Of a stretch of DNA of 64,000 nucleotides, positions 1 to 64,000 are shown in pieces. The notes under the pieces were generated by a model. The model was not told the origin of the DNA, made no database searches, and saw only the letters and a program-made list of their open reading frames with translations. The stretch lies in NCBI RefSeq assembly GCF_001194135.2, contig NC_068989.1, positions 85,577,268 to 85,641,267 of the forward strand, in the 5' to 3' direction. Every line of letters starts with the position of its first letter. Position 1 is the first letter of the stretch. The translations under genes and the position numbers were made by a program. The stretch is from Octopus bimaculoides. Its lineage: Eukaryota.

Positions 1-88
1 TTCCTGTTCAAGACTGAAGATATACAGCCAACAGGTTTACAAAGGTACTACTCGTTACACACTAGGACAAAAACTACTCTGTAACATT

Positions 89-877
89 TGCTGGCACTCC
101 GTCGCTTACGACATCGAGGGTTCCAGTTGATCCGATCAATGGAACAGCCTGCTCGTGAAATTAACGTGCAAGTGGCTGAGCACTCCACAGACACGTGTAC
201 CCTTAACGTAGTTCTCGGGGATATTCAGTGTGACACAGTGTGACAAGGCCAACCCTTTCAATTACAGGCACAACAGAAACAGGAAGTAAGAGTGAGAGAA
301 AGTTGTGGTGAAAGAGTACAGCAGGGTTCACCACCATCCCCTGCCGGAGCCTCGTGGAGCTTTAGGTGTTTTCGCTCAATAAACACTCGCAATGCCCGGT
401 CTGGGAATCGAAACCGCGATCCTATGACTGCGAGTCCGCTGCCCTAACCACTGGGCCATTGCGCCTCCTCTGTNNNNNNNNNNNNNNNNNNNNNATTTGC
501 TGGCACTCCGTCGCTTACGACATCGAGGGTTCCAGTTGATCCGATCAATGGAACAGCCTGCTCGTGAAATTAACGTGCAAGTGGCTGAGCACTCCACAGA
601 CACGTGTACCCTTAACGTAGTTCTCGGGGATATTCAGTGTGACACAGTGTGACAAGGCCAACCCTTTCAATTACAGGCACAACAGAAACAGGAAGTAAGA
701 GTGAGAGAAAGTTGTGGTGAAAGAGTACAGCAGGGTTCACCACCATCCCCTGCCGGAGCCTCGTGGAGCTTTAGGTGTTTTCGCTCAATAAACACTCGCA
801 ATGCCCGGTCTGGGAATCGAAACCGCGATCCTATGACTGCGAGTCCGCTGCCCTAACCACTGGGCCATTGCGCCTCC
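89..877 (-). mobile_element. tRNA-derived SINE (family A); present twice (89..~470 and 496..877) around an N-gap, probably one real copy
   Basis: Minus-strand head GGAGGCGCAATGGCCCAGTGGTTAGGGCAGCGG...GGTTTCGATTCCC has A/B boxes. An 11-bp direct repeat TCTGTAACATT at 78..88 and 878..888 acts as TSD. Diverged relatives at ~18219, 19450, 26900, 28610-28870, 43225-43395 and 43585-43815. Confidence 0.85.
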
Positions 878-1503
878 TCTGTAACATTACCTTAAGCATA
901 TTAGACACATCTACAAGACAACCCCACACCCATTACATTGTGTAATGTGGTGGATGGTGGACAAGCAAAGACAATGTGGGGTCAAGCGTACTCCTATATC
1001 TTGTTGATGATGAAATAAAATCTCTAGTGCTGATATGATTACAGGTACTCACTATAATCTATAAAGTGGTTGGTGAATGGAAGGGTATTCAACAATAGAA
1101 GACAAAGCCAAAACTGAAGCTTATGAGTGAGATGTGTACCTCTGACCCATCTAGGAGGTCAGTGTCTAAATAAGAACTGGTTTAAATTGTAACAAACCCA
1201 ACCCACATTAGTAAGGTAAGTAGACATATGATGATGATGATGACGATGGATGATTAAATGTATCTATGTACACATACATACATATACATTAATGCAAAAC
1301 ATGCATACAAATTAAGCACTTGATTAAAATAGCTTCACTGCTTTACTGCTGAGAAATAAATACAGAATAATTAAATTTGATATCATACATTACTGAGAAA
1401 GACAACCTGCAGACTAATGGCTTGTCTGTATTACTCTTTGTTCTCTTGTTAAATTCATTATCATACCTGCTCACTGGTGTTTATAGAAATGGATATACTG
1501 AAT

Positions 1504-1601
1504 CTAGAAAAAACAGCCTTTCATCTTTTCCTTGTCAACGTTCTGAATCTGTATGGGCCAAGTATTAAACACATCAACTAGCAATTGGATCTCCACAGAC
1601 A
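1504..1601 (-). CDS. Possible downstream (terminal?) coding exon of an unidentified minus-strand gene: (M)SVEIQLLVDVFNTWPIQIQNVDKEKMKGCFF*
   Basis: Acceptor tttcattccag at 1602; phase 1 matches the 2540 donor; open for 31 codons to TAG. No recognised homology. Confidence 0.25.
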
Positions 1602-2024
1602 CTGGAATGAAATTTGGTGCATTTATAGTGGTAAAATGAGGAGAAATTATGCTCAGCTAAGATAGCCTATAAAATACACTGGCCTGACAATACAATCATG
1701 GAGATATGCAAGAATTACAAATATTTGGGGCAAGATGAGATTGACAAGTATAATGAATCTTTTAATTAGAAGAAGAGAAAACATATTCACCTCAACAGAT
1801 TTTGAAAATGTAGGCATTACACTTCTGAGAATACAAGCTTATCATTTACTATATTTTTGAAATAAAACAGGTGTGAATATATACATNNNNNNNNNNNNNN
1901 NNNNNNNNNNNNNNNNNNNNNNNNNNNNNNNNNNNNNNNNNNNNNNNNNNNNNNNNNNNNNNNNNNNNNNNNNNNNNNNNNNNNNNNNNNNNNNNNNNNN
2001 NNNNNNNNNNNNNNNNNNNNNNNN

Positions 2025-2055
<31 letters not shown>

Positions 2056-2084
2056 GACTGCAAAGTCGTGAGCTTGCAGAATTG

Positions 2085-2275
2085 TTTCTGCACAGGTCAA
2101 AGTGCTTAGCAGCATTTCTTTCATCTTTACATTCTGAGTTCAAATTCTGCTGAAGTCGATTTTGCCTTTCATCCTTTCAGGATCAATAAAATAAGTACCA
2201 GTTGAGTACTGGGGTCAACGTAATCGACTTACCCATCCTCTCCAAAATTGCTGGCCTTGAGCCAAAATTTGAAAT
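2085..2275 (+). mobile_element. tRNA-derived SINE (family D) copy
   Basis: Matches the recurrent ...aaatgcttagcggtatttcgt...gttctgagttcaaattccgccgaggtcgactttgcctttcatcctttc... unit also seen at ~3230-3440, 9290-9485, 13740-13875 and 18870-19050. Confidence 0.8.
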
Positions 2276-2539
2276 CAGTATGTGTGTGGTTGCATAAATA
2301 CATGCATGTGAGGCAATGTGATAAGAGGTTTGCTTCCCGATCACATGGTTCCAGGTTCAATCCCATTGCATGGCACCTACTATAGACCCAGACTGACCAG
2401 AGCTTTGTGAATGGATTTGGTAAACAGAAGCTGAAAGAACCCTATTGCATGTGTGTGTGTGTGTAAGTGGAGTGTGAGGTTTTTATGTTTTAAGCGGTGC
2501 AAGAAACAGTACCTGGAACCTGGAAACCCTTCAACTAAC

Positions 2540-2610
2540 TGTAATTATCCAGTTCTTTCTGAAACCTCACTCTTTCAGCCTCTTTCATCTTCTCATTTTC
2601 ATTCTTACAT
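2540..2610 (-). CDS. Coding exon of unidentified minus-strand gene: (R)CKNENEKMKEAERVRFQKELDNY
   Basis: Acceptor ttttattcctatag at 2611. Donor a|GTTAGT at 2539, with an alternative aga|GTGAGG at 2570. In frame with the 2701..2740 exon across a 90-nt intron. Confidence 0.5.
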
Positions 2611-2700
2611 CTATAGGAATAAAACAATTTTTTGCTCTCAAAAAACACCGTTCTTTCCTGGAGGTATGTTTTTTAATACATATTTGATGTAAATAATTAC

Positions 2701-2740
2701 CTGCAGTTCAAAACGTTTGGAAAGAAGTCATCAAGAGAAA
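2701..2740 (-). CDS. Coding exon of unidentified minus-strand gene: SLDDFFPNVLNC
   Basis: Acceptor ttactgccttcag at 2741 and donor cag|GTAATT at 2700; phase-2 end matches the next exon. Confidence 0.5.
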
Positions 2741-3129
2741 CTGAAGGCAGTAATGCAGAAAAGGTACCATAAAGTGATTACAATGGATTGTTAACTTGAT
2801 GTTTAAAAAAGGCTTGGTGCAAGACAAAAACAAATCACCCACTTAAACAAAACATTAAAGCTTGCAAAGTTTACAATGCAAACAATATGAGACAACAGAG
2901 AGAGAATTAAGTCAAGTGCTCAAGAAGATTCAATGTTAATTGCTTGGACTTCATTTTTTTCATAGATCTAATATAATGTTTAAAATAGAATGGCTCCTGA
3001 ATGTATGGATTAAAGATCAGATCTGATGTAATGTATCAATTAGCATGATGATGATTAAAAAGAAATAGCCACAATTTTATATGACAATTACAGAAAAAGG
3101 AGGGTGAAGTCTTTGTTGTCACCAACGTC

Positions 3130-3212
3130 ATCGCCACCACCACTGCCATCGTCGTCGTCATTGTCATCATTATCATCATCATTGCCATCATCATCATCAT
3201 CATCATCATCAT
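3130..3212. repeat. (CAT/CGT)n trinucleotide microsatellite
   Basis: Direct reading of the sequence. Confidence 0.95.
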
Positions 3213-3638
3213 TATTGACATTATTATTTCTAAAGTGGTAGAATTGTTAGTACACTGGGCGAAATGCTTTGTGGCATTTCGTCTGTGGTCGTGTTCTGAG
3301 TTCAAATTCCGCCAAGGTTGACTCTGCCTTTCATCCTTTCAAGGTTGATAAAGTGAACACCAGTTGAATACTAGGGTCAATGCAATTGACTTACCCCTCC
3401 ACCGAAATTCTGGTCTTGTACCAAAATCTAAAATCAATATTTTTATTATTTCTTGCCGGTAAAATCTGGTTTGAAAGATTAAAGAAATGTTTGAATTTGC
3501 ACATCATAAAAATGACGCCAATTCTGATACAAAGGCTGCTTTTAAGTTGAAGAATATTGATTGTTGAAATAGCACTTTTCCTGGAGCTCATTCATGCCAG
3601 AACTTTTATTTCTTGAGAATAAAAATCAAAAGTAGGGT

Positions 3639-3849
3639 TTAACCGTTTCAATACTAGCCTGGCTGTAACTGCCTCTGGCTCTGTACTACAAATGTCTTGT
3701 TGTCATAAGTTTTGAATTAAAATCTTCCACCAGTTCCTAACACCAGCTTAATGATAACTAAGTTATTTTACGGAATTCTTTGTTATATTTAAAATCAATT
3801 GAAAGAAACACAGAGCATCTCAACAGAAATATGGTAACAAAAGGGTTAA
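3639..3849. mobile_element. piggyBac-like MITE, copy 1
   Basis: TTAA at both ends; right end TGGTAACAAAAGGGTTAA; closely similar to copy 2; left TIR degenerate. Confidence 0.75.
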
Positions 3850-3861
3850 CAAATGACTGAT

Positions 3862-4089
3862 TTAACCCTTTTGTTACCAACCCGGCTGAAACCAGCTCTG
3901 GCTCTGTAATACAAATGTCTTGTTTTCATAAGTTTTGAATTAAAATCTTCCACCAAACCTTAGTCACAATTTATGTTCCTAACACTAGCTTAATGATAAC
4001 TAAGTTATTTTACTAAATTCTTTGTTATATTTAAAATTAATTGAAAGAAACAGAACATCTCAACAGAAATATGGTAACAAAAGGGTTAA
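3862..4089. mobile_element. piggyBac-like MITE, copy 2
   Basis: Perfect 18-bp inverted ends TTAACCCTTTTGTTACCA / TGGTAACAAAAGGGTTAA, i.e. TTAA-CCC...GGG-TTAA. Confidence 0.85.
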
Positions 4090-6019
4090 AGCTTCCAAAG
4101 ACCATTTGAAGCTTATTCCAGGAGGAATTGTTTCTGGTGATATAAAATGAAAGCTCCTACTCATATATCATTCTGAAAGCCCAAAGACTTTCAAGGGTTA
4201 TGCATTGTTTAATCTACCACAGAACTTCCAGATCCAGGGGTTGTAGTTTTGCTGCATCACACTTCTTAATTATGATTTCATACTGTCAAGGACATAGTAA
4301 TGCAGAGAACACAATGATGTCGTCGTCGTTGTCGTCGTTGCTGCTGCTGTTGTTGTTAGTGATATTTCTTTAGCTCCAGATCAGCCCTAACTCAATAGAC
4401 ATACAATCAATTGTGTTCCAGCCATGACTATCAACACATGATAATGTATTTAGGACTACATTATGTCACAGGTTCTTCTATCAAGTTATTGCTATCCATG
4501 TCAGCCCTGATTCAGCTGACACATGATAAAAAAAAATGTCCCACCAGTGACTGTTCCATCTTTTATTCTGACCCAGTACATTTAAAACAACACCACCCAA
4601 TGTGTCCTTCATCCTTTTAAGAAAGTAAGGTATGGTTTGGGAGAGATTTGTTTGCTATTTCTAACAAGTAGAGTGACCATGTAGGAACACCCTTCATTAC
4701 CAACAAGGGTAACAGTTAGCTGATCTCGTTTTCTCTTCCTTCCATCATAATTGAATTGTTAATACGATTTTGTTGATTAAAACATTGTGTTAATCTGTTA
4801 ATCCCTCATTCTTGCGACACACAACATATTCCATTGTCAAGGTACATAGTGAAGGAGAGAGTGCAGTGTAAAAGATTAGATTAGAAAACACCGAAGCAAA
4901 AAATAGGATATATTTGGGTTCTGAAAAGGAACTTAAATGAAAACAACTTGATTTAAATAAGGGTTAGTTTGTGATTTTTTGACCAGCTATTTAGACCCCT
5001 AAGAAAACCTACTGAGGATATAAACAATAACTTACCTTGTGATTTGTAAAAGAATTAGCCTTCACTTGTGGCAAGAACAAACAATTAACCAATCACAATA
5101 ACTTTTAGTTCCTTCATCAGTGAACTATGACAACAGTGAGTTGAGATAGCATTTTTAGCTGTACCTATGTTGTCAGCAGTCATCTGTGAAAATGATCTAT
5201 TGTAACAACAGTGAGTTAGGATAGCATTTTTACCTCTGTCATCCTCACTCGACCGTGACAAGGACCAGCTGTGACAACGGTCACCTTTAAACAACAGCTA
5301 TGTAAATAATCAGAGATTTACTGTGTCAGACAAAATAATCTACTCACAGTTTCCTTTCACTATAGAAGCCTTCTGATGTCAGGTAAAGTGATATGGCTGA
5401 ATGATCAAAGGTGTACAGGTATGTTTGGGTGGTTAAGTTTTCTTTGATGTCACTTGCTTCCAGGTTCACTCCCATTGTGCCACACCTTGGCAAGTGACTT
5501 CTATCATAGCACATATTAGAAGAATATATTCTAAGTGTATGTTGGTTGAAAGAAACTGATATATATATACTGGACCACTGAAATCTTCAAGTTTTTTTCA
5601 TTGTCCCGAGTGTCAAACTAATACACTCATTTGTTGTTCACGCATCTATCTTCATCTTTTATTTCCTATAAATTTCATTTATATATATATAGGGAGAGAG
5701 AGAGAGAGATTTACACACATACACACACACATGTGTCTATGTGTTTGCAGGGGGGCGAGTCCACATGTGTTTTGCTAATGCAAATGATACAAACATTGGT
5801 AAGGGAAATGAAAAACCAGTGGTCCTAACATTCTTTTGTATAACTTTTTTCTGTCCCAATTTACAAATACTCCCTTATCACCACTACAGTGAAGCAGTGA
5901 TTGGTCCACTGGGACCTACCACCGATGACTGTGATATGAAATAAACTGATTAATAAACAGAGGGATCAGGACAAATGTTCAAGTTGCCTCCTTTCTCTTT
6001 CTGGGTTATCCCTTCATCA

Positions 6020-6620
6020 CGGCGATTCTGCCAGCTCGCCGACCTATCTTGCGAAGATATTGGTTTCAAGTTTTGGCACAAGGCCAGCAAGTTTGGAAGC
6101 GGGGTTAAGTCGATTACATCGATCCCAGTGTTCAACTGGTACTTATTTTATTGACCTCGAAAGGATGAAGGGCAAAGACGACCTCAGCAGAATCTGAACT
6201 CAGAACGTAGATGTACGAAATGCAACTAAGCATTTTGCTGAGAGTGCTAACGATTCCGCCAACTCGCCGTCCTATAATGCGTAAATATTGATTTCAAAAT
6301 TTGGCACAAGGCCAGTAATTTCGGGGGAGAGGTAAGTCGATGTAATCGACACCAGTGTGCTAATGATTCTGCCAGCTCACCGTCCTGTCTTGCGTAAATA
6401 TTCTTTTCTACTCTAGGCACAAGGCCCGAAATTTTAGGGGAGGGACCAGTCGATTAGATCGACCTCAGTACGCAACTGGTACTTAATTTATCAACCCGAA
6501 AGGATGAAAGGCAAAGTCGACCTCGACGAAATTTGAACTCAGAAGTAAAGGTAGATGAAATACCGCCAAGCACTTCGCCCGGCGTGCTAACGCTTCTGCC
6601 AGCTCGTCACCTTTGCCTTG
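6020..6620 (-). mobile_element. Cluster of 3-4 adjacent or nested family-D SINE copies
   Basis: Repeated ttctgccagctcgcc heads and aaaggatgaaaggcaaagtcgacctc...gaatttgaactcagaa bodies. Confidence 0.8.
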
Positions 6621-7389
6621 CGTATATATTAAAAAGCAATTTGAAAGGAAGTCAAATAAATAACTAAAGGGAAATAATTCCTTTTGTATTTAAGATCTAA
6701 TTATTTCCCTTGAAATTTGTTTCTCACTTCCGAAGTTCAACTTGAATTAACACATAAAGCGCGATGGGTCCCGATCGTGACCGTCAGGCACAGATCGACA
6801 GGCCCCGATCGTGGCCCAGATAGATGCGTTTAATTTATGGGTGTTTGTTGGTATCTAATGTCACCCAAACGCTCCGGTACCCACCAGAATGCAACAGGAC
6901 TAATAGTTCAACTATTGACTTTTCAGATGATGTAAAACATGCCACCATTATATACGAAGAAGATATTTTAACTTTGTTTTGTTTTTTATGTGTGTATGGT
7001 AGTCTCATTTTCATAAAATGTCCTCATCCCAGCGCTTTATGGGTTAAACACATGACTACGATTTATTTAATCATCTCGAAAGAAATGAAGTAAAACTGTA
7101 AACGTGATCATAAAAGAACCGTGGATTTATGTAGGAATTAAATGATCCAGTAATAGTTTTTCTCGATCCGTTATATAAATCCTCAGGTTTTAAATCCGTT
7201 GTGTCATCAAGACTGATTCAGGGCAATTTTATTATCATGCACTCTCATACTAATTGTTACTCAGAGGAGGAAGTCCCTGAGATTGGTGGGAGGAAGTTAT
7301 CTTCAGACCAGATACCTGATCTACTTGTTACAGAGTGAACTCCACTGAATGTACCCAAGGGTCAAATGATGGTGTTAAATTGAAATCCT

Positions 7390-7765
7390 TGTGACAGGAA
7401 GAGTTAATAGGTCACCATTTATAGCAGTGTGATGAGGAAAGAACAATAAGATTTGAATAAGTTAAACAAGCGATAATTTATTCCTATCATAATAATAGAA
7501 GATTACCAAAGGGAATGGTGTTAATACTACAGTCTGGAACAAACATTCAAATTACTTCCGTTCTGCTGGATCTTATGATGACTGTGCTGTGCTGAAGACA
7601 GGCAACGACTGGTTGAAGACAGCGGTGAAACTGGCTGGTATCTGGTCAATGGTGGCTGGCCTAAAGACACCAACAAAGAGCAGAAGAAACTGGTGTTTAT
7701 ATAACCATAGGGTGGCTCCACAGGCCAAGATGGTCTTTCCCGTGTAGGGAACAAATTCTGTTACA
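7390..7765 (-). mobile_element. Probable solo LTR (Gypsy-like)
   Basis: About 375 bp with TG...CA ends (TGTAACAG / CTGTCACA on minus), a TATA-like TTATATAAA at 7696-7704 and AATAAA at 7477-7482. No TSD found. Confidence 0.45.
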
Positions 7766-7835
7766 AACACACAATTGACAGTTAAAACTGACCAATACCT
7801 GCAACTAAATTGACCAACAACTAGGTCATGTGACT

Positions 7836-8206
7836 TGATGCTAAGAAATGCCAGTCATCAAATTTGGTTTGATTTCGAATTCGATTTCGATTTCACTTGC
7901 CTCAACAGGTCTTCACAAGCAGAGCTTAGTGTCCAAAGAAAGAAAGGTACGCATAAGTGGGCTGGCTACACCCCTAGTAAAGGCCACGGGTTATGGTCTC
8001 ACTTGTCTTGCCGGGTCTTTTCACGCACAGCATATTTCCAGTGAGGCCTAATGTTCGAAAGTCGTTCTTCACCACCTCATCCCAGGTCTTCCTAGGCCTA
8101 CCTCTTCCACAGGTACCTTCAACCAGTAGGGTGTGTCACTTTTTCACACAGCTATCCTCATCCATTCTCACAACATGACCATACCAGCGCAATCGTCTCT
8201 CTTGCA
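7836..8206 (-). mobile_element. RTE-clade LINE 3' fragment
   Basis: 8041..8206 reads ERRLRWYGHVVRMDEDSCVKK*HTLLVEGTCGRGRPRKTWDEVVKNDFRTLGLT, the typical RTE ORF2 C-terminus. The following 3' UTR matches the plus-strand copy at ~34030. Confidence 0.9.
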
Positions 8207-8221
8207 GACCATATATATATA

Positions 8222-8396
8222 TGAGTAGCTGTGTGGTAAGACGCTTGCTTCCCAAACACATGGAAACATGGTTCTGGGTTCAGTTCCACTGCATGACACC
8301 TTGGGCAAGTGTCTTCTACTATAGCTTCGGGCCAACCTAAGCCTTTTGAGTGGATTTGGTAGACAGAAACTGAAAGAAGCCCTTCATATATAAATA

Positions 8397-8429
<33 letters not shown>

Positions 8430-8620
8430 TTGTGTGTCCATGTTTGTCGCCCCATCATCGCTTGACAAATGATGTCGGTGTGTTTACATCGCCATAATTA
8501 AGCGGTTTGTCAAAAGAGACGGATAGAATAAGTACTAGGCTTACAAAGAATAGTCTTGGGGTCAATCTGTTTGACTAAAAGCAGTGCTTCAGCATGGCCA
8601 CAGTCATACGACTGAAATAA
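8222..8620 (+). mobile_element. tRNA-derived SINE (family B) with long 3' module
   Basis: gagtagctgtgtggtaag...gggttcagttccactgc...ccttgggcaagtgtcttctactatagc...ggatttggtagacagaaactgaaagaagccc, followed by the cgcttgacaa...gatagaataagtactagg...gtgcttcagcatggcc module. More than 10 copies in the window. Confidence 0.85.
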
Positions 8621-11366
8621 GTAAAAGAATATATATATATATATATCATGTATATACATACATTTTTCCCTCTCTCACAATGTGGGAGAGAGGCACAAGC
8701 ACATACACAGACATATACACACGCGGCAGTAACTTCCGCCTACCAAAGCTTCGGGCAGCTCGGGGCTATAGCAGAAGACACTTGCCCAAAGTGCCACGCG
8801 GTGGGACTGAACCCGAAACCATGCAGCTGGGAAGCAAGCTTCCTAACCACACAGCCATGCCCGCGCCTACAAATGTGTATATACATATGCGCAGCACTAT
8901 TCGTGTGGCAACTTTCTACAGCCGGATGCCCTTCCTGCCACCAACCCCCACCTGTTGCCAAGCGAGGTAGTTTTTTTCCATACATACATATGTACATGCA
9001 TACATGTATGCATGTGTGTGTGTGTGTGTGTGTTTGCTTTGTAGCCATGTGATTTTAAGTTTTATGTTTCTGCTTGATAACACAGGCAAGTTTCTTCTAT
9101 TACATATATGTGCATACATGCATTCATGTCATCATCGTTGTTTAAACATCAAGTTCCTGGCATGGGTTGGATGGTTTGATGGGACCTGATGTGTCCAAGG
9201 ACTCCATTGAACTCCAGTGTCTGCTGTGGCAATGCATGCCTTCCCTAATTTATTTCTTTACTGCCCACGGGGGGGGGGGTAAACATAGAGGGGACAAACA
9301 AGGAGAGACAAAGAGATTAAGTCAATTACATTGACCCCAGTGTGTAACTGGTACTTATTTAATTGACCCCCAAAAGGATGAAAAACAAAGTCGACCTCAG
9401 CAGAATTTGAACTCAGAATGTAACAGCAGATGAAATACCACAAAACATTTCGCCCAGTGTGCTAATGATTTTGCCAGCTCGCTGCCTTTCCTAATGCCAA
9501 CCACTTGCAGTGTGCTGGGTGACCTTTCCATGTTACCTGCAGTATTGAGGTCACCATGCAGTTTACGAGACTACAAACCCTGAGCGTCAGTTTGATGCTA
9601 GGGAACGAGGTGATTACTACAAGGGTTGGGGTAGTAGTGCAGATTCCTGTGTAGGGATCTGCATGGCTTCTCACATCTAGAAGGAAAGGGATGGGGACAG
9701 AAAGTGTGGTACTTTTTGGTTATCTCACCCCCATTAAAAAATTGGGTTATCTCACCCCTCCCCCTTTTATGAAAAATATCAGTACTTTTGGTCATCTCCT
9801 CCAACTAGAAAAAATTGTTTAACCCTCAATAAAACAAAGAAAATGAAAAAAGAGTGGCTGTGTGGTAAGTAGCTTGCTTACGAACCACATGGTTTCAGGT
9901 TCAGTCCCACTGCGTGGCACCTTGGGCAAGTGTCTTCTACTATAGCCTTGGGTTGACCAAAGTCTTGTGAGTGGATTTGGTAGATGGAAACTGAAAGAAG
10001 CCCGAGGCTATAGTAGAAGACACTTGCCCAAGGTGCCACGCAGTGGAACTGAACCCGGGACTATGTGGTTGGTAAGCAAGCTACTTACCACACAGCCACT
10101 TCTGCACCTTATAACATCCAATAACATTCTTATAACAAATCATACAATGCCTACTGAGGAGGCCAAAAGTCAAAAATGTGTTGAAGTATTGAATCAAAAG
10201 GATCTAACTCTTAATCCAGTCTCTTGTTGCCACATTAACTCAATTTTTTAATGGGGAGATAACCCAATTTTTTAATGGCAATTTTTCAATGAGGGTGAAA
10301 TAACCAGAAAGTACCGAAAGTGTGAAGGCTAAATATATGCATGAATATTGACATTCCACAGCTTAGCATGTCACTGCCTGAGCAAAATGGTGACATGATA
10401 TTTACATTCCTTGCTGACATTACAAATATTCAGTCAGTGCTTTGGTAGAGGAGTGGAATAACTAACTAGCCTTTACTTGAGGAACAGGTAAGGGTAAGGC
10501 TTACCAACGAGGAGGGCATCCGGCCATAAACCATTGCTATAAACAAGTCTTCATCCAATCGATAGATAAAAAGACCATAAACACACACACACACAAATGC
10601 CCACACACTGCACACATACACATACATACATATATATGTGTGAACAAGCACACACACATGCACACATACATACATGCATGCATACATACATGTGTGTCTG
10701 TGTCTGTGTGTGGCTAAAATATGTTTGACCATGGGGAAAAATATTTTACTTAGAAACAGGCTCCAATCTGCCAAATCAGATTGGAGCCTGGTGTCACCTC
10801 CTGGTCCACCAGTCCTCATTCAAATCGTCCGACCCATGCTAGCATGGAAAGTGGACGTTAAACAATGATGATGATGATGATGATGATGATGAAACAGGTG
10901 AGGGTTGGCAATAAAAAGGGAACCCAGTCATAGTAAATTGGTCTCAATAAACTCTGTCTGACCCATGCAAACATGAAAAAGTGGACGTTAAATGGTGATG
11001 ATTAGTTTAGCAGATCATAAAATATCAATAAGCAACTCTAATAGTAACTGATGCTTATATACCAACTTCTGAAACATCAAACACTATTTAAATCAGTTGA
11101 AGTGACAATTCATTGTAATCTCTATAATAGAGACAGAGATCTATTGTCAGAAAGGTGTAGACTTTAAGTTTAATGGATGTGAATTGACTTATGAACAGAA
11201 AGGACAAGTGTGTGGGTGAATGTCTTTGTGCGGGGGGGGGGGGATAAAAGTTTCAGTTATAAAGTGTAAGAAACATAACAGCTGTTGATGATGTGTTTAA
11301 ACTTGAACAAATGACAAAACAATAACAAAATCTGTGACAGAAAGGAAAAAAATTGTGACATTCTGA

Positions 11367-11620
11367 TATACATACATACATACATACTTACATACATTCA
11401 TACATACATACATACAAATACATACATTCATACATACATATTTACATACATACATCCATAAATACATACATACTTACATACATTCATACATACATGCATA
11501 CAAATACATACATTCATACATACATATTTACATACATACATCCATAAATATATACATACATACATACATACTTACATACATTCATACATACACACATTCA
11601 TATGTACATACATTCATACA
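11367..11620. repeat. Long imperfect (TACA)n tetranucleotide array
   Basis: Direct reading of the sequence. Confidence 0.95.
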
Positions 11621-13874
11621 TTTCCTTTATATACATATATATATACACACACACCCATATATATATATATTTCGTTTTTAAGAAAATGACTCTCCCCAGA
11701 CACAACAGTATATATATATATATNNNNNNNNNNNNNNNNNNNNNNNNNNNNNNNNNNNNNNNNNNNNNNNNNNNNNNNNNNNNNNNNNNNNNNNNNNNNN
11801 NNNNNNNNAGGGAGAGAGGCTGGGTGAGAGAAAGGGCAAAGAGGCAGACAGACTGAGAGCAGCTGGATCTAACACTAAAGTATTTATTAGATGGAAGAAA
11901 TGTTTGTGCAAAGAATTCAAAATGTCATAGTTGTTAAACGGGTCTATATTTCAATGCAGACCTGTTAAATTTCAATAAACACAAAATAACTAAAACGTTT
12001 AGCTAACACAATAAATAGCATTTGGTTTATACTCTAAAATCATTTGACCTACCAGAATTACATTGCACTGTGCCTTCAGATTGTATATTCACAAATAGCA
12101 TGGAAGACAATACAATACAGTGTGCTGGCTGGCTGGCTGGCTGGCTGTTATTGAAATTATAGTGACCAGCTGCCAGTTTTGTGGTATCTGGCTACTAATC
12201 ATTGGAAGGTTAAGAATGCCAATAACTTTAAATATGAAAGAATGAGAACAGAGGAATCAATGAATACTTTTAAAATGAATTACTAGCAAAACAATTGGAA
12301 AATAATATCTTTCATTTGTTTCAGTCATGAGACTGTGGTCATGCTGGGGCAACTGGTGCTTACTCTATCAATTTTTCTTTTTTTTTTTTTGGCAAACCAC
12401 TAAGTTACAGGGATGTAAACACACCAACACTTGTTGTTAAGTGGTGGTGAGGGACAGACACAGGTACAAACACACATACACACACATATACAACGGGCTT
12501 CTTTTTGGTTTCTGTCTACCAAATCCATTCACAAAGCTTTAGTCAGCCTGAGGCTATAGTAGAAGACACTTACCCAAGGTGCCACACAGTGGGACTGAAC
12601 TCAAAACCATGTGGTTTGGAAGCAAACTTCTTACCACACAGTCACATTAAGGAATATTTATAATAATAATAATAATATAAATAATATATAAATATACGCA
12701 TATATCCATACATATATGTACATACCTACATATATATGTACATGCATATATGGGTACAGGACGTGAAAAAATGTTGAACACAATGAGAAACGAAAACATA
12801 AAAACGAACTTTTTTTCGAACAACGAAAAAAATAAAGAGAAACGAAATATGCAGCATAAAGAGTATACCCCTTCGTCAGTTGTCCCTGTTCCATCTACTC
12901 GGCTGTGTGGTAAGTAACTTGCTTACTAACCTTATGGTTCTAGGTTCAGTCCCACTGCATGGCACCTTGGACAAGAGTCTTCTGCTATAGCCTCAGGCTG
13001 ACCAAAGCCTTGTGAGTGGATTTGGTAGACAGAAGCTGAAAGAAGCCCATTGTATATATGTATATATCTAATATAATAAATGTGAAAACTAATTTCCGTG
13101 TGTCAGTGTGTCACACTTAGACCACACCTCTCTCACTTTTCAATGACACTTCTACTATTCCTCATGATGGGGTGAGAGTAATAGTAGGCATAAAGATGGT
13201 GAGGGTGGTGGCAAAGACAGAGAGAGAGAGAAGGAAAAGAGAGGGAGAGAAAGAGAGACAAAAAAATTTAGGGAGAGTTGATAATGTTTTATTAAAAGTA
13301 ATAGTGTTGATGGTGGCAGTGGGAGTAATAATAAAAGAGAGAGAAAGAGTGAGTGTGTGAAAGAAAGAGGGAGATGATGTACAACTTTGTTAAACCATGT
13401 CTCTTTGACAGAAATTCCTGTCGCCAACATACTGAATACTATCCTCTAAGTGATGGCTGCACCCCATCCATTTTTCATTATTTTCTCCATCCTAAAAGAG
13501 GTCACCATCCTTGAACTCATGTCTCATGCCAGTAACTATACAATGGTAAAGAACTAAATAAATAAATTAATGGTAAAAGACATTCCAAATCCGAAACGAA
13601 ATCCCTCCCCCTCCCTCTCTCTACCTATCTATTTGTCTGTCTATCTATCTGTCTATCCATCTATCTATCTATCTATCTATCTATCTCAATGGTGGTGGTG
13701 GTGGCTAAGGCAGGGATGATGGTGATAGTAAGTGATGTAAGGTGGTGAGCTGGCAGAAACAGCACACCAAGCGAAATGCTTAGTGGTAGTTCATCTGTCT
13801 TTATGTTTTGAGTTCAAATTCCACCAAGATCGACTTTGCCTTTCGTCCTTTCAGGGTCGATAAATTAAGTACCA

Positions 13875-14800
13875 AAACTCCAAAGCAAAGATTTTTCTAT
13901 GCATGCATTAATTAGTGAATGTTAAGTGGCTTTGCAAACTACTGGAAGAATTTGTCAGAAATCTCCACTAAGGACTAATAATTTTCCTCCAAGGAGTTGC
14001 TTGTCATTCACGACTTCCTGTAGTGTGCATTTTAAAGTTTCAAGAAGTATGTTGGTGGTACATTGGGGCTTCCCCCCACACCAACAGTTGCACATCATAT
14101 AAAAGGCATCCAGATGCATCATTGAGACATGTCACATTGAAGCCAATGTTACAGGAATGGGGAACTGAAAGTGGGAATGAGAAATGCAGCTGAACTTCAG
14201 CAGTGTCACCGTGATACCAGAGAAAGCTGTAGCAAGGGCAGTTTCACTGTTTTTGCAAACATAAGACAGCAATAAGTTTAACAGGAAATTCTTGCCTGTT
14301 ACACCTGGAGCATCAAGGAATAAGCAAATCCCTTTCGTTGTTGTCGATTTTTTTGTTTTGACTGTTTCAAAGACAATCCTGTTCATTTTTGACCACATCA
14401 ATGTAATTATTGTAGTAGGTCTCTACTGAAGGATCTATTTCATCTTGACAGGTGCAGTCTGTTTTTGGTTATTAGCAGCAGGTAAATCAAAATCAACTGT
14501 TGAACGGTTAGATAAAAAATGATATGTTTTCTTTTGCCTAGCATAACGTTGGGGGAGGGGGCAAATTAAGTGTTTTTACAGCATTTTTGACTCTGAGACA
14601 AAATATATTTCTTACAAATATTCATTTCCTTACTAAAACTATATCAGCTAAGGAAATGACCTTCCCTAAATGCATTAAAAGCATTATAATATAATCTGAT
14701 CGCTATTTCAGAAAATTATTGCCGTTCTCTTTGAGCATATAAAAGACAAATTTGGTTGGGGCAAAATGAGTAAGGCAAGATAAGATAGATTTGCCACCTC
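13875..14800 (-). mobile_element. Helitron PIF1-like helicase remnant with frameshifts and stops
   Basis: FLDAPGVTGKNFLLNLLL...ALATAFSGITVTLL...SHSHFQFP (Walker A region), then in a shifted frame LLVWGEAPMYH...LLGGKLLVLSGDF*QILPVV...INACIEKSLLWSF. These match Helitron motifs GGTGKT, IIWDE and GDFRQILPV. Similarity is weaker above 14400. Confidence 0.85.
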
Positions 14801-16094
14801 AATTTTCCAGAAAACAGACTCATACACATCAACATCTATCCCTTGACATAAGAAAGATCAGAAATGCCAATAATAATTTTAAATGTTTTGGTCAAATGAA
14901 AGAGGATCAGGGAAAAATGGCCTGTGATATGAAATTAAGAAAACTCTACTGAACAGAAAAAAAAACTCAACATGAAATGTTATTTATAGCTTCATCACGA
15001 TCTGCTGGAGTGTCCTCTTTGTGATATATTTACTTGCCATGCAGTTAAAGAGAAGAAATTATTGAAATTTGGCAGTGGTGCTATTAAGTTAGACATGGTC
15101 TGGACCAATCTTTGGTCGAAACAAATCTAAGTTTTTATCTAAACTTATTTTACCCCATTTTAGACATCATTTTTTGAAACATGAAAATTATCAAATTAGA
15201 GATTAGTGTGGGAAAAAAATTGATTTGAAATTCAACAGAGAAAAGAATATTGGTTGATAAACAACAAAAATTATCTTGATGTTATATTAGCAACCTCAAT
15301 TACAATCAAGTCAAAATTGAGGGAAAATTTCTTGAAAAAAAAATAGACCTGCTACTTGACTACGTTTCGCGCTTTCTCAACTTCAACAACTACACTGACC
15401 AGTTTTTACTCCTGAAGATGATGGAACAGTACAAAATAATGATGTAATGTAATAATTTCGAACAGGTAGGGAGAAAATAACGAGAAAACAGAAGTTACTC
15501 ATTTTGCCCCGGTTACTAATTTTTCCTCCCCGCCTCACCATTTAACTTTTTAAACACCAAAAGTTTTCACTATTGTCGAAGGATTTGAATTCCAGACGTT
15601 TGTATTCGTCATACTGGATAAAAAGTTGCTTTCACTTTAACTGGAAGATTTATCTGCAACCTTATCACTTTTTGTTTCACTTAGGTGGACGCTATTCTAC
15701 ACGTATACCTCTACAGATAACTTGAGTGGTAATACTACAAACGGTCGCGGTTTGGTATTCTATTGGCAAAATCAGTAGAGCGATGGAAAAAATAACTTTG
15801 CTGGATTTAATAACGTCTATTTACGTCCAGAGTTCAAATCCAGTAAGGGGGAATAAAATAAACCTTGGTCATGTACTAAGTTTTTAAGGGAGAGGATTAT
15901 ACTCTCAGCACCTTTGTATCTATGGAACTTATTAAAAATCCTGTGTGACTATTTTCGGGGACATTCAATGGCTAATTGTTGTTATTTTAAAATAAATTAT
16001 ATAAATGTTCGTACAGTTGAACTTAATGAGTTAAATTAATTTATAAATAAATAAATAAAACAAATTTTATTTATTTAATTAAACAAAGTTTTCT

Positions 16095-16240
16095 TGCGAT
16101 TGGCGTCGTTAAGTAAAATTTCTGTCACATCAACATCAACAGTTAGCAATTTCATCCAATCAGGAAGTAGCTTTCAATTCAGTCCGGAGCACTTTGGCGG
16201 TAAAAATGGATGGATTGTTTGAAATGCCCAGAATTTGAAT
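16095..16240 (+). promoter_or_regulatory. Candidate DBF4 cell-cycle promoter
   Basis: ATTGG 16099-16103, CCAAT 16156-16160, E2F-type TTTGGCGG 16193-16200, CHR-type TTTGAA 16218-16223 and TTTGAAT 16234-16240, within a locally CpG-containing segment 3 kb upstream of the first coding exon. Confidence 0.55.
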
Positions 16241-19169
16241 CTGATCTGCGGCATTTCCTCTTATGGAAGCAAGCTTTCTTCACCCGATCTCCTATGGTAC
16301 TTCTGGAATTCGGTACTTTGGTTCGTGATTTTTGATTTCTCCTTCATTTTCTATAAAGTTATTCTGTTCATTTAACGATTAATTCCAGTTAACACTTTGA
16401 AAATCTCAGGCGTTTGCGGTCGTCTGTTTAATGTTATTGTCTGTTTTAGATTTTGGATTTTTGCCAGTTAATATTTATAATAGAAAATATATAATTTCAC
16501 TGACATAGCTGTTATAATTCTATGCTTGTAAATTATAGATGTTTATTCAAAACATTTGTACGGATCCTACCCAGTAAAAATAACCATCCACCAAGAAACG
16601 TTAAATGACCCTTAACTAATTTACTCTTCCAAACAAACTTGTGGTCTCTTACAAAAACCTTAAACGAATACAATAAACCATCCAACAGGCGCCTGAACGA
16701 AATGCACGCATGTGAAACACTCAATATCGAGGGAGTGGATCCATCATTAGATAAAAGTAATTACACTCTAATATATGTATTGAGTATTTTTCTACCGTTT
16801 ACATGTGTGTATAGCCACAATCCATATATATATGTATATATATATATTTATAGATAACTGGTTTTCTGATTTCAATTATTCGACCCAGTCATACTGGAAT
16901 CACCGCAACTTGAGGTGATTTTAGTATGTCATATCGGCCCCAGTACTTCTTTCAGTCTGGTATTTATCGTTCTCTGTCGAATAGCTGAGCTGTCTTTTTA
17001 CATAAATAAGCTGTAGTACACTCGCTCGAGTACTAAAAAGACATTGGACAACCTGAGATTGTAGTAGGAGACCCTTGCCTATAGTCAAAGCTGGGACCAT
17101 GCAATTGCAAACAACCACCAACAATGCCTGCGCCTGTATTATATTTCAAGTCACGACATTTTAAAATAAGCTATGTGGGGTTATACGAAAGTTACCGACA
17201 TATAATATTTCTTCTTGGGAGCCTCTACTTGGTCGCTCATTCTACTAGAAATTACAGCCAAATCTCTTTTAAATCGTTCCCGAGTGTTTTGAAAATGTAA
17301 GGATACTGAATAATGTCCTGGTTATACAAGATAGATGGTCACGGTTGGAATGCTTTTTTAATTATAGGTCTGCTTGACCAAGGTTGATCTAGGGTTAAAC
17401 GAATAATAACCAATTATAGTACTATTATTTGTATTTACGAGCTTATGAGGGTTACTAAGTGGTTACTTAACTTACTAGACATAGTGACCAAATAACACTA
17501 TCATAAAAATGAATGCATTAGATATATGTAGTCTTAGCTACAATATGTGTGAATAGAAAATATAATGGTTACCAGAAACATCTATTATAGGTTTGCTGGA
17601 TCTGGCTTAACCTGGTACTAAGCAATCATATTTTTATTAAACCACACTCTTAAAAATAGATATTGTATACTTCATTGGATAATGCAATATTAAATACATG
17701 ATGCCTGAAAGTTAACAGACTTGGTCGTGGTTGGAATGTTTTTGATTATAGATTTTCTCAATCAGGACTGAGCTGGGACTAAACTTTATGTTCCTGATAT
17801 TAATATGTAATAGCGTGACCGTCCCAGCAGGTTGCTGTGTTATTAAAAACTTGGATTTTCAACTCTATGGTTTAAGGTTCAATTGCAACTGTCTAACACT
17901 TTGGGCAAGTATCTTCTACTAGGGTCTTATTCAGTAGCTGGAAATTATGGAAACCAATTGTTGTGTTAGATTTAATCCATTATCTTGTTTAGTACCACTA
18001 CCATATGGCCTTTGAATACCTTTATCAGGGTCCTCTCTGTTTCATTTCTTTGGGTCACGTCTGATGTGAGGATAACTTCCTCCTACCTTTTAGAGAGGCT
18101 TTGATTAACTCATTAAAAAAAGACCTTTTCCCTCCTCTTTCGTTTTCTTGCAATCTTCATAAAAACACTTATTAGGAATGGCATGAAAACCATAATGATA
18201 TACAGTATTTATGTATGTGGAGGCACATGGCTTAGTGGTTAGGGTGTTGTACTCATGATTGTAAGATGGTGGTTTCAATTCCTGGATTGGGCGATGTGTT
18301 GTGTTCTTGAACAAAACATTTCATTTCACAGTCCACTCAACTGGCAACAATAAGTAATCCTGCAAACAGACCAGCATCCTGTCCAGGGAAGAATATATAC
18401 GCAAGAGGACACAGGAAACTGATCCTAGGCCCCTTACAGAGTAATGTAGACTAACCATATTTATGTATACAAAACTGATGGTCCATTTTTAAGATGATAG
18501 TGTTATTTGGTCACTATGTCTAGTAAGTTAAGTAACCCTCATAGACATGTAAATACAAATAATAGTACTATAATTGGTTATTGTTCATTTAACCTTAGAC
18601 CAGCCCCGATCAAGTAGACCTATAATTAAAGAGGCATTCCAACCGTGACCATCTATCTTGTATAACCAGGACATTATTCAGTGTCCTTACAATTTCAAAA
18701 CACTAGGGAACGAATTAAAAGAGATTTGGCTGTAATTTCTAGTAGAATGAGCGACCAAGTATATGTGTGTATAGCCATGCCGGCTCACAAGAAGAAATAT
18801 TATGTCTGTAACTTTCGTTACCCAGTCCTTATGCATGCACATGTGTATATCTTATGTCTTTATTGCCCACAAGGGGCTAAACATAGAGGGGACAAACAAG
18901 GACAGACAAAGGGATTAAATCGATTACATCGACCCTGAACGGATGAAAGGCAAAGTCGACCTCGGCGGAATTTGAACTCAGAACGTAACAGCAGGCGAAA
19001 TACTGCTAAGCATTTCACTCGGCGTGCTAACGTTTCTGCCAGCACGCCGCACATGTGTATATCATGAATCTTACACTGGTTCACTTTCCTGACTTTTGTA
19101 CATAATTCTATGTACTATACATGCGCCTTTGATAAGTTGTAGTGCACTTGAGCACTATACACAATAATT

Positions 19170-19202
<33 letters not shown>

Positions 19203-19346
19203 TATTTAAAACATTTTCAAGTTTTTTTCACTATTTGAGAATATTTATAATATCTTAACCTTTTTTTTTAAATTCATTGTAGCTCACTGTTGAAATCACC
19301 AAGTTGGTGTGGACCACTTCCGAAAAACAAGACACAGCAAACAATA

Positions 19347-19416
19347 ATGAAAAGGAACAAAATTGTGAAGGACAATCGCTCTCATTCATGTGTCCCAAGT
19401 GGAACCAAACCATTAG
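19347..19416 (+). CDS. DBF4: DBF4 first coding exon (exon begins 19283): MKRNKIVKDNRSHSCVPSGTKPL
   Basis: Acceptor ttcattgtag at 19282, donor ag|GTGAGC at 19417, ATG in ataATGa context; phase 1 matches the next exon. Confidence 0.7.
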
Positions 19417-22400
19417 GTGAGCTGTTATATTCTATCAAGATATCTAGTGGAAGCATGTAGCTTAATGGTTAGGGTATTTGGCTCATGTTCATAAGGTCGT
19501 GAGTTTGATTCCTGGTGGCACATTGTGTCCTTGAGCAAGACACTTTATTTCACATTGCTCCAGTTCACTCAGCTGGCAATTCAAAGGACTAGCCTTGTCG
19601 CATTCTGTGCCACACTGATCTCTCCTAGAACTATGTTAAGGGTATGCATGTTATTTTCACAAGCAGGCTGTTGTGTTGATCAGATCAACTGGGACACTTG
19701 CCATTGTAACCAACAGAGTGCCAGTAATCGAGATTCCTTTTTCAGCCACAGTCATATTTCTAAGAAAGTAATTTTCAAAGTTTGTACACTGCTTTTTTTG
19801 GCTGTAGTAAATTGGTAAGACTGAGAGGCAACTGGATTTAAAATTTTACATACAGCTTGCTCTGCCTGACACATGAGCCACTCCATACAACATAGCCTGT
19901 CTGATAGCCATGTTGTACCTTGTATAACATATCCTCATACTGCACTCTATCAGAAGTTAGTGAGAGGGCCTTTACAAGATTACTTAACCTGCTAGAAATA
20001 GCAGTCACATTTTCATAGTCGTAATCTGGTTTTGGAAAAGAAAGAAAATATTGAATAATGTAGTCCTAGATACTCCTAAGTAAACTGATTAGTCATAGTT
20101 AAAATACATTTGATTAGGATTGACCTGGGGTAAACAACAATGTACTCTGTCTTAGAGCCATGCTGCATTCTCTACAATTGACCTTGTCTGGTAGCCATGT
20201 TACACCCCTACAACATGTCATTTCTGATAGCCATGTTGCACCTTGTACAGCAAACCCTGTACGGTTGCTATACAGTACACCATACAGTGATTCTCCTCCT
20301 TTTATTTAAATTTGCATATGTTAAGTGGTTGTGAACCATCTTCCTGTTTCAGAGCAACATCTTCAGTAACAGCAGCATTACTGAACTAGAATTTATTGAA
20401 CAAGACACTGTCCTGGCTTAGATATTTTCTTTGGGGTTCAAATCATACGAAAGGCAGCTTAACTTTTCATTCTTTAAATGTTAATAAAAAGAAACTACTC
20501 TGATGAAAAGCACCATCCAAACGTGGTCGATGCCAGAGACACGTAAAAAGCACCATCTGGACGTGGTTGATGTAAGTGCCTACTGACTGTGGCACGTAAA
20601 AAGTACCATCCAAATGTATTCGATGCCAGTGCCTGCCTACTGGCTCCCATGCCAGCGACACATAAAAAGCATCCAGTACACTCTCGGAGTGGTTGGCATT
20701 AGGAAGGGCATCCAGCTGTAGAAACCTTGCCAGATCAGATTGGAGCCTGATGCAGCCTACTGGCTTGCCAGTCCTCAGTCAAACTGTCCAACCCGTGCCA
20801 GCATGGAAAGCGGACGTTAAACGAAGACGATGATGATGGCTGTTGTTAAGCTTAGACAATAGCTACCTTTGTTGGGGTTTTAAGGTCACCTCCAAATCTG
20901 CATAGGCAAGGAAGAGGATTGCAGTATTTTCTCTATTGTTTCTTACATAAACATGCAGGAGAGAGTGGGGATGGGAATTTGTAAAGTTCATGCATTTCCC
21001 ATGATGCCACACAGTGGGACTGAACCCAGAACCAAGAGGTTGGGAGGCAAGCTTCTTACCACACAGCCACGCCTTGTTTTTTTGTTTTTAAATTTATTGA
21101 ATTAAAAAAAGAAACTCATATCTTTTGTACCTTGAACTTATTATTTAAATAATGTTTCTATATTGCTCAAAACAAAAGTGTTAATTTAAAATGAAACACA
21201 AATAGTTTTTTATTGTGACATTGAATTGTGTGTTTATGGTTGCTTTTTATCTCCATTGTTTATGAATGGAGAGATTATGTAGTGGGACATTGAGGTTAAC
21301 AATCAGTTCACACTGAAGGCTGCGATCAGATGATTCAGAGCAAAGATTCTCATTCAGTTACAAGTTGTTCAATAGATTGATAGAACTCTTATTCGACATT
21401 ATGTGACCTCTAATTTATTTAATTCTCAAAATTGAACCTTGAATTATCTGTAGATGTCAATGCTGGACATTTTGTCAGGATATTTTCTTTATAATTGTTC
21501 TCTGCAGTACACTCTTTTCTTTCACTTGAATTCATTTAATAATAAGGTTTCCATGCTGGTGCCACATAAAATACACCCAGAATACTCTGTAAAGTGGTTG
21601 GCATTAGGAAGGGCATCCAGCTGTAGAAACCTTGCCAAAACAGACAATTGAAGCCTGGTACAGCTCTCCAGCTCGCCAGCTCCTATCAAACTGTCCAACC
21701 CATGCCAGCATGGAAAACAGATATCAAATGATGATGATGATGTTTCCATTTAAAATAACAGGCCTGGGCATGGCTGCATGCTTCCTAACCATGTGGTTTC
21801 AGGTTCAGTCCCACTGCACAGCACTTTGGGCAATCCTAACAAACTGCTCAGCGTTGCCATCTATAGATAATTCAAGGTTCAATTTTAAGAAGAATTAAGT
21901 AAGTTAGAGCCCTGGGCCAACCAAACCCTTTTGTGGGGATTTGGTATATCTTATTTTAGCAACTATACTTTAAGAACACTTTTCTCTTCTGCTAATTCTG
22001 TTACCTAGATGTCCTAAGTAACAAACTATTAACCACCTCTAAGGGTCCTCTTGAACATTAGAGAAAATCTGTTTCCTGTGTATTCTTATTGTATATTGTT
22101 TCTGTGCATCTGCCACACGAAAAAGTCTACTTTTGCTGTTAACCTTCCTGTGATCCCACTGCACCTCTTATATGTCCACAGTTTGCACTGGGTACATCAT
22201 ATGGAATTCTGCCATTTGTGTCCATTTAGACGTTTCTAACTTTATTTCGATTTCAGCTTCAGGTGAAAGTTGTCTAAATAGCAGAAGAAAGCTTGACTTC
22301 AAAAACAAACTTCCACTTGATGGTAAAAGGATTTATCTTGACTTAAGAGGATTAAAACAGAGGAATGTTGAAGAAAGTTTAAGCAAATTTGGAGCAGTAA

Positions 22401-25400
22401 GTATATCTAACTTGACATTGAATTTCACTCAATCTACATCTTTATGTGAACTGAAATATACTCAGTGTGTGTGTGTACATGTTGGAATTCAGTATGTGTG
22501 GGTTGCAGTTATATTAGTGTATGCCTGTTAGAATTCATTCAGTCTTTTCTTGAATGTATATTGAAATTTGCTTTGTGTGTATCTGTGGAATGTCTACATG
22601 TGTTGTAGACTTACCAGTTCATTTGTCTACAGTACAAATTAAAAGGCCTTCATTATCATCCTATTTAAGTTCTCTCCCCAAACCATTCTTGGATGGCTCT
22701 CTTGTAGTCCCATGTCATCTGAAAGAAGAATACCTTGGTTTTTTTTTCGACATAGATTGGATACATTTTATCATTACACTGGTATTAGAGAGGTTGTCTG
22801 CAGCAGCCAGACTAAAGTATTCCTCTCTACCTATTTGCCAGTATGGTAAAAATAGTTTTACCTCCAATTTGTGTGCTTATATACAATATTCTATATGTGC
22901 TACATGTGTTGAATTGTTTCAAACAGTGTATGCATGTAAGAATTATCAATTTTAAGGGATACTTCACAGTTACTTTTAGGTATTCTTATATAAAGAACAT
23001 ATTCATTTCAGTTCTACATTTAAGAGATGAGGAATTATTTACATTTGATGGATATTTGTCCCCATCTTGTTTGTTGTTAACATAACATTTTGGCTGATAT
23101 ACCATCCAGCCTTCATCTGGTGTCTTGGGGAAATTTCAAACCTGGGTTCTCATTCCTATGGTATTTTTTGATGTTATTATTATTTAAGTCACTGCCTGGT
23201 ATCGAACTTGGAATCTTGGGGTTAGTAGCCTGTGCTCTTAACCACTACGTCATATGCGTTTGAAAGACAAGCTAGTTTTAAAAAAAAGATTTATTTTTTT
23301 AAAATTGCCCACTGGTATATGGTGTAGTGGTTAAGAGCGTAGCCTACTAACCCCAAGATTCCGAGTTCGATTCCAGGCAGCCACCTGAATAATAATAATA
23401 ACATCGAAAAATACCTTAGGAATGAGAACCCAGGTTTCGAAATTTCCCCAAGGCACCTGATGAAGGCTGGAGGGTATATTAGCCGAAACGTGTTGACAAC
23501 AAATAAGATGAGGACAAATATCCGTCAAATGTAAATAATGTTAACATATTCATTTGTTTTNNNNNNNNNNGTGGTGGGGGGGGGCAGTTTTTCCATGTTA
23601 GCCTGGGTTAAACAAACATATATTATTTGAGGCATTATTTTTGCAGCTGGATGCCCTTCTTGCTGTTTTTTTTTTCAAGTAAGGGAGCACTAAATCCTGG
23701 ACAATTTGTTGACAGAGAAATGTCAACGTCACTCTGCACTTAGAGTTTTTGGAGAAGTACAGAGTGTAAATATCCACAAAGACATGTGCATGCATGCACA
23801 CACACACACATTGAATTTAGTACATCCAGTTTGATATTTTATCACTCTCTAATCTGTTGGTCAATAATATAGTGGGACACAGAACCATTTTTTAGATTTG
23901 TGTAAATAGCACACACACACATGACTTCGCCTTTTATTTCCATTTTCTAAATTCCCTTCAAAATATGCTGTCCATTTGAGTTTATAGTGCAACACACTTA
24001 ACCAGGATACTCAAAACCATGTGGTTGTACTGGGAACCTGTTAACCATACAGCCTGCTCATTCCTATACACCTGTATATCCGTATATGTGTGCGTGTGTA
24101 GTTACATTTACTTTTATAATGATTCTATACTTATAGCATTTATGTGTATAAATGTCTTAGTGGGTTGGCTACCATACAGCCAGCCGATAGGTTAATTCGT
24201 GGAGATGTGTATATATTAATTTTTTTTCTCTTTTTCTTTTCAGATCATTGAGAAATTCCTCAGCAAAGAGATCCATTACTTTGTTACTGATCAGTCAAAA
24301 GTAAAAGAGAAAAATGATGATCCAAATGCCTCAGGAAGTCCAAGTGTCTATATGTCAAGCCCATTCAACAGTGGCCAAACTCCATCCCCTTCAACTTTTG
24401 ACAAAAAGGCTCTCTCGGTATGTCTGTTTGTCTTGCATCCACATCTCTCGCAAAGAGATGACTTTGTAACCTCCTGTCTTCTGTTATTATTTTCTCTCTT
24501 TCTGTTATCATTTCCTCACCTGTGCAAACATTTAGATGGTGGCAGTTGTCTGTTTTGACATGGTTTCTACAGTTGGATGCCCTTCCTAGTGACTGGTAGT
24601 AGGCAGAGAGGAAAGTCCCTGCAAACAGGAGACCTGATCTGATTGCTTCAAGAGCCAGGTGATGGGTTAAATCTACCTCCCATAGAGGCAGGCCATGGGT
24701 GGATTGGAATTCAGGGCCATGACAAATACTTGCAAGACATCCAACTGATGGTCTAACAATTTCAACAATCCATCAACCTTGGCTATTATTTCACTTTTGA
24801 CCTTGGAAGGAATTGATCTTAGAATGCAAGAAGCTGGAATAAATACAGCAAGGCATTTTATCCCACATTCTGTCAATTTGTCTGTAGAATAACTGTGTCC
24901 CCCTCCCTTCCATCTCATTAATGGTAAATGTGAAAATGTCAATATTTCCTTAATTGTTCAACACAACTTATGTCATTCTTTGTTTTACCAGGTTACTCGT
25001 GGAAAAGCCATGCTACAATGTGTTAAAATAGATTCTGTTGTAAGTTCATCACTATTCTATTGTCTTTCTCTTTTCCCATTCTGAAATAATGCAATTGGTG
25101 TCTTTATGGGTCATAGAAACACCACTGACCTCGTATCTGTAATGATTATAGAAACTCTAGTGACCTAACACGAAGCTGGACTTGTTAGAGATTAGAATAT
25201 GTTGTGTAACTGCAATACATCATTCTGGCTGCCAACACTTTTTTCTGCAAAATAGGGGTAGTTTATCCTGTTCAGGCTATATTATTAGCATTATTCTGCG
25301 ATTGAGAATTTAAAATCACTTCTTTAACTTTCTAAGACATCTCAACGCTTCTAAAAGCAAACTTCGTTTGTTTGTTTACGTTTATCATAATTTGAATTTA

Positions 25401-28400
25401 ACATTATTAATAATGTTTCAGAGATGTAATATCATGTAAATTACTTCACATCAATGATAAGCTTCGTTAAAGACAGTGGTAAAATGTAGTTACTTTAAGG
25501 CTTAATGTACAAATGCAAAATTATGTTCAATTTTGGGTGTTTGGATATATGATAATAATAGGAAGAGAGGTTGCCAGATATATGAAAATGACAGGAGTGC
25601 AGCAACATAAACTCTTGATGGCAACCCGCCTGAGACTAATTTCTGGTTCTATGATACAAACTTTCTGTTTTCAAGTAATCTAAATTAAAAACTTCCATCA
25701 AAATTTCTTATTTATATTCCAACACTGGCTTAAAAATGACTTATTTTACTAAATCATTTACTTTCAAAATTACCTGAAACGAAGGCAGTGTATTTCAACA
25801 GAAATGTGATAGCAAAAGGTTTAATACCATTCATTCAATTATGAGTTGCTCCTGGAACCAGACTGGTAACAAATAAATCACATACATGTAATGAATCCAC
25901 TGAACTTTGTTATTCTCATGACTTTATTGGTTTGTGCATGTATTAACGATGTTGAGGTATTCTGATAAAGTGAAAAAGATTGGCGGTAGTTAGTGAATTA
26001 AAGTGGTCCCATTTAAATTAATGCCTGTTTAAATGTTGGTTTGATTTTTCTACAGCATCACCTTTACATAATTTTAGAATGTTTCTACGCCATATTGTCT
26101 GTCGATTCTTTATTGCATATAAATTCTTCACCAATGCCCATGACTGTTCAGTAATGACGAAAAGGATATGATCACAAATACAAGCAGTAGAGATGGGGTT
26201 CCTGCAAAGGTTCTCTGAAGTAATGTTTCAGGGTGCTTACCCTGAAGAACAGGGAGCCTCTCCATGTTGAGTCACTACTTTCTTTTCATCGAAAGGTCCC
26301 AGCTTTGGTTCTACAGACATTTTATTCGAATGTTACAAGAAAGTATCACAAGAAGAATTCTTCAAACCAAGCTAACTGGCAGAAGACCTAGAGGTAGACC
26401 AAGATGGTTCAATAATATCCATAGTCTCGCTTGATCCAGCTGGAAAGTGGATGGTTGCTTCTGATTGCACCCTATGGACACAGCGAGTGAAGATGGATGG
26501 ATGGAAAAAATTCTTTATGCCTACCCCATTAAAATGTGTGTGTGTGTGGTACTGGTGGTAAGAGTATAATTTCTCTTCAGTTTGGTCTCATTTTTCTTAT
26601 TATATTTCCTTTTTCTTTTTTAGCCTGAGAATATTGTTGACAAAGCAAGAAAACTTGGAGTCAAGATTGTGCCCTATACAAGTAAAGAAAATATTTATCA
26701 TCATCATCATCATTATTGCTTACATTATAGACGTAGGCATGGCTGTGTGGTTAAGGAGTTTTCTTTCCAACCATATAGTTTTGTTTGCATGGTACCTAGG
26801 GCAAGTGTCTTTGCTATAGCACTGAACAAACCACAACCAGTACCCAGATTAGAACACTTCAAATTTTTCTTGTTCTTGTATTTATTCATGAAAAGCGATA
26901 CATTGTGTCCTTGAGCAAGACACTTTATTTCGCGTTGCTCCAGTCCACTCAGCTGGCAAAACTGAGTAGTACCTGTATGTCAAAGGGCCAGCCTTGTCAA
27001 GCTTAATCTCCCTGAGAACTATGTTAAGAGTACACGTATCTGTGGAGTGTTCAGCCACTTGTACGTTAATTTCACAAGCAAGCTGTACCATTGATTGTAT
27101 CAGCTGGGGACCCCATCGTCATAACCGACAAAGTGCTCCTCCTTTATATTAGTATGATGGTGTCTACCAATGTAATTCTGCTCACAGTAAATTGGTGAAC
27201 TCAAAGCTATGACAGAAGACACTTGCCCAAAGTGCTTAGTAGTGGGATTGAACTGCTTATATACACACAGACACACATAAAAATGCACACATATACATGC
27301 AGCACACAATAGATTTCTCTCAGTACCTGTCTACCAAATCCACTCAAGACTTCAGTTATTCAGGGACTTAGAGTAGAAGACACTTGCCAAAGATGTCTCA
27401 CAAAAAACTTAACCTGAAGCCTTGATGTGTGTTTGTGTATGTTTATAGATATGAATAGTAACGTGTTTGCATGTGTGTGTATGTGTATATAAACATGCAT
27501 ACATGTGCACATATTTCGGATCTATTTTAAAATGGGGGCCACATTTTTCATTAATGTTTTACGTAGTGTTTTTGGTACGGAAAGACTTTCAAACTTCGTA
27601 TACTTATCTATTTTGTGTTATAGAACAGAAAAATATTTTTGTATTCGAATTTGTTTCATGTAAAAAATTGTCTTATTTCGATAATTTCAACCAATCACTG
27701 ACAAGTATTCAGTTGTTTATATTTACTCCTTTGGCTGATTAAGCGATGTAAAGCGTATTTAATCTCCATACCTTCGTTTTATTTGCTTTTTTCATTTTAA
27801 ATTTGCTTTAACCCTAACCCTAAGGTTAGGGTTAGGGTTAATTGTTTCAGAATCGTTTGTTTATGTAGTCGGCACTTAATGTATATCGGCTGAATGGACG
27901 TCAGTGATTGGTTGAAATTACAGAAATACGACAACTTCAACATGGAATAACTTATGGATTTCTTTTTTTTTTAAGAAGACTAAGAGAAAAAGATGTTTTA
28001 TATGACACATTCTACCAGTGTTCCAAGTTTCAAAGGGTTTCGTTAATGAAAAATGTGGCCCCCATTTTAAAAAAGATTCCATATTTCTTTTCCTGTAGTA
28101 CTTTAAAGTAATCTCTGTAATTTTTTTTCCGTAGGTTTAATGAAATGGATCAACAAAGAGAAGACTCTGTTAGAGAATGCCAAAGCAGCTTGTGCATCAA
28201 GCTTAAAAGCCAAAATTGTGGTAAATGTTAAACCCCAGTTCCTTGTGCTTTGTACATGTGCGTGTGAGAAAGTGAGAGTTGGTAACTCCTTGCCTTGATG
28301 TCACATGATAGTTGTAGATGAGTGTTACTATCAGACTTGCAGTGGCCTTCATTTGCAATCTTCTGTAAAACAATGTCTGGTCATGGGGAGATATTATCTT

Positions 28401-29370
28401 ACTTGGAAACAGGTGAGGGTTGGTGAGAAGAAGGATATCTGGCAATAGAGAAGGGGACATTAAAACGAAGGTCAGAGAAAAAAAGGGACAATGCTTATGA
28501 TCATTTTTAAGCCCCCACCTTTCCTAGATTGTGAAAGTTATTCAGTTTGTATGTTGTTTTTTGTTGCTTCTTGAGCCATGCCTGGCTCATAAGGGTTGGT
28601 TTCATTGGCATATAGGATCCCCACCTGGATGGGACGCCAATCCGTCACAGGTGAGCTGCTAGATGCAAGAGGAAAGAATGAGAGAAAGTTGTGGTGAAAG
28701 AGTTAGCAGAAGTTCTCCATTACCTTCTGCCGGAGCTGCATGGGGCTTAGGCTTAGGGTTTTGCTCATAAACACACACACACACACACACACATCGCCCA
28801 GTCTGAGATTTGAACCTGTGATCCCTCAACCATGAGTCTGCTGCTCTAACCACCAGGCCATGTGCCACCACTATTCAATTATTACCTTTAAGTTGTTGTC
28901 TGCAAGAACACTGACAAGAAGAAAATTCCAGTACATTTCAATTCTGAGAAAGAAGGATAGGTGAGGTAAGACAACAATAAAGGTGACAAGAGGAAGACAT
29001 TTGTGTATGTGTTTTCTGTATTTGGTTACTAATGCAGTATGTTGATGTTCTAAGCAGTCTCCAGTTTTACTGCAGCTAATGTTCCTGAGTTATAAATTTG
29101 AATATAGATCAAACAGACAAAAAGTAATTGATGTTTTTCAAACTAGCAACGAGCTATATGGGGTTTTCTTTCCTGTATTAAAACAATTCAGCCATGAAAT
29201 CTGTATTTATATTTTGTTAGGCAAGCTGGAACAGTCATACAGTACTATGAATTGAACTTACATCCTTGTGGTCAGTTGTCAATATCTTAGATGGTGATTT
29301 TGCTTGTAATTATGTTACAGTACACAAATCTCAAAGTTCCACAAATATTTTCCATCTCTACAATTTTTTT

Positions 29371-29404
<34 letters not shown>

Positions 29405-31243
29405 NNNNNNNNNNNNNNNNNNNNNNNNNNNNNNNNNNNNNNNNNNNNNNNNNNNNNNNNNNNNNNNNNNNNNNNNNNNNNNNNNNNNNNNNNNNNNNNN
29501 NNNNNNNNNNNNNNNNNNNNNNNNNNNNNNNNNNNNNNNNNNNNNNNNNNNNNNNNNNNNNNNNNNNNNNNNNNNNNNNNNNNNNNNNNNNNNNNNNNNN
29601 NNNNNNNNNNNNNNNNNNNNNNNNNNNNNNNNNNNNNNNNNNNNNNNNNNNNNNNNNNNNNNNNNNNNNNNNNNNNNNNNNNNNNNNNNNNNNNNNNNNN
29701 NNNNNNNNNNNNNNNNNNNNNNNNNNNNNNNNNNNNNNNNNNNNNNNNNNNNNNNNNNNNNNNNNNNNNNNNNNNNNNNNNNNNNNNNNNNNNNNNNNNN
29801 NNNNNNNNNNNNNNNNNNNNNNNNNNNNNNNNNNNNNNNNNNNNNNNNNNNNNNNNNNNNNNNNNNNNNNNNNNNNNNNNNNNNNNNNNNNNNNNNNNNN
29901 NNNNNNNNNNNNNNNNNNNNNNNNNNNNNNNNNNNNNNNNNNNNNNNNNNNNNNNNNNNNNNNNNNNNNNNNNNNNNNNNNNNNNNNNNNNNNNNNNNNN
30001 NNNNNNNNNNNNNNNNNNNNNNNNNNNNNNNNNNNNNNNNNNNNNNNNNNNNNNNNNNNNNNNNNNNNNNNNNNNNNNNNNNNNNNNNNNNNNNNNNNNN
30101 NNNNNNNNNNNNNGTGTCATCATCATCATCGTTTAATGTCCACTTTCCATGCTAGCATGGGTTGGACGATTTGACTGAGGACTGGTGAACCAGATGGCTG
30201 CACCAGGCTCCAATCTGATCTGGCAGAGTTTCTACAGCTGGATGCCCTTCCTAACGCCAACCACTCCGAGAGTGTAGTGGGTGCTTTTACATGCCACCAG
30301 CACGAGGGCCAGTCAGGCGGTACTGGCAACGGCCATGCTCAAAATGGTGTTTTTCACGTGCCACCTGCACAGGAGCCAGTCCAGCTGCACTGGCAATGAC
30401 CTCGCTCGAATGTGTTTTCCCATGCCACCAGCACAAGTGCCAGTAAGGTGACACTCGTAACGATCTGCTCTGGCAATGACTATTGTACTGAGGCTGATTC
30501 AGTTACTTCCAAAGGATTTAGTACCACCTGACTGGCTCCCAAAGAAAGTACCATTCGAGCATGGTCATTGCCAGTACCGCCTGACTGGTCCTCATGCCAG
30601 TGGCATATAAAAAGCACCTACTACACTCTCGGAGTGGTTGGCATTAGGAAGGGCATCCAGCTGTAGAAACCTTGCCAGACCAGATTGGAGCCTGGTGCAG
30701 CCTTCTGGCTCACCAGTCCTCAGTCAAACTGTCCAACCCATGCCAGCATGGAAAGCAGACGTTAAACGATGGTGATGATGGTAATTGTTAGATCACTTTT
30801 CATTATGCATGCTTTGGTTTCAGGCTGATTTGGGCTTAAATACCAAATTAAATAGAATTCTCATTTTCTTCACAGTGAAATACTTAAAGAAGCCCTATAT
30901 AAAGTTTGAAGCAATCAACAAACATTATCGTCCAGTCGTAATGGAGTTTACTAGCTGGCCCCACATTAACTTGTCCTCAGCACCAAGCAGCTGTCCCTTT
31001 GATGAGTGGCTGAATTGTGTCAGTGCCACTAAACCTCAGCCAGCGAATAAAGATAATGCCAATGTTCCTGTTGCCTGGTCAGCAGAGTCTGGAGCACCAC
31101 AGAATGCAGCCAATCTAACTCGCAACAACAATAACAATAACAACAACAACAACACGACCAAAAAATGGTAATTGCTTTAGTCTCTCTCTGCTGTGTGTCT
31201 CTGTTGAATTTTTACTATGAATCCAGTTAAAGTGCAGGTTCAT

Positions 31244-31286
<43 letters not shown>

Positions 31287-34200
31287 TACAGTAATCCCTC
31301 GACTATCGTGGGTATTACACTCCAAAAACACCCACGATTGGTGAAAATCTGCGAAGTAGAAACAGTACCATACTGTATATTTTTTTTAATTATTTTTGTA
31401 ATTTGTATATATTTATTTTATTATAAATGCAAAACAAAACCACAGAGGAATCCACGTAAGCTTAGATAACAAACCACAGTAGGTGGACTGCAATATAGCA
31501 AGGGGTTACTCTACATGTATATTAATGCATGTTGTGTATGTTGCTTTATTCGTATATCTATGTAGACATGATTTTGTGTGTGTGTCTTATTTATATATAT
31601 ATTAGTGCAAGCAATTGTAAACACACACACACACACACTCTCTCTCTCCTCTCCCCCTCTCTCTCTCCCTCCCTCTCCAGAAAAAAAAAAAGCTCTTTGT
31701 GTTTTCAAGCCCAGTTGCACTTGCTGTGCAGTATCCGTATGTAAAACCAAACTACACTGATGCAAAGTGCTGTAATATATTTTTTAACAAATTGACCGCA
31801 CACATCAGTTTATATTCCTGGTATTGTAAACACTGTAGGAACAGTAAAGCTTTTGCTTACAGTTAACTTGCACATTTGTCAAGATGACAGAAATGCAAAC
31901 TCAATACTAAGCATGCGTGTGCATGCACACACACAGCCATAGCTTATGTTCTATGTTCATATCTGTCTACGATCAACTTTGCCTTTCATCCATCCAGTCA
32001 CATACTGTAGTTAATTGTTTCCTCCCTTTAGATGTATCTGTTAAGAATCACTTATTATTATTATTATAAATATTTTCCTTTCTTTCCTTGTAGCACACTC
32101 AGTCAACAGGTTGCATCACAGAAGGTCCCTGGGCGGCGTCTAGTGAACTGGGAGAGAAGGAAGCTTGCAGAGAAGAAACTTCGTCAGGGTTTCTGTGAAT
32201 GTTGTGATGTTCGTTTTGATGATGTTAAAAAGGTAATTTTTGTTCAATGTATGTACATACATATTTGTTGTAGTGAAAATGGTACTCCCCTTTCCATGTG
32301 ACAAAGTGGTATGTTTGTCTTTGTACTTCAGTCCAGTGGTTCCCAACTGTTTTTTACCTGTGGATACCCTTTAATTCTGATTTTTACTCCAGGGCACGGA
32401 GGAACCTCATAGCCATTCTATATTTTAAAATATCCCCTTATATTTTTATAATTAAATGTTATAAGGAATTGTATAAAATAAATTGTCAAAGTATTGTGTC
32501 TGTTGTAGAAATATAAACAATTCATAGCACAGAAACTTTAACAATGAAATTTTGTATGGACCCTGATTGATAACCACTGTTTTAGTCCTTAAAAATTCTA
32601 AAATATACGATTGTGGCCTAAAGTTTGGCACATAGGTTTGAAAATTAGAATTTTTATATTAAATGCCCAAAGTTATATTTAATTTGCAGCATATTATTAC
32701 TTGGCCAAAAGTTTGGAACATAATTCTGAAAATTAGAATTTTTATATTAAATGCCCAAATATATAGGTGCAGGAGTGGCTGTATGGTAAGTAGCTTGCTT
32801 ACCAACCACATGGTTCTGGGTTCAGTCCCACTGCGTGGCACCTTGAGCGAGTGTCTTCTATTATAGTCTCGAGCCGACCAAAGCCTTGTGAGTGGATTTG
32901 GTAGACGGAAACTGAAAGAAGCCCATCGTGTATATGTATATTTATGTTTGTGTGTCTGAGTTTGTCCCCCAACATCGCTTGACAACCGATGCTGGTGTGT
33001 TTACGTCCCCGTAATTTAGCGGTTTGGCAAAAGAGACCGATAGAATAAGTACTAGGCTTAAAAAGAATAAGTCCTGGGGTCGATTTGTTCGACTAAAGGC
33101 GGTGCTCCAGCATGGCCACAGTCAAATGACTGAAACAAGTAAAAGAGTATATATGTTTTACATATTTGAATCAAACTGTGCATGAGCATATTTTTAATTT
33201 TTTAAAAGAAATGTTCCAAACTTTTGGCCACAACTGCTTAATGAATTATCCATTGTAATTCTTTGTTTTTTTGTTTTTTTGTTTTTTTATCTCCTTCCCA
33301 CCAACAGCACCTTAATTCCACTGAGCATTGTGCATTTAGAAAGAATGAAGCTAATTACAAGCAGCTAGACAAACTGATAGATCATGGTAGAGCTATCCAT
33401 CAGTTTGTTGAGAATGTTGTGTCTGAAATGGTGTCATCATCTGATGACAACAGGTCTGTATCACCATTTACTCTTCAGATATGTATGTACGCATTTATAC
33501 ACCTTCACAGATATGTATACATAAATGAAGATGCATAAACATACACACACACACACATACACATGAACATGGAAACTGGTACGAATCATAGCCATCAACA
33601 GGGTAGCATGGAGAAAGAGAAAGTTTATTTTGTGCCATCTTGCATTAAGTAGAAAATAAAATATAATATATATATATATATATATATAATTTTATATAAA
33701 GGGCATTAACTGTGTAGTAATGCCTCGCGCTTCGAGGGACTAAATAAACCAAAAACTACCAAACAATAAGCAACATATTTCAGTAAATATGTTGCTTATT
33801 TTTTGGTAGTTTTTGACTTATTTAGTCCCTCGAAGCGTGAGGCATTACTACACAGTTAATGCCCTTTATATAAAATTATTTATATTTATGAAAAAATGAC
33901 GAATTTTTTTCATTACGAAATTTTTTTCATTATGAGGTTTTTTTCACGCTGACTACTTGATAAATTCTTATAAAGAATTTATCCTATATTATATTATATT
34001 ATATATATATATATATATATATATTGGAAATATGCTGTGTGTGAGAAGACCCGGCAAGCCAAGTGAGACCATAAACCATGACCTTTGCCAGGGGTGTAAC
34101 CAACCAACTTCTGCATACCTTTCCTTCATTGGACACTAACCTCTGCTTGCGAAATCGAAATCAAACCAAATTCGACAACTGGCACCCATGCCAGTAGAGC

Positions 34201-37200
34201 TCTAACAGCACCATCCAAGTGTGATCATTGCCAGAGCAGCTGTCTGCCTTCTGTGCTGGTGGCACATACAAAGCACCATTTGAGCGTGATCATTACCAGC
34301 ATCGCCTTACTGGCATGTGAAAAAACATTCGGGCAAGGTTGTTGCCAGTGCCGCTAGACTGGCTCCTGTACAGGTGGCATGTTAAAAATACCATTTGAGC
34401 GTGGCTGTTGCCAGTACCACCTGACTGGCACGTAAAAGCACTCACTACACTCTTGAAGTGGTTGGCATTAGGAAGGGCAACCAGCTGTAGAAATCTCTGC
34501 CAGATCAGATTGAAGCCTGGTGCAGCAATCTGGTTCGCCAGTCCTCAGTCAAAGATGCAGTCATGGCTCTAATGCTGAGAAGTTTGCTTCTCAACCATAT
34601 GGCTTTGGGTTCAGTTTCATTGTAAGCCTTGGTTGGCCAATGTCTAGCAAATGGATTTTGTAGCTGGAAACTGTGAAGTCCATTGTGTGTGAATGTTTAA
34701 TATATTTGGATGGTTTAGATCAATTTATTTGTTGGTGCAAATGTTTTTGGTACAGAAAACTCATTTTACCTTCTTACTGCTATTCAGCTGTGAAATAAGA
34801 GTAGCCATGTCAGTATCTTGTTCGAGGGACATAACCCAATTACATTGGTATGATCAGAACTTACAACCATTTTGTCAGTAGATCAACACTTTAACTCAAC
34901 GTTATTATGAATGTAAATAATATTTGTGACTAAACGTGATGTATCTTGTGACCATTTTTTTTTTTTAATTGTTAAATTTTGTTTTTTGTAGCGAACGAGA
35001 TTATGAATTCTCTGAATCAACAGACAAAGTGATGCTACTTTCTTTGAAAAATTCTAGCTCAGATGCTCAAGAAACCAAAAGACAGTCTGAAAAACATTGT
35101 CATTCCATAACAGTGTATTCACTCTCTTCCTGTGATGTCTCCATAGAAGATGTTGCTACAAAGAACCCATTGATGAAAGAATCTGATGCTCAGTCACTGG
35201 CCTTAGAAAATCCACAAACTCCATTGAAGAAAGTTTCTCAAATTACAAAGAAGTCTTCAGAAAATTCTTGGAAAAGTCCTACTCGAAGTCCATTTAAATG
35301 TTTGTTTAATTCACCTAGTCGCTTGGATCGTCATTGCAATGATAAATCTTCACTTTGTAATAAACAGGCCAAACAGGGTGCTGTTTCATTGTCGGCTATG
35401 ACTGCTAAGGCAGAACCTTTAATTTCACCTTCAAAACCCTTAGAATTTCCAAACAAAATAAAAAGACATTTATCAACCCTGCAAAACGACATCCCACCTG
35501 ACAGTACTGCTCCTAGTAAGTCATTAAAAAATTCAGAACAGGAAAATTACAAACCTTATCTAAATTGTCTTCCACCACAACTAGAAAAGTTCCCAATCCC
35601 CAAATGTAATAAAGCACCAAAGAGTGAAAAACATGCTTGTTTGAGTGAACAGCAAAAGACCATAAAATCCCCTGTTGGCAATGTATGCCTTAATCTATCA
35701 CCACCAGTTCTGGAGAAGTGGGATAAATTAACAACAAATCGTTCTCCAGAAAATAGCCCAGAAGCCAATCACACTGTTCAGGTTAAGCGCAGCTTTCGTT
35801 CATCCTCCCACAAGAAATCGCAATCTAAACGTCAGCGTTTAGTCAAGCTTGGAGAAAAATGGCAGGTTTTGAGCCAACAGAGTGTGAAGAAGATATTGTT
35901 TAATGATGAATCACCTGAGTCATTCATAGGTTTCCATCCTCAGGAAATCTTTAAGAGTGATTATTCTTCAGATATTTCTTTTGAAACTGTTTCTGAAGTA
36001 CTTCTTACTGATCATTCTGATTTCGAATGGACTTTAGGTAACAGTGATGGCCCTTTCAGTGAGCCGTCCTCACAAACAGCTGGTGGTCACCGAACATCAT
36101 TCTCTTGGGATTCAGTACAAGAAGCTTGTCCTAATCATGAAGTCTCAGTTCGCCATAGTCCAAATACAGAAAAGAAATCCTCTCCTTTGACTCAAATTCC
36201 TGAAGGTGGCAGTACTTACACCTGTTCTCCTACAGAATCTGTCACCAGGCCCAAGTCTACTTCTGTTCCAAATTCTTCACATTTGTTGAATGAAGATTCT
36301 CTTGATAAGCCTGAAACCACATCTGACCAGAAACTTTATGGTAAGTCAGTAAAATATCCTACAGATGCTAGTCTCCAACACACTTCACCAATTAGTATCC
36401 CTGTTCAGAGTTTTCCGACTCCTCTTATCCAAGACATACAGTTTCCTACACATCTAAATTTTCAGAATCTGGACTCTGTTGCATCTTCAGTTTATAATTT
36501 TAATACTGTAGAAACTCCTTTCCCTTCACAGGTACCACCTACCTCAATCAACAATCTGTCGTGTACTGACATTGGCTGTCTACCAAACTCTACTGCCATT
36601 TCAACTCTACAGTCATTTCAGATCTTCTCACCAGTATTTTCCTGTGAAGACTCTGAACTTCCAACCATGCCATCAGTGTCTAATCAGGTCCAATTGCCTC
36701 AACATGTTGCCGACTTCAAGTCTCAAGACCAAAATATCTCAGAAGACAGTCATGCAGCTGTAGACTTCCAAAACCTCATGCCTCCTACTGTAACTAGTAT
36801 AAACGAACAAGCATTCACAACCGCTTCCCCTTTTCAATCTAATGAGGCTCAGCTTCCATTGAATTCTACTGCAACCTATGATCCGCTACCTGTATTAAAC
36901 TTTGAAAGTTCATTTAACTTACCTGTGCAAAATTTCAATATGTTACCAAATCTTGTAACTGCTGTTGAAGTAAACACTTCATTTTCACCATTATCAACAA
37001 TACTTACTGCCCCTCTGACAGCTGAAACCAATTTCTCACCAAGTATTTCTACAGAATTACCTCTCCAATCTCAGTGCGACTCTGCACAGGATGTTGGCGC
37101 TGATATTGAGCAAATATCTGACACTTCTGCTGCAGTACCAGATTGTTTATCTGATAATGAGGCACATACACAAAATGTCAGTAATGTAGATCATCAACAT

Positions 37201-38145
37201 CCGCCAGTGCAAGTGACGGAGCTAGCTGCTTCATCTTCATCATCTTCAAGCTTCTTTGACTCTTCTGCTAGCTCAGAGCTAAATCCATCACTAACTTCAG
37301 AACAACGAGAGGTTTCACCGGTTATCGGTTTTGTCTCGTTATCTAACTTTGCAACATCACACATTGAAGATTGTGGAATGTCAGTTCGTCGTGGTTTCAG
37401 AATTCAACCATCCGTGCTATCTCATTCAACAGAATCATCATCAAAGTTGGCAAAATCTGTCACACAGAAGTCTAAGCCAAGTAAAAAACTCTGTGGTTTT
37501 GTTACTGATTGCCAGGACACTAAACAAACTATAAACAGTAGCTCGGTCCCTCTAGTAATACAGTGTGATTTACTGTCTGATTACAAAAGCTCTCAGTATA
37601 GTAGTTCATGTTCTTCAGATCCTCAGGTGTCTAATAGCACCAGCACCTCCAAAAGTGAAAGTGATACAACTGACTCCTTGGTTAAGCTAGCTGCGGACAA
37701 CACAGAAGATGCTGCATCAGATGAGACTGTAGCAACTTCAGACTGGAATGCTTTAAAGAACGACAGTTATGCTGATGTCAAAGACAGCGGCTTTCTCAGC
37801 ATTGAAGAAATAACGCCTAAAAAATCTCCCATGTTAACTGATTCTAAAAGCAGTGAATTTTCCAAAAAGTTTTCTGCCCTCGCCAAACCATGTTCAGTGG
37901 TACTGGAAAAAACAGATTTGCTTCTGACTGGTTTCTCACACAAGGCTCTTGACAAACAGAACATTTTTTCAGTTAAACGAGCTAACAGTACACTGAGCAA
38001 GACTCCAGAAGCAGTTTCAAAGCCAAGACTTCTAAAACGTCTATCAGACAGACACAAGACGTTTCGGTTAGACTACATACCCAGCGGTAACACGAATCGT
38101 AGGTTGACACCACGTATGTCTACCTACAAGACACGGTGTAAATGA
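19347..38145 (+). CDS. DBF4: DBF4/ASK/Chiffon-family CDC7 kinase regulatory subunit, 11 coding exons, about 1440 aa
   Basis: Motif N (PLDGKRIYLDL...KFGAIIEKFLSKEIHYFVTD), TRGKAML, NIVDKARKLGVKI, motif M (LKKPYIKFEAINKHYRP...WPHIN...CPFD) and motif C zinc finger (GFCECCDVRFDDVKKHLNSTEH). All GT-AG junctions are phase-consistent (4323 nt) if the 16-nt exon is used. Confidence 0.93.
22257..22396 (+). CDS. DBF4: DBF4 exon, start of motif N (BRCT-like)
   Basis: SGESCLNSRRKLDFKNKLPLDGKRIYLDLRGLKQRNVEESLSKFGA; tttcag acceptor (alternative at 22262) and GTAAGT donor. Confidence 0.92.
23009..23257 (-). mobile_element. tRNA-headed SINE (family F) with hammerhead-like tail, left member of inverted pair
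   Basis: Reverse complement of 23314..23542; head gcatatgacgtagtggttaagagc...gttcgatacc; degenerate hammerhead core. Confidence 0.85.
23314..23542 (+). mobile_element. tRNA-headed SINE (family F) with hammerhead-like tail, right member of inverted pair
   Basis: A box TGGTGTAGTGG, B box GTTCGATTCC, and tail CACCTGATGAAGGCTG...TAGCCGAAACG. Confidence 0.85.
24244..24417 (+). CDS. DBF4: DBF4 exon: IIEKFLSKEIHYFVTD...DKKALS
   Basis: Strong tttctttt-cag acceptor and GTATGT donor; 58 codons, phase 0/0. Confidence 0.92.
24992..25039 (+). CDS. DBF4: DBF4 exon: VTRGKAMLQCVKIDSV
   Basis: ttttaccag acceptor and GTAAGT donor; contains the conserved (S/T)RGK.(L/M) element. Confidence 0.9.
25625..25830. 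mobile_element. Old, degenerate relative of the piggyBac-like MITE at 3862
   Basis: Shared internal blocks (aaattaaaaacttccatc, ttattttactaaa, tcaacagaaat) and right end agcaaaaggtttaa. Confidence 0.55.
26624..26681 (+). CDS. DBF4: DBF4 exon: PENIVDKARKLGVKIVPYT
   Basis: Long pyrimidine tract plus tag acceptor and GTAAAG donor; matches the DBF4 N(I/V)L..A..WGVKI motif. Confidence 0.9.
27517..28082. mobile_element. MITE with ~38-bp terminal inverted repeats and an internal telomere-repeat hairpin
   Basis: Left ATCTATTTTAAAATGGGGGCCACATTTTTCATTAA versus right TTAATGAAAAATGTGGCCCCCATTTTAAAAAAGAT. Confidence 0.8.
28135..28220 (+). CDS. DBF4: DBF4 exon: (S)LMKWINKEKTLLENAKAACASSLKAKIV
   Basis: ttttttttccgtag acceptor (phase 1) and GTAAAT donor (phase 0). 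Confidence 0.85.
29108..29123 (+). CDS. DBF4: Candidate 16-nt DBF4 microexon: IKQTK
   Basis: tatag acceptor and GTAATT donor; the best phase 0-to-1 exon I found to bridge 28220 to 30876. Confidence 0.5.
30118..30350 (-). mobile_element. RTE LINE 3' UTR/tail (family E), minus copy
   Basis: ggaagggcatccagctgtagaaac...ggacgttaaacgatgatgat tail family; inverted relative to 30551..30780. Confidence 0.8.
30551..30780 (+). mobile_element. RTE LINE 3' UTR/tail (family E), plus copy
   Basis: Same family; ends in a (GAT)n tail about 95 nt upstream of the motif M exon. Confidence 0.8.
30876..31167 (+). CDS. DBF4: DBF4 exon with motif M and a poly-Asn tract
   Basis: KYLKKPYIKFEAINKHYRPVVMEFTSWPHINLSSAPSSCPFDEW; ttttcttcacag acceptor and GTAATT donor. 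Confidence 0.93.
31289..31511. mobile_element. Tigger/pogo-type MITE
   Basis: TA-flanked ends CAGTAATCCCTCGACTAT and ATATAGCAAGGGGTTACTC(TA), which are imperfect TIRs. Confidence 0.6.
32094..32232 (+). CDS. DBF4: DBF4 exon, first half of the motif C zinc finger (GFCECC)
   Basis: ttctttccttgtag acceptor (phase 2) and aag|GTAATT donor. Confidence 0.93.
32334..32579. mobile_element. hAT (Charlie-like) MITE
   Basis: CAGTGGTT...AACCACTG termini; degenerate 8-bp TSD cttcagtc / ttttagtc. Confidence 0.7.
32769..33150 (+). mobile_element. Near full-length family-B SINE with 3' module
   Basis: Best-preserved copy of the gagtggctgtgtggtaag... family. Confidence 0.85.
33308..33453 (+). CDS. DBF4: DBF4 exon, second half of the zinc finger (HLNSTEH...NYKQLDKLI)
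   Basis: cccaccaacag acceptor (phase 0) and ag|GTCTGT donor (phase 2). Confidence 0.9.
33686..33879. repeat. Near-perfect 194-bp palindrome (fold-back element)
   Basis: Arms of about 95 bp with roughly 4 mismatches around a CAGT loop at 33781-33784. Confidence 0.95.
34030..34560 (+). mobile_element. RTE LINE 3' UTR with internal tandem sub-repeats
   Basis: agacccggcaagccaagtgagaccataa matches the 3' UTR of the RTE fragment at 7836-8040 and continues into the family-E tail. Confidence 0.8.
34992..38145 (+). CDS. DBF4: DBF4 giant terminal coding exon (1051 aa, Ser/Pro/Thr-rich, probably disordered)
   Basis: Uninterrupted 3.15-kb ORF; ttttgtag acceptor is in phase 2, matching the upstream donor; TAA at 38143-38145. 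Confidence 0.9.
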
Positions 38146-39149
38146 CAGCAATGTTAATGATTGGATAGACTATGGTGTGATGGGTAAAGATGGAGTGTGA
38201 TTAACCTATGTGGCATTATGGGTAAACTGCAGGGCGTGTGTGGCAGTGTGGATAGGTGACGTAATTGTGTGGTGGTATGGTTAGATTGTGGGCAACTATA
38301 TGAGGGTAGATAGAACTGGCAGGTAGCAGTGGAACATGTTAGTCTGATTAGATATCTGGATATGCTGATTTCCCTACTACCCATCAATAACCCTGTCTGT
38401 TGATAAGCACTTTGATGGTTTGTGGTTGGTCTGGGAGGATAGATATTGACATAACTGAGTAGATTGATTGTACTTATTAATGTAACAGTGTCTGTGTATA
38501 CAGTATTGTGGTCGATCCAGTTGTATATAGACAGGTATATTGGTAGTGATTGACCTGTACATGTAGACAGACACAAATGGAGTGAAAAAGAGAAAGAGAC
38601 TGTTCCTAACATGTTTATCAGGATCACCCCTCCCCATTTATTGCTGCTGGTTTTCACAAATATAATCACAAGGATATCTCCATTGTAATTGTTCTTGTTG
38701 TTTGGCAGTGTCCTGGGTGGCTGTTAATATCTCCATAATGAAATATGCTGATTAACATTTCTTAAACATTTACTTGATTCCTCATCAACTAGCTCGTGTT
38801 AGGTATTTAAATATTTCCACTAAATAACTTAATACTAATTAGCAGTATTCAATTCAATTTTTTTATTTTTTTTTTTTTTATTGTAGTGTTGTCAAGGTTA
38901 CAAATGTCAGCCCATCACTGCATTAAACGACCTCTGGGTTCCAGATGTAATTTTTTTGGGGGGTGGGGGGGTAGTATGGAGGGCATTCTTTCTTTGAATG
39001 AGAATCTATGAATAAGCCTGCAAAATGGGTTGAAATTGGGTTGTGGTACTTGCTCCCCACTGAAGTTTCCATGGCAAATAATTAGCCAATTATAGAGGTT
39101 TTTACCACTCCTAAGGAAATATAATTCTGAAACTGAAGTAATGTGTCAA

Positions 39150-39560
39150 TGTTAGCCTTGCATTGGAATCAAATTTGCCACCACTGTGTTAGGAAATTCA
39201 ATACTGTTACTGAAATAATGGATTGATTGTTGTTAGCCTTGTACTGAAAGAATTGCTGAAGGAGGATTCGTTATTGACAAATGAAATAAAGGGTTGTTGT
39301 TAGCCCTGAGTTAAAAGAAAACATCACCAATGATGGGAAAGTCATGCACTTATTGATATTTATGTGTCAATGTAAGTCCTCTGCTGGAAGAAAACATCAA
39401 CCCTGGCGGGGGAAATTCATCCTTTTGCTGAAATTACGGGTGGTTGTTAAGCCCTGTGCTGGAAGGAAACCACGAACACTGCTTAAGGAGCACATTTCAC
39501 AGAAACATTAATACATAAATGTTTTGCCTTGTACTGTAAAAATAATTATCACTGAAATTG
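39150..39560. repeat. Degenerate ~74-bp tandem array, about 6 units
   Basis: Core TGTTAGCCYTGTRCTGRAA recurs at ~39150, 39231, 39298, 39371, 39445 and 39520. Confidence 0.7.
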
Positions 39561-40452
39561 TTTCTCTCAGTGAAATAATAACGACAATATTGCATAAATG
39601 ATAATTTTAATTTAAAAAGAATCTTTCAAGAAATAATAAAAGGAAATATTGTCCTACTAACATTGAGAGTACCTTTTGTTGGTGAGATGAAAAATGGGTT
39701 TTTATGTTGCATAACTTTAACAAATTGACATATCGTAATGTTTATGTAATATATTGTGTATATATGTGAAAGTGTGTGTGCAGAAATGTATTTAGACACT
39801 TAGGCATCATTTGTGTATGAAGTGAAACTAGAGTTCGTCTCATTATAAATGAGATTATGCTAATTTTTGCATGTGTGTGTGTGAAATTAAATTTTATCTT
39901 TTTTCTGTTTCCTATTTCTTTGTTTCTTTTTTTCTCCCCTCTCTCCATGTATTGATTTTTAAATCAGTTTAGAGTTTTCACCATTACTCTTGACAAAAAC
40001 TGTTATTTGTATATCTGTTATTTAACGCTGATCCATAATCACTGTATGCTCAATTGGGAGCATCCTTTGAACTTTGGGCCTCATGGAGGCAGTGACAAGT
40101 GACCAAGACCTTTGGCATTATACCGTGTTTGAGCAGACTTGTCAAACCAAGTGAGATCACAGTTGTGGCTGCTAGTGACATGTAAAAGGCACCCACTACA
40201 CTCTTGGAGTGAGTGGTGCTAGGAAGGACATCCAGCTGTAGAAACCATGCCGATTCAGACTGGAACCTAGGGCAGCTTACCAGTTTTCAGTCAAACCGTC
40301 CAACCCATGCCAGCATGAAAAATGGACGTTAAATGATGTTATGCTTATCGTGAATTGATCTGTAACAACACAGGTCAGCAGTTTACAACAAAAAGAAAAG
40401 AACTCCAGCAACCACCCAGAATACAATGACTATAACTTGTGTTGTTGTAAAC

Positions 40453-40705
40453 TAGTGGTTCCCAAATTGTTTCAGGATGCTGCCCCCCCTCGTACCTGGG
40501 CCACATTCCAAGTGCCCTCCCCTCCCCCTCATTCAGCACCACAAACGCAGACCACTTTCTGAAGCAAATTCAAAACAAACTATTTATTTCACAAATAAAA
40601 CTTAACCTAATTAAACCATTAGTTTGTTATTCTTACATTCATTGTCCCTTTTGGCCACCCCATTATTGCTCCAGTGGGGCAGTACCACCCACTTTGGGAA
40701 CCATA
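40453..40705. mobile_element. hAT-type MITE
   Basis: TAGTGGTTCCCAAA ... TTTGGGAACCA inverted termini. Confidence 0.65.
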
Positions 40706-43700
40706 AGCAGAAGTAGGGTATTACAATCACTCATCTTTGTATTTGCAAAACTACTGGAAAATGGCTGAACGGATTTTCACTACATTCATTGGGTGAGTGG
40801 CTCAAAATGATGAACATTTGGTTTGATTATCTTTTTAAAAAAAATTTGATTAAACTTAGAAGTTTCCCAATAAGCAAGTGGTCATATGTTGTTCAATTTC
40901 TTTTTCTTATGAATCGACTTTCGTCTGTGTGTGTATAGATCATGGTGTACCTCTGTGCATAGACACGTGTGTATACGTATGTAGATATGCAACTGTGTGG
41001 ACAGTGATGGATTCAAGGTTTTTGTTTATTAATGATTTGATTTCTTAATTTCACCAGAGTATAAATATCTATAATGGTAATACTTTAGAAAAAAATGGAT
41101 TCAGTTCAATTAAAAAGCTTGGGTAGGCCATGCATTGTAAGCCACATTATAATTTGCAAAAAAATTTATCTGCATGCAGGTACCTTTCTTTCCCATTTTG
41201 TTTGTAAAGTTCTAATTTCCATTGGGAATACCATGGGTGCTCCATTTTCCCATTTCTCCCTCCATCCTTATTAATACGAGGCCTTTTGTCTCTAAGGAAC
41301 CATTGTTATGTATGGAAATAGATTTTTTTTTTTTTTTTAAAAAGGGGTTAAGCATCAAACCAAGTTATCTTGTGGTATTTAGTTACATCCCTTCATAGTC
41401 TGCACTCAAATTTCACTGATGTCAGTTAAGTACTGGAGCTGGTTAAATTACCACTAAGTATGCTAATGATTCTGCTAGCTTGCCATCTTAATGATAATAA
41501 TTGTTTCAAATTTTGGCAAATAATCAGCAATTTTAGAGGAGTGTGTAAGTTAATTAAACCAATCCCAGTGCTTAACTAGTATTTATTGACTCTGATACAA
41601 TTGTACATAGACGGATGGCAGTTATATTGACCTCTGCCTTACCATATTTAGTTGCATTCTATTTCCATTCTGAGTTCAAATCTTTGTACTTTTAATCCTT
41701 CTAGAGACAGTCTGAAGTACAATTTTTCTCTGTACACCAACCTGTTTACGCAAAATCAGTCATCTCGTACCACTAATATCACAAATTAATTGCTTATTTA
41801 TCTTATAGCTCAATTTGTCAGCAATAGCATTGTTGGGTTCAGATTTCAATGGACCAACTTCAGGTTTATTGTATGATGGTGCGAGTGTCAATAGCTGCAG
41901 AACAAATATCTCAAGGCAGACGAAATACCGCTAAGCATTTCACCCGGCGTGCTAATGTTTCTGCCAGCTCGCCTTTCTGAAAAGTTTGTCAACCAAAATT
42001 TCATTCACAAGGCATTTGTCAATGAGGAAATGATAGAAGTAGGTTTCTTAAAGTGTCTCAGTAGGATTGAACCCAGAACCTTTGGATGTGAAGTGAACTT
42101 CTTAACCACACAGCCTGTCATGTCATTGAAAAGTTCTGTGACCAGTAAATTTTTATGCAAACATTGAGAGCAGCGAATGTTACTGGATGTTTTAGTGCTG
42201 AAGTTGTTTTGATTTTCAAGTAAGATCTCTGTGTTGTTGTTTTGGCTCCAAGTCAGCCCTGATCCAGCTGACCTACAATCAAAAGCACTCCAACCATGAC
42301 TATCCTGTCTTAATTTAAGATGGTCGGATGTGGTTTGAAGGATATTTAGTTGACATTTTTAGCAGGAGATAAATTATTACATAGAAACTCTCTCGTTGGT
42401 TCAACATGCTGTGTTAAGTAGTCAGCATGAATAGATTTACTCTACACTTCTGATTAGCATAAAGTATCAGACACACCCCAGGGTAGCTTTCTCCTCTATG
42501 ACTTTTCTATTGCTACTGCAATGACCACTCTTCCTTAGAACTAGCTCAGCTCCAAGGACATTGCTCTCCTATTTGTCTCTCCTCCCCTCATCATCCTTGT
42601 TTCCAGTCCCACAAGTCCTGCACTAATCATTACACCAAGTCCTTCCTTCCCAGAATTTCACCTCTCTGGAATTCCCATACTGCTTAGGCGTGGCTGTTGT
42701 GGTAGGAAGTTTGCTTCCCAACCACATGGTTCCAGGTTCAGTCTCTAGGCATGACACCTTGAGCAAGTGTCTTCCACTGTAGCCTTGGGTTGACTAAAGC
42801 CTTGTGTGTGGATTTGGTAGATGGAAACTGAAAGAAACCCATTGTGTGTGTGTGTCTGTGTTCTACCTCACTGTTTGACAACTGGTATTTGCATATTTAT
42901 GTCCCTGTAACTTAGCGGTTCAACAAAACAGATCAATAGAAAAAGTATCAGATCTACTTTTAAAAAAAAGTACTAGGGTCGATTCATTTGACTAAAATAT
43001 TTTCAAGGCAGTGCTCCAGCATGGCTGCAGTATAAGACTGAAACAAGTTGCTGAGACCCCCCCCTTCAGTCATGACTGACCCTGGGATTGCACCTAGAAA
43101 GTTCCCCTCCCAGGCACAAGTCCGGGCAAGGTTGTTTATGGAAGACCAGCAGTCGCCCATGCATACCAGCCTCTCCTCTCCACACCACCGATGTTATGCA
43201 AGGGAAAGGCAAAGGGGCCGATACAGCTTGGCCCCAGTGACGGTCACAACTCATTTCTACAGCTGAGTGAACTGGAGCAACATGAAAAAAAGTGTCTTGC
43301 TCCAAGAACACAACATGCAGCCTGGTCCAGGATTCGAACTCACAACCTCATGATTGTAAGCTCGATGCTCTAACTACTGAGCCATGCACCTTCACTGAAA
43401 CAAGTAAAATGTAAAAAAATATCTTTTCTGCAAGTATTGATTTAATAAGGTTTAAGGGAAACATCAATCTTATAATTCTAAGAAGGCGTGCAGAGGCCCT
43501 GGACAATGTACTCTTAGATATACATGTGCATACAGACATGGTAGTCATGGTTGGAACATCTTTAAATATCCCTTCTCGAGTCATACAAACTCATAAGGGC
43601 CAGTTTCCTGGTTTCCAATGAGTGTACATTCCCCACCTGGACGGGACACCACTCCATCACAGGATTACTCCTTTTTGCCAGGTGAGTGAACTGGAGCAAC

Positions 43701-44004
43701 GTGAAATGAAGTGTTTTGCTCAAGAACACAATGCATCGCCCAATCCAGGAATTGAAACCACAATCTTAATGATCATGAGTCCAGCACTCTAACCACTAAG
43801 CCATGCACTTCCACAGAACATCTTTAAATATAAATAATATCTTGTGCTGATTTAATTATACCCCACCATCACCACTGGAGTGAGATGATTAGGTGCAGCT
43901 GTTTGGACACTGATGATGTGATATGGCCAACTGAACATACAGTCTCTTTTGATGACAGTACATTGTTAGTTGCCAAGACATTGCATCCTTTAAAAACCTC
44001 TATC

Positions 44005-44335
44005 ATCATCATCATCATCGTTTAACGTCTGCTTTCTATGCTAGCATGGGTTGGACGATTTGACTGAGGACTGGTGAATCGGATGGCTGCATCAGGCTCC
44101 AATCTGATCTGGCAGAGTTTCTACAGCTGGATGCCCTTCCTAACGCCAACCACTCTGAGAGTGTAGTGGGTGCTTTTACGTGCCACCAGCACGAGGGCTA
44201 GTCTGGCGGTATTGGCAACAGCCACGCTCAAAATGATGTTTTTTATGTGCCACCTGCAGAGGAGCCAGTCCAGCGGCACTGGCAACGACCTCACTCGAAT
44301 GGCACTAGCAACGACCTCGCTCGAATGTCCATACT
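44005..44335 (-). mobile_element. RTE tail (family E) copy
   Basis: Nearly co-linear with 30118..30420; other copies at ~10740, 20500, 21560, 40120 and 52860-53240. Confidence 0.8.
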
Positions 44336-46226
44336 TCCTGAAATTGTCCAACACTACACCTGATACCCCACCTCCATACACATGCACACATGTATATCAT
44401 GACTCATACAGTATTCACTTTCCTGACATTTGTACATAATTCTGTGTACTGTACACGCACCTTTGATGAGTTGTAGTGCACCTAACTACAATGCACAATA
44501 ATTTCATTATTATTATTATTATTTACATTTTGACAATGGAAGCAAACACACACACAGAAATATATATACACAGAGAGTAAAAGAAAAAGAGAGACAGAGA
44601 CATAACACAGCAGTTCAGCAAAAGAGATCAACAGAATAAACATTAGACTTTAAAAAAAAAAAAAAAAGGAAGTACTAGGATTGATTTGACTAAAACCCTT
44701 CAAATAGTAATCTAACCTCTCTCAGCTTGCCTTTTGCTCTCTTAAAAAGGAAGGATGTGTTGAACAATATAGTCATAAATAGATACAAAGTTGTCATGAC
44801 TAGAAAAGGACATCCTTGTTCATACATAGGTCCGATCTTTTTGGAATGAACTTGGGGTTAAATAAAAAAAGGCATACACACACAACTTGCAGGCCTTCAT
44901 CCACCAAATCCACCCACAAGGCCCTGTTCAGCCCAGGGCCAAAGCAGAAGATGGGGCCAGGATGGGACCAAACCCTACACCTATGTATAGGTGCTGGCAT
45001 GGCAGTGTGGTTCAGAAACTTGCTCAGCAACTAAATGGTTTTGGGTTCAGTCTCACTTGTGACACCCTGGGCAAGTGTTCTCCACTACATCCTCTAGGGC
45101 AACCAATGCACTGCAAGAAAGCAGAAAGAAATTGAATGGTAAATGGAAACTCTTCCATTTGTGTGTGTGTGCGTGTGTTGTAAATATGTTCTCATTAAAA
45201 CTTCCTTCTAGAAGGTAACCTTATATGAAAAAAACCTGAAGTGCAGTTGATTTTTGGTTGCTCCAACCTCTGTTGAGCTACTGCTGTTATTGTTTATTGT
45301 AATTAAAAGTGGGTTCAATCCTGTGCAACAATACCCACTCAAAACAAATTCTCTTGCAGGAACGTCTTGGATACTCGGAACGTTTGCACGGATTTAATGA
45401 GTTTGGAAAGTGGTCTTAATCATGTTGACTTCGACCATGCAAGTATGTATGTATATATAGGTTGGAAAGAAAGTCGTGGCATTTCAAGATGGGGAGATAC
45501 AAATGTTTCCCTATCAGTTTACGTCAAAATGTTGGAAGAAAACGTGTTGTCTTGGTTAAATGAAACAGGTATGAAAAGGCATCTGGCTGTAGAAAATCTT
45601 TCTCAACAAATTCTGTCTGACCCAGACAAGCATGAAAAAGTAGAGGTTAGCACGCTGATGGGAACAGCGTACAGACTAGTGTCTGAAATGTTACTGTGGG
45701 GCTACAAACCTTCCAATATCCTTCCTCTCCCCCTCTGAAATATTTGATTTTTATGAGCTTTTTAACCCCTCTCCTAAATCTGTATTAATGAGTCACCATA
45801 ATGTTGGGCAAGTTTAGAAAAAGTTCTTAATTATATTAAACACGACCATTTGTCTGCACTCATTAACCCACCTTCCTCACCTCATACGTCAAATGTTACT
45901 GGAGTCTGTACATTATATAGAATGGTCGGTGCTGTATAGGGTAGCTGAGTGTATACAACAGAAGAAAATATTTGTTCTTTATGGAGAGAAGACAGCAACA
46001 AAGCATACACCGCAATATATGGAACCAACGAGGGAGTTCTACATGAAGCCGGTCGAAACAGCAGTCAAAATTCTAGCCTCTTCTATAAAGAAGTACTATT
46101 CAGTGCGGTGCATGATGAGATAATCACGGCTTCGATCATTGGTTTGCTCGCTAAAGTCTAACTCGGGGCTAAACAACAATAGTAGATTCTAGAAAGAAAT
46201 AAAATAAAATAGTGCTTTGGCCGCCG

Positions 46227-46434
46227 CCAATATTTGGAAGTCGGCATGAAGCTATGTCTCCAAATGAGACAACCCACATGGTGACGTCATACAAGACTGA
46301 CCAATAACAATGAACGTCACTCTGCAACAGACGTAACTAATTCATAACAAACTGCCAGACTAAACGAAAGCTACGAGAAATCATGTTAATTAGATTATGA
46401 ATAAGCAAGGCGGAGTAAGTGGTTCTTATAAATA
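46227..46434 (+). promoter_or_regulatory. Histone H2B promoter
   Basis: CCAAT 46227-46231 and 46301-46305, CRE/ATF site TGACGTCA 46282-46289, and TATAAATA 46427-46434, 47 nt before the ATG. Confidence 0.7.
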
Positions 46435-46481
46435 TTAGAAGAACTGTGACCCCCTCCATAACATCTCACCGATTAAACAAT

Positions 46482-46850
46482 ATGCCGTCTGAAATCAGCT
46501 CTAAAGGTGCCAAGAAGGCCACCAAGGCCAAATCCTCACGTTCCGGCGACAAGAAGACAAAAAGAAAGCGAAAAGAAAGTTATTCCATCTACATTTATAA
46601 AGTAATGAAGCAGGTGCACCCGGACACGGGTATCTCCAGTAAGGCGATGTCCATCATGAACAGCTTCGTCAACGATTTGTTCGAGAGGATCGCAGCCGAA
46701 TCCAGCCGCTTGGCTCACTACAACAAACGTTCGACCATTAGTAGCCGTGAGGTGCAGACTGCTGTCCGTCTTCTTCTTCCAGGTGAACTGGCTAAACATG
46801 CTGTATCGGAAGGTACCAAGGCTGTTACCAAATATACCAGTAGCAAGTAA
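46482..46850 (+). CDS. H2B: Histone H2B, intronless, 122 aa
   Basis: [12 protein letters not shown]...[93 protein letters not shown]. Confidence 0.98.
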
Positions 46851-49800
46851 CCAGAGAAGACCAAAACCTCTTTGCTGCTAATTTTCGGCCGAGAAATTAA
46901 GAAAGAAAAAAAAAAATCCTTTCAGAATCACCACCTATTCTGTTTATTATTATTGCAACACAAACGGTTATGGAAATCTCCCCTTCACCTATGTCATTCA
47001 TATATCGTCCTCTTATTTCATACAAGGCAAGTGTAAATATCCTTGCTTTGCCAACTAAGGACTCCNNNNNNNNNNTTGCCAACTAAGGACTCCCTTTTCT
47101 CATATTTTTCTTCCAACTATTTTTCACCTTTCCAGTAATTTAAAATTGCCTGACTTTGTCTTTCATTTTACTTAGAAATTTTGTTTCAATTTTAATTCTA
47201 ATTTTTTTTTTTTTTTTTTTTCATTCATTCATTCATTGAGAATTCGATCCTGCAACCTCATCTCTATATTTTCTGTATTAAAGCTGATATTAATTTGTCC
47301 CTATCACTGTCTCTTGTTTTATTGAAATTATATATACACCATATCCAATTCCTGTTTGAAATTATGTATTTTAGACTTTGATAATATTTTTTTCTTTCAT
47401 GTAATATATTTTAATGTGTATCTTGGTAATTTTTGTCATCGCCCTTGCACCGTTTTCTTTTATTCCTGCATTTAATTCAGTCGGGCTTTTCAAGACCTGT
47501 TGATTTATTTCTTTTTCTTTCCCCACTTTCTAATAAGTATAATTTCAAAAACTGAATAATTCCTGACTAGATCCTGAATATTTAGTTCTTGCAAAATTTT
47601 TTTATAGACCAAAATTTTAGACTTCATTGTCTGCTCCATGTAGTAGATAGACGAATTTAATTTCCTCTATTCTGTCCGTTCTTAGTATAACTTGTATTGC
47701 AGCAGAAATATTGTCTGTTAAAATCCCTATTGCAGTCTACCATTTCCCCCTTTCTTTTATCCCCCCCCCTTATTACTTTAATAAAGCTCTTTTTTTTCTT
47801 TATTCCCAAAAGAGCAAGTACCTCCTTTTACATTTTAGCTCTACACAATTCGATATTTTAAATTTGTCTAGCAGGCAAAAAATGCCTACGCAGTTTGTAG
47901 ACTAGCACTAACATATCAGAAGTATTTCATGTTGCAGGAGGAACTTTGGTGAGAAGAGTTGCTTCAACTAATGAAGTGTTGTCTGGGACATAGAATGAAT
48001 TTTAGAGACTTCACTGAGAAGTATGGCTTTCTTATTCTGATTTTTTTTTTTTTATTAACTCGCAGGCTACACATGGCTGAGACAACGCCAGTCATAACTG
48101 CTTTGCACACAAACTCGCAGCAAATTGGCTCTAATTCCATATTTAATTTTTTTCAGCAAAGCACTTTTCGGAGATGGGCATAATTACATTAAAAAGAAAC
48201 AAAAAAAAAAATGGAGCTACTGCTGGATGCCCTTTCTGTCTAGAAAAATATAGTGTATATTAAGACCATTATCGTGTTTGAGTTGTCCAAATACTTCTGG
48301 ATGCTACCACATAATTCTTATCAGGGTTCTACTTGTTTTCAATATAGGCTCATATATATTATATAAAAATAAAAAGCTAGTTCCTAGTATTTTACATTTA
48401 ACTCTTTATACTATTAAATTATTGGTTTATTAGGATTTATCTTTGTAATAGTATAAAAATCTAGCTAGATTATTGCTTAGGTTTTCCCTGGTTCCATTTC
48501 TTAAACTTAAGATTTGAGCAAAGTTTCATATTAAGTAAAATTTGGTTATAGGACCCTGTGTATTTTCAGACCACGATTTTGAAACCTTGTTTCGTGGGGT
48601 GAGTGAGGAGCTGCAGACTCTGCTTTGCTATTTTTATTCTTCCTTTTATACATAATGGGTTGCGCTCTCCACCCAACACCTTTTTAGTCCTTGTTGATTC
48701 TTAATAGGATGAAGAGGAAGTTTCTGATCACTTCACGTAGTTCTATAATGCTTATTGATTTCTGGTGATGTATTGGCTACTCTCACTTTACCTTCCCATT
48801 TTGGCAGTATTCCTTAAATCTTATTTGTAAATCTGACTCCTTTACTTTCTGCATTCTTAATCTGTTAATCCTCCCCCCCCCCCACATTTTTTTTCTTCTT
48901 TAACCATTTTAATATGTAAAATTAGTTGGAATATGAAGACCTTTACTGCCTGATGTGCCAACTGTTTTTCTTAGAACCTAAATATTCTACTATTCACAGT
49001 CATGCATTTTGTGTATTTTATTATAAAGCTGGAGACAGAACTATTGTTTGTAGCATGTCACTCTCCTATTAATCCTTCAATGTCGCTTTTCGTGTAACAG
49101 CCCCATGTTGCTTCAATTTTTGTTTTTGTTTTTAATCCGTCACTGTTCCCCTTTTTTTCCACTACTCAGTCAATGCCGTTATTCCTTTGCTAACCATTCA
49201 GTTTCCCTCTTTTAACCAACCCCGATGTCTTATTTTTCTGCCGTCAGACGAACTGTGTTGTGCTTAGAGACAACATATTAACAGTGGTAAGAGCTGAACT
49301 GCTACCATAGATATGACAGCCACAATATTTCAACAGACGTTATTATCAAGACTGACAAAAGCAACATAATACTTTAATTTCTCTCGCTCGTCAGTGCTAA
49401 TAATAGATCTCCCCCTTTCACATCATTTACACGGACAAATAGTTGGAAACGATAAAAATTTATTGTAATGTATTTTACTAAAGGGGCATAACTCAATATC
49501 TCCTGATCTACAGGGTACTCAGACGAGTGGACCTTGGATAACCTGCTATATCAAATTTCTTTAATTTGTTTTAACCCTGTTATGTGTAATTTAGCTGCTA
49601 ATTCTAGCAAGGTAAATGATCTTACTTAAAACTTCCCTTGCAGTAGGGTAATGTATCAAACACTGCACTTTGATCATGGTACAGTCCTCACTAATTAGGT
49701 ACCAAAGTGTAAATTTAGCTTCATAGAATAAGCACCAGGGGACCCAGAATGTTTCATTAGTTGAACACAGCAGTGCTGTGTAACTTTTGATTGGCTAGTG

Positions 49801-51415
49801 ATCTAACCTTCAAAGCATAGAAACCAAATTCTCGCCATCATCATCGATTGGCGTCCGTTTTTCCATGCTAGCCTGGGTTGGACAGGTCTGGAGAGCCAGT
49901 AGCTAGCTGCTCCAATCTGGTCGGGCAGTTTCTGCAGCTGGTTGAGCTTATGTGAGTCTAATGACAAAACGAAGTGGAGGATTTTCCATAGAATACAAGA
50001 TTTTATGATGAACAAGTTTAGGATAGCTTGAACATTTAAATCCGTTTTTATTTTGTGACTTGAAATTTTGGCTAATATTTGAAAGTGACTAAAGATTTCC
50101 CCATCTATAAAGAGCTAAAAGGAATGTCAGTATCGAGACTTAGGTCTTCAGAACCATGACTGCAATATTTCTTAGGCACAATGAACATTTTTAGAAGAGG
50201 TTGTCAATTTAGTCTACAGTAGGACTTCACTGCAGCATAATTACCTTGGAAGGAAGGTGAAAAACAACTAGAGCAAGATTTGAACTTGTTCTCCAGTTTT
50301 TATTTATACCCTGATAAATATGATAGAGTATGGCAGGATTCAATAGGGTCAGCAAATAACCAACTGAATCTAAATTACTTATACTGCAAGTAATTACATT
50401 TCTCAGGAATTTATGAATGAAGCCTCTCTTGATAATACCAACAGAGCCTCTATAGAGATGCTTGCCCTTGCCAGAAATAACCAAAAATGTCTATACTTGA
50501 AGGCATTTTAGCAATGACTTTTGATCACAAGTTTTCTTGATAGGGAACAAACAGCATAAATACAGTGGTGCTCCATCTTGTAATAGAGCTTAGTTGTTTA
50601 ATGAATGTTAGATATGGAGCCCTTTAAAAGTTTTACAGGAAGAGGTGATGCAGTTTTCTTGAAAAAAGTATGGACTGCTGGGCTAGAACAATGACACTAT
50701 AAAGCTCCAGTTTGTAAGATTCTTATAGTCACACCACATGTTAAAGCTATGATCCTTAAATTACAAGATTGTTTTGCTAAGATCTATAGATATTTTAAGA
50801 GTGAACATTATTAGATTTGATATAGACAAGTGCAGACCCATATAATTGACTCATTCACTAACACACATCAGAACGATGGAAACAAGATATTTTGGCATCA
50901 TTGATTCAAGGCCCAACTAATATGCCATCATTTTAATATTTTTGTTCTCACCTTCCCTCAAGTGTATGGACATATTTCTCCTTATGTGTACGTGAAGATG
51001 GAAAGTGTTTGTCAAGCAATCAATTAATCGTTTTTCATTATGCGCAAATTATTTTTAGCTCCAGTACCAAAATGAAAAAAAAAAAAGCTGGATACCCAGT
51101 CAGCTGTGCCAACTCACTGACATCCACAACAGCTGTACCCTACAGAATTCACTACTACACACCAAGATTTCGATCAAGACTACATCTGATAAACCCAACA
51201 GTAGAGACTAGGCTAGAAATAGCAACCAAATCTTCTTCAAAGCACTTTAAAAACAGACATTGGGTAATATAATTCTTAGTTTATTGTGACTAGGAAAGAG
51301 ATAGGATGGTCACATATGGATTGTATTTGACCCCAACATCTATTCTATCAGAGCTGACTCAGAGACCAGAAGAAAAAAATTCAAAAACAACTCCATAAAC
51401 ACACATTTTATATAT

Positions 51416-51421
51416 TTTATT
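51416..51421 (-). terminator. Polyadenylation signal of EF1-beta
   Basis: AATAAA about 31 nt after the stop codon on the minus strand. Confidence 0.6.
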
Positions 51422-51452
51422 ACACTGTTTCTGCTTAAAGATATGATGAAAT

Positions 51453-51539
51453 TTAAATTTTATTGAAGGCAACAATGTCTACAGATTGTACAAAGTCTTC
51501 AAATTTGGTAATTTCTTCTTCAAGATAATCTGTGCCAAC
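51453..51539 (-). CDS. EEF1B2: EF1-beta exon 6: [28 protein letters not shown]
   Basis: tttttatttctag acceptor; canonical C-terminus. Confidence 0.97.
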   Translation of the reverse strand, partial: VGTDYLEEEITKFEDFVQSVDIVAFNKI

Positions 51540-54500
51540 CTAGAAATAAAAACAAGGAATCTTAATACAAAGAAGCCAACCAATGTCATTGAATTCTATA
51601 AAATATAACCGTTTGCTTTACATGTAACTAGGGGTTCAATCACATTGTACAGTATCACAGAAAAATGTTTCATACTCTAGCTCCAGACCAATCAATGCCT
51701 TGTGAATTAATAATAGTAGACAGAAACTGAAAGAAGCATGTAGTGTGTGTTGTGCACCTTTCTTTTTCTTGACACTTGCACACTGATCATACAAAAATTG
51801 TCACCCATTCATACAAGCAGTGTCACTTCTTAGTCCTCTTTGAAAACTTTACAGAGTGTACTGGGTGCACTTTCTTATGTTACCAGCACTAGAGAGGAAA
51901 GAAGCGAGAGTGGCTAATGGCCAGGGGTGAGTGTAATTTCCTTTCACATAGCAACTTGTGCCCATTTAATATTTCAATATTATGAAATATGGCAAAATAG
52001 ATTTTTTAAAATTATTAATCAGGAAAGGAGTTTGAACTGTTGGTCTGGGTCAAGTGCTTGCGAGCAAAAGAGTTAACTAAAGGTAACCACTAATCTGTGT
52101 TCAGTAATTTGGGGTTAACCCAAAGGAGGCTTCAGCTTTCTTAGTTAAGGGTCAATATTTCTTTTAGCTACTTTTTGAGAGGCAACAAAACAAAAATAGA
52201 AGTCATTTCCATCAAATACTCAAACAGCCCTATAAAAAAAAAACTAAAAAATATAAAAAATCCAAACTCATTCCTCACCTTATCATCTTCAACCACACAG
52301 GTAATCTGTAGTTTTCTAATGCCATAGCCAACTGCAACAAATTTAGCTGGAAGAAAAAAAAAAGAAAGAAACATGAGAAAGTAGCAACAATGTTTGAAAT
52401 CTAACATACACAATCTCCATAATGCCCAACAAAACGTGGTACCATTCAGTATATATATATATATACACACACATACAATACTATATAGCAACGCTGTGCG
52501 CATGCGTAGAATTAAACAACCAAGCGTTTCCCGCTCAATTCATTCTCTTTCTCGCTGGCCAGCGATTGAGCATGGACATGTATTTTAAGCTGTCTCTCTA
52601 CATCTTTTGGACTTACACTCGACAGCTCGCTCACAACTACAGAACAACGTCCCAACAACTATGCTCATACACACAGAAGCTGTAACAACAAGAACTAAAG
52701 ATTTGTATGTTTACCACCTGAATAAATGTTGTTTAAGTTGTTTAGTCTGGAGTTCAGCGTTCCGTTATATTCTTTAATATTATAGTAAGAAAGTCAGGTA
52801 TACAATCTAAAGATGTATAACCCACTTTCTATTAAAGTACTATTATTTGTAACAAGGATATAATTGTCGTTGCCAGGGCCACGGACACGTGAAAACACCA
52901 TTCAAGCGTGATCGTTGCCAGCGTCGCCTTACCAGCACATGAAAACAACATTCAAGCATGGTCGTTGCCAATGCCGCCAGACTGGCTCCCGTGCAGGTAG
53001 CACATAAAAACATCTTTTAAGCATGGTCGTTGCCAGAACTACCTGACTGGTCCTTGTGCCGGTGGCACGTAAAAAGCACTCACTACACTCTCGGAGTGGT
53101 TGGTGTTAGGAACGGCATCCAGCTGTAGAAACTTTGCCAGATCAGATTGGAGCCTGGTGCAGCCTCTGGCTCACCAGTCCTCAGTCAAACTGTCCAATCT
53201 ATTCCAGCATGGAAAGCGGATGCTAAATGAAAATGAACGATATGGTGTCATTCGTTATCTGGGTAACCATACTGATATTTTACAGTATGTACAGTACTGT
53301 TTATTACATGAGTACAAACAGTGATATCCTACAATATATATATATACATACATATAATATGATATTCATTAAATGAGTGAACAATCATATTCCCCTTATC
53401 AACAGTGTGATATTACTGTAGAGCTATTCAGTGATATCCAATGTTATGCACAGCACCATGCATTGTCTAGTTATGGAATCACTCCAAAACAAAAGGAGAG
53501 AAACATCATGCTATAAGCTCTTTATATGTAAAGGCTGTCCCCAATGAGATTCACCACATCTTAAATATCTCTACATATTCCAGTAGATGGCACACTGCAA
53601 AACCCCCATCCTGTAACAACACAGAGAAAGCTACTTACAAGCACCCCACAGTAGACCATCACAGCTAACACTTCGCACACTTTCTTCTAACTTGGCCATA
53701 TCAGTCTCATCGTCCCATGGCTTTACATCCAAAATGATGTTACTCTTAGCAATAATAGCAGGCTCTGAGTGAGAGAAAGAAAACATGGATTAGTAAAATA
53801 CAGTGCAGATCAAAAACCGGAGGTCAGGACACAATATATTAAAGTCACTAACATACATATACTATACAAGCCCCTTGAGGGCAATAAAGAAATAAGAAAT
53901 CAAATGAATTTTGGAACTCACACACGTTTGCATCAACAGTCTAATAGCCCAACTCAGTCAATGTTGTTGACTGTGCTTTACTTAAAGCTACAGTTTTAAA
54001 TCTGCTCAGAGGTGCTCTCTTCTGTATTACCTATTGACAACAGCTACAGAGCTAGAAATGCTGCATCTGGGAATCCAACAAGGGGCAACACTATGCAAAT
54101 GTGGCGTTTTTTAAAACTTTTTACCATAAGAGAGAATTTTTTTCTCCGTGGTAACTGCCACAAACATATTTTAAGTAACCTAAAGTTTGCTTATGCCTAA
54201 GCACTGCATGGTGCTCATACTGCTGCGCACACGCACAAGCTTTCATGTGTGTGTAGCCCCTTGTGGGTAGTAAAGAAATAACACAAGCATGTCTGGTCAG
54301 AGGAAATATTACCTTATTTCGAAACCCATGTAAATTGGTAACAGGAAGGGTATCAAGGCCATAGGAAATTTGCTTCAAAAAACTCCATCTGACCCATGCA
54401 AGCATGGAAAAAGTGCATATTAAAACAATGATGTATGTATAAACCAAAATTATCCAGATATTTTGAGAATTATTTTATACTCAAGAATTTGGCCTATTTT

Positions 54501-57500
54501 TATTTAGTCATTAGGGAAAAAGTTGTAAATCGTAAGATAATAGAGAATATTAAAATTAGAAAAACAAAACAATTAGAAGACTATAAACTGAGGAGGGCAT
54601 CACGTTCATTTACGAAGCAGAAAAATAATTAACTCACTTTTGCTCTTCTTTAAATTATATTCTTCAATTCGCTTCTTGTGTTCCTTTTGTCTTTCCTCAT
54701 CATCTTCATCTGAACCGAAGAGATCAAGGTCATCATCATCATCATCATCATCATCACTGTCATCAGCTGGTTTACACTTTGAAGCAGTTGTTGCAGTGCC
54801 ATAGGAGTCTAGAGTCTTCTTGACTCCAGGGAATCTGACAATGAATATCAAACATCCACAAATAACAACAGTATCTTTTGCCAGACATCACAATGGAATG
54901 GTCAGCTCAACATTTCAATACCTATCTATGAGTTCGGTGATTTGGGACCTTCCCCATCACTACCACCACTGCTAAAAATAAAGGTATTCAGGTGTAAAAA
55001 TCAAACCAAATCAATACATTGATCTAAATAAGGAAGTATTTCTAACAGTCACAGGAACAGAGTAATCATGGAATGTGACCTATCGAATACAAGCCAAAGT
55101 TAGCAAACTCACCATTCAAAATAGTTACAGCCTAAAGGGAGATAATTGAGATAGACTTGACAGTTAACATAAGATCATAATCATGTAAAGTAAATATAAC
55201 AAATTATCCAGAATCCTTTGTCCAGTACTGAATTAATCCAAAAATCTAATCAGTTTGTGCCAGTCACGAGGCCAAACATCCCTGAAAGTTTCATCCAAAT
55301 CCATTCAGCAGTTCTTGAGATATCTTGTCCATGGACAAAGAAATACGACTGAAAACAATACCTCTGCCTTTTCTAAGGCCTAGGTAATAATCCTTTCTAC
55401 TACAGGCACAAAGCCCGAAACTTTGGGGGAAGGGGTTAGTTGATTACTTTGACCCTATGCCCCCAGTGCTCAACTAGTTCTTATTTTATTGATCCTAAAA
55501 CGATGAAAAGCAAGGTCAAGCTTGGCAGAACTCAGAATATAAAGTGAAAGGCTGCTAAGCATTTTATCTGAAACAAACAATTCTGTCAATAATAACAAAA
55601 AAATTTTTAAGATTCAGAACAAAAAAAAACAAGAAAAATAGGTCTTACTTTGCAATTTGTGTCTTGAAAGACTTAATGTGCTCAAACCAGCGTTTAGCAT
55701 GACAGTAATTTGCAGGGGGCGAAGTAGAAAGTCCACCAAAGACAACACTGTCGGCTTGAGATGGTTCATAGCTGGAAAATACCAAAACAGAAAGAAAGAA
55801 AGAAAAAAAAAAGGATTTATAATGAATCCAAAAACATCATCCATCCATTTTCTCTGCCCTCTATTCTTGGGTCACTGGAGTACAGTCCTCAGGTATCTCC
55901 TCTATAGGGGTCCTATCAGAACTGTCATTATGCTTCCCTAGTCAAGAAGATTATCTGTGTATTCAATAGATTATCTGTGCAGTTCTATATTTAAGAGATG
56001 AGACATTATTTACATTTCACGGATATTTACAAGCCCTAAAATTCACTCCATAACTGCCCACAGGCATATGATGTAGTGGTTAAGAGCACAGGCTACTAAT
56101 CCCAAGATTCCAAGTTCAATTCCAGGCAGTGACTTGAAGAATAATAATAATATCGAAAAATACCTTAGGAACGAGAACCCAGGTTCAAAATTTCCCCAAG
56201 ACACCTGATGAAGGCTGGAAGGTATATCAACCGAAACGTTGTGTCAACAACAAGATGAGGACAAATATCCGTCAAATCACACAAAAATTTCTCAACGTTT
56301 CACGTCCACTTTCCATGTTAGCAGGAATTGGATAGATTGCCATGATTGGAACCAGCAAACATTTTAGGGTGTTGCTCACCTAGACAGGTCAGGGGATTGC
56401 ATTTTGCTCATGTTTCATTTTTGACTTAATTTCTATGTTTGGAGGCCCTTCCTAACACCAACCACTTCAGAGGATGATGGGGAGGTGGGTTGGAGATTAG
56501 AACCTGAACTGTTATGTTCCTGACAAGATTAAACGGTTTTCACATCCATCTTCACATATTTTAATTTGCCTCAAACCTGGAAATGAAAAACAAAAATCCA
56601 GCGACAACTGCTAGGAACCCTCAACAGAAAAGGGAGATAATTTCAAAACATTAAGAAAAATTTTATAGAAATTTGAGTCTTCAGACTGAGAAGAAACAAT
56701 TTACCTGCCTCAGGCAGTGACAGTTATGGACAAATGTTAGCCTTATTAGATTTCATCAGTGAAACAGTTTTCTCATAAGTGATTTGATCAGACTCTCTTG
56801 TACTGAGTCAAGAAGATTGTTTTTAGCAAGTATAATTTGCATAACTGAATTATTTCCTCTTTGTTTCAGTCACAGGACTGCAACCATGCTGGGGCACTAA
56901 AGAGTTTACCTGATTCAACTGACAAGTACTTCTGTTAAATCAGGTACTTATTCTATCAGTTTCTTTTTGCCAAACTGCCAAGTTATACGGATGCACACAA
57001 ACCAACAGCTATTGAAGTCCAACAACAACACACAAAAACACACTTCTCAAGTTTCCGTCCAGTAATTTCCCTGACATGGCATTGGTTGGCCCAAAGCAAT
57101 AGAAGGCAGGGACATGGTGCAATGAAATAAGAAATAACTGAAGACCTCGTGGTAACAAAGTGAATTCCATATACACAGCCACACACACACATTTGTATGA
57201 ATGTGTAATGCTGGATAAACTTCTGATTGATACAAGAATGTAGTAATATTTCAAGTGTACATGTAACATGCAAAAACCACAATATTCAATGTTTAAAAAA
57301 ATATTCTAAATGTATGAAGAAAGCTGAAAAAGCACCACTCAGACGACAAACTTCCAACACACAGGGTTGTTTTGGGTAGTCATTCCTGGTGTGGGTTTTA
57401 CAAGGTCAGAGTACAAATACTACCACAATGATAATGATAAAAATACAATTAAAAATAAAAAGCAACAAATGTTTGAGAAGGAACGAAGAGACAACCATTC

Positions 57501-57554
57501 GCTTCAGGCTGCTTCTCAGAAGTTCTCAAATTAATTTAGGAAGTTGATGGGTAG

Positions 57555-57585
<31 letters not shown>

Positions 57586-60442
57586 CAGCCATAGAAAAGA
57601 CCTATGTTGTCTTTTGAAACTTCCATATTTCAATACATCATATGTCAGTCCTAATTAACTACAAATTGTCTTTAATGGTTATAGAAGACGAGACTGGGAT
57701 AAAACAGGGCATGTACTAAAACCTACTCCACACAACATGTATTGACAACCAATCCAAGATGCACTATTGACAGCCACACTGCACTGCATTCTGTCACACA
57801 GTCCGATAGAATAAGACCTGGGGTCGATTTGCTCGACTAAAAGCGGTGCTCCAGCATGGCCGCAGTCATAATGACTGAAACGAATAAAAAACCCTGAAAA
57901 GACGAAAGGAAAAGTCAACCTCAGCAGAATTTGAACCCAGATTTTTAAAAAAATTTTTTAAATGCTAAGCAGCATTTCTTTCAGTCTTTATGTGTTGAAA
58001 ACTCTAGCATATGCAAAGAGGTGGTCACAAGAATTATTGCCAAACATCTAACCAGCTGCTTTTGAGTCTTTTCTATTGTGTGAACATTTCCCAAATTGTA
58101 CAATAACACAATGTTTAAAACACAATATTTTTTTTAAATGTCTTAAAACAAATATCTCAAGAAAGCTTAAAATCATCAAATGTTTGAGATTTAATGTAGA
58201 AGACAACCACTGAAAACAGATTGTTCCCATGAGGTACACACATTGATTGAGGAAGGTGAAATTAAAAAAGATAGATGTGGAAAGGATCTACCTTTCTTTC
58301 GGAACTTCCATAATCCTTGAACCTAACAAATTAGTCCTAATTAATTACAGACTGTTCGATAAAAAAGCCAAACACCAGAATGTAATACAAACCCCAGTTA
58401 GTAGTAATTTTAATATACAAGACAAGGGGTAAGTTTGTGTGCTCGTTCCCAACAAAAGTCCTAAAAAGACAAAAGGACATTAGATAAGGTAATTCTTGGA
58501 TCTGGCGGAAAGGAAGAATGACTATGAGTTACCTGGAGTGTGAAAAATACAGCTCGTTAACACAGTAGCTAATTTAATTTACTCCTGGAAACAGAACACA
58601 TTGAAGTAATGATCAATTTTATTGATTGGTATCCAGGTTCTACTAAATGGCATTTCAGAAAATTAGTAAAAATAAATATATTTATAATTTACTTAACACA
58701 ATTATATCCAACTTTATTTCAACAAATCATCTCTAGTCCAACTTGCAGTTTGTACACCATATAAACACTGGTGCATCATTTACACACATGTATATTATAT
58801 ATGCGTGTTTGTCTATCTATCATTTAGAGTTAGCCCAAATGACAAAGTTCATTCCAGCAGAGACTTGCTGTATTTGTCGTAAGAGACGTAAATTTTGTAT
58901 TGGTTTAAAAACACATTTAAATATCCACAAATCAGACACTTGAGGTGAGACAAATTTGAACTACTTGTAATGCAAATTTTAAACAGCTCTCGGAATTAAA
59001 AAGCTACTTACATGTTCATGCACAGAAAAAGCACATCTAACAAGAAGTGGTCAAGTTTAGAATAGGCAGGCTACCTCTCTCTCATGCCTTATATCTATAT
59101 TTTAGCAACATATTTTCAGTTTCACATTTTGGGTTCACCTTGCATTTGTTCGAGTAAAATCCATAGCATGTTTTCACACGTATGAGAATGGAATACACAA
59201 AGTGATGCAAAGACTGTTTGGAGGAAGAAAAGAACACAACAGGATGAAACATAAAAACTAGAATGAGCTGAAGCAAATAACTCGAGCAGATGAAAGGCAT
59301 TCGTTTAAACAAATGCGATGTACTAAATAACATACACAGAATTAATTTCAATAAAATTAAATTTTGCATCCCATTTTATAACATTTTATTCAAGCCATTG
59401 GTCCATTTGAGTTATTTAACCTTAGCTCAATTTGTTTTAATTATGCAAATTATAGCAACAATAATTTTCCTGTTGCTGTTTTTTTACATAAATTTTTACA
59501 TATGACATGTCATGTCAAAAACATTCAAGAGATGTGAAACATAAATTGCAAAAAGATAAGCTACCACATAAACTTTTTTACTGGTTTCAGTCATTTGACT
59601 GTGGCCAAGCTGGAGCACCGCCTTTAGTCGAACAAGTTGACCCCCAAGACTTATTCTTTGTAAGAATAAACACTTATTCTATCGGTCTCTTATGCCGAAC
59701 CGCTAAATTACGAGGATGCAAACACACCATCGGTTGTCAAACGATGTTGGGGGGACAAAAACAGATACACACATATATACGACTGGCTTCTTTTAGTTTT
59801 CGTCTACCAAATCCACTCACAAGGCTTTGGTCAGCCCGAGGCTATAGTAGAAGACACTTGCCCAAGGTGCCACCAGATATAATGAATATATTATTGAGGT
59901 ACTGTTTTACAGCTGAATGACCATTCTGTTGCTAACCCTTACTTGTTTTTCACCTAAGAGATCTCTTATTTCACTTACAGAAGTGGCAGCAACACTCATA
60001 CCAAGTGACTGTTGTTGAGTGCAAATGTAAACATGCACTTGCACACATACATATCATTTAACTTCTGTTTCCCATATTAGCATGGGTTGGATAGTTTGAC
60101 ATCTGCCAAGCCATAGAGTTACAGTAGATTCCAGTGAAAACGTTTGCTACAGCCGGATGCCCTTCCTAATGCCAACCACAGTGTGTACTCTGGACGGGTT
60201 CAAGATACAAGCAACTCCAGCAATCGCCCAGGGCGCTAAGGAGGGTGTGACAAAGACGAGGAAATTGCCACGACCGCCACCTTGTACACGCCTAAGTTCA
60301 GCTTGCCTGGGGTGCAAGCAACCCTACGGCCGGCCGTGTGTGTACTGAGTGCTTTTTTTTTCGTGCCCCTGGCATTAGTGAGGTTGCCAAGTAAGTTAAA
60401 AACAGAAAAAGAACGGAAAAGGAAAATCCTCATGACTATATG

Positions 60443-60484
<42 letters not shown>

Positions 60485-61796
60485 GACAGGCTTCTTCAGT
60501 TTTCATCGACCAAATCCATTCAGAAATATAAGACACTTGCCCAAGAGGTCTGGGGGGGGGGTTATTAAACGATATCGACTGGACGGTCACATACAGATAT
60601 ACATTCGCATTTCCTTTTCTAACAGCCTATTGAAACACAAGTAAAATTTTACCCGAATCTTATGTTACATATGCAGAACATATACATATGTATAAGAACT
60701 GCCGGGCATATCAATTTCTTTTATACCTTTTTTCTTATGGTCTAAATATTTCATGATTTTTACTTTTCGACAGTATTTTATTCCTATATTTTTATTTTAT
60801 AAAAGCTCTCAGTAACTAACAATTGTACTGATCGAGCTTGACAGAAAGATATATAATGTGTATTCATTATAAGTTCGCTCAAGTTATACTACGGACATGG
60901 AATGTATTCACATATGTTTTAGAACGTTTTGTGTATGGACGCAACATGGCCAAATGGTTTTAAAGCATGGATGGGCAACTTTTTCGGAGAAGCAAGCCGC
61001 ACGAGATATTAGGCGGTTCGCACTCCTTAAAAAAAAAAAAGAAAAGAAAGAAATTCAAGCTAATTTTACGTTTCGGCGAACTATTCAGTAAGTTGGGCAG
61101 GTTGTCCATGACAGCTTTAGAAGTTCATTTGACATAATTACAGATTGGTGCCTCCCCCTCCCACTCCGACTTTGTTACCTGAAAAATACATTCTTTTACA
61201 ATGAAATTTGGTCAAGATAGGCTTCCGAGGGTGTAGAAGACGATTATGTTGATAACATTAAGAAAAACTGATGCGAAGTGAGAGTGAATTTCGGATCCTT
61301 TTCCCCCCACCTCCCGACATCATTTNNNNNNNNNNTGTTACCTGAAAAATACATTCTTTTACAATGAAATTTGGTCAAGATAGGCTTCCGAGGGTGTAGA
61401 AGACGATTATGTTGATAACATTAAGAAAAACTGATGCGAAGTGAGAGTGAATTTCGGATCCTTTTCCCCCCACCTCCCGACATCATTTCTTTGTAACTCT
61501 TTAAAATGCATATTTTTTTAATATTGTGGTGAAATATATTTTCGCGAGTCAAATTAGGTAATGTTTGAAACATAAATTTAAACACATTAAAGTTAAAAAC
61601 GCTAAAGTTAAGGAAATTAGAGATAACAAAGTCGAGGATGGGGGATAAACGGCATTTAGAGTCGGTAAGAACACGTGGACACATAACGAGAGAGGAATAT
61701 GGTAATAACGTCATACCCTTCGACGTAGCTGCGAGTAGACATATACTCGTTTAAAGATTTCAAACCAGCATCTGTTTTCAGGTCTCCAAAACCCAT
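51453..61796 (-). CDS. EEF1B2: Elongation factor 1-beta, 6 coding exons, 226 aa
   Basis: complement(join(51453..51539,52279..52346,53639..53764,54638..54834,55649..55771,61717..61796)) = 681 nt. Reads MGFGDLKT...SYVEGYEPSQAD...HAKRWFEHI...DLFGSDED...[12 protein letters not shown]...[20 protein letters not shown]...[12 protein letters not shown]. Confidence 0.97.
52279..52346 (-). CDS. EEF1B2: EF1-beta exon 5: (S)[22 protein letters not shown]
   Basis: ttttcttccag acceptor and aag|GTGAGG donor. Confidence 0.97.
53639..53764 (-). CDS. EEF1B2: EF1-beta exon 4: (K)[22 protein letters not shown]...LLWGA
   Basis: ctctcactcag acceptor and GTAAGT donor; GEF domain. Confidence 0.97.
54638..54834 (-). 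CDS. EEF1B2: EF1-beta exon 3: acidic region with the DLFGSDE CK2 site
   Basis: ttcattgtcag acceptor and GTGAGT donor. Confidence 0.96.
54898..54965 (-). ncRNA. Candidate intronic box C/D snoRNA
   Basis: C-like GTGATGG (54960-54954), D'-like CCGA (54937-54934), D box CTGA (54905-54902) and a short tgg/cca terminal stem. The 3' end lies about 65 nt upstream of the 3' splice site. Confidence 0.3.
55649..55771 (-). CDS. EEF1B2: EF1-beta exon 2: [40 protein letters not shown]
   Basis: tattttccag acceptor and GTAAGA donor; 123 nt. Confidence 0.97.
56063..56277 (+). mobile_element. tRNA-headed SINE (family F), third copy
   Basis: Co-linear with 23314..23542; an inverted tail fragment of the same family lies at 55980..56028. 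Confidence 0.85.
56200..56245 (+). ncRNA. Minimal type I hammerhead ribozyme fold inside the SINE
   Basis: GACAC-CTGATGA-a-GGCTG(gaaggtatat)CAACC-GAAA-CG-T-T-GTGTC: 5-bp stem I, intact core, stem II with one mismatch, palindromic ACGT stem III. Confidence 0.65.
61717..61796 (-). CDS. EEF1B2: EF1-beta exon 1 coding part: [26 protein letters not shown]
   Basis: ATG in caagATGg context; gg|GTATGA donor. Confidence 0.97.
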
Positions 61797-61799
61797 CTT

Positions 61800-62090
61800 G
61801 ACGGAAATTTTTCAGCTAAAAACGAAGGAGTTCGCAGAATACGTTCAGCTTCCAATGGCTGTAAAATGGCGTAAAGACCGGTGACAACTGAAATATTCCC
61901 GAATTTAAAACAGGGACTGTATTTCTTTTTGTTTTTTCTTATTGTTTCTTGAATACATGTGTGTGTATGCATATATATATATATATATATATATTATACA
62001 GGCTTAATGCCAATGTAATTTATCAATATATGTATTTATGTGTGTGTGAATATCTATATATGTATGTAGGGAGAGAGGGGCGGGGGATTT
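61800..62090 (-). promoter_or_regulatory. EF1-beta 5' UTR and core promoter region
   Basis: CpG-containing; YY1-type CGCCATTTT (61871-61863), Inr-like TCAGTT (61891-61886), pyrimidine tract CTCCTTCGTTTTT (~61830-61818) and GC box at 62077-62086. Confidence 0.5.
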
Positions 62091-64000
62091 CAAGCGTTAC
62101 AGAAATGAGGTACTCCTGAAAGCCTTGCTATAACGCAAATCCTTATAATGCGGAATTAATTTTTCCATTGATTTTTATGTTATAAAATAAGATGTATTCC
62201 TTCGGATTTTTGCAGGTTAAAAAACGATACATGAACAGCAGACAAATAACTTTTATAAGCATACACAAATACATTAGGGAATAAATAAAAGTTGTAATAG
62301 AGTATGTACTAAAAAAAGATATTGACTTCTGAGGTAGGGTATAAGAGATTGAGAGACACTATGTTCTATCATATAGTTCATCATCATCAACATTTACTTA
62401 AGGAATGAAGAATTTATCCAAAATTGTTTGCTGTTTATGGCACATTATCTCTTTCTACAGCACAGTGTAGGAACTGAGCTCATTGTAAACACTTGTAATC
62501 TTGTAATATGTTCAGATCTTCCCTCTACTAGTGTGAAACCTCTGGCAATGTTCATTGCAGTTAATTTAAGTGGAATTGATGGAATTTCTATATTCAGTGG
62601 ATGTAAGAATGAAGATGAATGGGTGAAAAAGTGTGGTGAGAGAAAGTTATGCATGATTAGTTAACTGAACTGAAGTGTAGGATTGAACTTACACATTCTC
62701 AAAACAAAAAGTTAACATCCCGTTAATATCTAAATAAGACCAACACCAACCAAACTGTGTGACAGTGCTGTTGACTAACAACATTACAACATTCTTTTGT
62801 GAAATCCTTTGACCTGAAAATGACATACCTAAGCATACACAAAGTTATACATGCAAGAATAAATTCTAACCATTAGCACTGACACAAATTTAATCAATAT
62901 AAATTCTACATACAATGTAACATACAGCATGATTATCATAATTATCATTCAACAGAACTCAGGTTACACTAGAAAATTTGAAATTAACGGACTATATAAT
63001 GCCAAGATGAACCTAACCCATTACCTACCAGTGATCTCATATGAGATCACCTAAAAATTACAAATTTCGTAATTATCTGTCAATATTTACACATATCTAA
63101 CCTTTTTGCTATATCTACTAGGTATATTTCTCTGATATTCAAATGAAGTTTGCTAATTTTTCACCCAATATCTCGCTTATTTCTATTTAAAATGTTATTT
63201 TGATCATTCCAGTGTGTTTCTAAGGCTGTTTTATGCTAGAAATCAAAGTTTCATAAAAAAAATTCCAGTTAATAGAATTATAGGAGTTAATGGGTTAAAT
63301 GATTTCTAGTCTGATAATGGCTTACCTGGCTGAAACTTCAAAGTCACTGTCAGTACTATTCTTATCAAAGAATAATAAAGATATACTCTACCAAATGTAT
63401 TGACTAATCCTTCAACTTATTGAAAAATTGCTTTTATTATGACATAAAAACAAAAGATAATACACGCACACACACATACATATACACACACACACACATA
63501 CACAAACACATGTATATGTATATAGTTGAAATTTACAGAAAAACAAAAGACAAAGCCAGGTGTACGAACAACAAGCAGGTGTATTAGTTTGACGCTCGGG
63601 AAAGTCTTTTATGTTTTGAGTTTGTAGTTATAAATATATAAAAATATGTCCTTCTGTTGAAATGTAATTTCAGTAAATTTCTATATCTTTGTGCAGCTGA
63701 GGATTGCTCTGCATTTTACATTTGATGTAATGTTCACATTGCTTAAATAAATGGAGTCGCATGAAACGATCGTACTGCATTAACTTTGGATATCCTTGTT
63801 GCTTATTTTGATTTTAATCACCTTATTTTAGAATTGTATGGATAATACCATACTTAATTCTGGTATTTTAAATAGTATTTAAAATTGGAACTTACACACA
63901 AGGTACAGGAAACGTATACCATTTTGATTAAATAATGGAACTGCAGGTACAATATCCCTGAATATCTCACGTCTGCTTTCATTCCTCCTCTTCACTCTCT

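What the first reader, a model, noticed from the sequence alone, without database searches (positions are those of the whole stretch)
34992..38145. DBF4 with a ~1050-aa single-exon C-terminal extension (Chiffon-like architecture)
Seen: after the zinc finger the frame continues through a 3.15-kb exon, giving about 1440 aa in total. Established: human DBF4 is about 670 aa. Drosophila Chiffon is about 1700 aa, and its long C-terminal part has a CDC7-independent role, nucleating a Gcn5 acetyltransferase complex. Inference: this lineage may have independently grafted a second function onto DBF4. I see no recognisable similarity to the Chiffon C-terminus, so convergence is as likely as homology.
Basis: partly seen in the sequence, partly recalled or inferred. 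Interest (0 to 1): 0.7.

Follow-up and report, generated by a model that had tools for sequence, protein, structure and literature searches.

The report
Octopus DBF4 with long disordered tail
The 3.15-kb exon is the real last coding exon of the octopus DBF4 gene (the activator of the replication kinase CDC7); it encodes a roughly 1050-residue tail predicted to be unstructured, kept in octopuses, argonauts and cuttlefish-type decapodiforms, and its best-conserved patch looks like the chromatin-reader (LEDGF/HRP2) docking motif already known from the tail of human DBF4, so it is more likely a stretched ancestral tail than a newly grafted second function.

Summary
Observation confirmed. Window 34992-38145 (+) is one open exon. 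It has a pyrimidine-tract/AG acceptor whose phase matches the upstream zinc-finger exon. A 10-exon GT-AG model in the window gives a 1443-aa DBF4; the window is Octopus bimaculoides.

The same giant last exon is present in Argonauta and in a decapodiform genome contig. A 5.4-kb cuttlefish-type contig, read as a spliced transcript, joins the DBF4 core to the tail in one ORF.

The tail is not neutral. dN/dS is about 0.27 overall and 0.02-0.12 in the islands. About 12% of residues lie in 7-8 short islands conserved between octopods and decapodiforms. The rest evolves fast, and AlphaFold2 predicts no fold.

A profile search of 1.84 billion proteins found only cephalopods plus one unidentified sequence (P0009), which also lies on a ~980-aa exon. 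No insect Chiffon was recovered.

The strongest island reads helix, acidic linker, FxGF. That is the published grammar of LEDGF/HRP2-binding motifs, which human CDC7-DBF4 carries.

The "independently grafted second function" idea is neither supported nor excluded. This is a new variant of a known kind, of moderate interest.

The parts
19347..19416 (+). DBF4 exon 1 (ATG, MKRNKIVKDNRSHSCVPSGTKPL)
   Evidence: Resembles the Argonauta and cuttlefish N-termini; a gt donor follows. The assignment rests on a short match.
22263..22396 (+). DBF4 exon 2 (start of motif N / BRCT-like region)
   Evidence: tblastn with Argonauta P0003; AG/GT model.
24244..24417 (+). DBF4 exon 3 (motif N region)
24992..25039 (+). 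DBF4 exon 4
26624..26681 (+). DBF4 exon 5
28135..28251 (+). DBF4 exon 6 (3' boundary uncertain; assembly gap in the next intron)
   Evidence: N run seen
30876..31167 (+). DBF4 exon 7: motif M (KKPYIKFEAINKHYRPVVMEF...CPFD) plus a poly-Asn run
   Evidence: matches motif M of human DBF4 4F99_B
32094..32232 (+). DBF4 exon 8: first half of the DBF zinc finger (GFCECCDVRFDDVKK)
33308..33453 (+). DBF4 exon 9: second half of the zinc finger (HLNSTEHCAF...)
34992..38145 (+). DBF4 exon 10: terminal coding exon, 1051 codons plus TGA; Ser/Thr/Pro-rich tail predicted to be disordered
35275..35328 (+). Conserved island SPTRSPFKCLFNSPSRLD: cluster of three CDK-consensus sites ([ST]Px[KR])
35833..36033 (+). 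Main conserved island (QRLVKLGEKWQVLSQQSVKKILFNDESPESFIGF ... ETVSEVLLTDHSDFEWT); dN/dS about 0.02
35875..35934 (+). Candidate LEDGF/HRP2 TND-interacting motif (TIM/IBM): predicted helix QQSVKKILF, acidic linker NDESPES, FIGF
   Evidence: motif grammar from PMC9987994 and PMC7337902
36883..36936 (+). Conserved island PLPVLNFESSFNLPVQNF (function unknown)
37777..37830 (+). Conserved island VKDSGFLSIEEITPKKSP: matches the DSGxxS pattern, which I recall as the beta-TrCP phosphodegron consensus, followed by a TPKK CDK site
   Evidence: the functional reading is inference
37885..37914 (+). Conserved island KPCSVVLEKT (function unknown)
38020..38079 (+). Conserved basic C-terminal island KPRLLKRLSDRHKTFRLDYI (function unknown; a colinear but weak counterpart exists in P0009)

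Best explanation
The exon is the terminal coding exon of the Octopus bimaculoides orthologue of DBF4, the regulatory subunit of CDC7 kinase. It encodes a ~1050-residue C-terminal tail that is predicted to be intrinsically disordered and acts as a string of short docking and regulatory motifs, not as a folded second domain.

Shown here: the exon is spliced in frame to the zinc-finger exons. The same one-exon tail (about 1030 aa in Argonauta, 1270-1320 aa in decapodiforms) exists in Argonauta and in decapodiforms. It is under purifying selection, and that selection is concentrated in 7-8 islands that make up about 12% of the tail.

Inferred: the strongest island is a TND-interacting motif of the LEDGF/HRP2 type (amphipathic helix, acidic Ser-rich linker, FxGF). 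It would tether the CDC7-DBF4 kinase to PWWP readers of H3K36-methylated chromatin, as reported for human CDC7-ASK. Other islands would make the tail a phospho-regulated scaffold: a cluster of three CDK-consensus sites, and a DSGxxS element followed by TPKK. The cephalopod tail would then be an expanded version of the ancestral animal DBF4 tail, grown by insertion of fast-evolving linker sequence on both sides of the old motif.
For: Gene identity and exon connectivity. The NCBI model P0001 joins the exons.

Conserved gene structure: in Argonauta L006 the tail is one exon (15358-18447). In decapodiform L007 the zinc finger lies on two exons and is followed by one exon at 10085-14050. The cuttlefish-type contigs L008 and L009 show the same cag|C phase-2 acceptor.

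Transcript evidence: contig L005 (5370 nt) holds a single ORF of 1704 aa that includes the BRCT-like region, motif M, the zinc finger and the tail. I read it as a spliced transcript because the homologous exons are spread over more than 13 kb in Octopus.

Selection: dN/dS (Nei-Gojobori) is 0.27 against another Octopus species (dS 0.24) and 0.26 against Argonauta (dS saturated). It is 0.02 for tail aa 301-375 and 0.09 for aa 901-975, and 0.2-0.8 elsewhere. Nucleotide identity is 90.8% in the CDS, 80.6% in the intron and about 87% in the 3' flank.

Island structure: 128 of 1050 residues lie in islands that are 67-86% invariant across octopods and decapodiforms; only 11% of residues are invariant elsewhere.

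Disorder: the AlphaFold2 model of the whole tail has mean pLDDT 29.9 and no secondary structure. Pfam finds no family and the PDB sequence search gives no significant match. TRF finds no tandem repeat inside the exon, and no dispersed repeat family of at least 80 nt overlaps it.

Motif: [SE]xFxGF occurs exactly once per tail and is invariant in all cephalopods and in P0009. It appears in only 0.9% of composition-matched shuffles. AlphaFold2 on the island alone predicts a helix QQSVKKILF directly before NDESPES-FIGF. This fits the published grammar of an obligate alpha-helix with F/V/L/I, an acidic linker, and an FxGF that is essential for the LEDGF/HRP2 TNDs. CDC7-ASK is listed there with two such motifs (PMC9987994; consensus S/ExFxGF in PMC7337902). 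FxGF-LEDGF-domain binding also operates in Drosophila (PMC6877644). The tunicate Clavelina DBF4 (P0008) ends ...DDLIMLLNSSTRDSLLGSEFLGFESA, which has the same grammar.
Against: The motif assignment rests on a short pattern plus conservation. No HMM-level similarity to vertebrate DBF4 tails was found.

The linker between the predicted helix and FxGF is 7 residues, against the 8-16 quoted in PMC9987994.

The helix prediction has only moderate confidence (pLDDT about 70) and comes from a 5-sequence alignment. With a shallow alignment, AlphaFold2 can also miss real folds.

I did not verify that Octopus encodes a LEDGF/HRP2 orthologue with a TND.

The conserved block extends about 35 residues beyond FxGF (ETVSEVLLTDHSDFEW). 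At least three other islands have no assigned function, so most of the conserved information in the tail is unexplained.

Direct transcript evidence for Octopus itself was not available. The protein search with the island alignment returned nothing, not even the cephalopod proteins themselves, so that negative result carries no weight.
Confidence: 0.6

Rival explanations
1. Chiffon-like bifunctional gene. The tail has a CDC7-independent job, such as nucleating a histone-acetyltransferase or other chromatin complex. It may even be made as a separate polypeptide, as Chiffon-B is in Drosophila.
For: The overall size and layout resemble Chiffon, with a DBF4 core of about 390 aa followed by more than 1000 aa (PMC9796610). 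Several islands conserved since the octopod-decapodiform split have no known DBF4-related function. A TIM would in any case link the protein to the transcription and chromatin machinery (PMC9987994).
Against: The profile search recovered no insect protein, and neither Pfam nor PDB matched. No folded domain is predicted. The gene has 10 exons, whereas Chiffon has a single coding exon (PMC9796610). Even among insects, Gcn5 binding was detected only in Diptera (PMC9796610). The cuttlefish-type contig carries core and tail in one ORF. Contigs that begin near the tail exon simply contain intron sequence, so they give no sign of an internal transcript.
Confidence: 0.12
2. Mostly dispensable filler. 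The tail is a tolerated low-complexity expansion whose length has no function of its own, and only the ancestral motifs matter.
For: About 88% of the tail has only 11% invariant residues between octopods and decapodiforms. Several 75-codon segments have dN/dS of 0.6-0.8. Composition is 17% Ser, and total disorder is predicted.
Against: The reading frame is kept open over 1030-1320 codons in every coleoid examined. Overall dN/dS is 0.27, and most linker segments lie well below 1. Island order is maintained in all of them. TRF finds no tandem repeat in the exon, and no dispersed repeat of at least 80 nt overlaps it. This rival overlaps with the best explanation; the two differ only in whether linker length matters.
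Confidence: 0.2
3. Annotation or assembly artefact. The long ORF belongs to a different gene, or is a 3' UTR or intron read-through wrongly fused to DBF4.
For: NCBI names the product 'serine-rich adhesin for platelets', and its model lacks the N-terminal exons. An assembly gap lies inside the gene. One related public model (P0006) is clearly chimeric.
Against: The splice sites are phase-compatible. The same junction is present in Argonauta and in cuttlefish-type genomic contigs. A cuttlefish-type contig carries the zinc finger and the tail in one ORF. A 1058-codon ORF in 39% GC DNA cannot arise by chance, and there is purifying selection on the frame.
Confidence: 0.02

Closest known systems
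Human DBF4 / ASK (DBF4 homolog A), regulatory subunit of CDC7
   Same: Motif M and the CCHH DBF zinc finger align to the solved human fragment, and zf-DBF scores above Pfam's threshold. Both proteins have a tail after the zinc finger. CDC7-ASK is reported to carry TIM/IBM motifs with FxGF that bind the LEDGF TND (PMC9987994, PMC7337902). The octopus tail has one canonical ExFxGF preceded by a predicted helix and an acidic linker.
   Different: The octopus motif sits in the middle of the tail, not near the C-terminus (the C-terminal position in human is from my memory and was not checked here). The first motif residue is E in octopus, whereas ASK has S (PMC7337902). HMMER detects no similarity between the tails.
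Drosophila Chiffon (Class III insect DBF4; Chiffon-A plus the Gcn5-binding Chiffon-B)
   Same: A DBF4 core in the first ~400 aa is followed by an extension of more than 1000 aa. Total length is comparable (1695 aa against 1443-1670 aa). The extension is carried on one large exon and contains a few conserved motifs within otherwise divergent sequence (PMC9796610).
   Different: The profile search recovered no insect protein; a direct alignment was not possible because no Chiffon sequence could be retrieved. The entire chiffon CDS is in one exon, whereas the octopus gene has 10 exons. Gcn5 binding and separate A and B products are shown for Diptera only (PMC9796610) and are untested here.
Drosophila JIL-1 kinase C-terminal domain binding JASPer (LEDGF-domain protein)
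   Same: In an invertebrate, a kinase complex is tethered to a PWWP chromatin reader through a conserved FxGF motif in a disordered C-terminal region (PMC6877644). This is the mechanism proposed here for cephalopod CDC7-DBF4.
   Different: It is an unrelated kinase and the motif lies on the catalytic subunit itself. This is an analogy of mechanism, not homology.
Tunicate DBF4 (Clavelina lepadiformis P0008, Phallusia mammillata P0007)
   Same: These were the only named invertebrate DBF4 proteins recovered. Clavelina ends with the same grammar of helix, acidic linker and FLGF.
   Different: They are only 488-553 aa long. Phallusia has no FxGF. Neither has the other cephalopod islands.

Membership tests
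DBF4 / Dfp1 / ASK family (CDC7 activators) | Motif C: CCHH DBF-type zinc finger | tested here: met
   Pfam zf-DBF scores 53.9 bits (cut-off 24.8) on the joined exons 8 and 9. It aligns to human DBF4 4F99_B residues 80-134.
DBF4 / Dfp1 / ASK family (CDC7 activators) | Motif M (proline-rich CDC7-binding segment) | tested here: met
   LKKPYIKFEAINKHYRPV...CPFD aligns to human DBF4 4F99_B residues 9-48, domain E=0.0024. Pfam Dfp1_Him1_M reaches only 13.1 bits, below its cut-off of 25.
DBF4 / Dfp1 / ASK family (CDC7 activators) | Motif N (BRCT-like domain near the N-terminus) | tested here: inconclusive
   Pfam BRCT scores 16.0 bits in Octopus and 18.5 bits in the cuttlefish-type protein, both below the cut-off of 21.3. 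The region is well conserved among cephalopods.
DBF4 / Dfp1 / ASK family (CDC7 activators) | Binds and activates CDC7 | not testable with these tools
   Requires biochemistry.
Class III (insect) DBF4 / Chiffon | C-terminal extension that roughly doubles the protein's length | tested here: met
   1051 of 1443 aa lie after the zinc-finger exons. Chiffon is 1695 aa (PMC9796610).
Class III (insect) DBF4 / Chiffon | Sequence similarity to the insect extension motifs or the Chiffon-B (Gcn5-binding) region | tested here: not met
   A profile of six cephalopod tails searched against 1.84 billion representatives returned only cephalopods and P0009 at E<=0.001. This test is indirect. I assume, but did not verify, that insect Chiffon proteins are in that library, and no Chiffon sequence could be retrieved for a direct profile-profile comparison.
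Class III (insect) DBF4 / Chiffon | Binds Gcn5 and nucleates a CHAT-type complex; separate A and B polypeptides | not testable with these tools
   Needs IP-MS, yeast two-hybrid, western blots or ribosome profiling.
Proteins carrying a LEDGF/HRP2-type TND-interacting motif (TIM/IBM) | FxGF, consensus (S/E)xFxGF | tested here: met
   ESFIGF in octopods, ESFTGF or EPFTGF in decapodiforms, EKFEGF in P0009. It occurs once per tail and appears in 0.9% of shuffles. Consensus from PMC7337902.
Proteins carrying a LEDGF/HRP2-type TND-interacting motif (TIM/IBM) | Acidic, Ser/Thr-rich linker upstream of FxGF (8-16 residues) | tested here: inconclusive
   The linker NDESPES has the right composition but is only 7 residues after the predicted helix end (PMC9987994).
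Proteins carrying a LEDGF/HRP2-type TND-interacting motif (TIM/IBM) | Short amphipathic alpha-helix with F/V/L/I upstream of the linker, embedded in a disordered region | tested here: met
   AlphaFold2 on the island predicts a helix QQSVKKILF with block pLDDT about 74. The whole tail is otherwise predicted disordered. Confidence is moderate because the alignment is shallow.
Proteins carrying a LEDGF/HRP2-type TND-interacting motif (TIM/IBM) | A cognate TND/IBD-containing PWWP reader exists in the same organism and binds the motif | not tested
The literature reports the interaction mode as conserved in animals (PMC6877644).

The most novel reading that the evidence does not exclude
The cephalopod DBF4 tail is a second functional module, analogous to Chiffon-B but evolved independently. 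Through its conserved islands it would assemble a CDC7-independent chromatin or transcription complex, possibly as a separately translated product. That would make 'DBF4 plus a chromatin-scaffold tail' a recurrent invention in protostomes. Alternatively, the long tail with these islands is ancestral to a wide group of lophotrochozoans, as the unidentified P0009 hints, and the published 'insect-specific' Class III needs redefinition.
Probability: 0.12. Interest if true: 0.7.

Novelty: new variant of a known kind. Interest (0 to 1): 0.35.

Why it matters
The literature read here sorts DBF4 proteins into fungal, animal and insect classes and treats the long C-terminal extension as insect-specific (PMC9796610). 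Coleoid cephalopods have an equally long extension that is conserved and under selection. It is unrelated in sequence to Chiffon as far as HMMER can see, and public databases label it wrongly ('serine-rich adhesin for platelets', 'PXDN', 'uncharacterized').

If the central island is a LEDGF/HRP2-type TIM, then tethering of the replication kinase to H3K36me readers would predate the split of protostomes and deuterostomes. It would then be a conserved feature of animal DBF4 tails. The well-delimited cephalopod islands also give a short list of candidate motifs to test.

This is a useful correction and a testable hypothesis. It is not a new kind of system.

Tried and rejected
1. Protein search with an alignment of the DBF4 N-terminal cores, meant to list named molluscan and insect DBF4 proteins with their lengths. 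The candidate list saturated at 8000, probably because of the poly-Asn and Lys-rich words, and only two tunicate proteins were returned. The question of whether long tails are the norm in molluscs could therefore not be answered.

2. Protein search with the island alignment. It gave zero hits at E<=10, not even the cephalopod proteins themselves, so the result is uninformative.

3. Attempts to obtain a Chiffon sequence for direct comparison. The supplements of PMC9796610 are not held and PMC6362396 is not held. Only the indirect test was possible.

4. The primary papers on ASK-LEDGF (PMC2804203 and 10.1038/ncomms8968) are not held. The motif grammar was taken from PMC9987994, PMC7337902 and PMC6877644 instead.

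5. Identifying the organisms behind SRR26493809 (P0009), SRR11869394, SRR8281664 and ERZ21867824 by text search gave no paper.

6. PDB sequence search with the island gave only a chance-level SH3-like match, E=0.26. I rejected it.

7. Looking for an internal transcript of the tail in the ~4-kb Logan contigs. They start in the upstream intron, so they are genomic or unspliced, and give no evidence for a separate product.

8. Rfam on the whole window gave nothing. Repeat searches found no tandem repeat and no dispersed repeat of at least 80 nt inside the exon.

9. The minus-strand ORF 37767-38057 (96 aa) lies inside the conserved + strand CDS and has no support. I treated it as chance.
Full report
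**1. What is in the sequence**

The + strand carries an open frame of 1058 codons from 34969 to 38145. Apart from artefacts caused by a run of Ns, no other ORF in the window exceeds 171 aa. The window has 27-44% GC, so a frame of this length cannot be chance.

The upstream exon encoding the second half of the DBF zinc finger ends AACAG|gtctgt at 33453 and leaves two bases of a codon. The large exon supplies the third base, giving ...SSSDDN-S-ERDYEFS. The stop codon is TGA at 38143-38145.

**2. Gene identity and full model**

The tail is 100% identical to an NCBI protein of Octopus bimaculoides (P0001, 1221 aa). That model joins the motif-M exon, both zinc-finger exons and this exon, but it lacks the N-terminal exons and is misnamed 'serine-rich adhesin for platelets'.

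Using the Argonauta hians orthologue (P0003, 1420 aa) I located all upstream exons and a plausible first exon at 19347. I then built a 10-exon model, all GT-AG, of 1443 aa.

The joined zinc-finger exons score 53.9 bits for Pfam zf-DBF, against a cut-off of 24.8. Motifs M and C align to the crystallised human DBF4 fragment 4F99_B. The BRCT-like motif N is below Pfam's threshold.

**3. Conservation of the architecture**

In Argonauta the tail is also a single exon (L006 15358-18447). In a decapodiform genome contig the zinc finger is again split over two exons and followed by one exon of about 1320 codons (L007 10085-14050). Two cuttlefish-type contigs that contain the upstream intron show the same cag|C phase-2 acceptor.

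A 5370-nt Logan contig (L005, SRR8281664) carries one ORF of 1704 aa. It runs from the BRCT-like region through motif M and the zinc finger to the end of the tail. In Octopus these exons are spread over more than 13 kb. I therefore read L005 as a spliced transcript, which shows core-to-tail connectivity in a decapodiform. I have no direct transcript for Octopus itself.

**4. Selection**

Against a second Octopus species (genomic contig L001, colinear with window 34711-39920), Nei-Gojobori dN/dS over 1041 codons is 0.27 (dS 0.24). Against Argonauta it is 0.26, with dS saturated.

The value varies strongly along the tail. It is 0.02 for tail residues 301-375 and 0.09 for 901-975. It is 0.6-0.8 for residues 1-225 and 376-450 in the close comparison.

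Nucleotide identity to L001 is 90.8% in the CDS, 80.6% in the upstream intron and about 87% in the 3' flank.

Between octopods and decapodiforms, 128 of 1050 residues (12%) fall in 7-8 islands that are 67-86% invariant. Only 11% of the remaining residues are invariant.

For scale, the N-terminal core is 64-66% identical between Octopus and Argonauta and the tail about 50% (48% by BLASTP, 52% in the alignment). Against the cuttlefish Acanthosepion pharaonis the core is 56% identical, and against the decapodiform tails the tail is about 30%.

**5. Nature of the tail**

The tail is 17% Ser and rich in Thr, Pro and Lys. Pfam finds no family in it. TRF finds no tandem repeat inside it, and no dispersed repeat family of at least 80 nt overlaps it, although SINE-like repeats fill the introns. 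Rfam finds nothing in the window.

AlphaFold2 with the six-sequence alignment gives mean pLDDT 29.9 and no secondary structure at all. The alignment is shallow, so this is supportive rather than conclusive. Together with the island pattern, it fits an intrinsically disordered region carrying short linear motifs.

**6. Relatives outside coleoids**

I searched a profile of the six cephalopod tails against 1.84 billion representative proteins. It returned the cephalopods and one further protein, P0009 (983 aa, E=2.6e-7), and no insect, vertebrate, bivalve or gastropod protein at E<=0.001.

P0009 lies on a genomic-type contig (L004, SRR26493809, organism unknown) as one exon that begins after a tttcag acceptor. 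It has no Pfam domain.

P0009 shares the main island with 35-36% identity (pairwise E=5e-12 to 5e-14). It also has colinear but individually insignificant counterparts of the PVLNF and RLLK...F(R)LDYI islands.

So a ~1000-aa tail exon carrying this island is not confined to coleoids. I cannot say whether P0009 comes from Nautilus, another mollusc or another phylum. Two capped protein searches meant to list molluscan and insect DBF4 proteins failed for technical reasons.

**7. Mechanism**

The best-conserved island reads ...KLGEKWQVLSQQSVKKILF-NDESPES-FIGF-HPQEIF...ETVSEVLLTDHSDFEWT.

The pattern [SE]xFxGF occurs exactly once in every cephalopod tail and in P0009, always at this aligned position. 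It appears in only 0.9% of composition-matched shuffles of the octopus tail.

AlphaFold2 on the island alone gives mean pLDDT 58 and pTM 0.22, so it predicts no compact fold. It does predict a helix QQSVKKILF immediately before the acidic linker and FIGF, plus two further short helices.

This matches the published grammar of TND-interacting motifs: an obligate alpha-helix presenting F/V/L/I, an acidic Ser/Thr-rich linker, and an FxGF that is essential for the TNDs (integrase-binding domains) of the H3K36me readers LEDGF and HRP2. Human CDC7-ASK (ASK is DBF4) is listed among the proteins with two such motifs that bind LEDGF (PMC9987994; consensus S/ExFxGF in PMC7337902). The same FxGF-LEDGF-domain mode tethers JIL-1 kinase to JASPer in Drosophila and is described as conserved across animals (PMC6877644).

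Among the few other DBF4 proteins I could retrieve, that of the tunicate Clavelina ends ...DDLIMLLNSSTRDSLLGSEFLGFESA, which has the same grammar.

I therefore propose that this island docks CDC7-DBF4 onto a LEDGF/HRP2-type reader, and that the cephalopod tail is an expanded ancestral DBF4 tail. This step is inference. The linker is one residue shorter than the quoted range, I did not confirm an Octopus TND protein, and no binding data exist.

Other islands suggest phospho-regulation. One is a cluster of three CDK-consensus sites (SPTR-SPFK...SPSR). Another is DSGFLS(I/V)EE(I/L)TPKKSP, which matches the DSGxxS pattern that I recall as the beta-TrCP degron consensus, followed by a CDK site; DSGxxS appears in 3.3% of shuffles. 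These readings are weaker, and three islands remain unexplained.

**8. Comparison with Chiffon**

Chiffon is 1695 aa. Its first 400 aa form the DBF4 core, and residues 1243-1695 bind Gcn5. The whole CDS lies in one ~5-kb exon. The A and B parts appear to be produced separately by an unknown translational mechanism, and Gcn5 binding could be shown only for Diptera (PMC9796610).

The octopus protein resembles Chiffon in size and layout only. The gene has 10 exons. The profile search found no insect protein. No fold is predicted, and nothing indicates a separate product.

I could not obtain a Chiffon sequence for a direct profile-profile comparison. Remote homology of the extensions is therefore not excluded.

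**9. Verdict**

It is a new variant of a known kind. The DBF4 papers I read treat long extensions as insect-specific (PMC9796610), and a text search for DBF4 with octopus returned only three papers, none with either term in its title or abstract (I did not open them).

Interest is moderate (0.35). The most novel reading still open is an independent second module, or an ancient lophotrochozoan long-tail class; I give it about 0.12.

Noticed in passing
window 30876-38145 (NCBI model P0001): The public protein for this locus is named 'serine-rich adhesin for platelets' and starts at an internal Met in the motif-M exon (1221 aa). It omits six upstream DBF4 exons that are present in the window. The name appears to reflect the 17% Ser composition rather than homology.
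   Followed up: yes
window about 29405-30110: A run of Ns (assembly gap), preceded by a poly-T tract, lies in the intron between DBF4 exons 6 and 7. The exon-6 donor chosen at 28251 adds residues (VVNVKPQFLVL) that have no counterpart in Argonauta. This part of the model may be wrong, or a small exon may be hidden in the gap.
   Followed up: partly
window about 31120-31150 (exon 7): A run of ten Asn codons (NNNNNNNNNN) lies between motif M and the zinc finger. It is absent from the Argonauta and cuttlefish-type proteins.
   Followed up: no
window 46419-46850 (+): An intronless ORF encodes a core histone and has an H2B-type sequence (Pfam Histone, 81.8 bits). It lies about 8 kb downstream of DBF4.
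   Followed up: partly
window 30117-30412, 30545-30785, 32784-32953, 40120-40278, 42700-42855, 44002-44301, 53007-53165, 59565-59873: Families of interspersed SINE-like repeats (80-96% identical, in both orientations) occupy the DBF4 introns and flanking DNA. They include an inverted pair only 321 nt apart at 30118-30288 and 30610-30780. None lies inside the tail exon.
   Followed up: no
window 61173-61488: Two 153-nt direct copies at 100% identity, 163 nt from start to start. This is either a very recent tandem duplication or an assembly artefact.
   Followed up: no
P0006 (Acanthosepion pharaonis, named PXDN): This public model is chimeric. A peroxidase fragment (PF03098) is fused to the DBF4 N-terminus, one core exon is missing and the C-terminus is wrong.
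   Followed up: partly
P0013 vs P0014 (cuttlefish-type transcript-like contigs; L005 is the contig of P0013): The two ORFs differ by a 31-aa insertion (VHKRWQLQERLGNAVLNCKHGSKENLKRQDE) just before the BRCT-like region. This suggests an alternative exon or a retained segment. Both ORFs also begin about 38 codons upstream of the likely true Met (MKTGKIVKENQP).
   Followed up: no
L004 (Logan SRR26493809), P0009: A protein of unknown origin is encoded on one 2.95-kb exon. It shares the main DBF4-tail island and has about 165 further residues after the HFDYI motif. It is very rich in SPxK/TPxK CDK-consensus sites, with 17.
   Followed up: partly
window 38146-39920: The 3' flank of the gene is 86-87% identical to the other Octopus species, higher than the intron at 81%. 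Candidate poly(A) signals lie at 38922, 39285, 39635 and 39886. A long conserved 3' UTR is possible.
   Followed up: no
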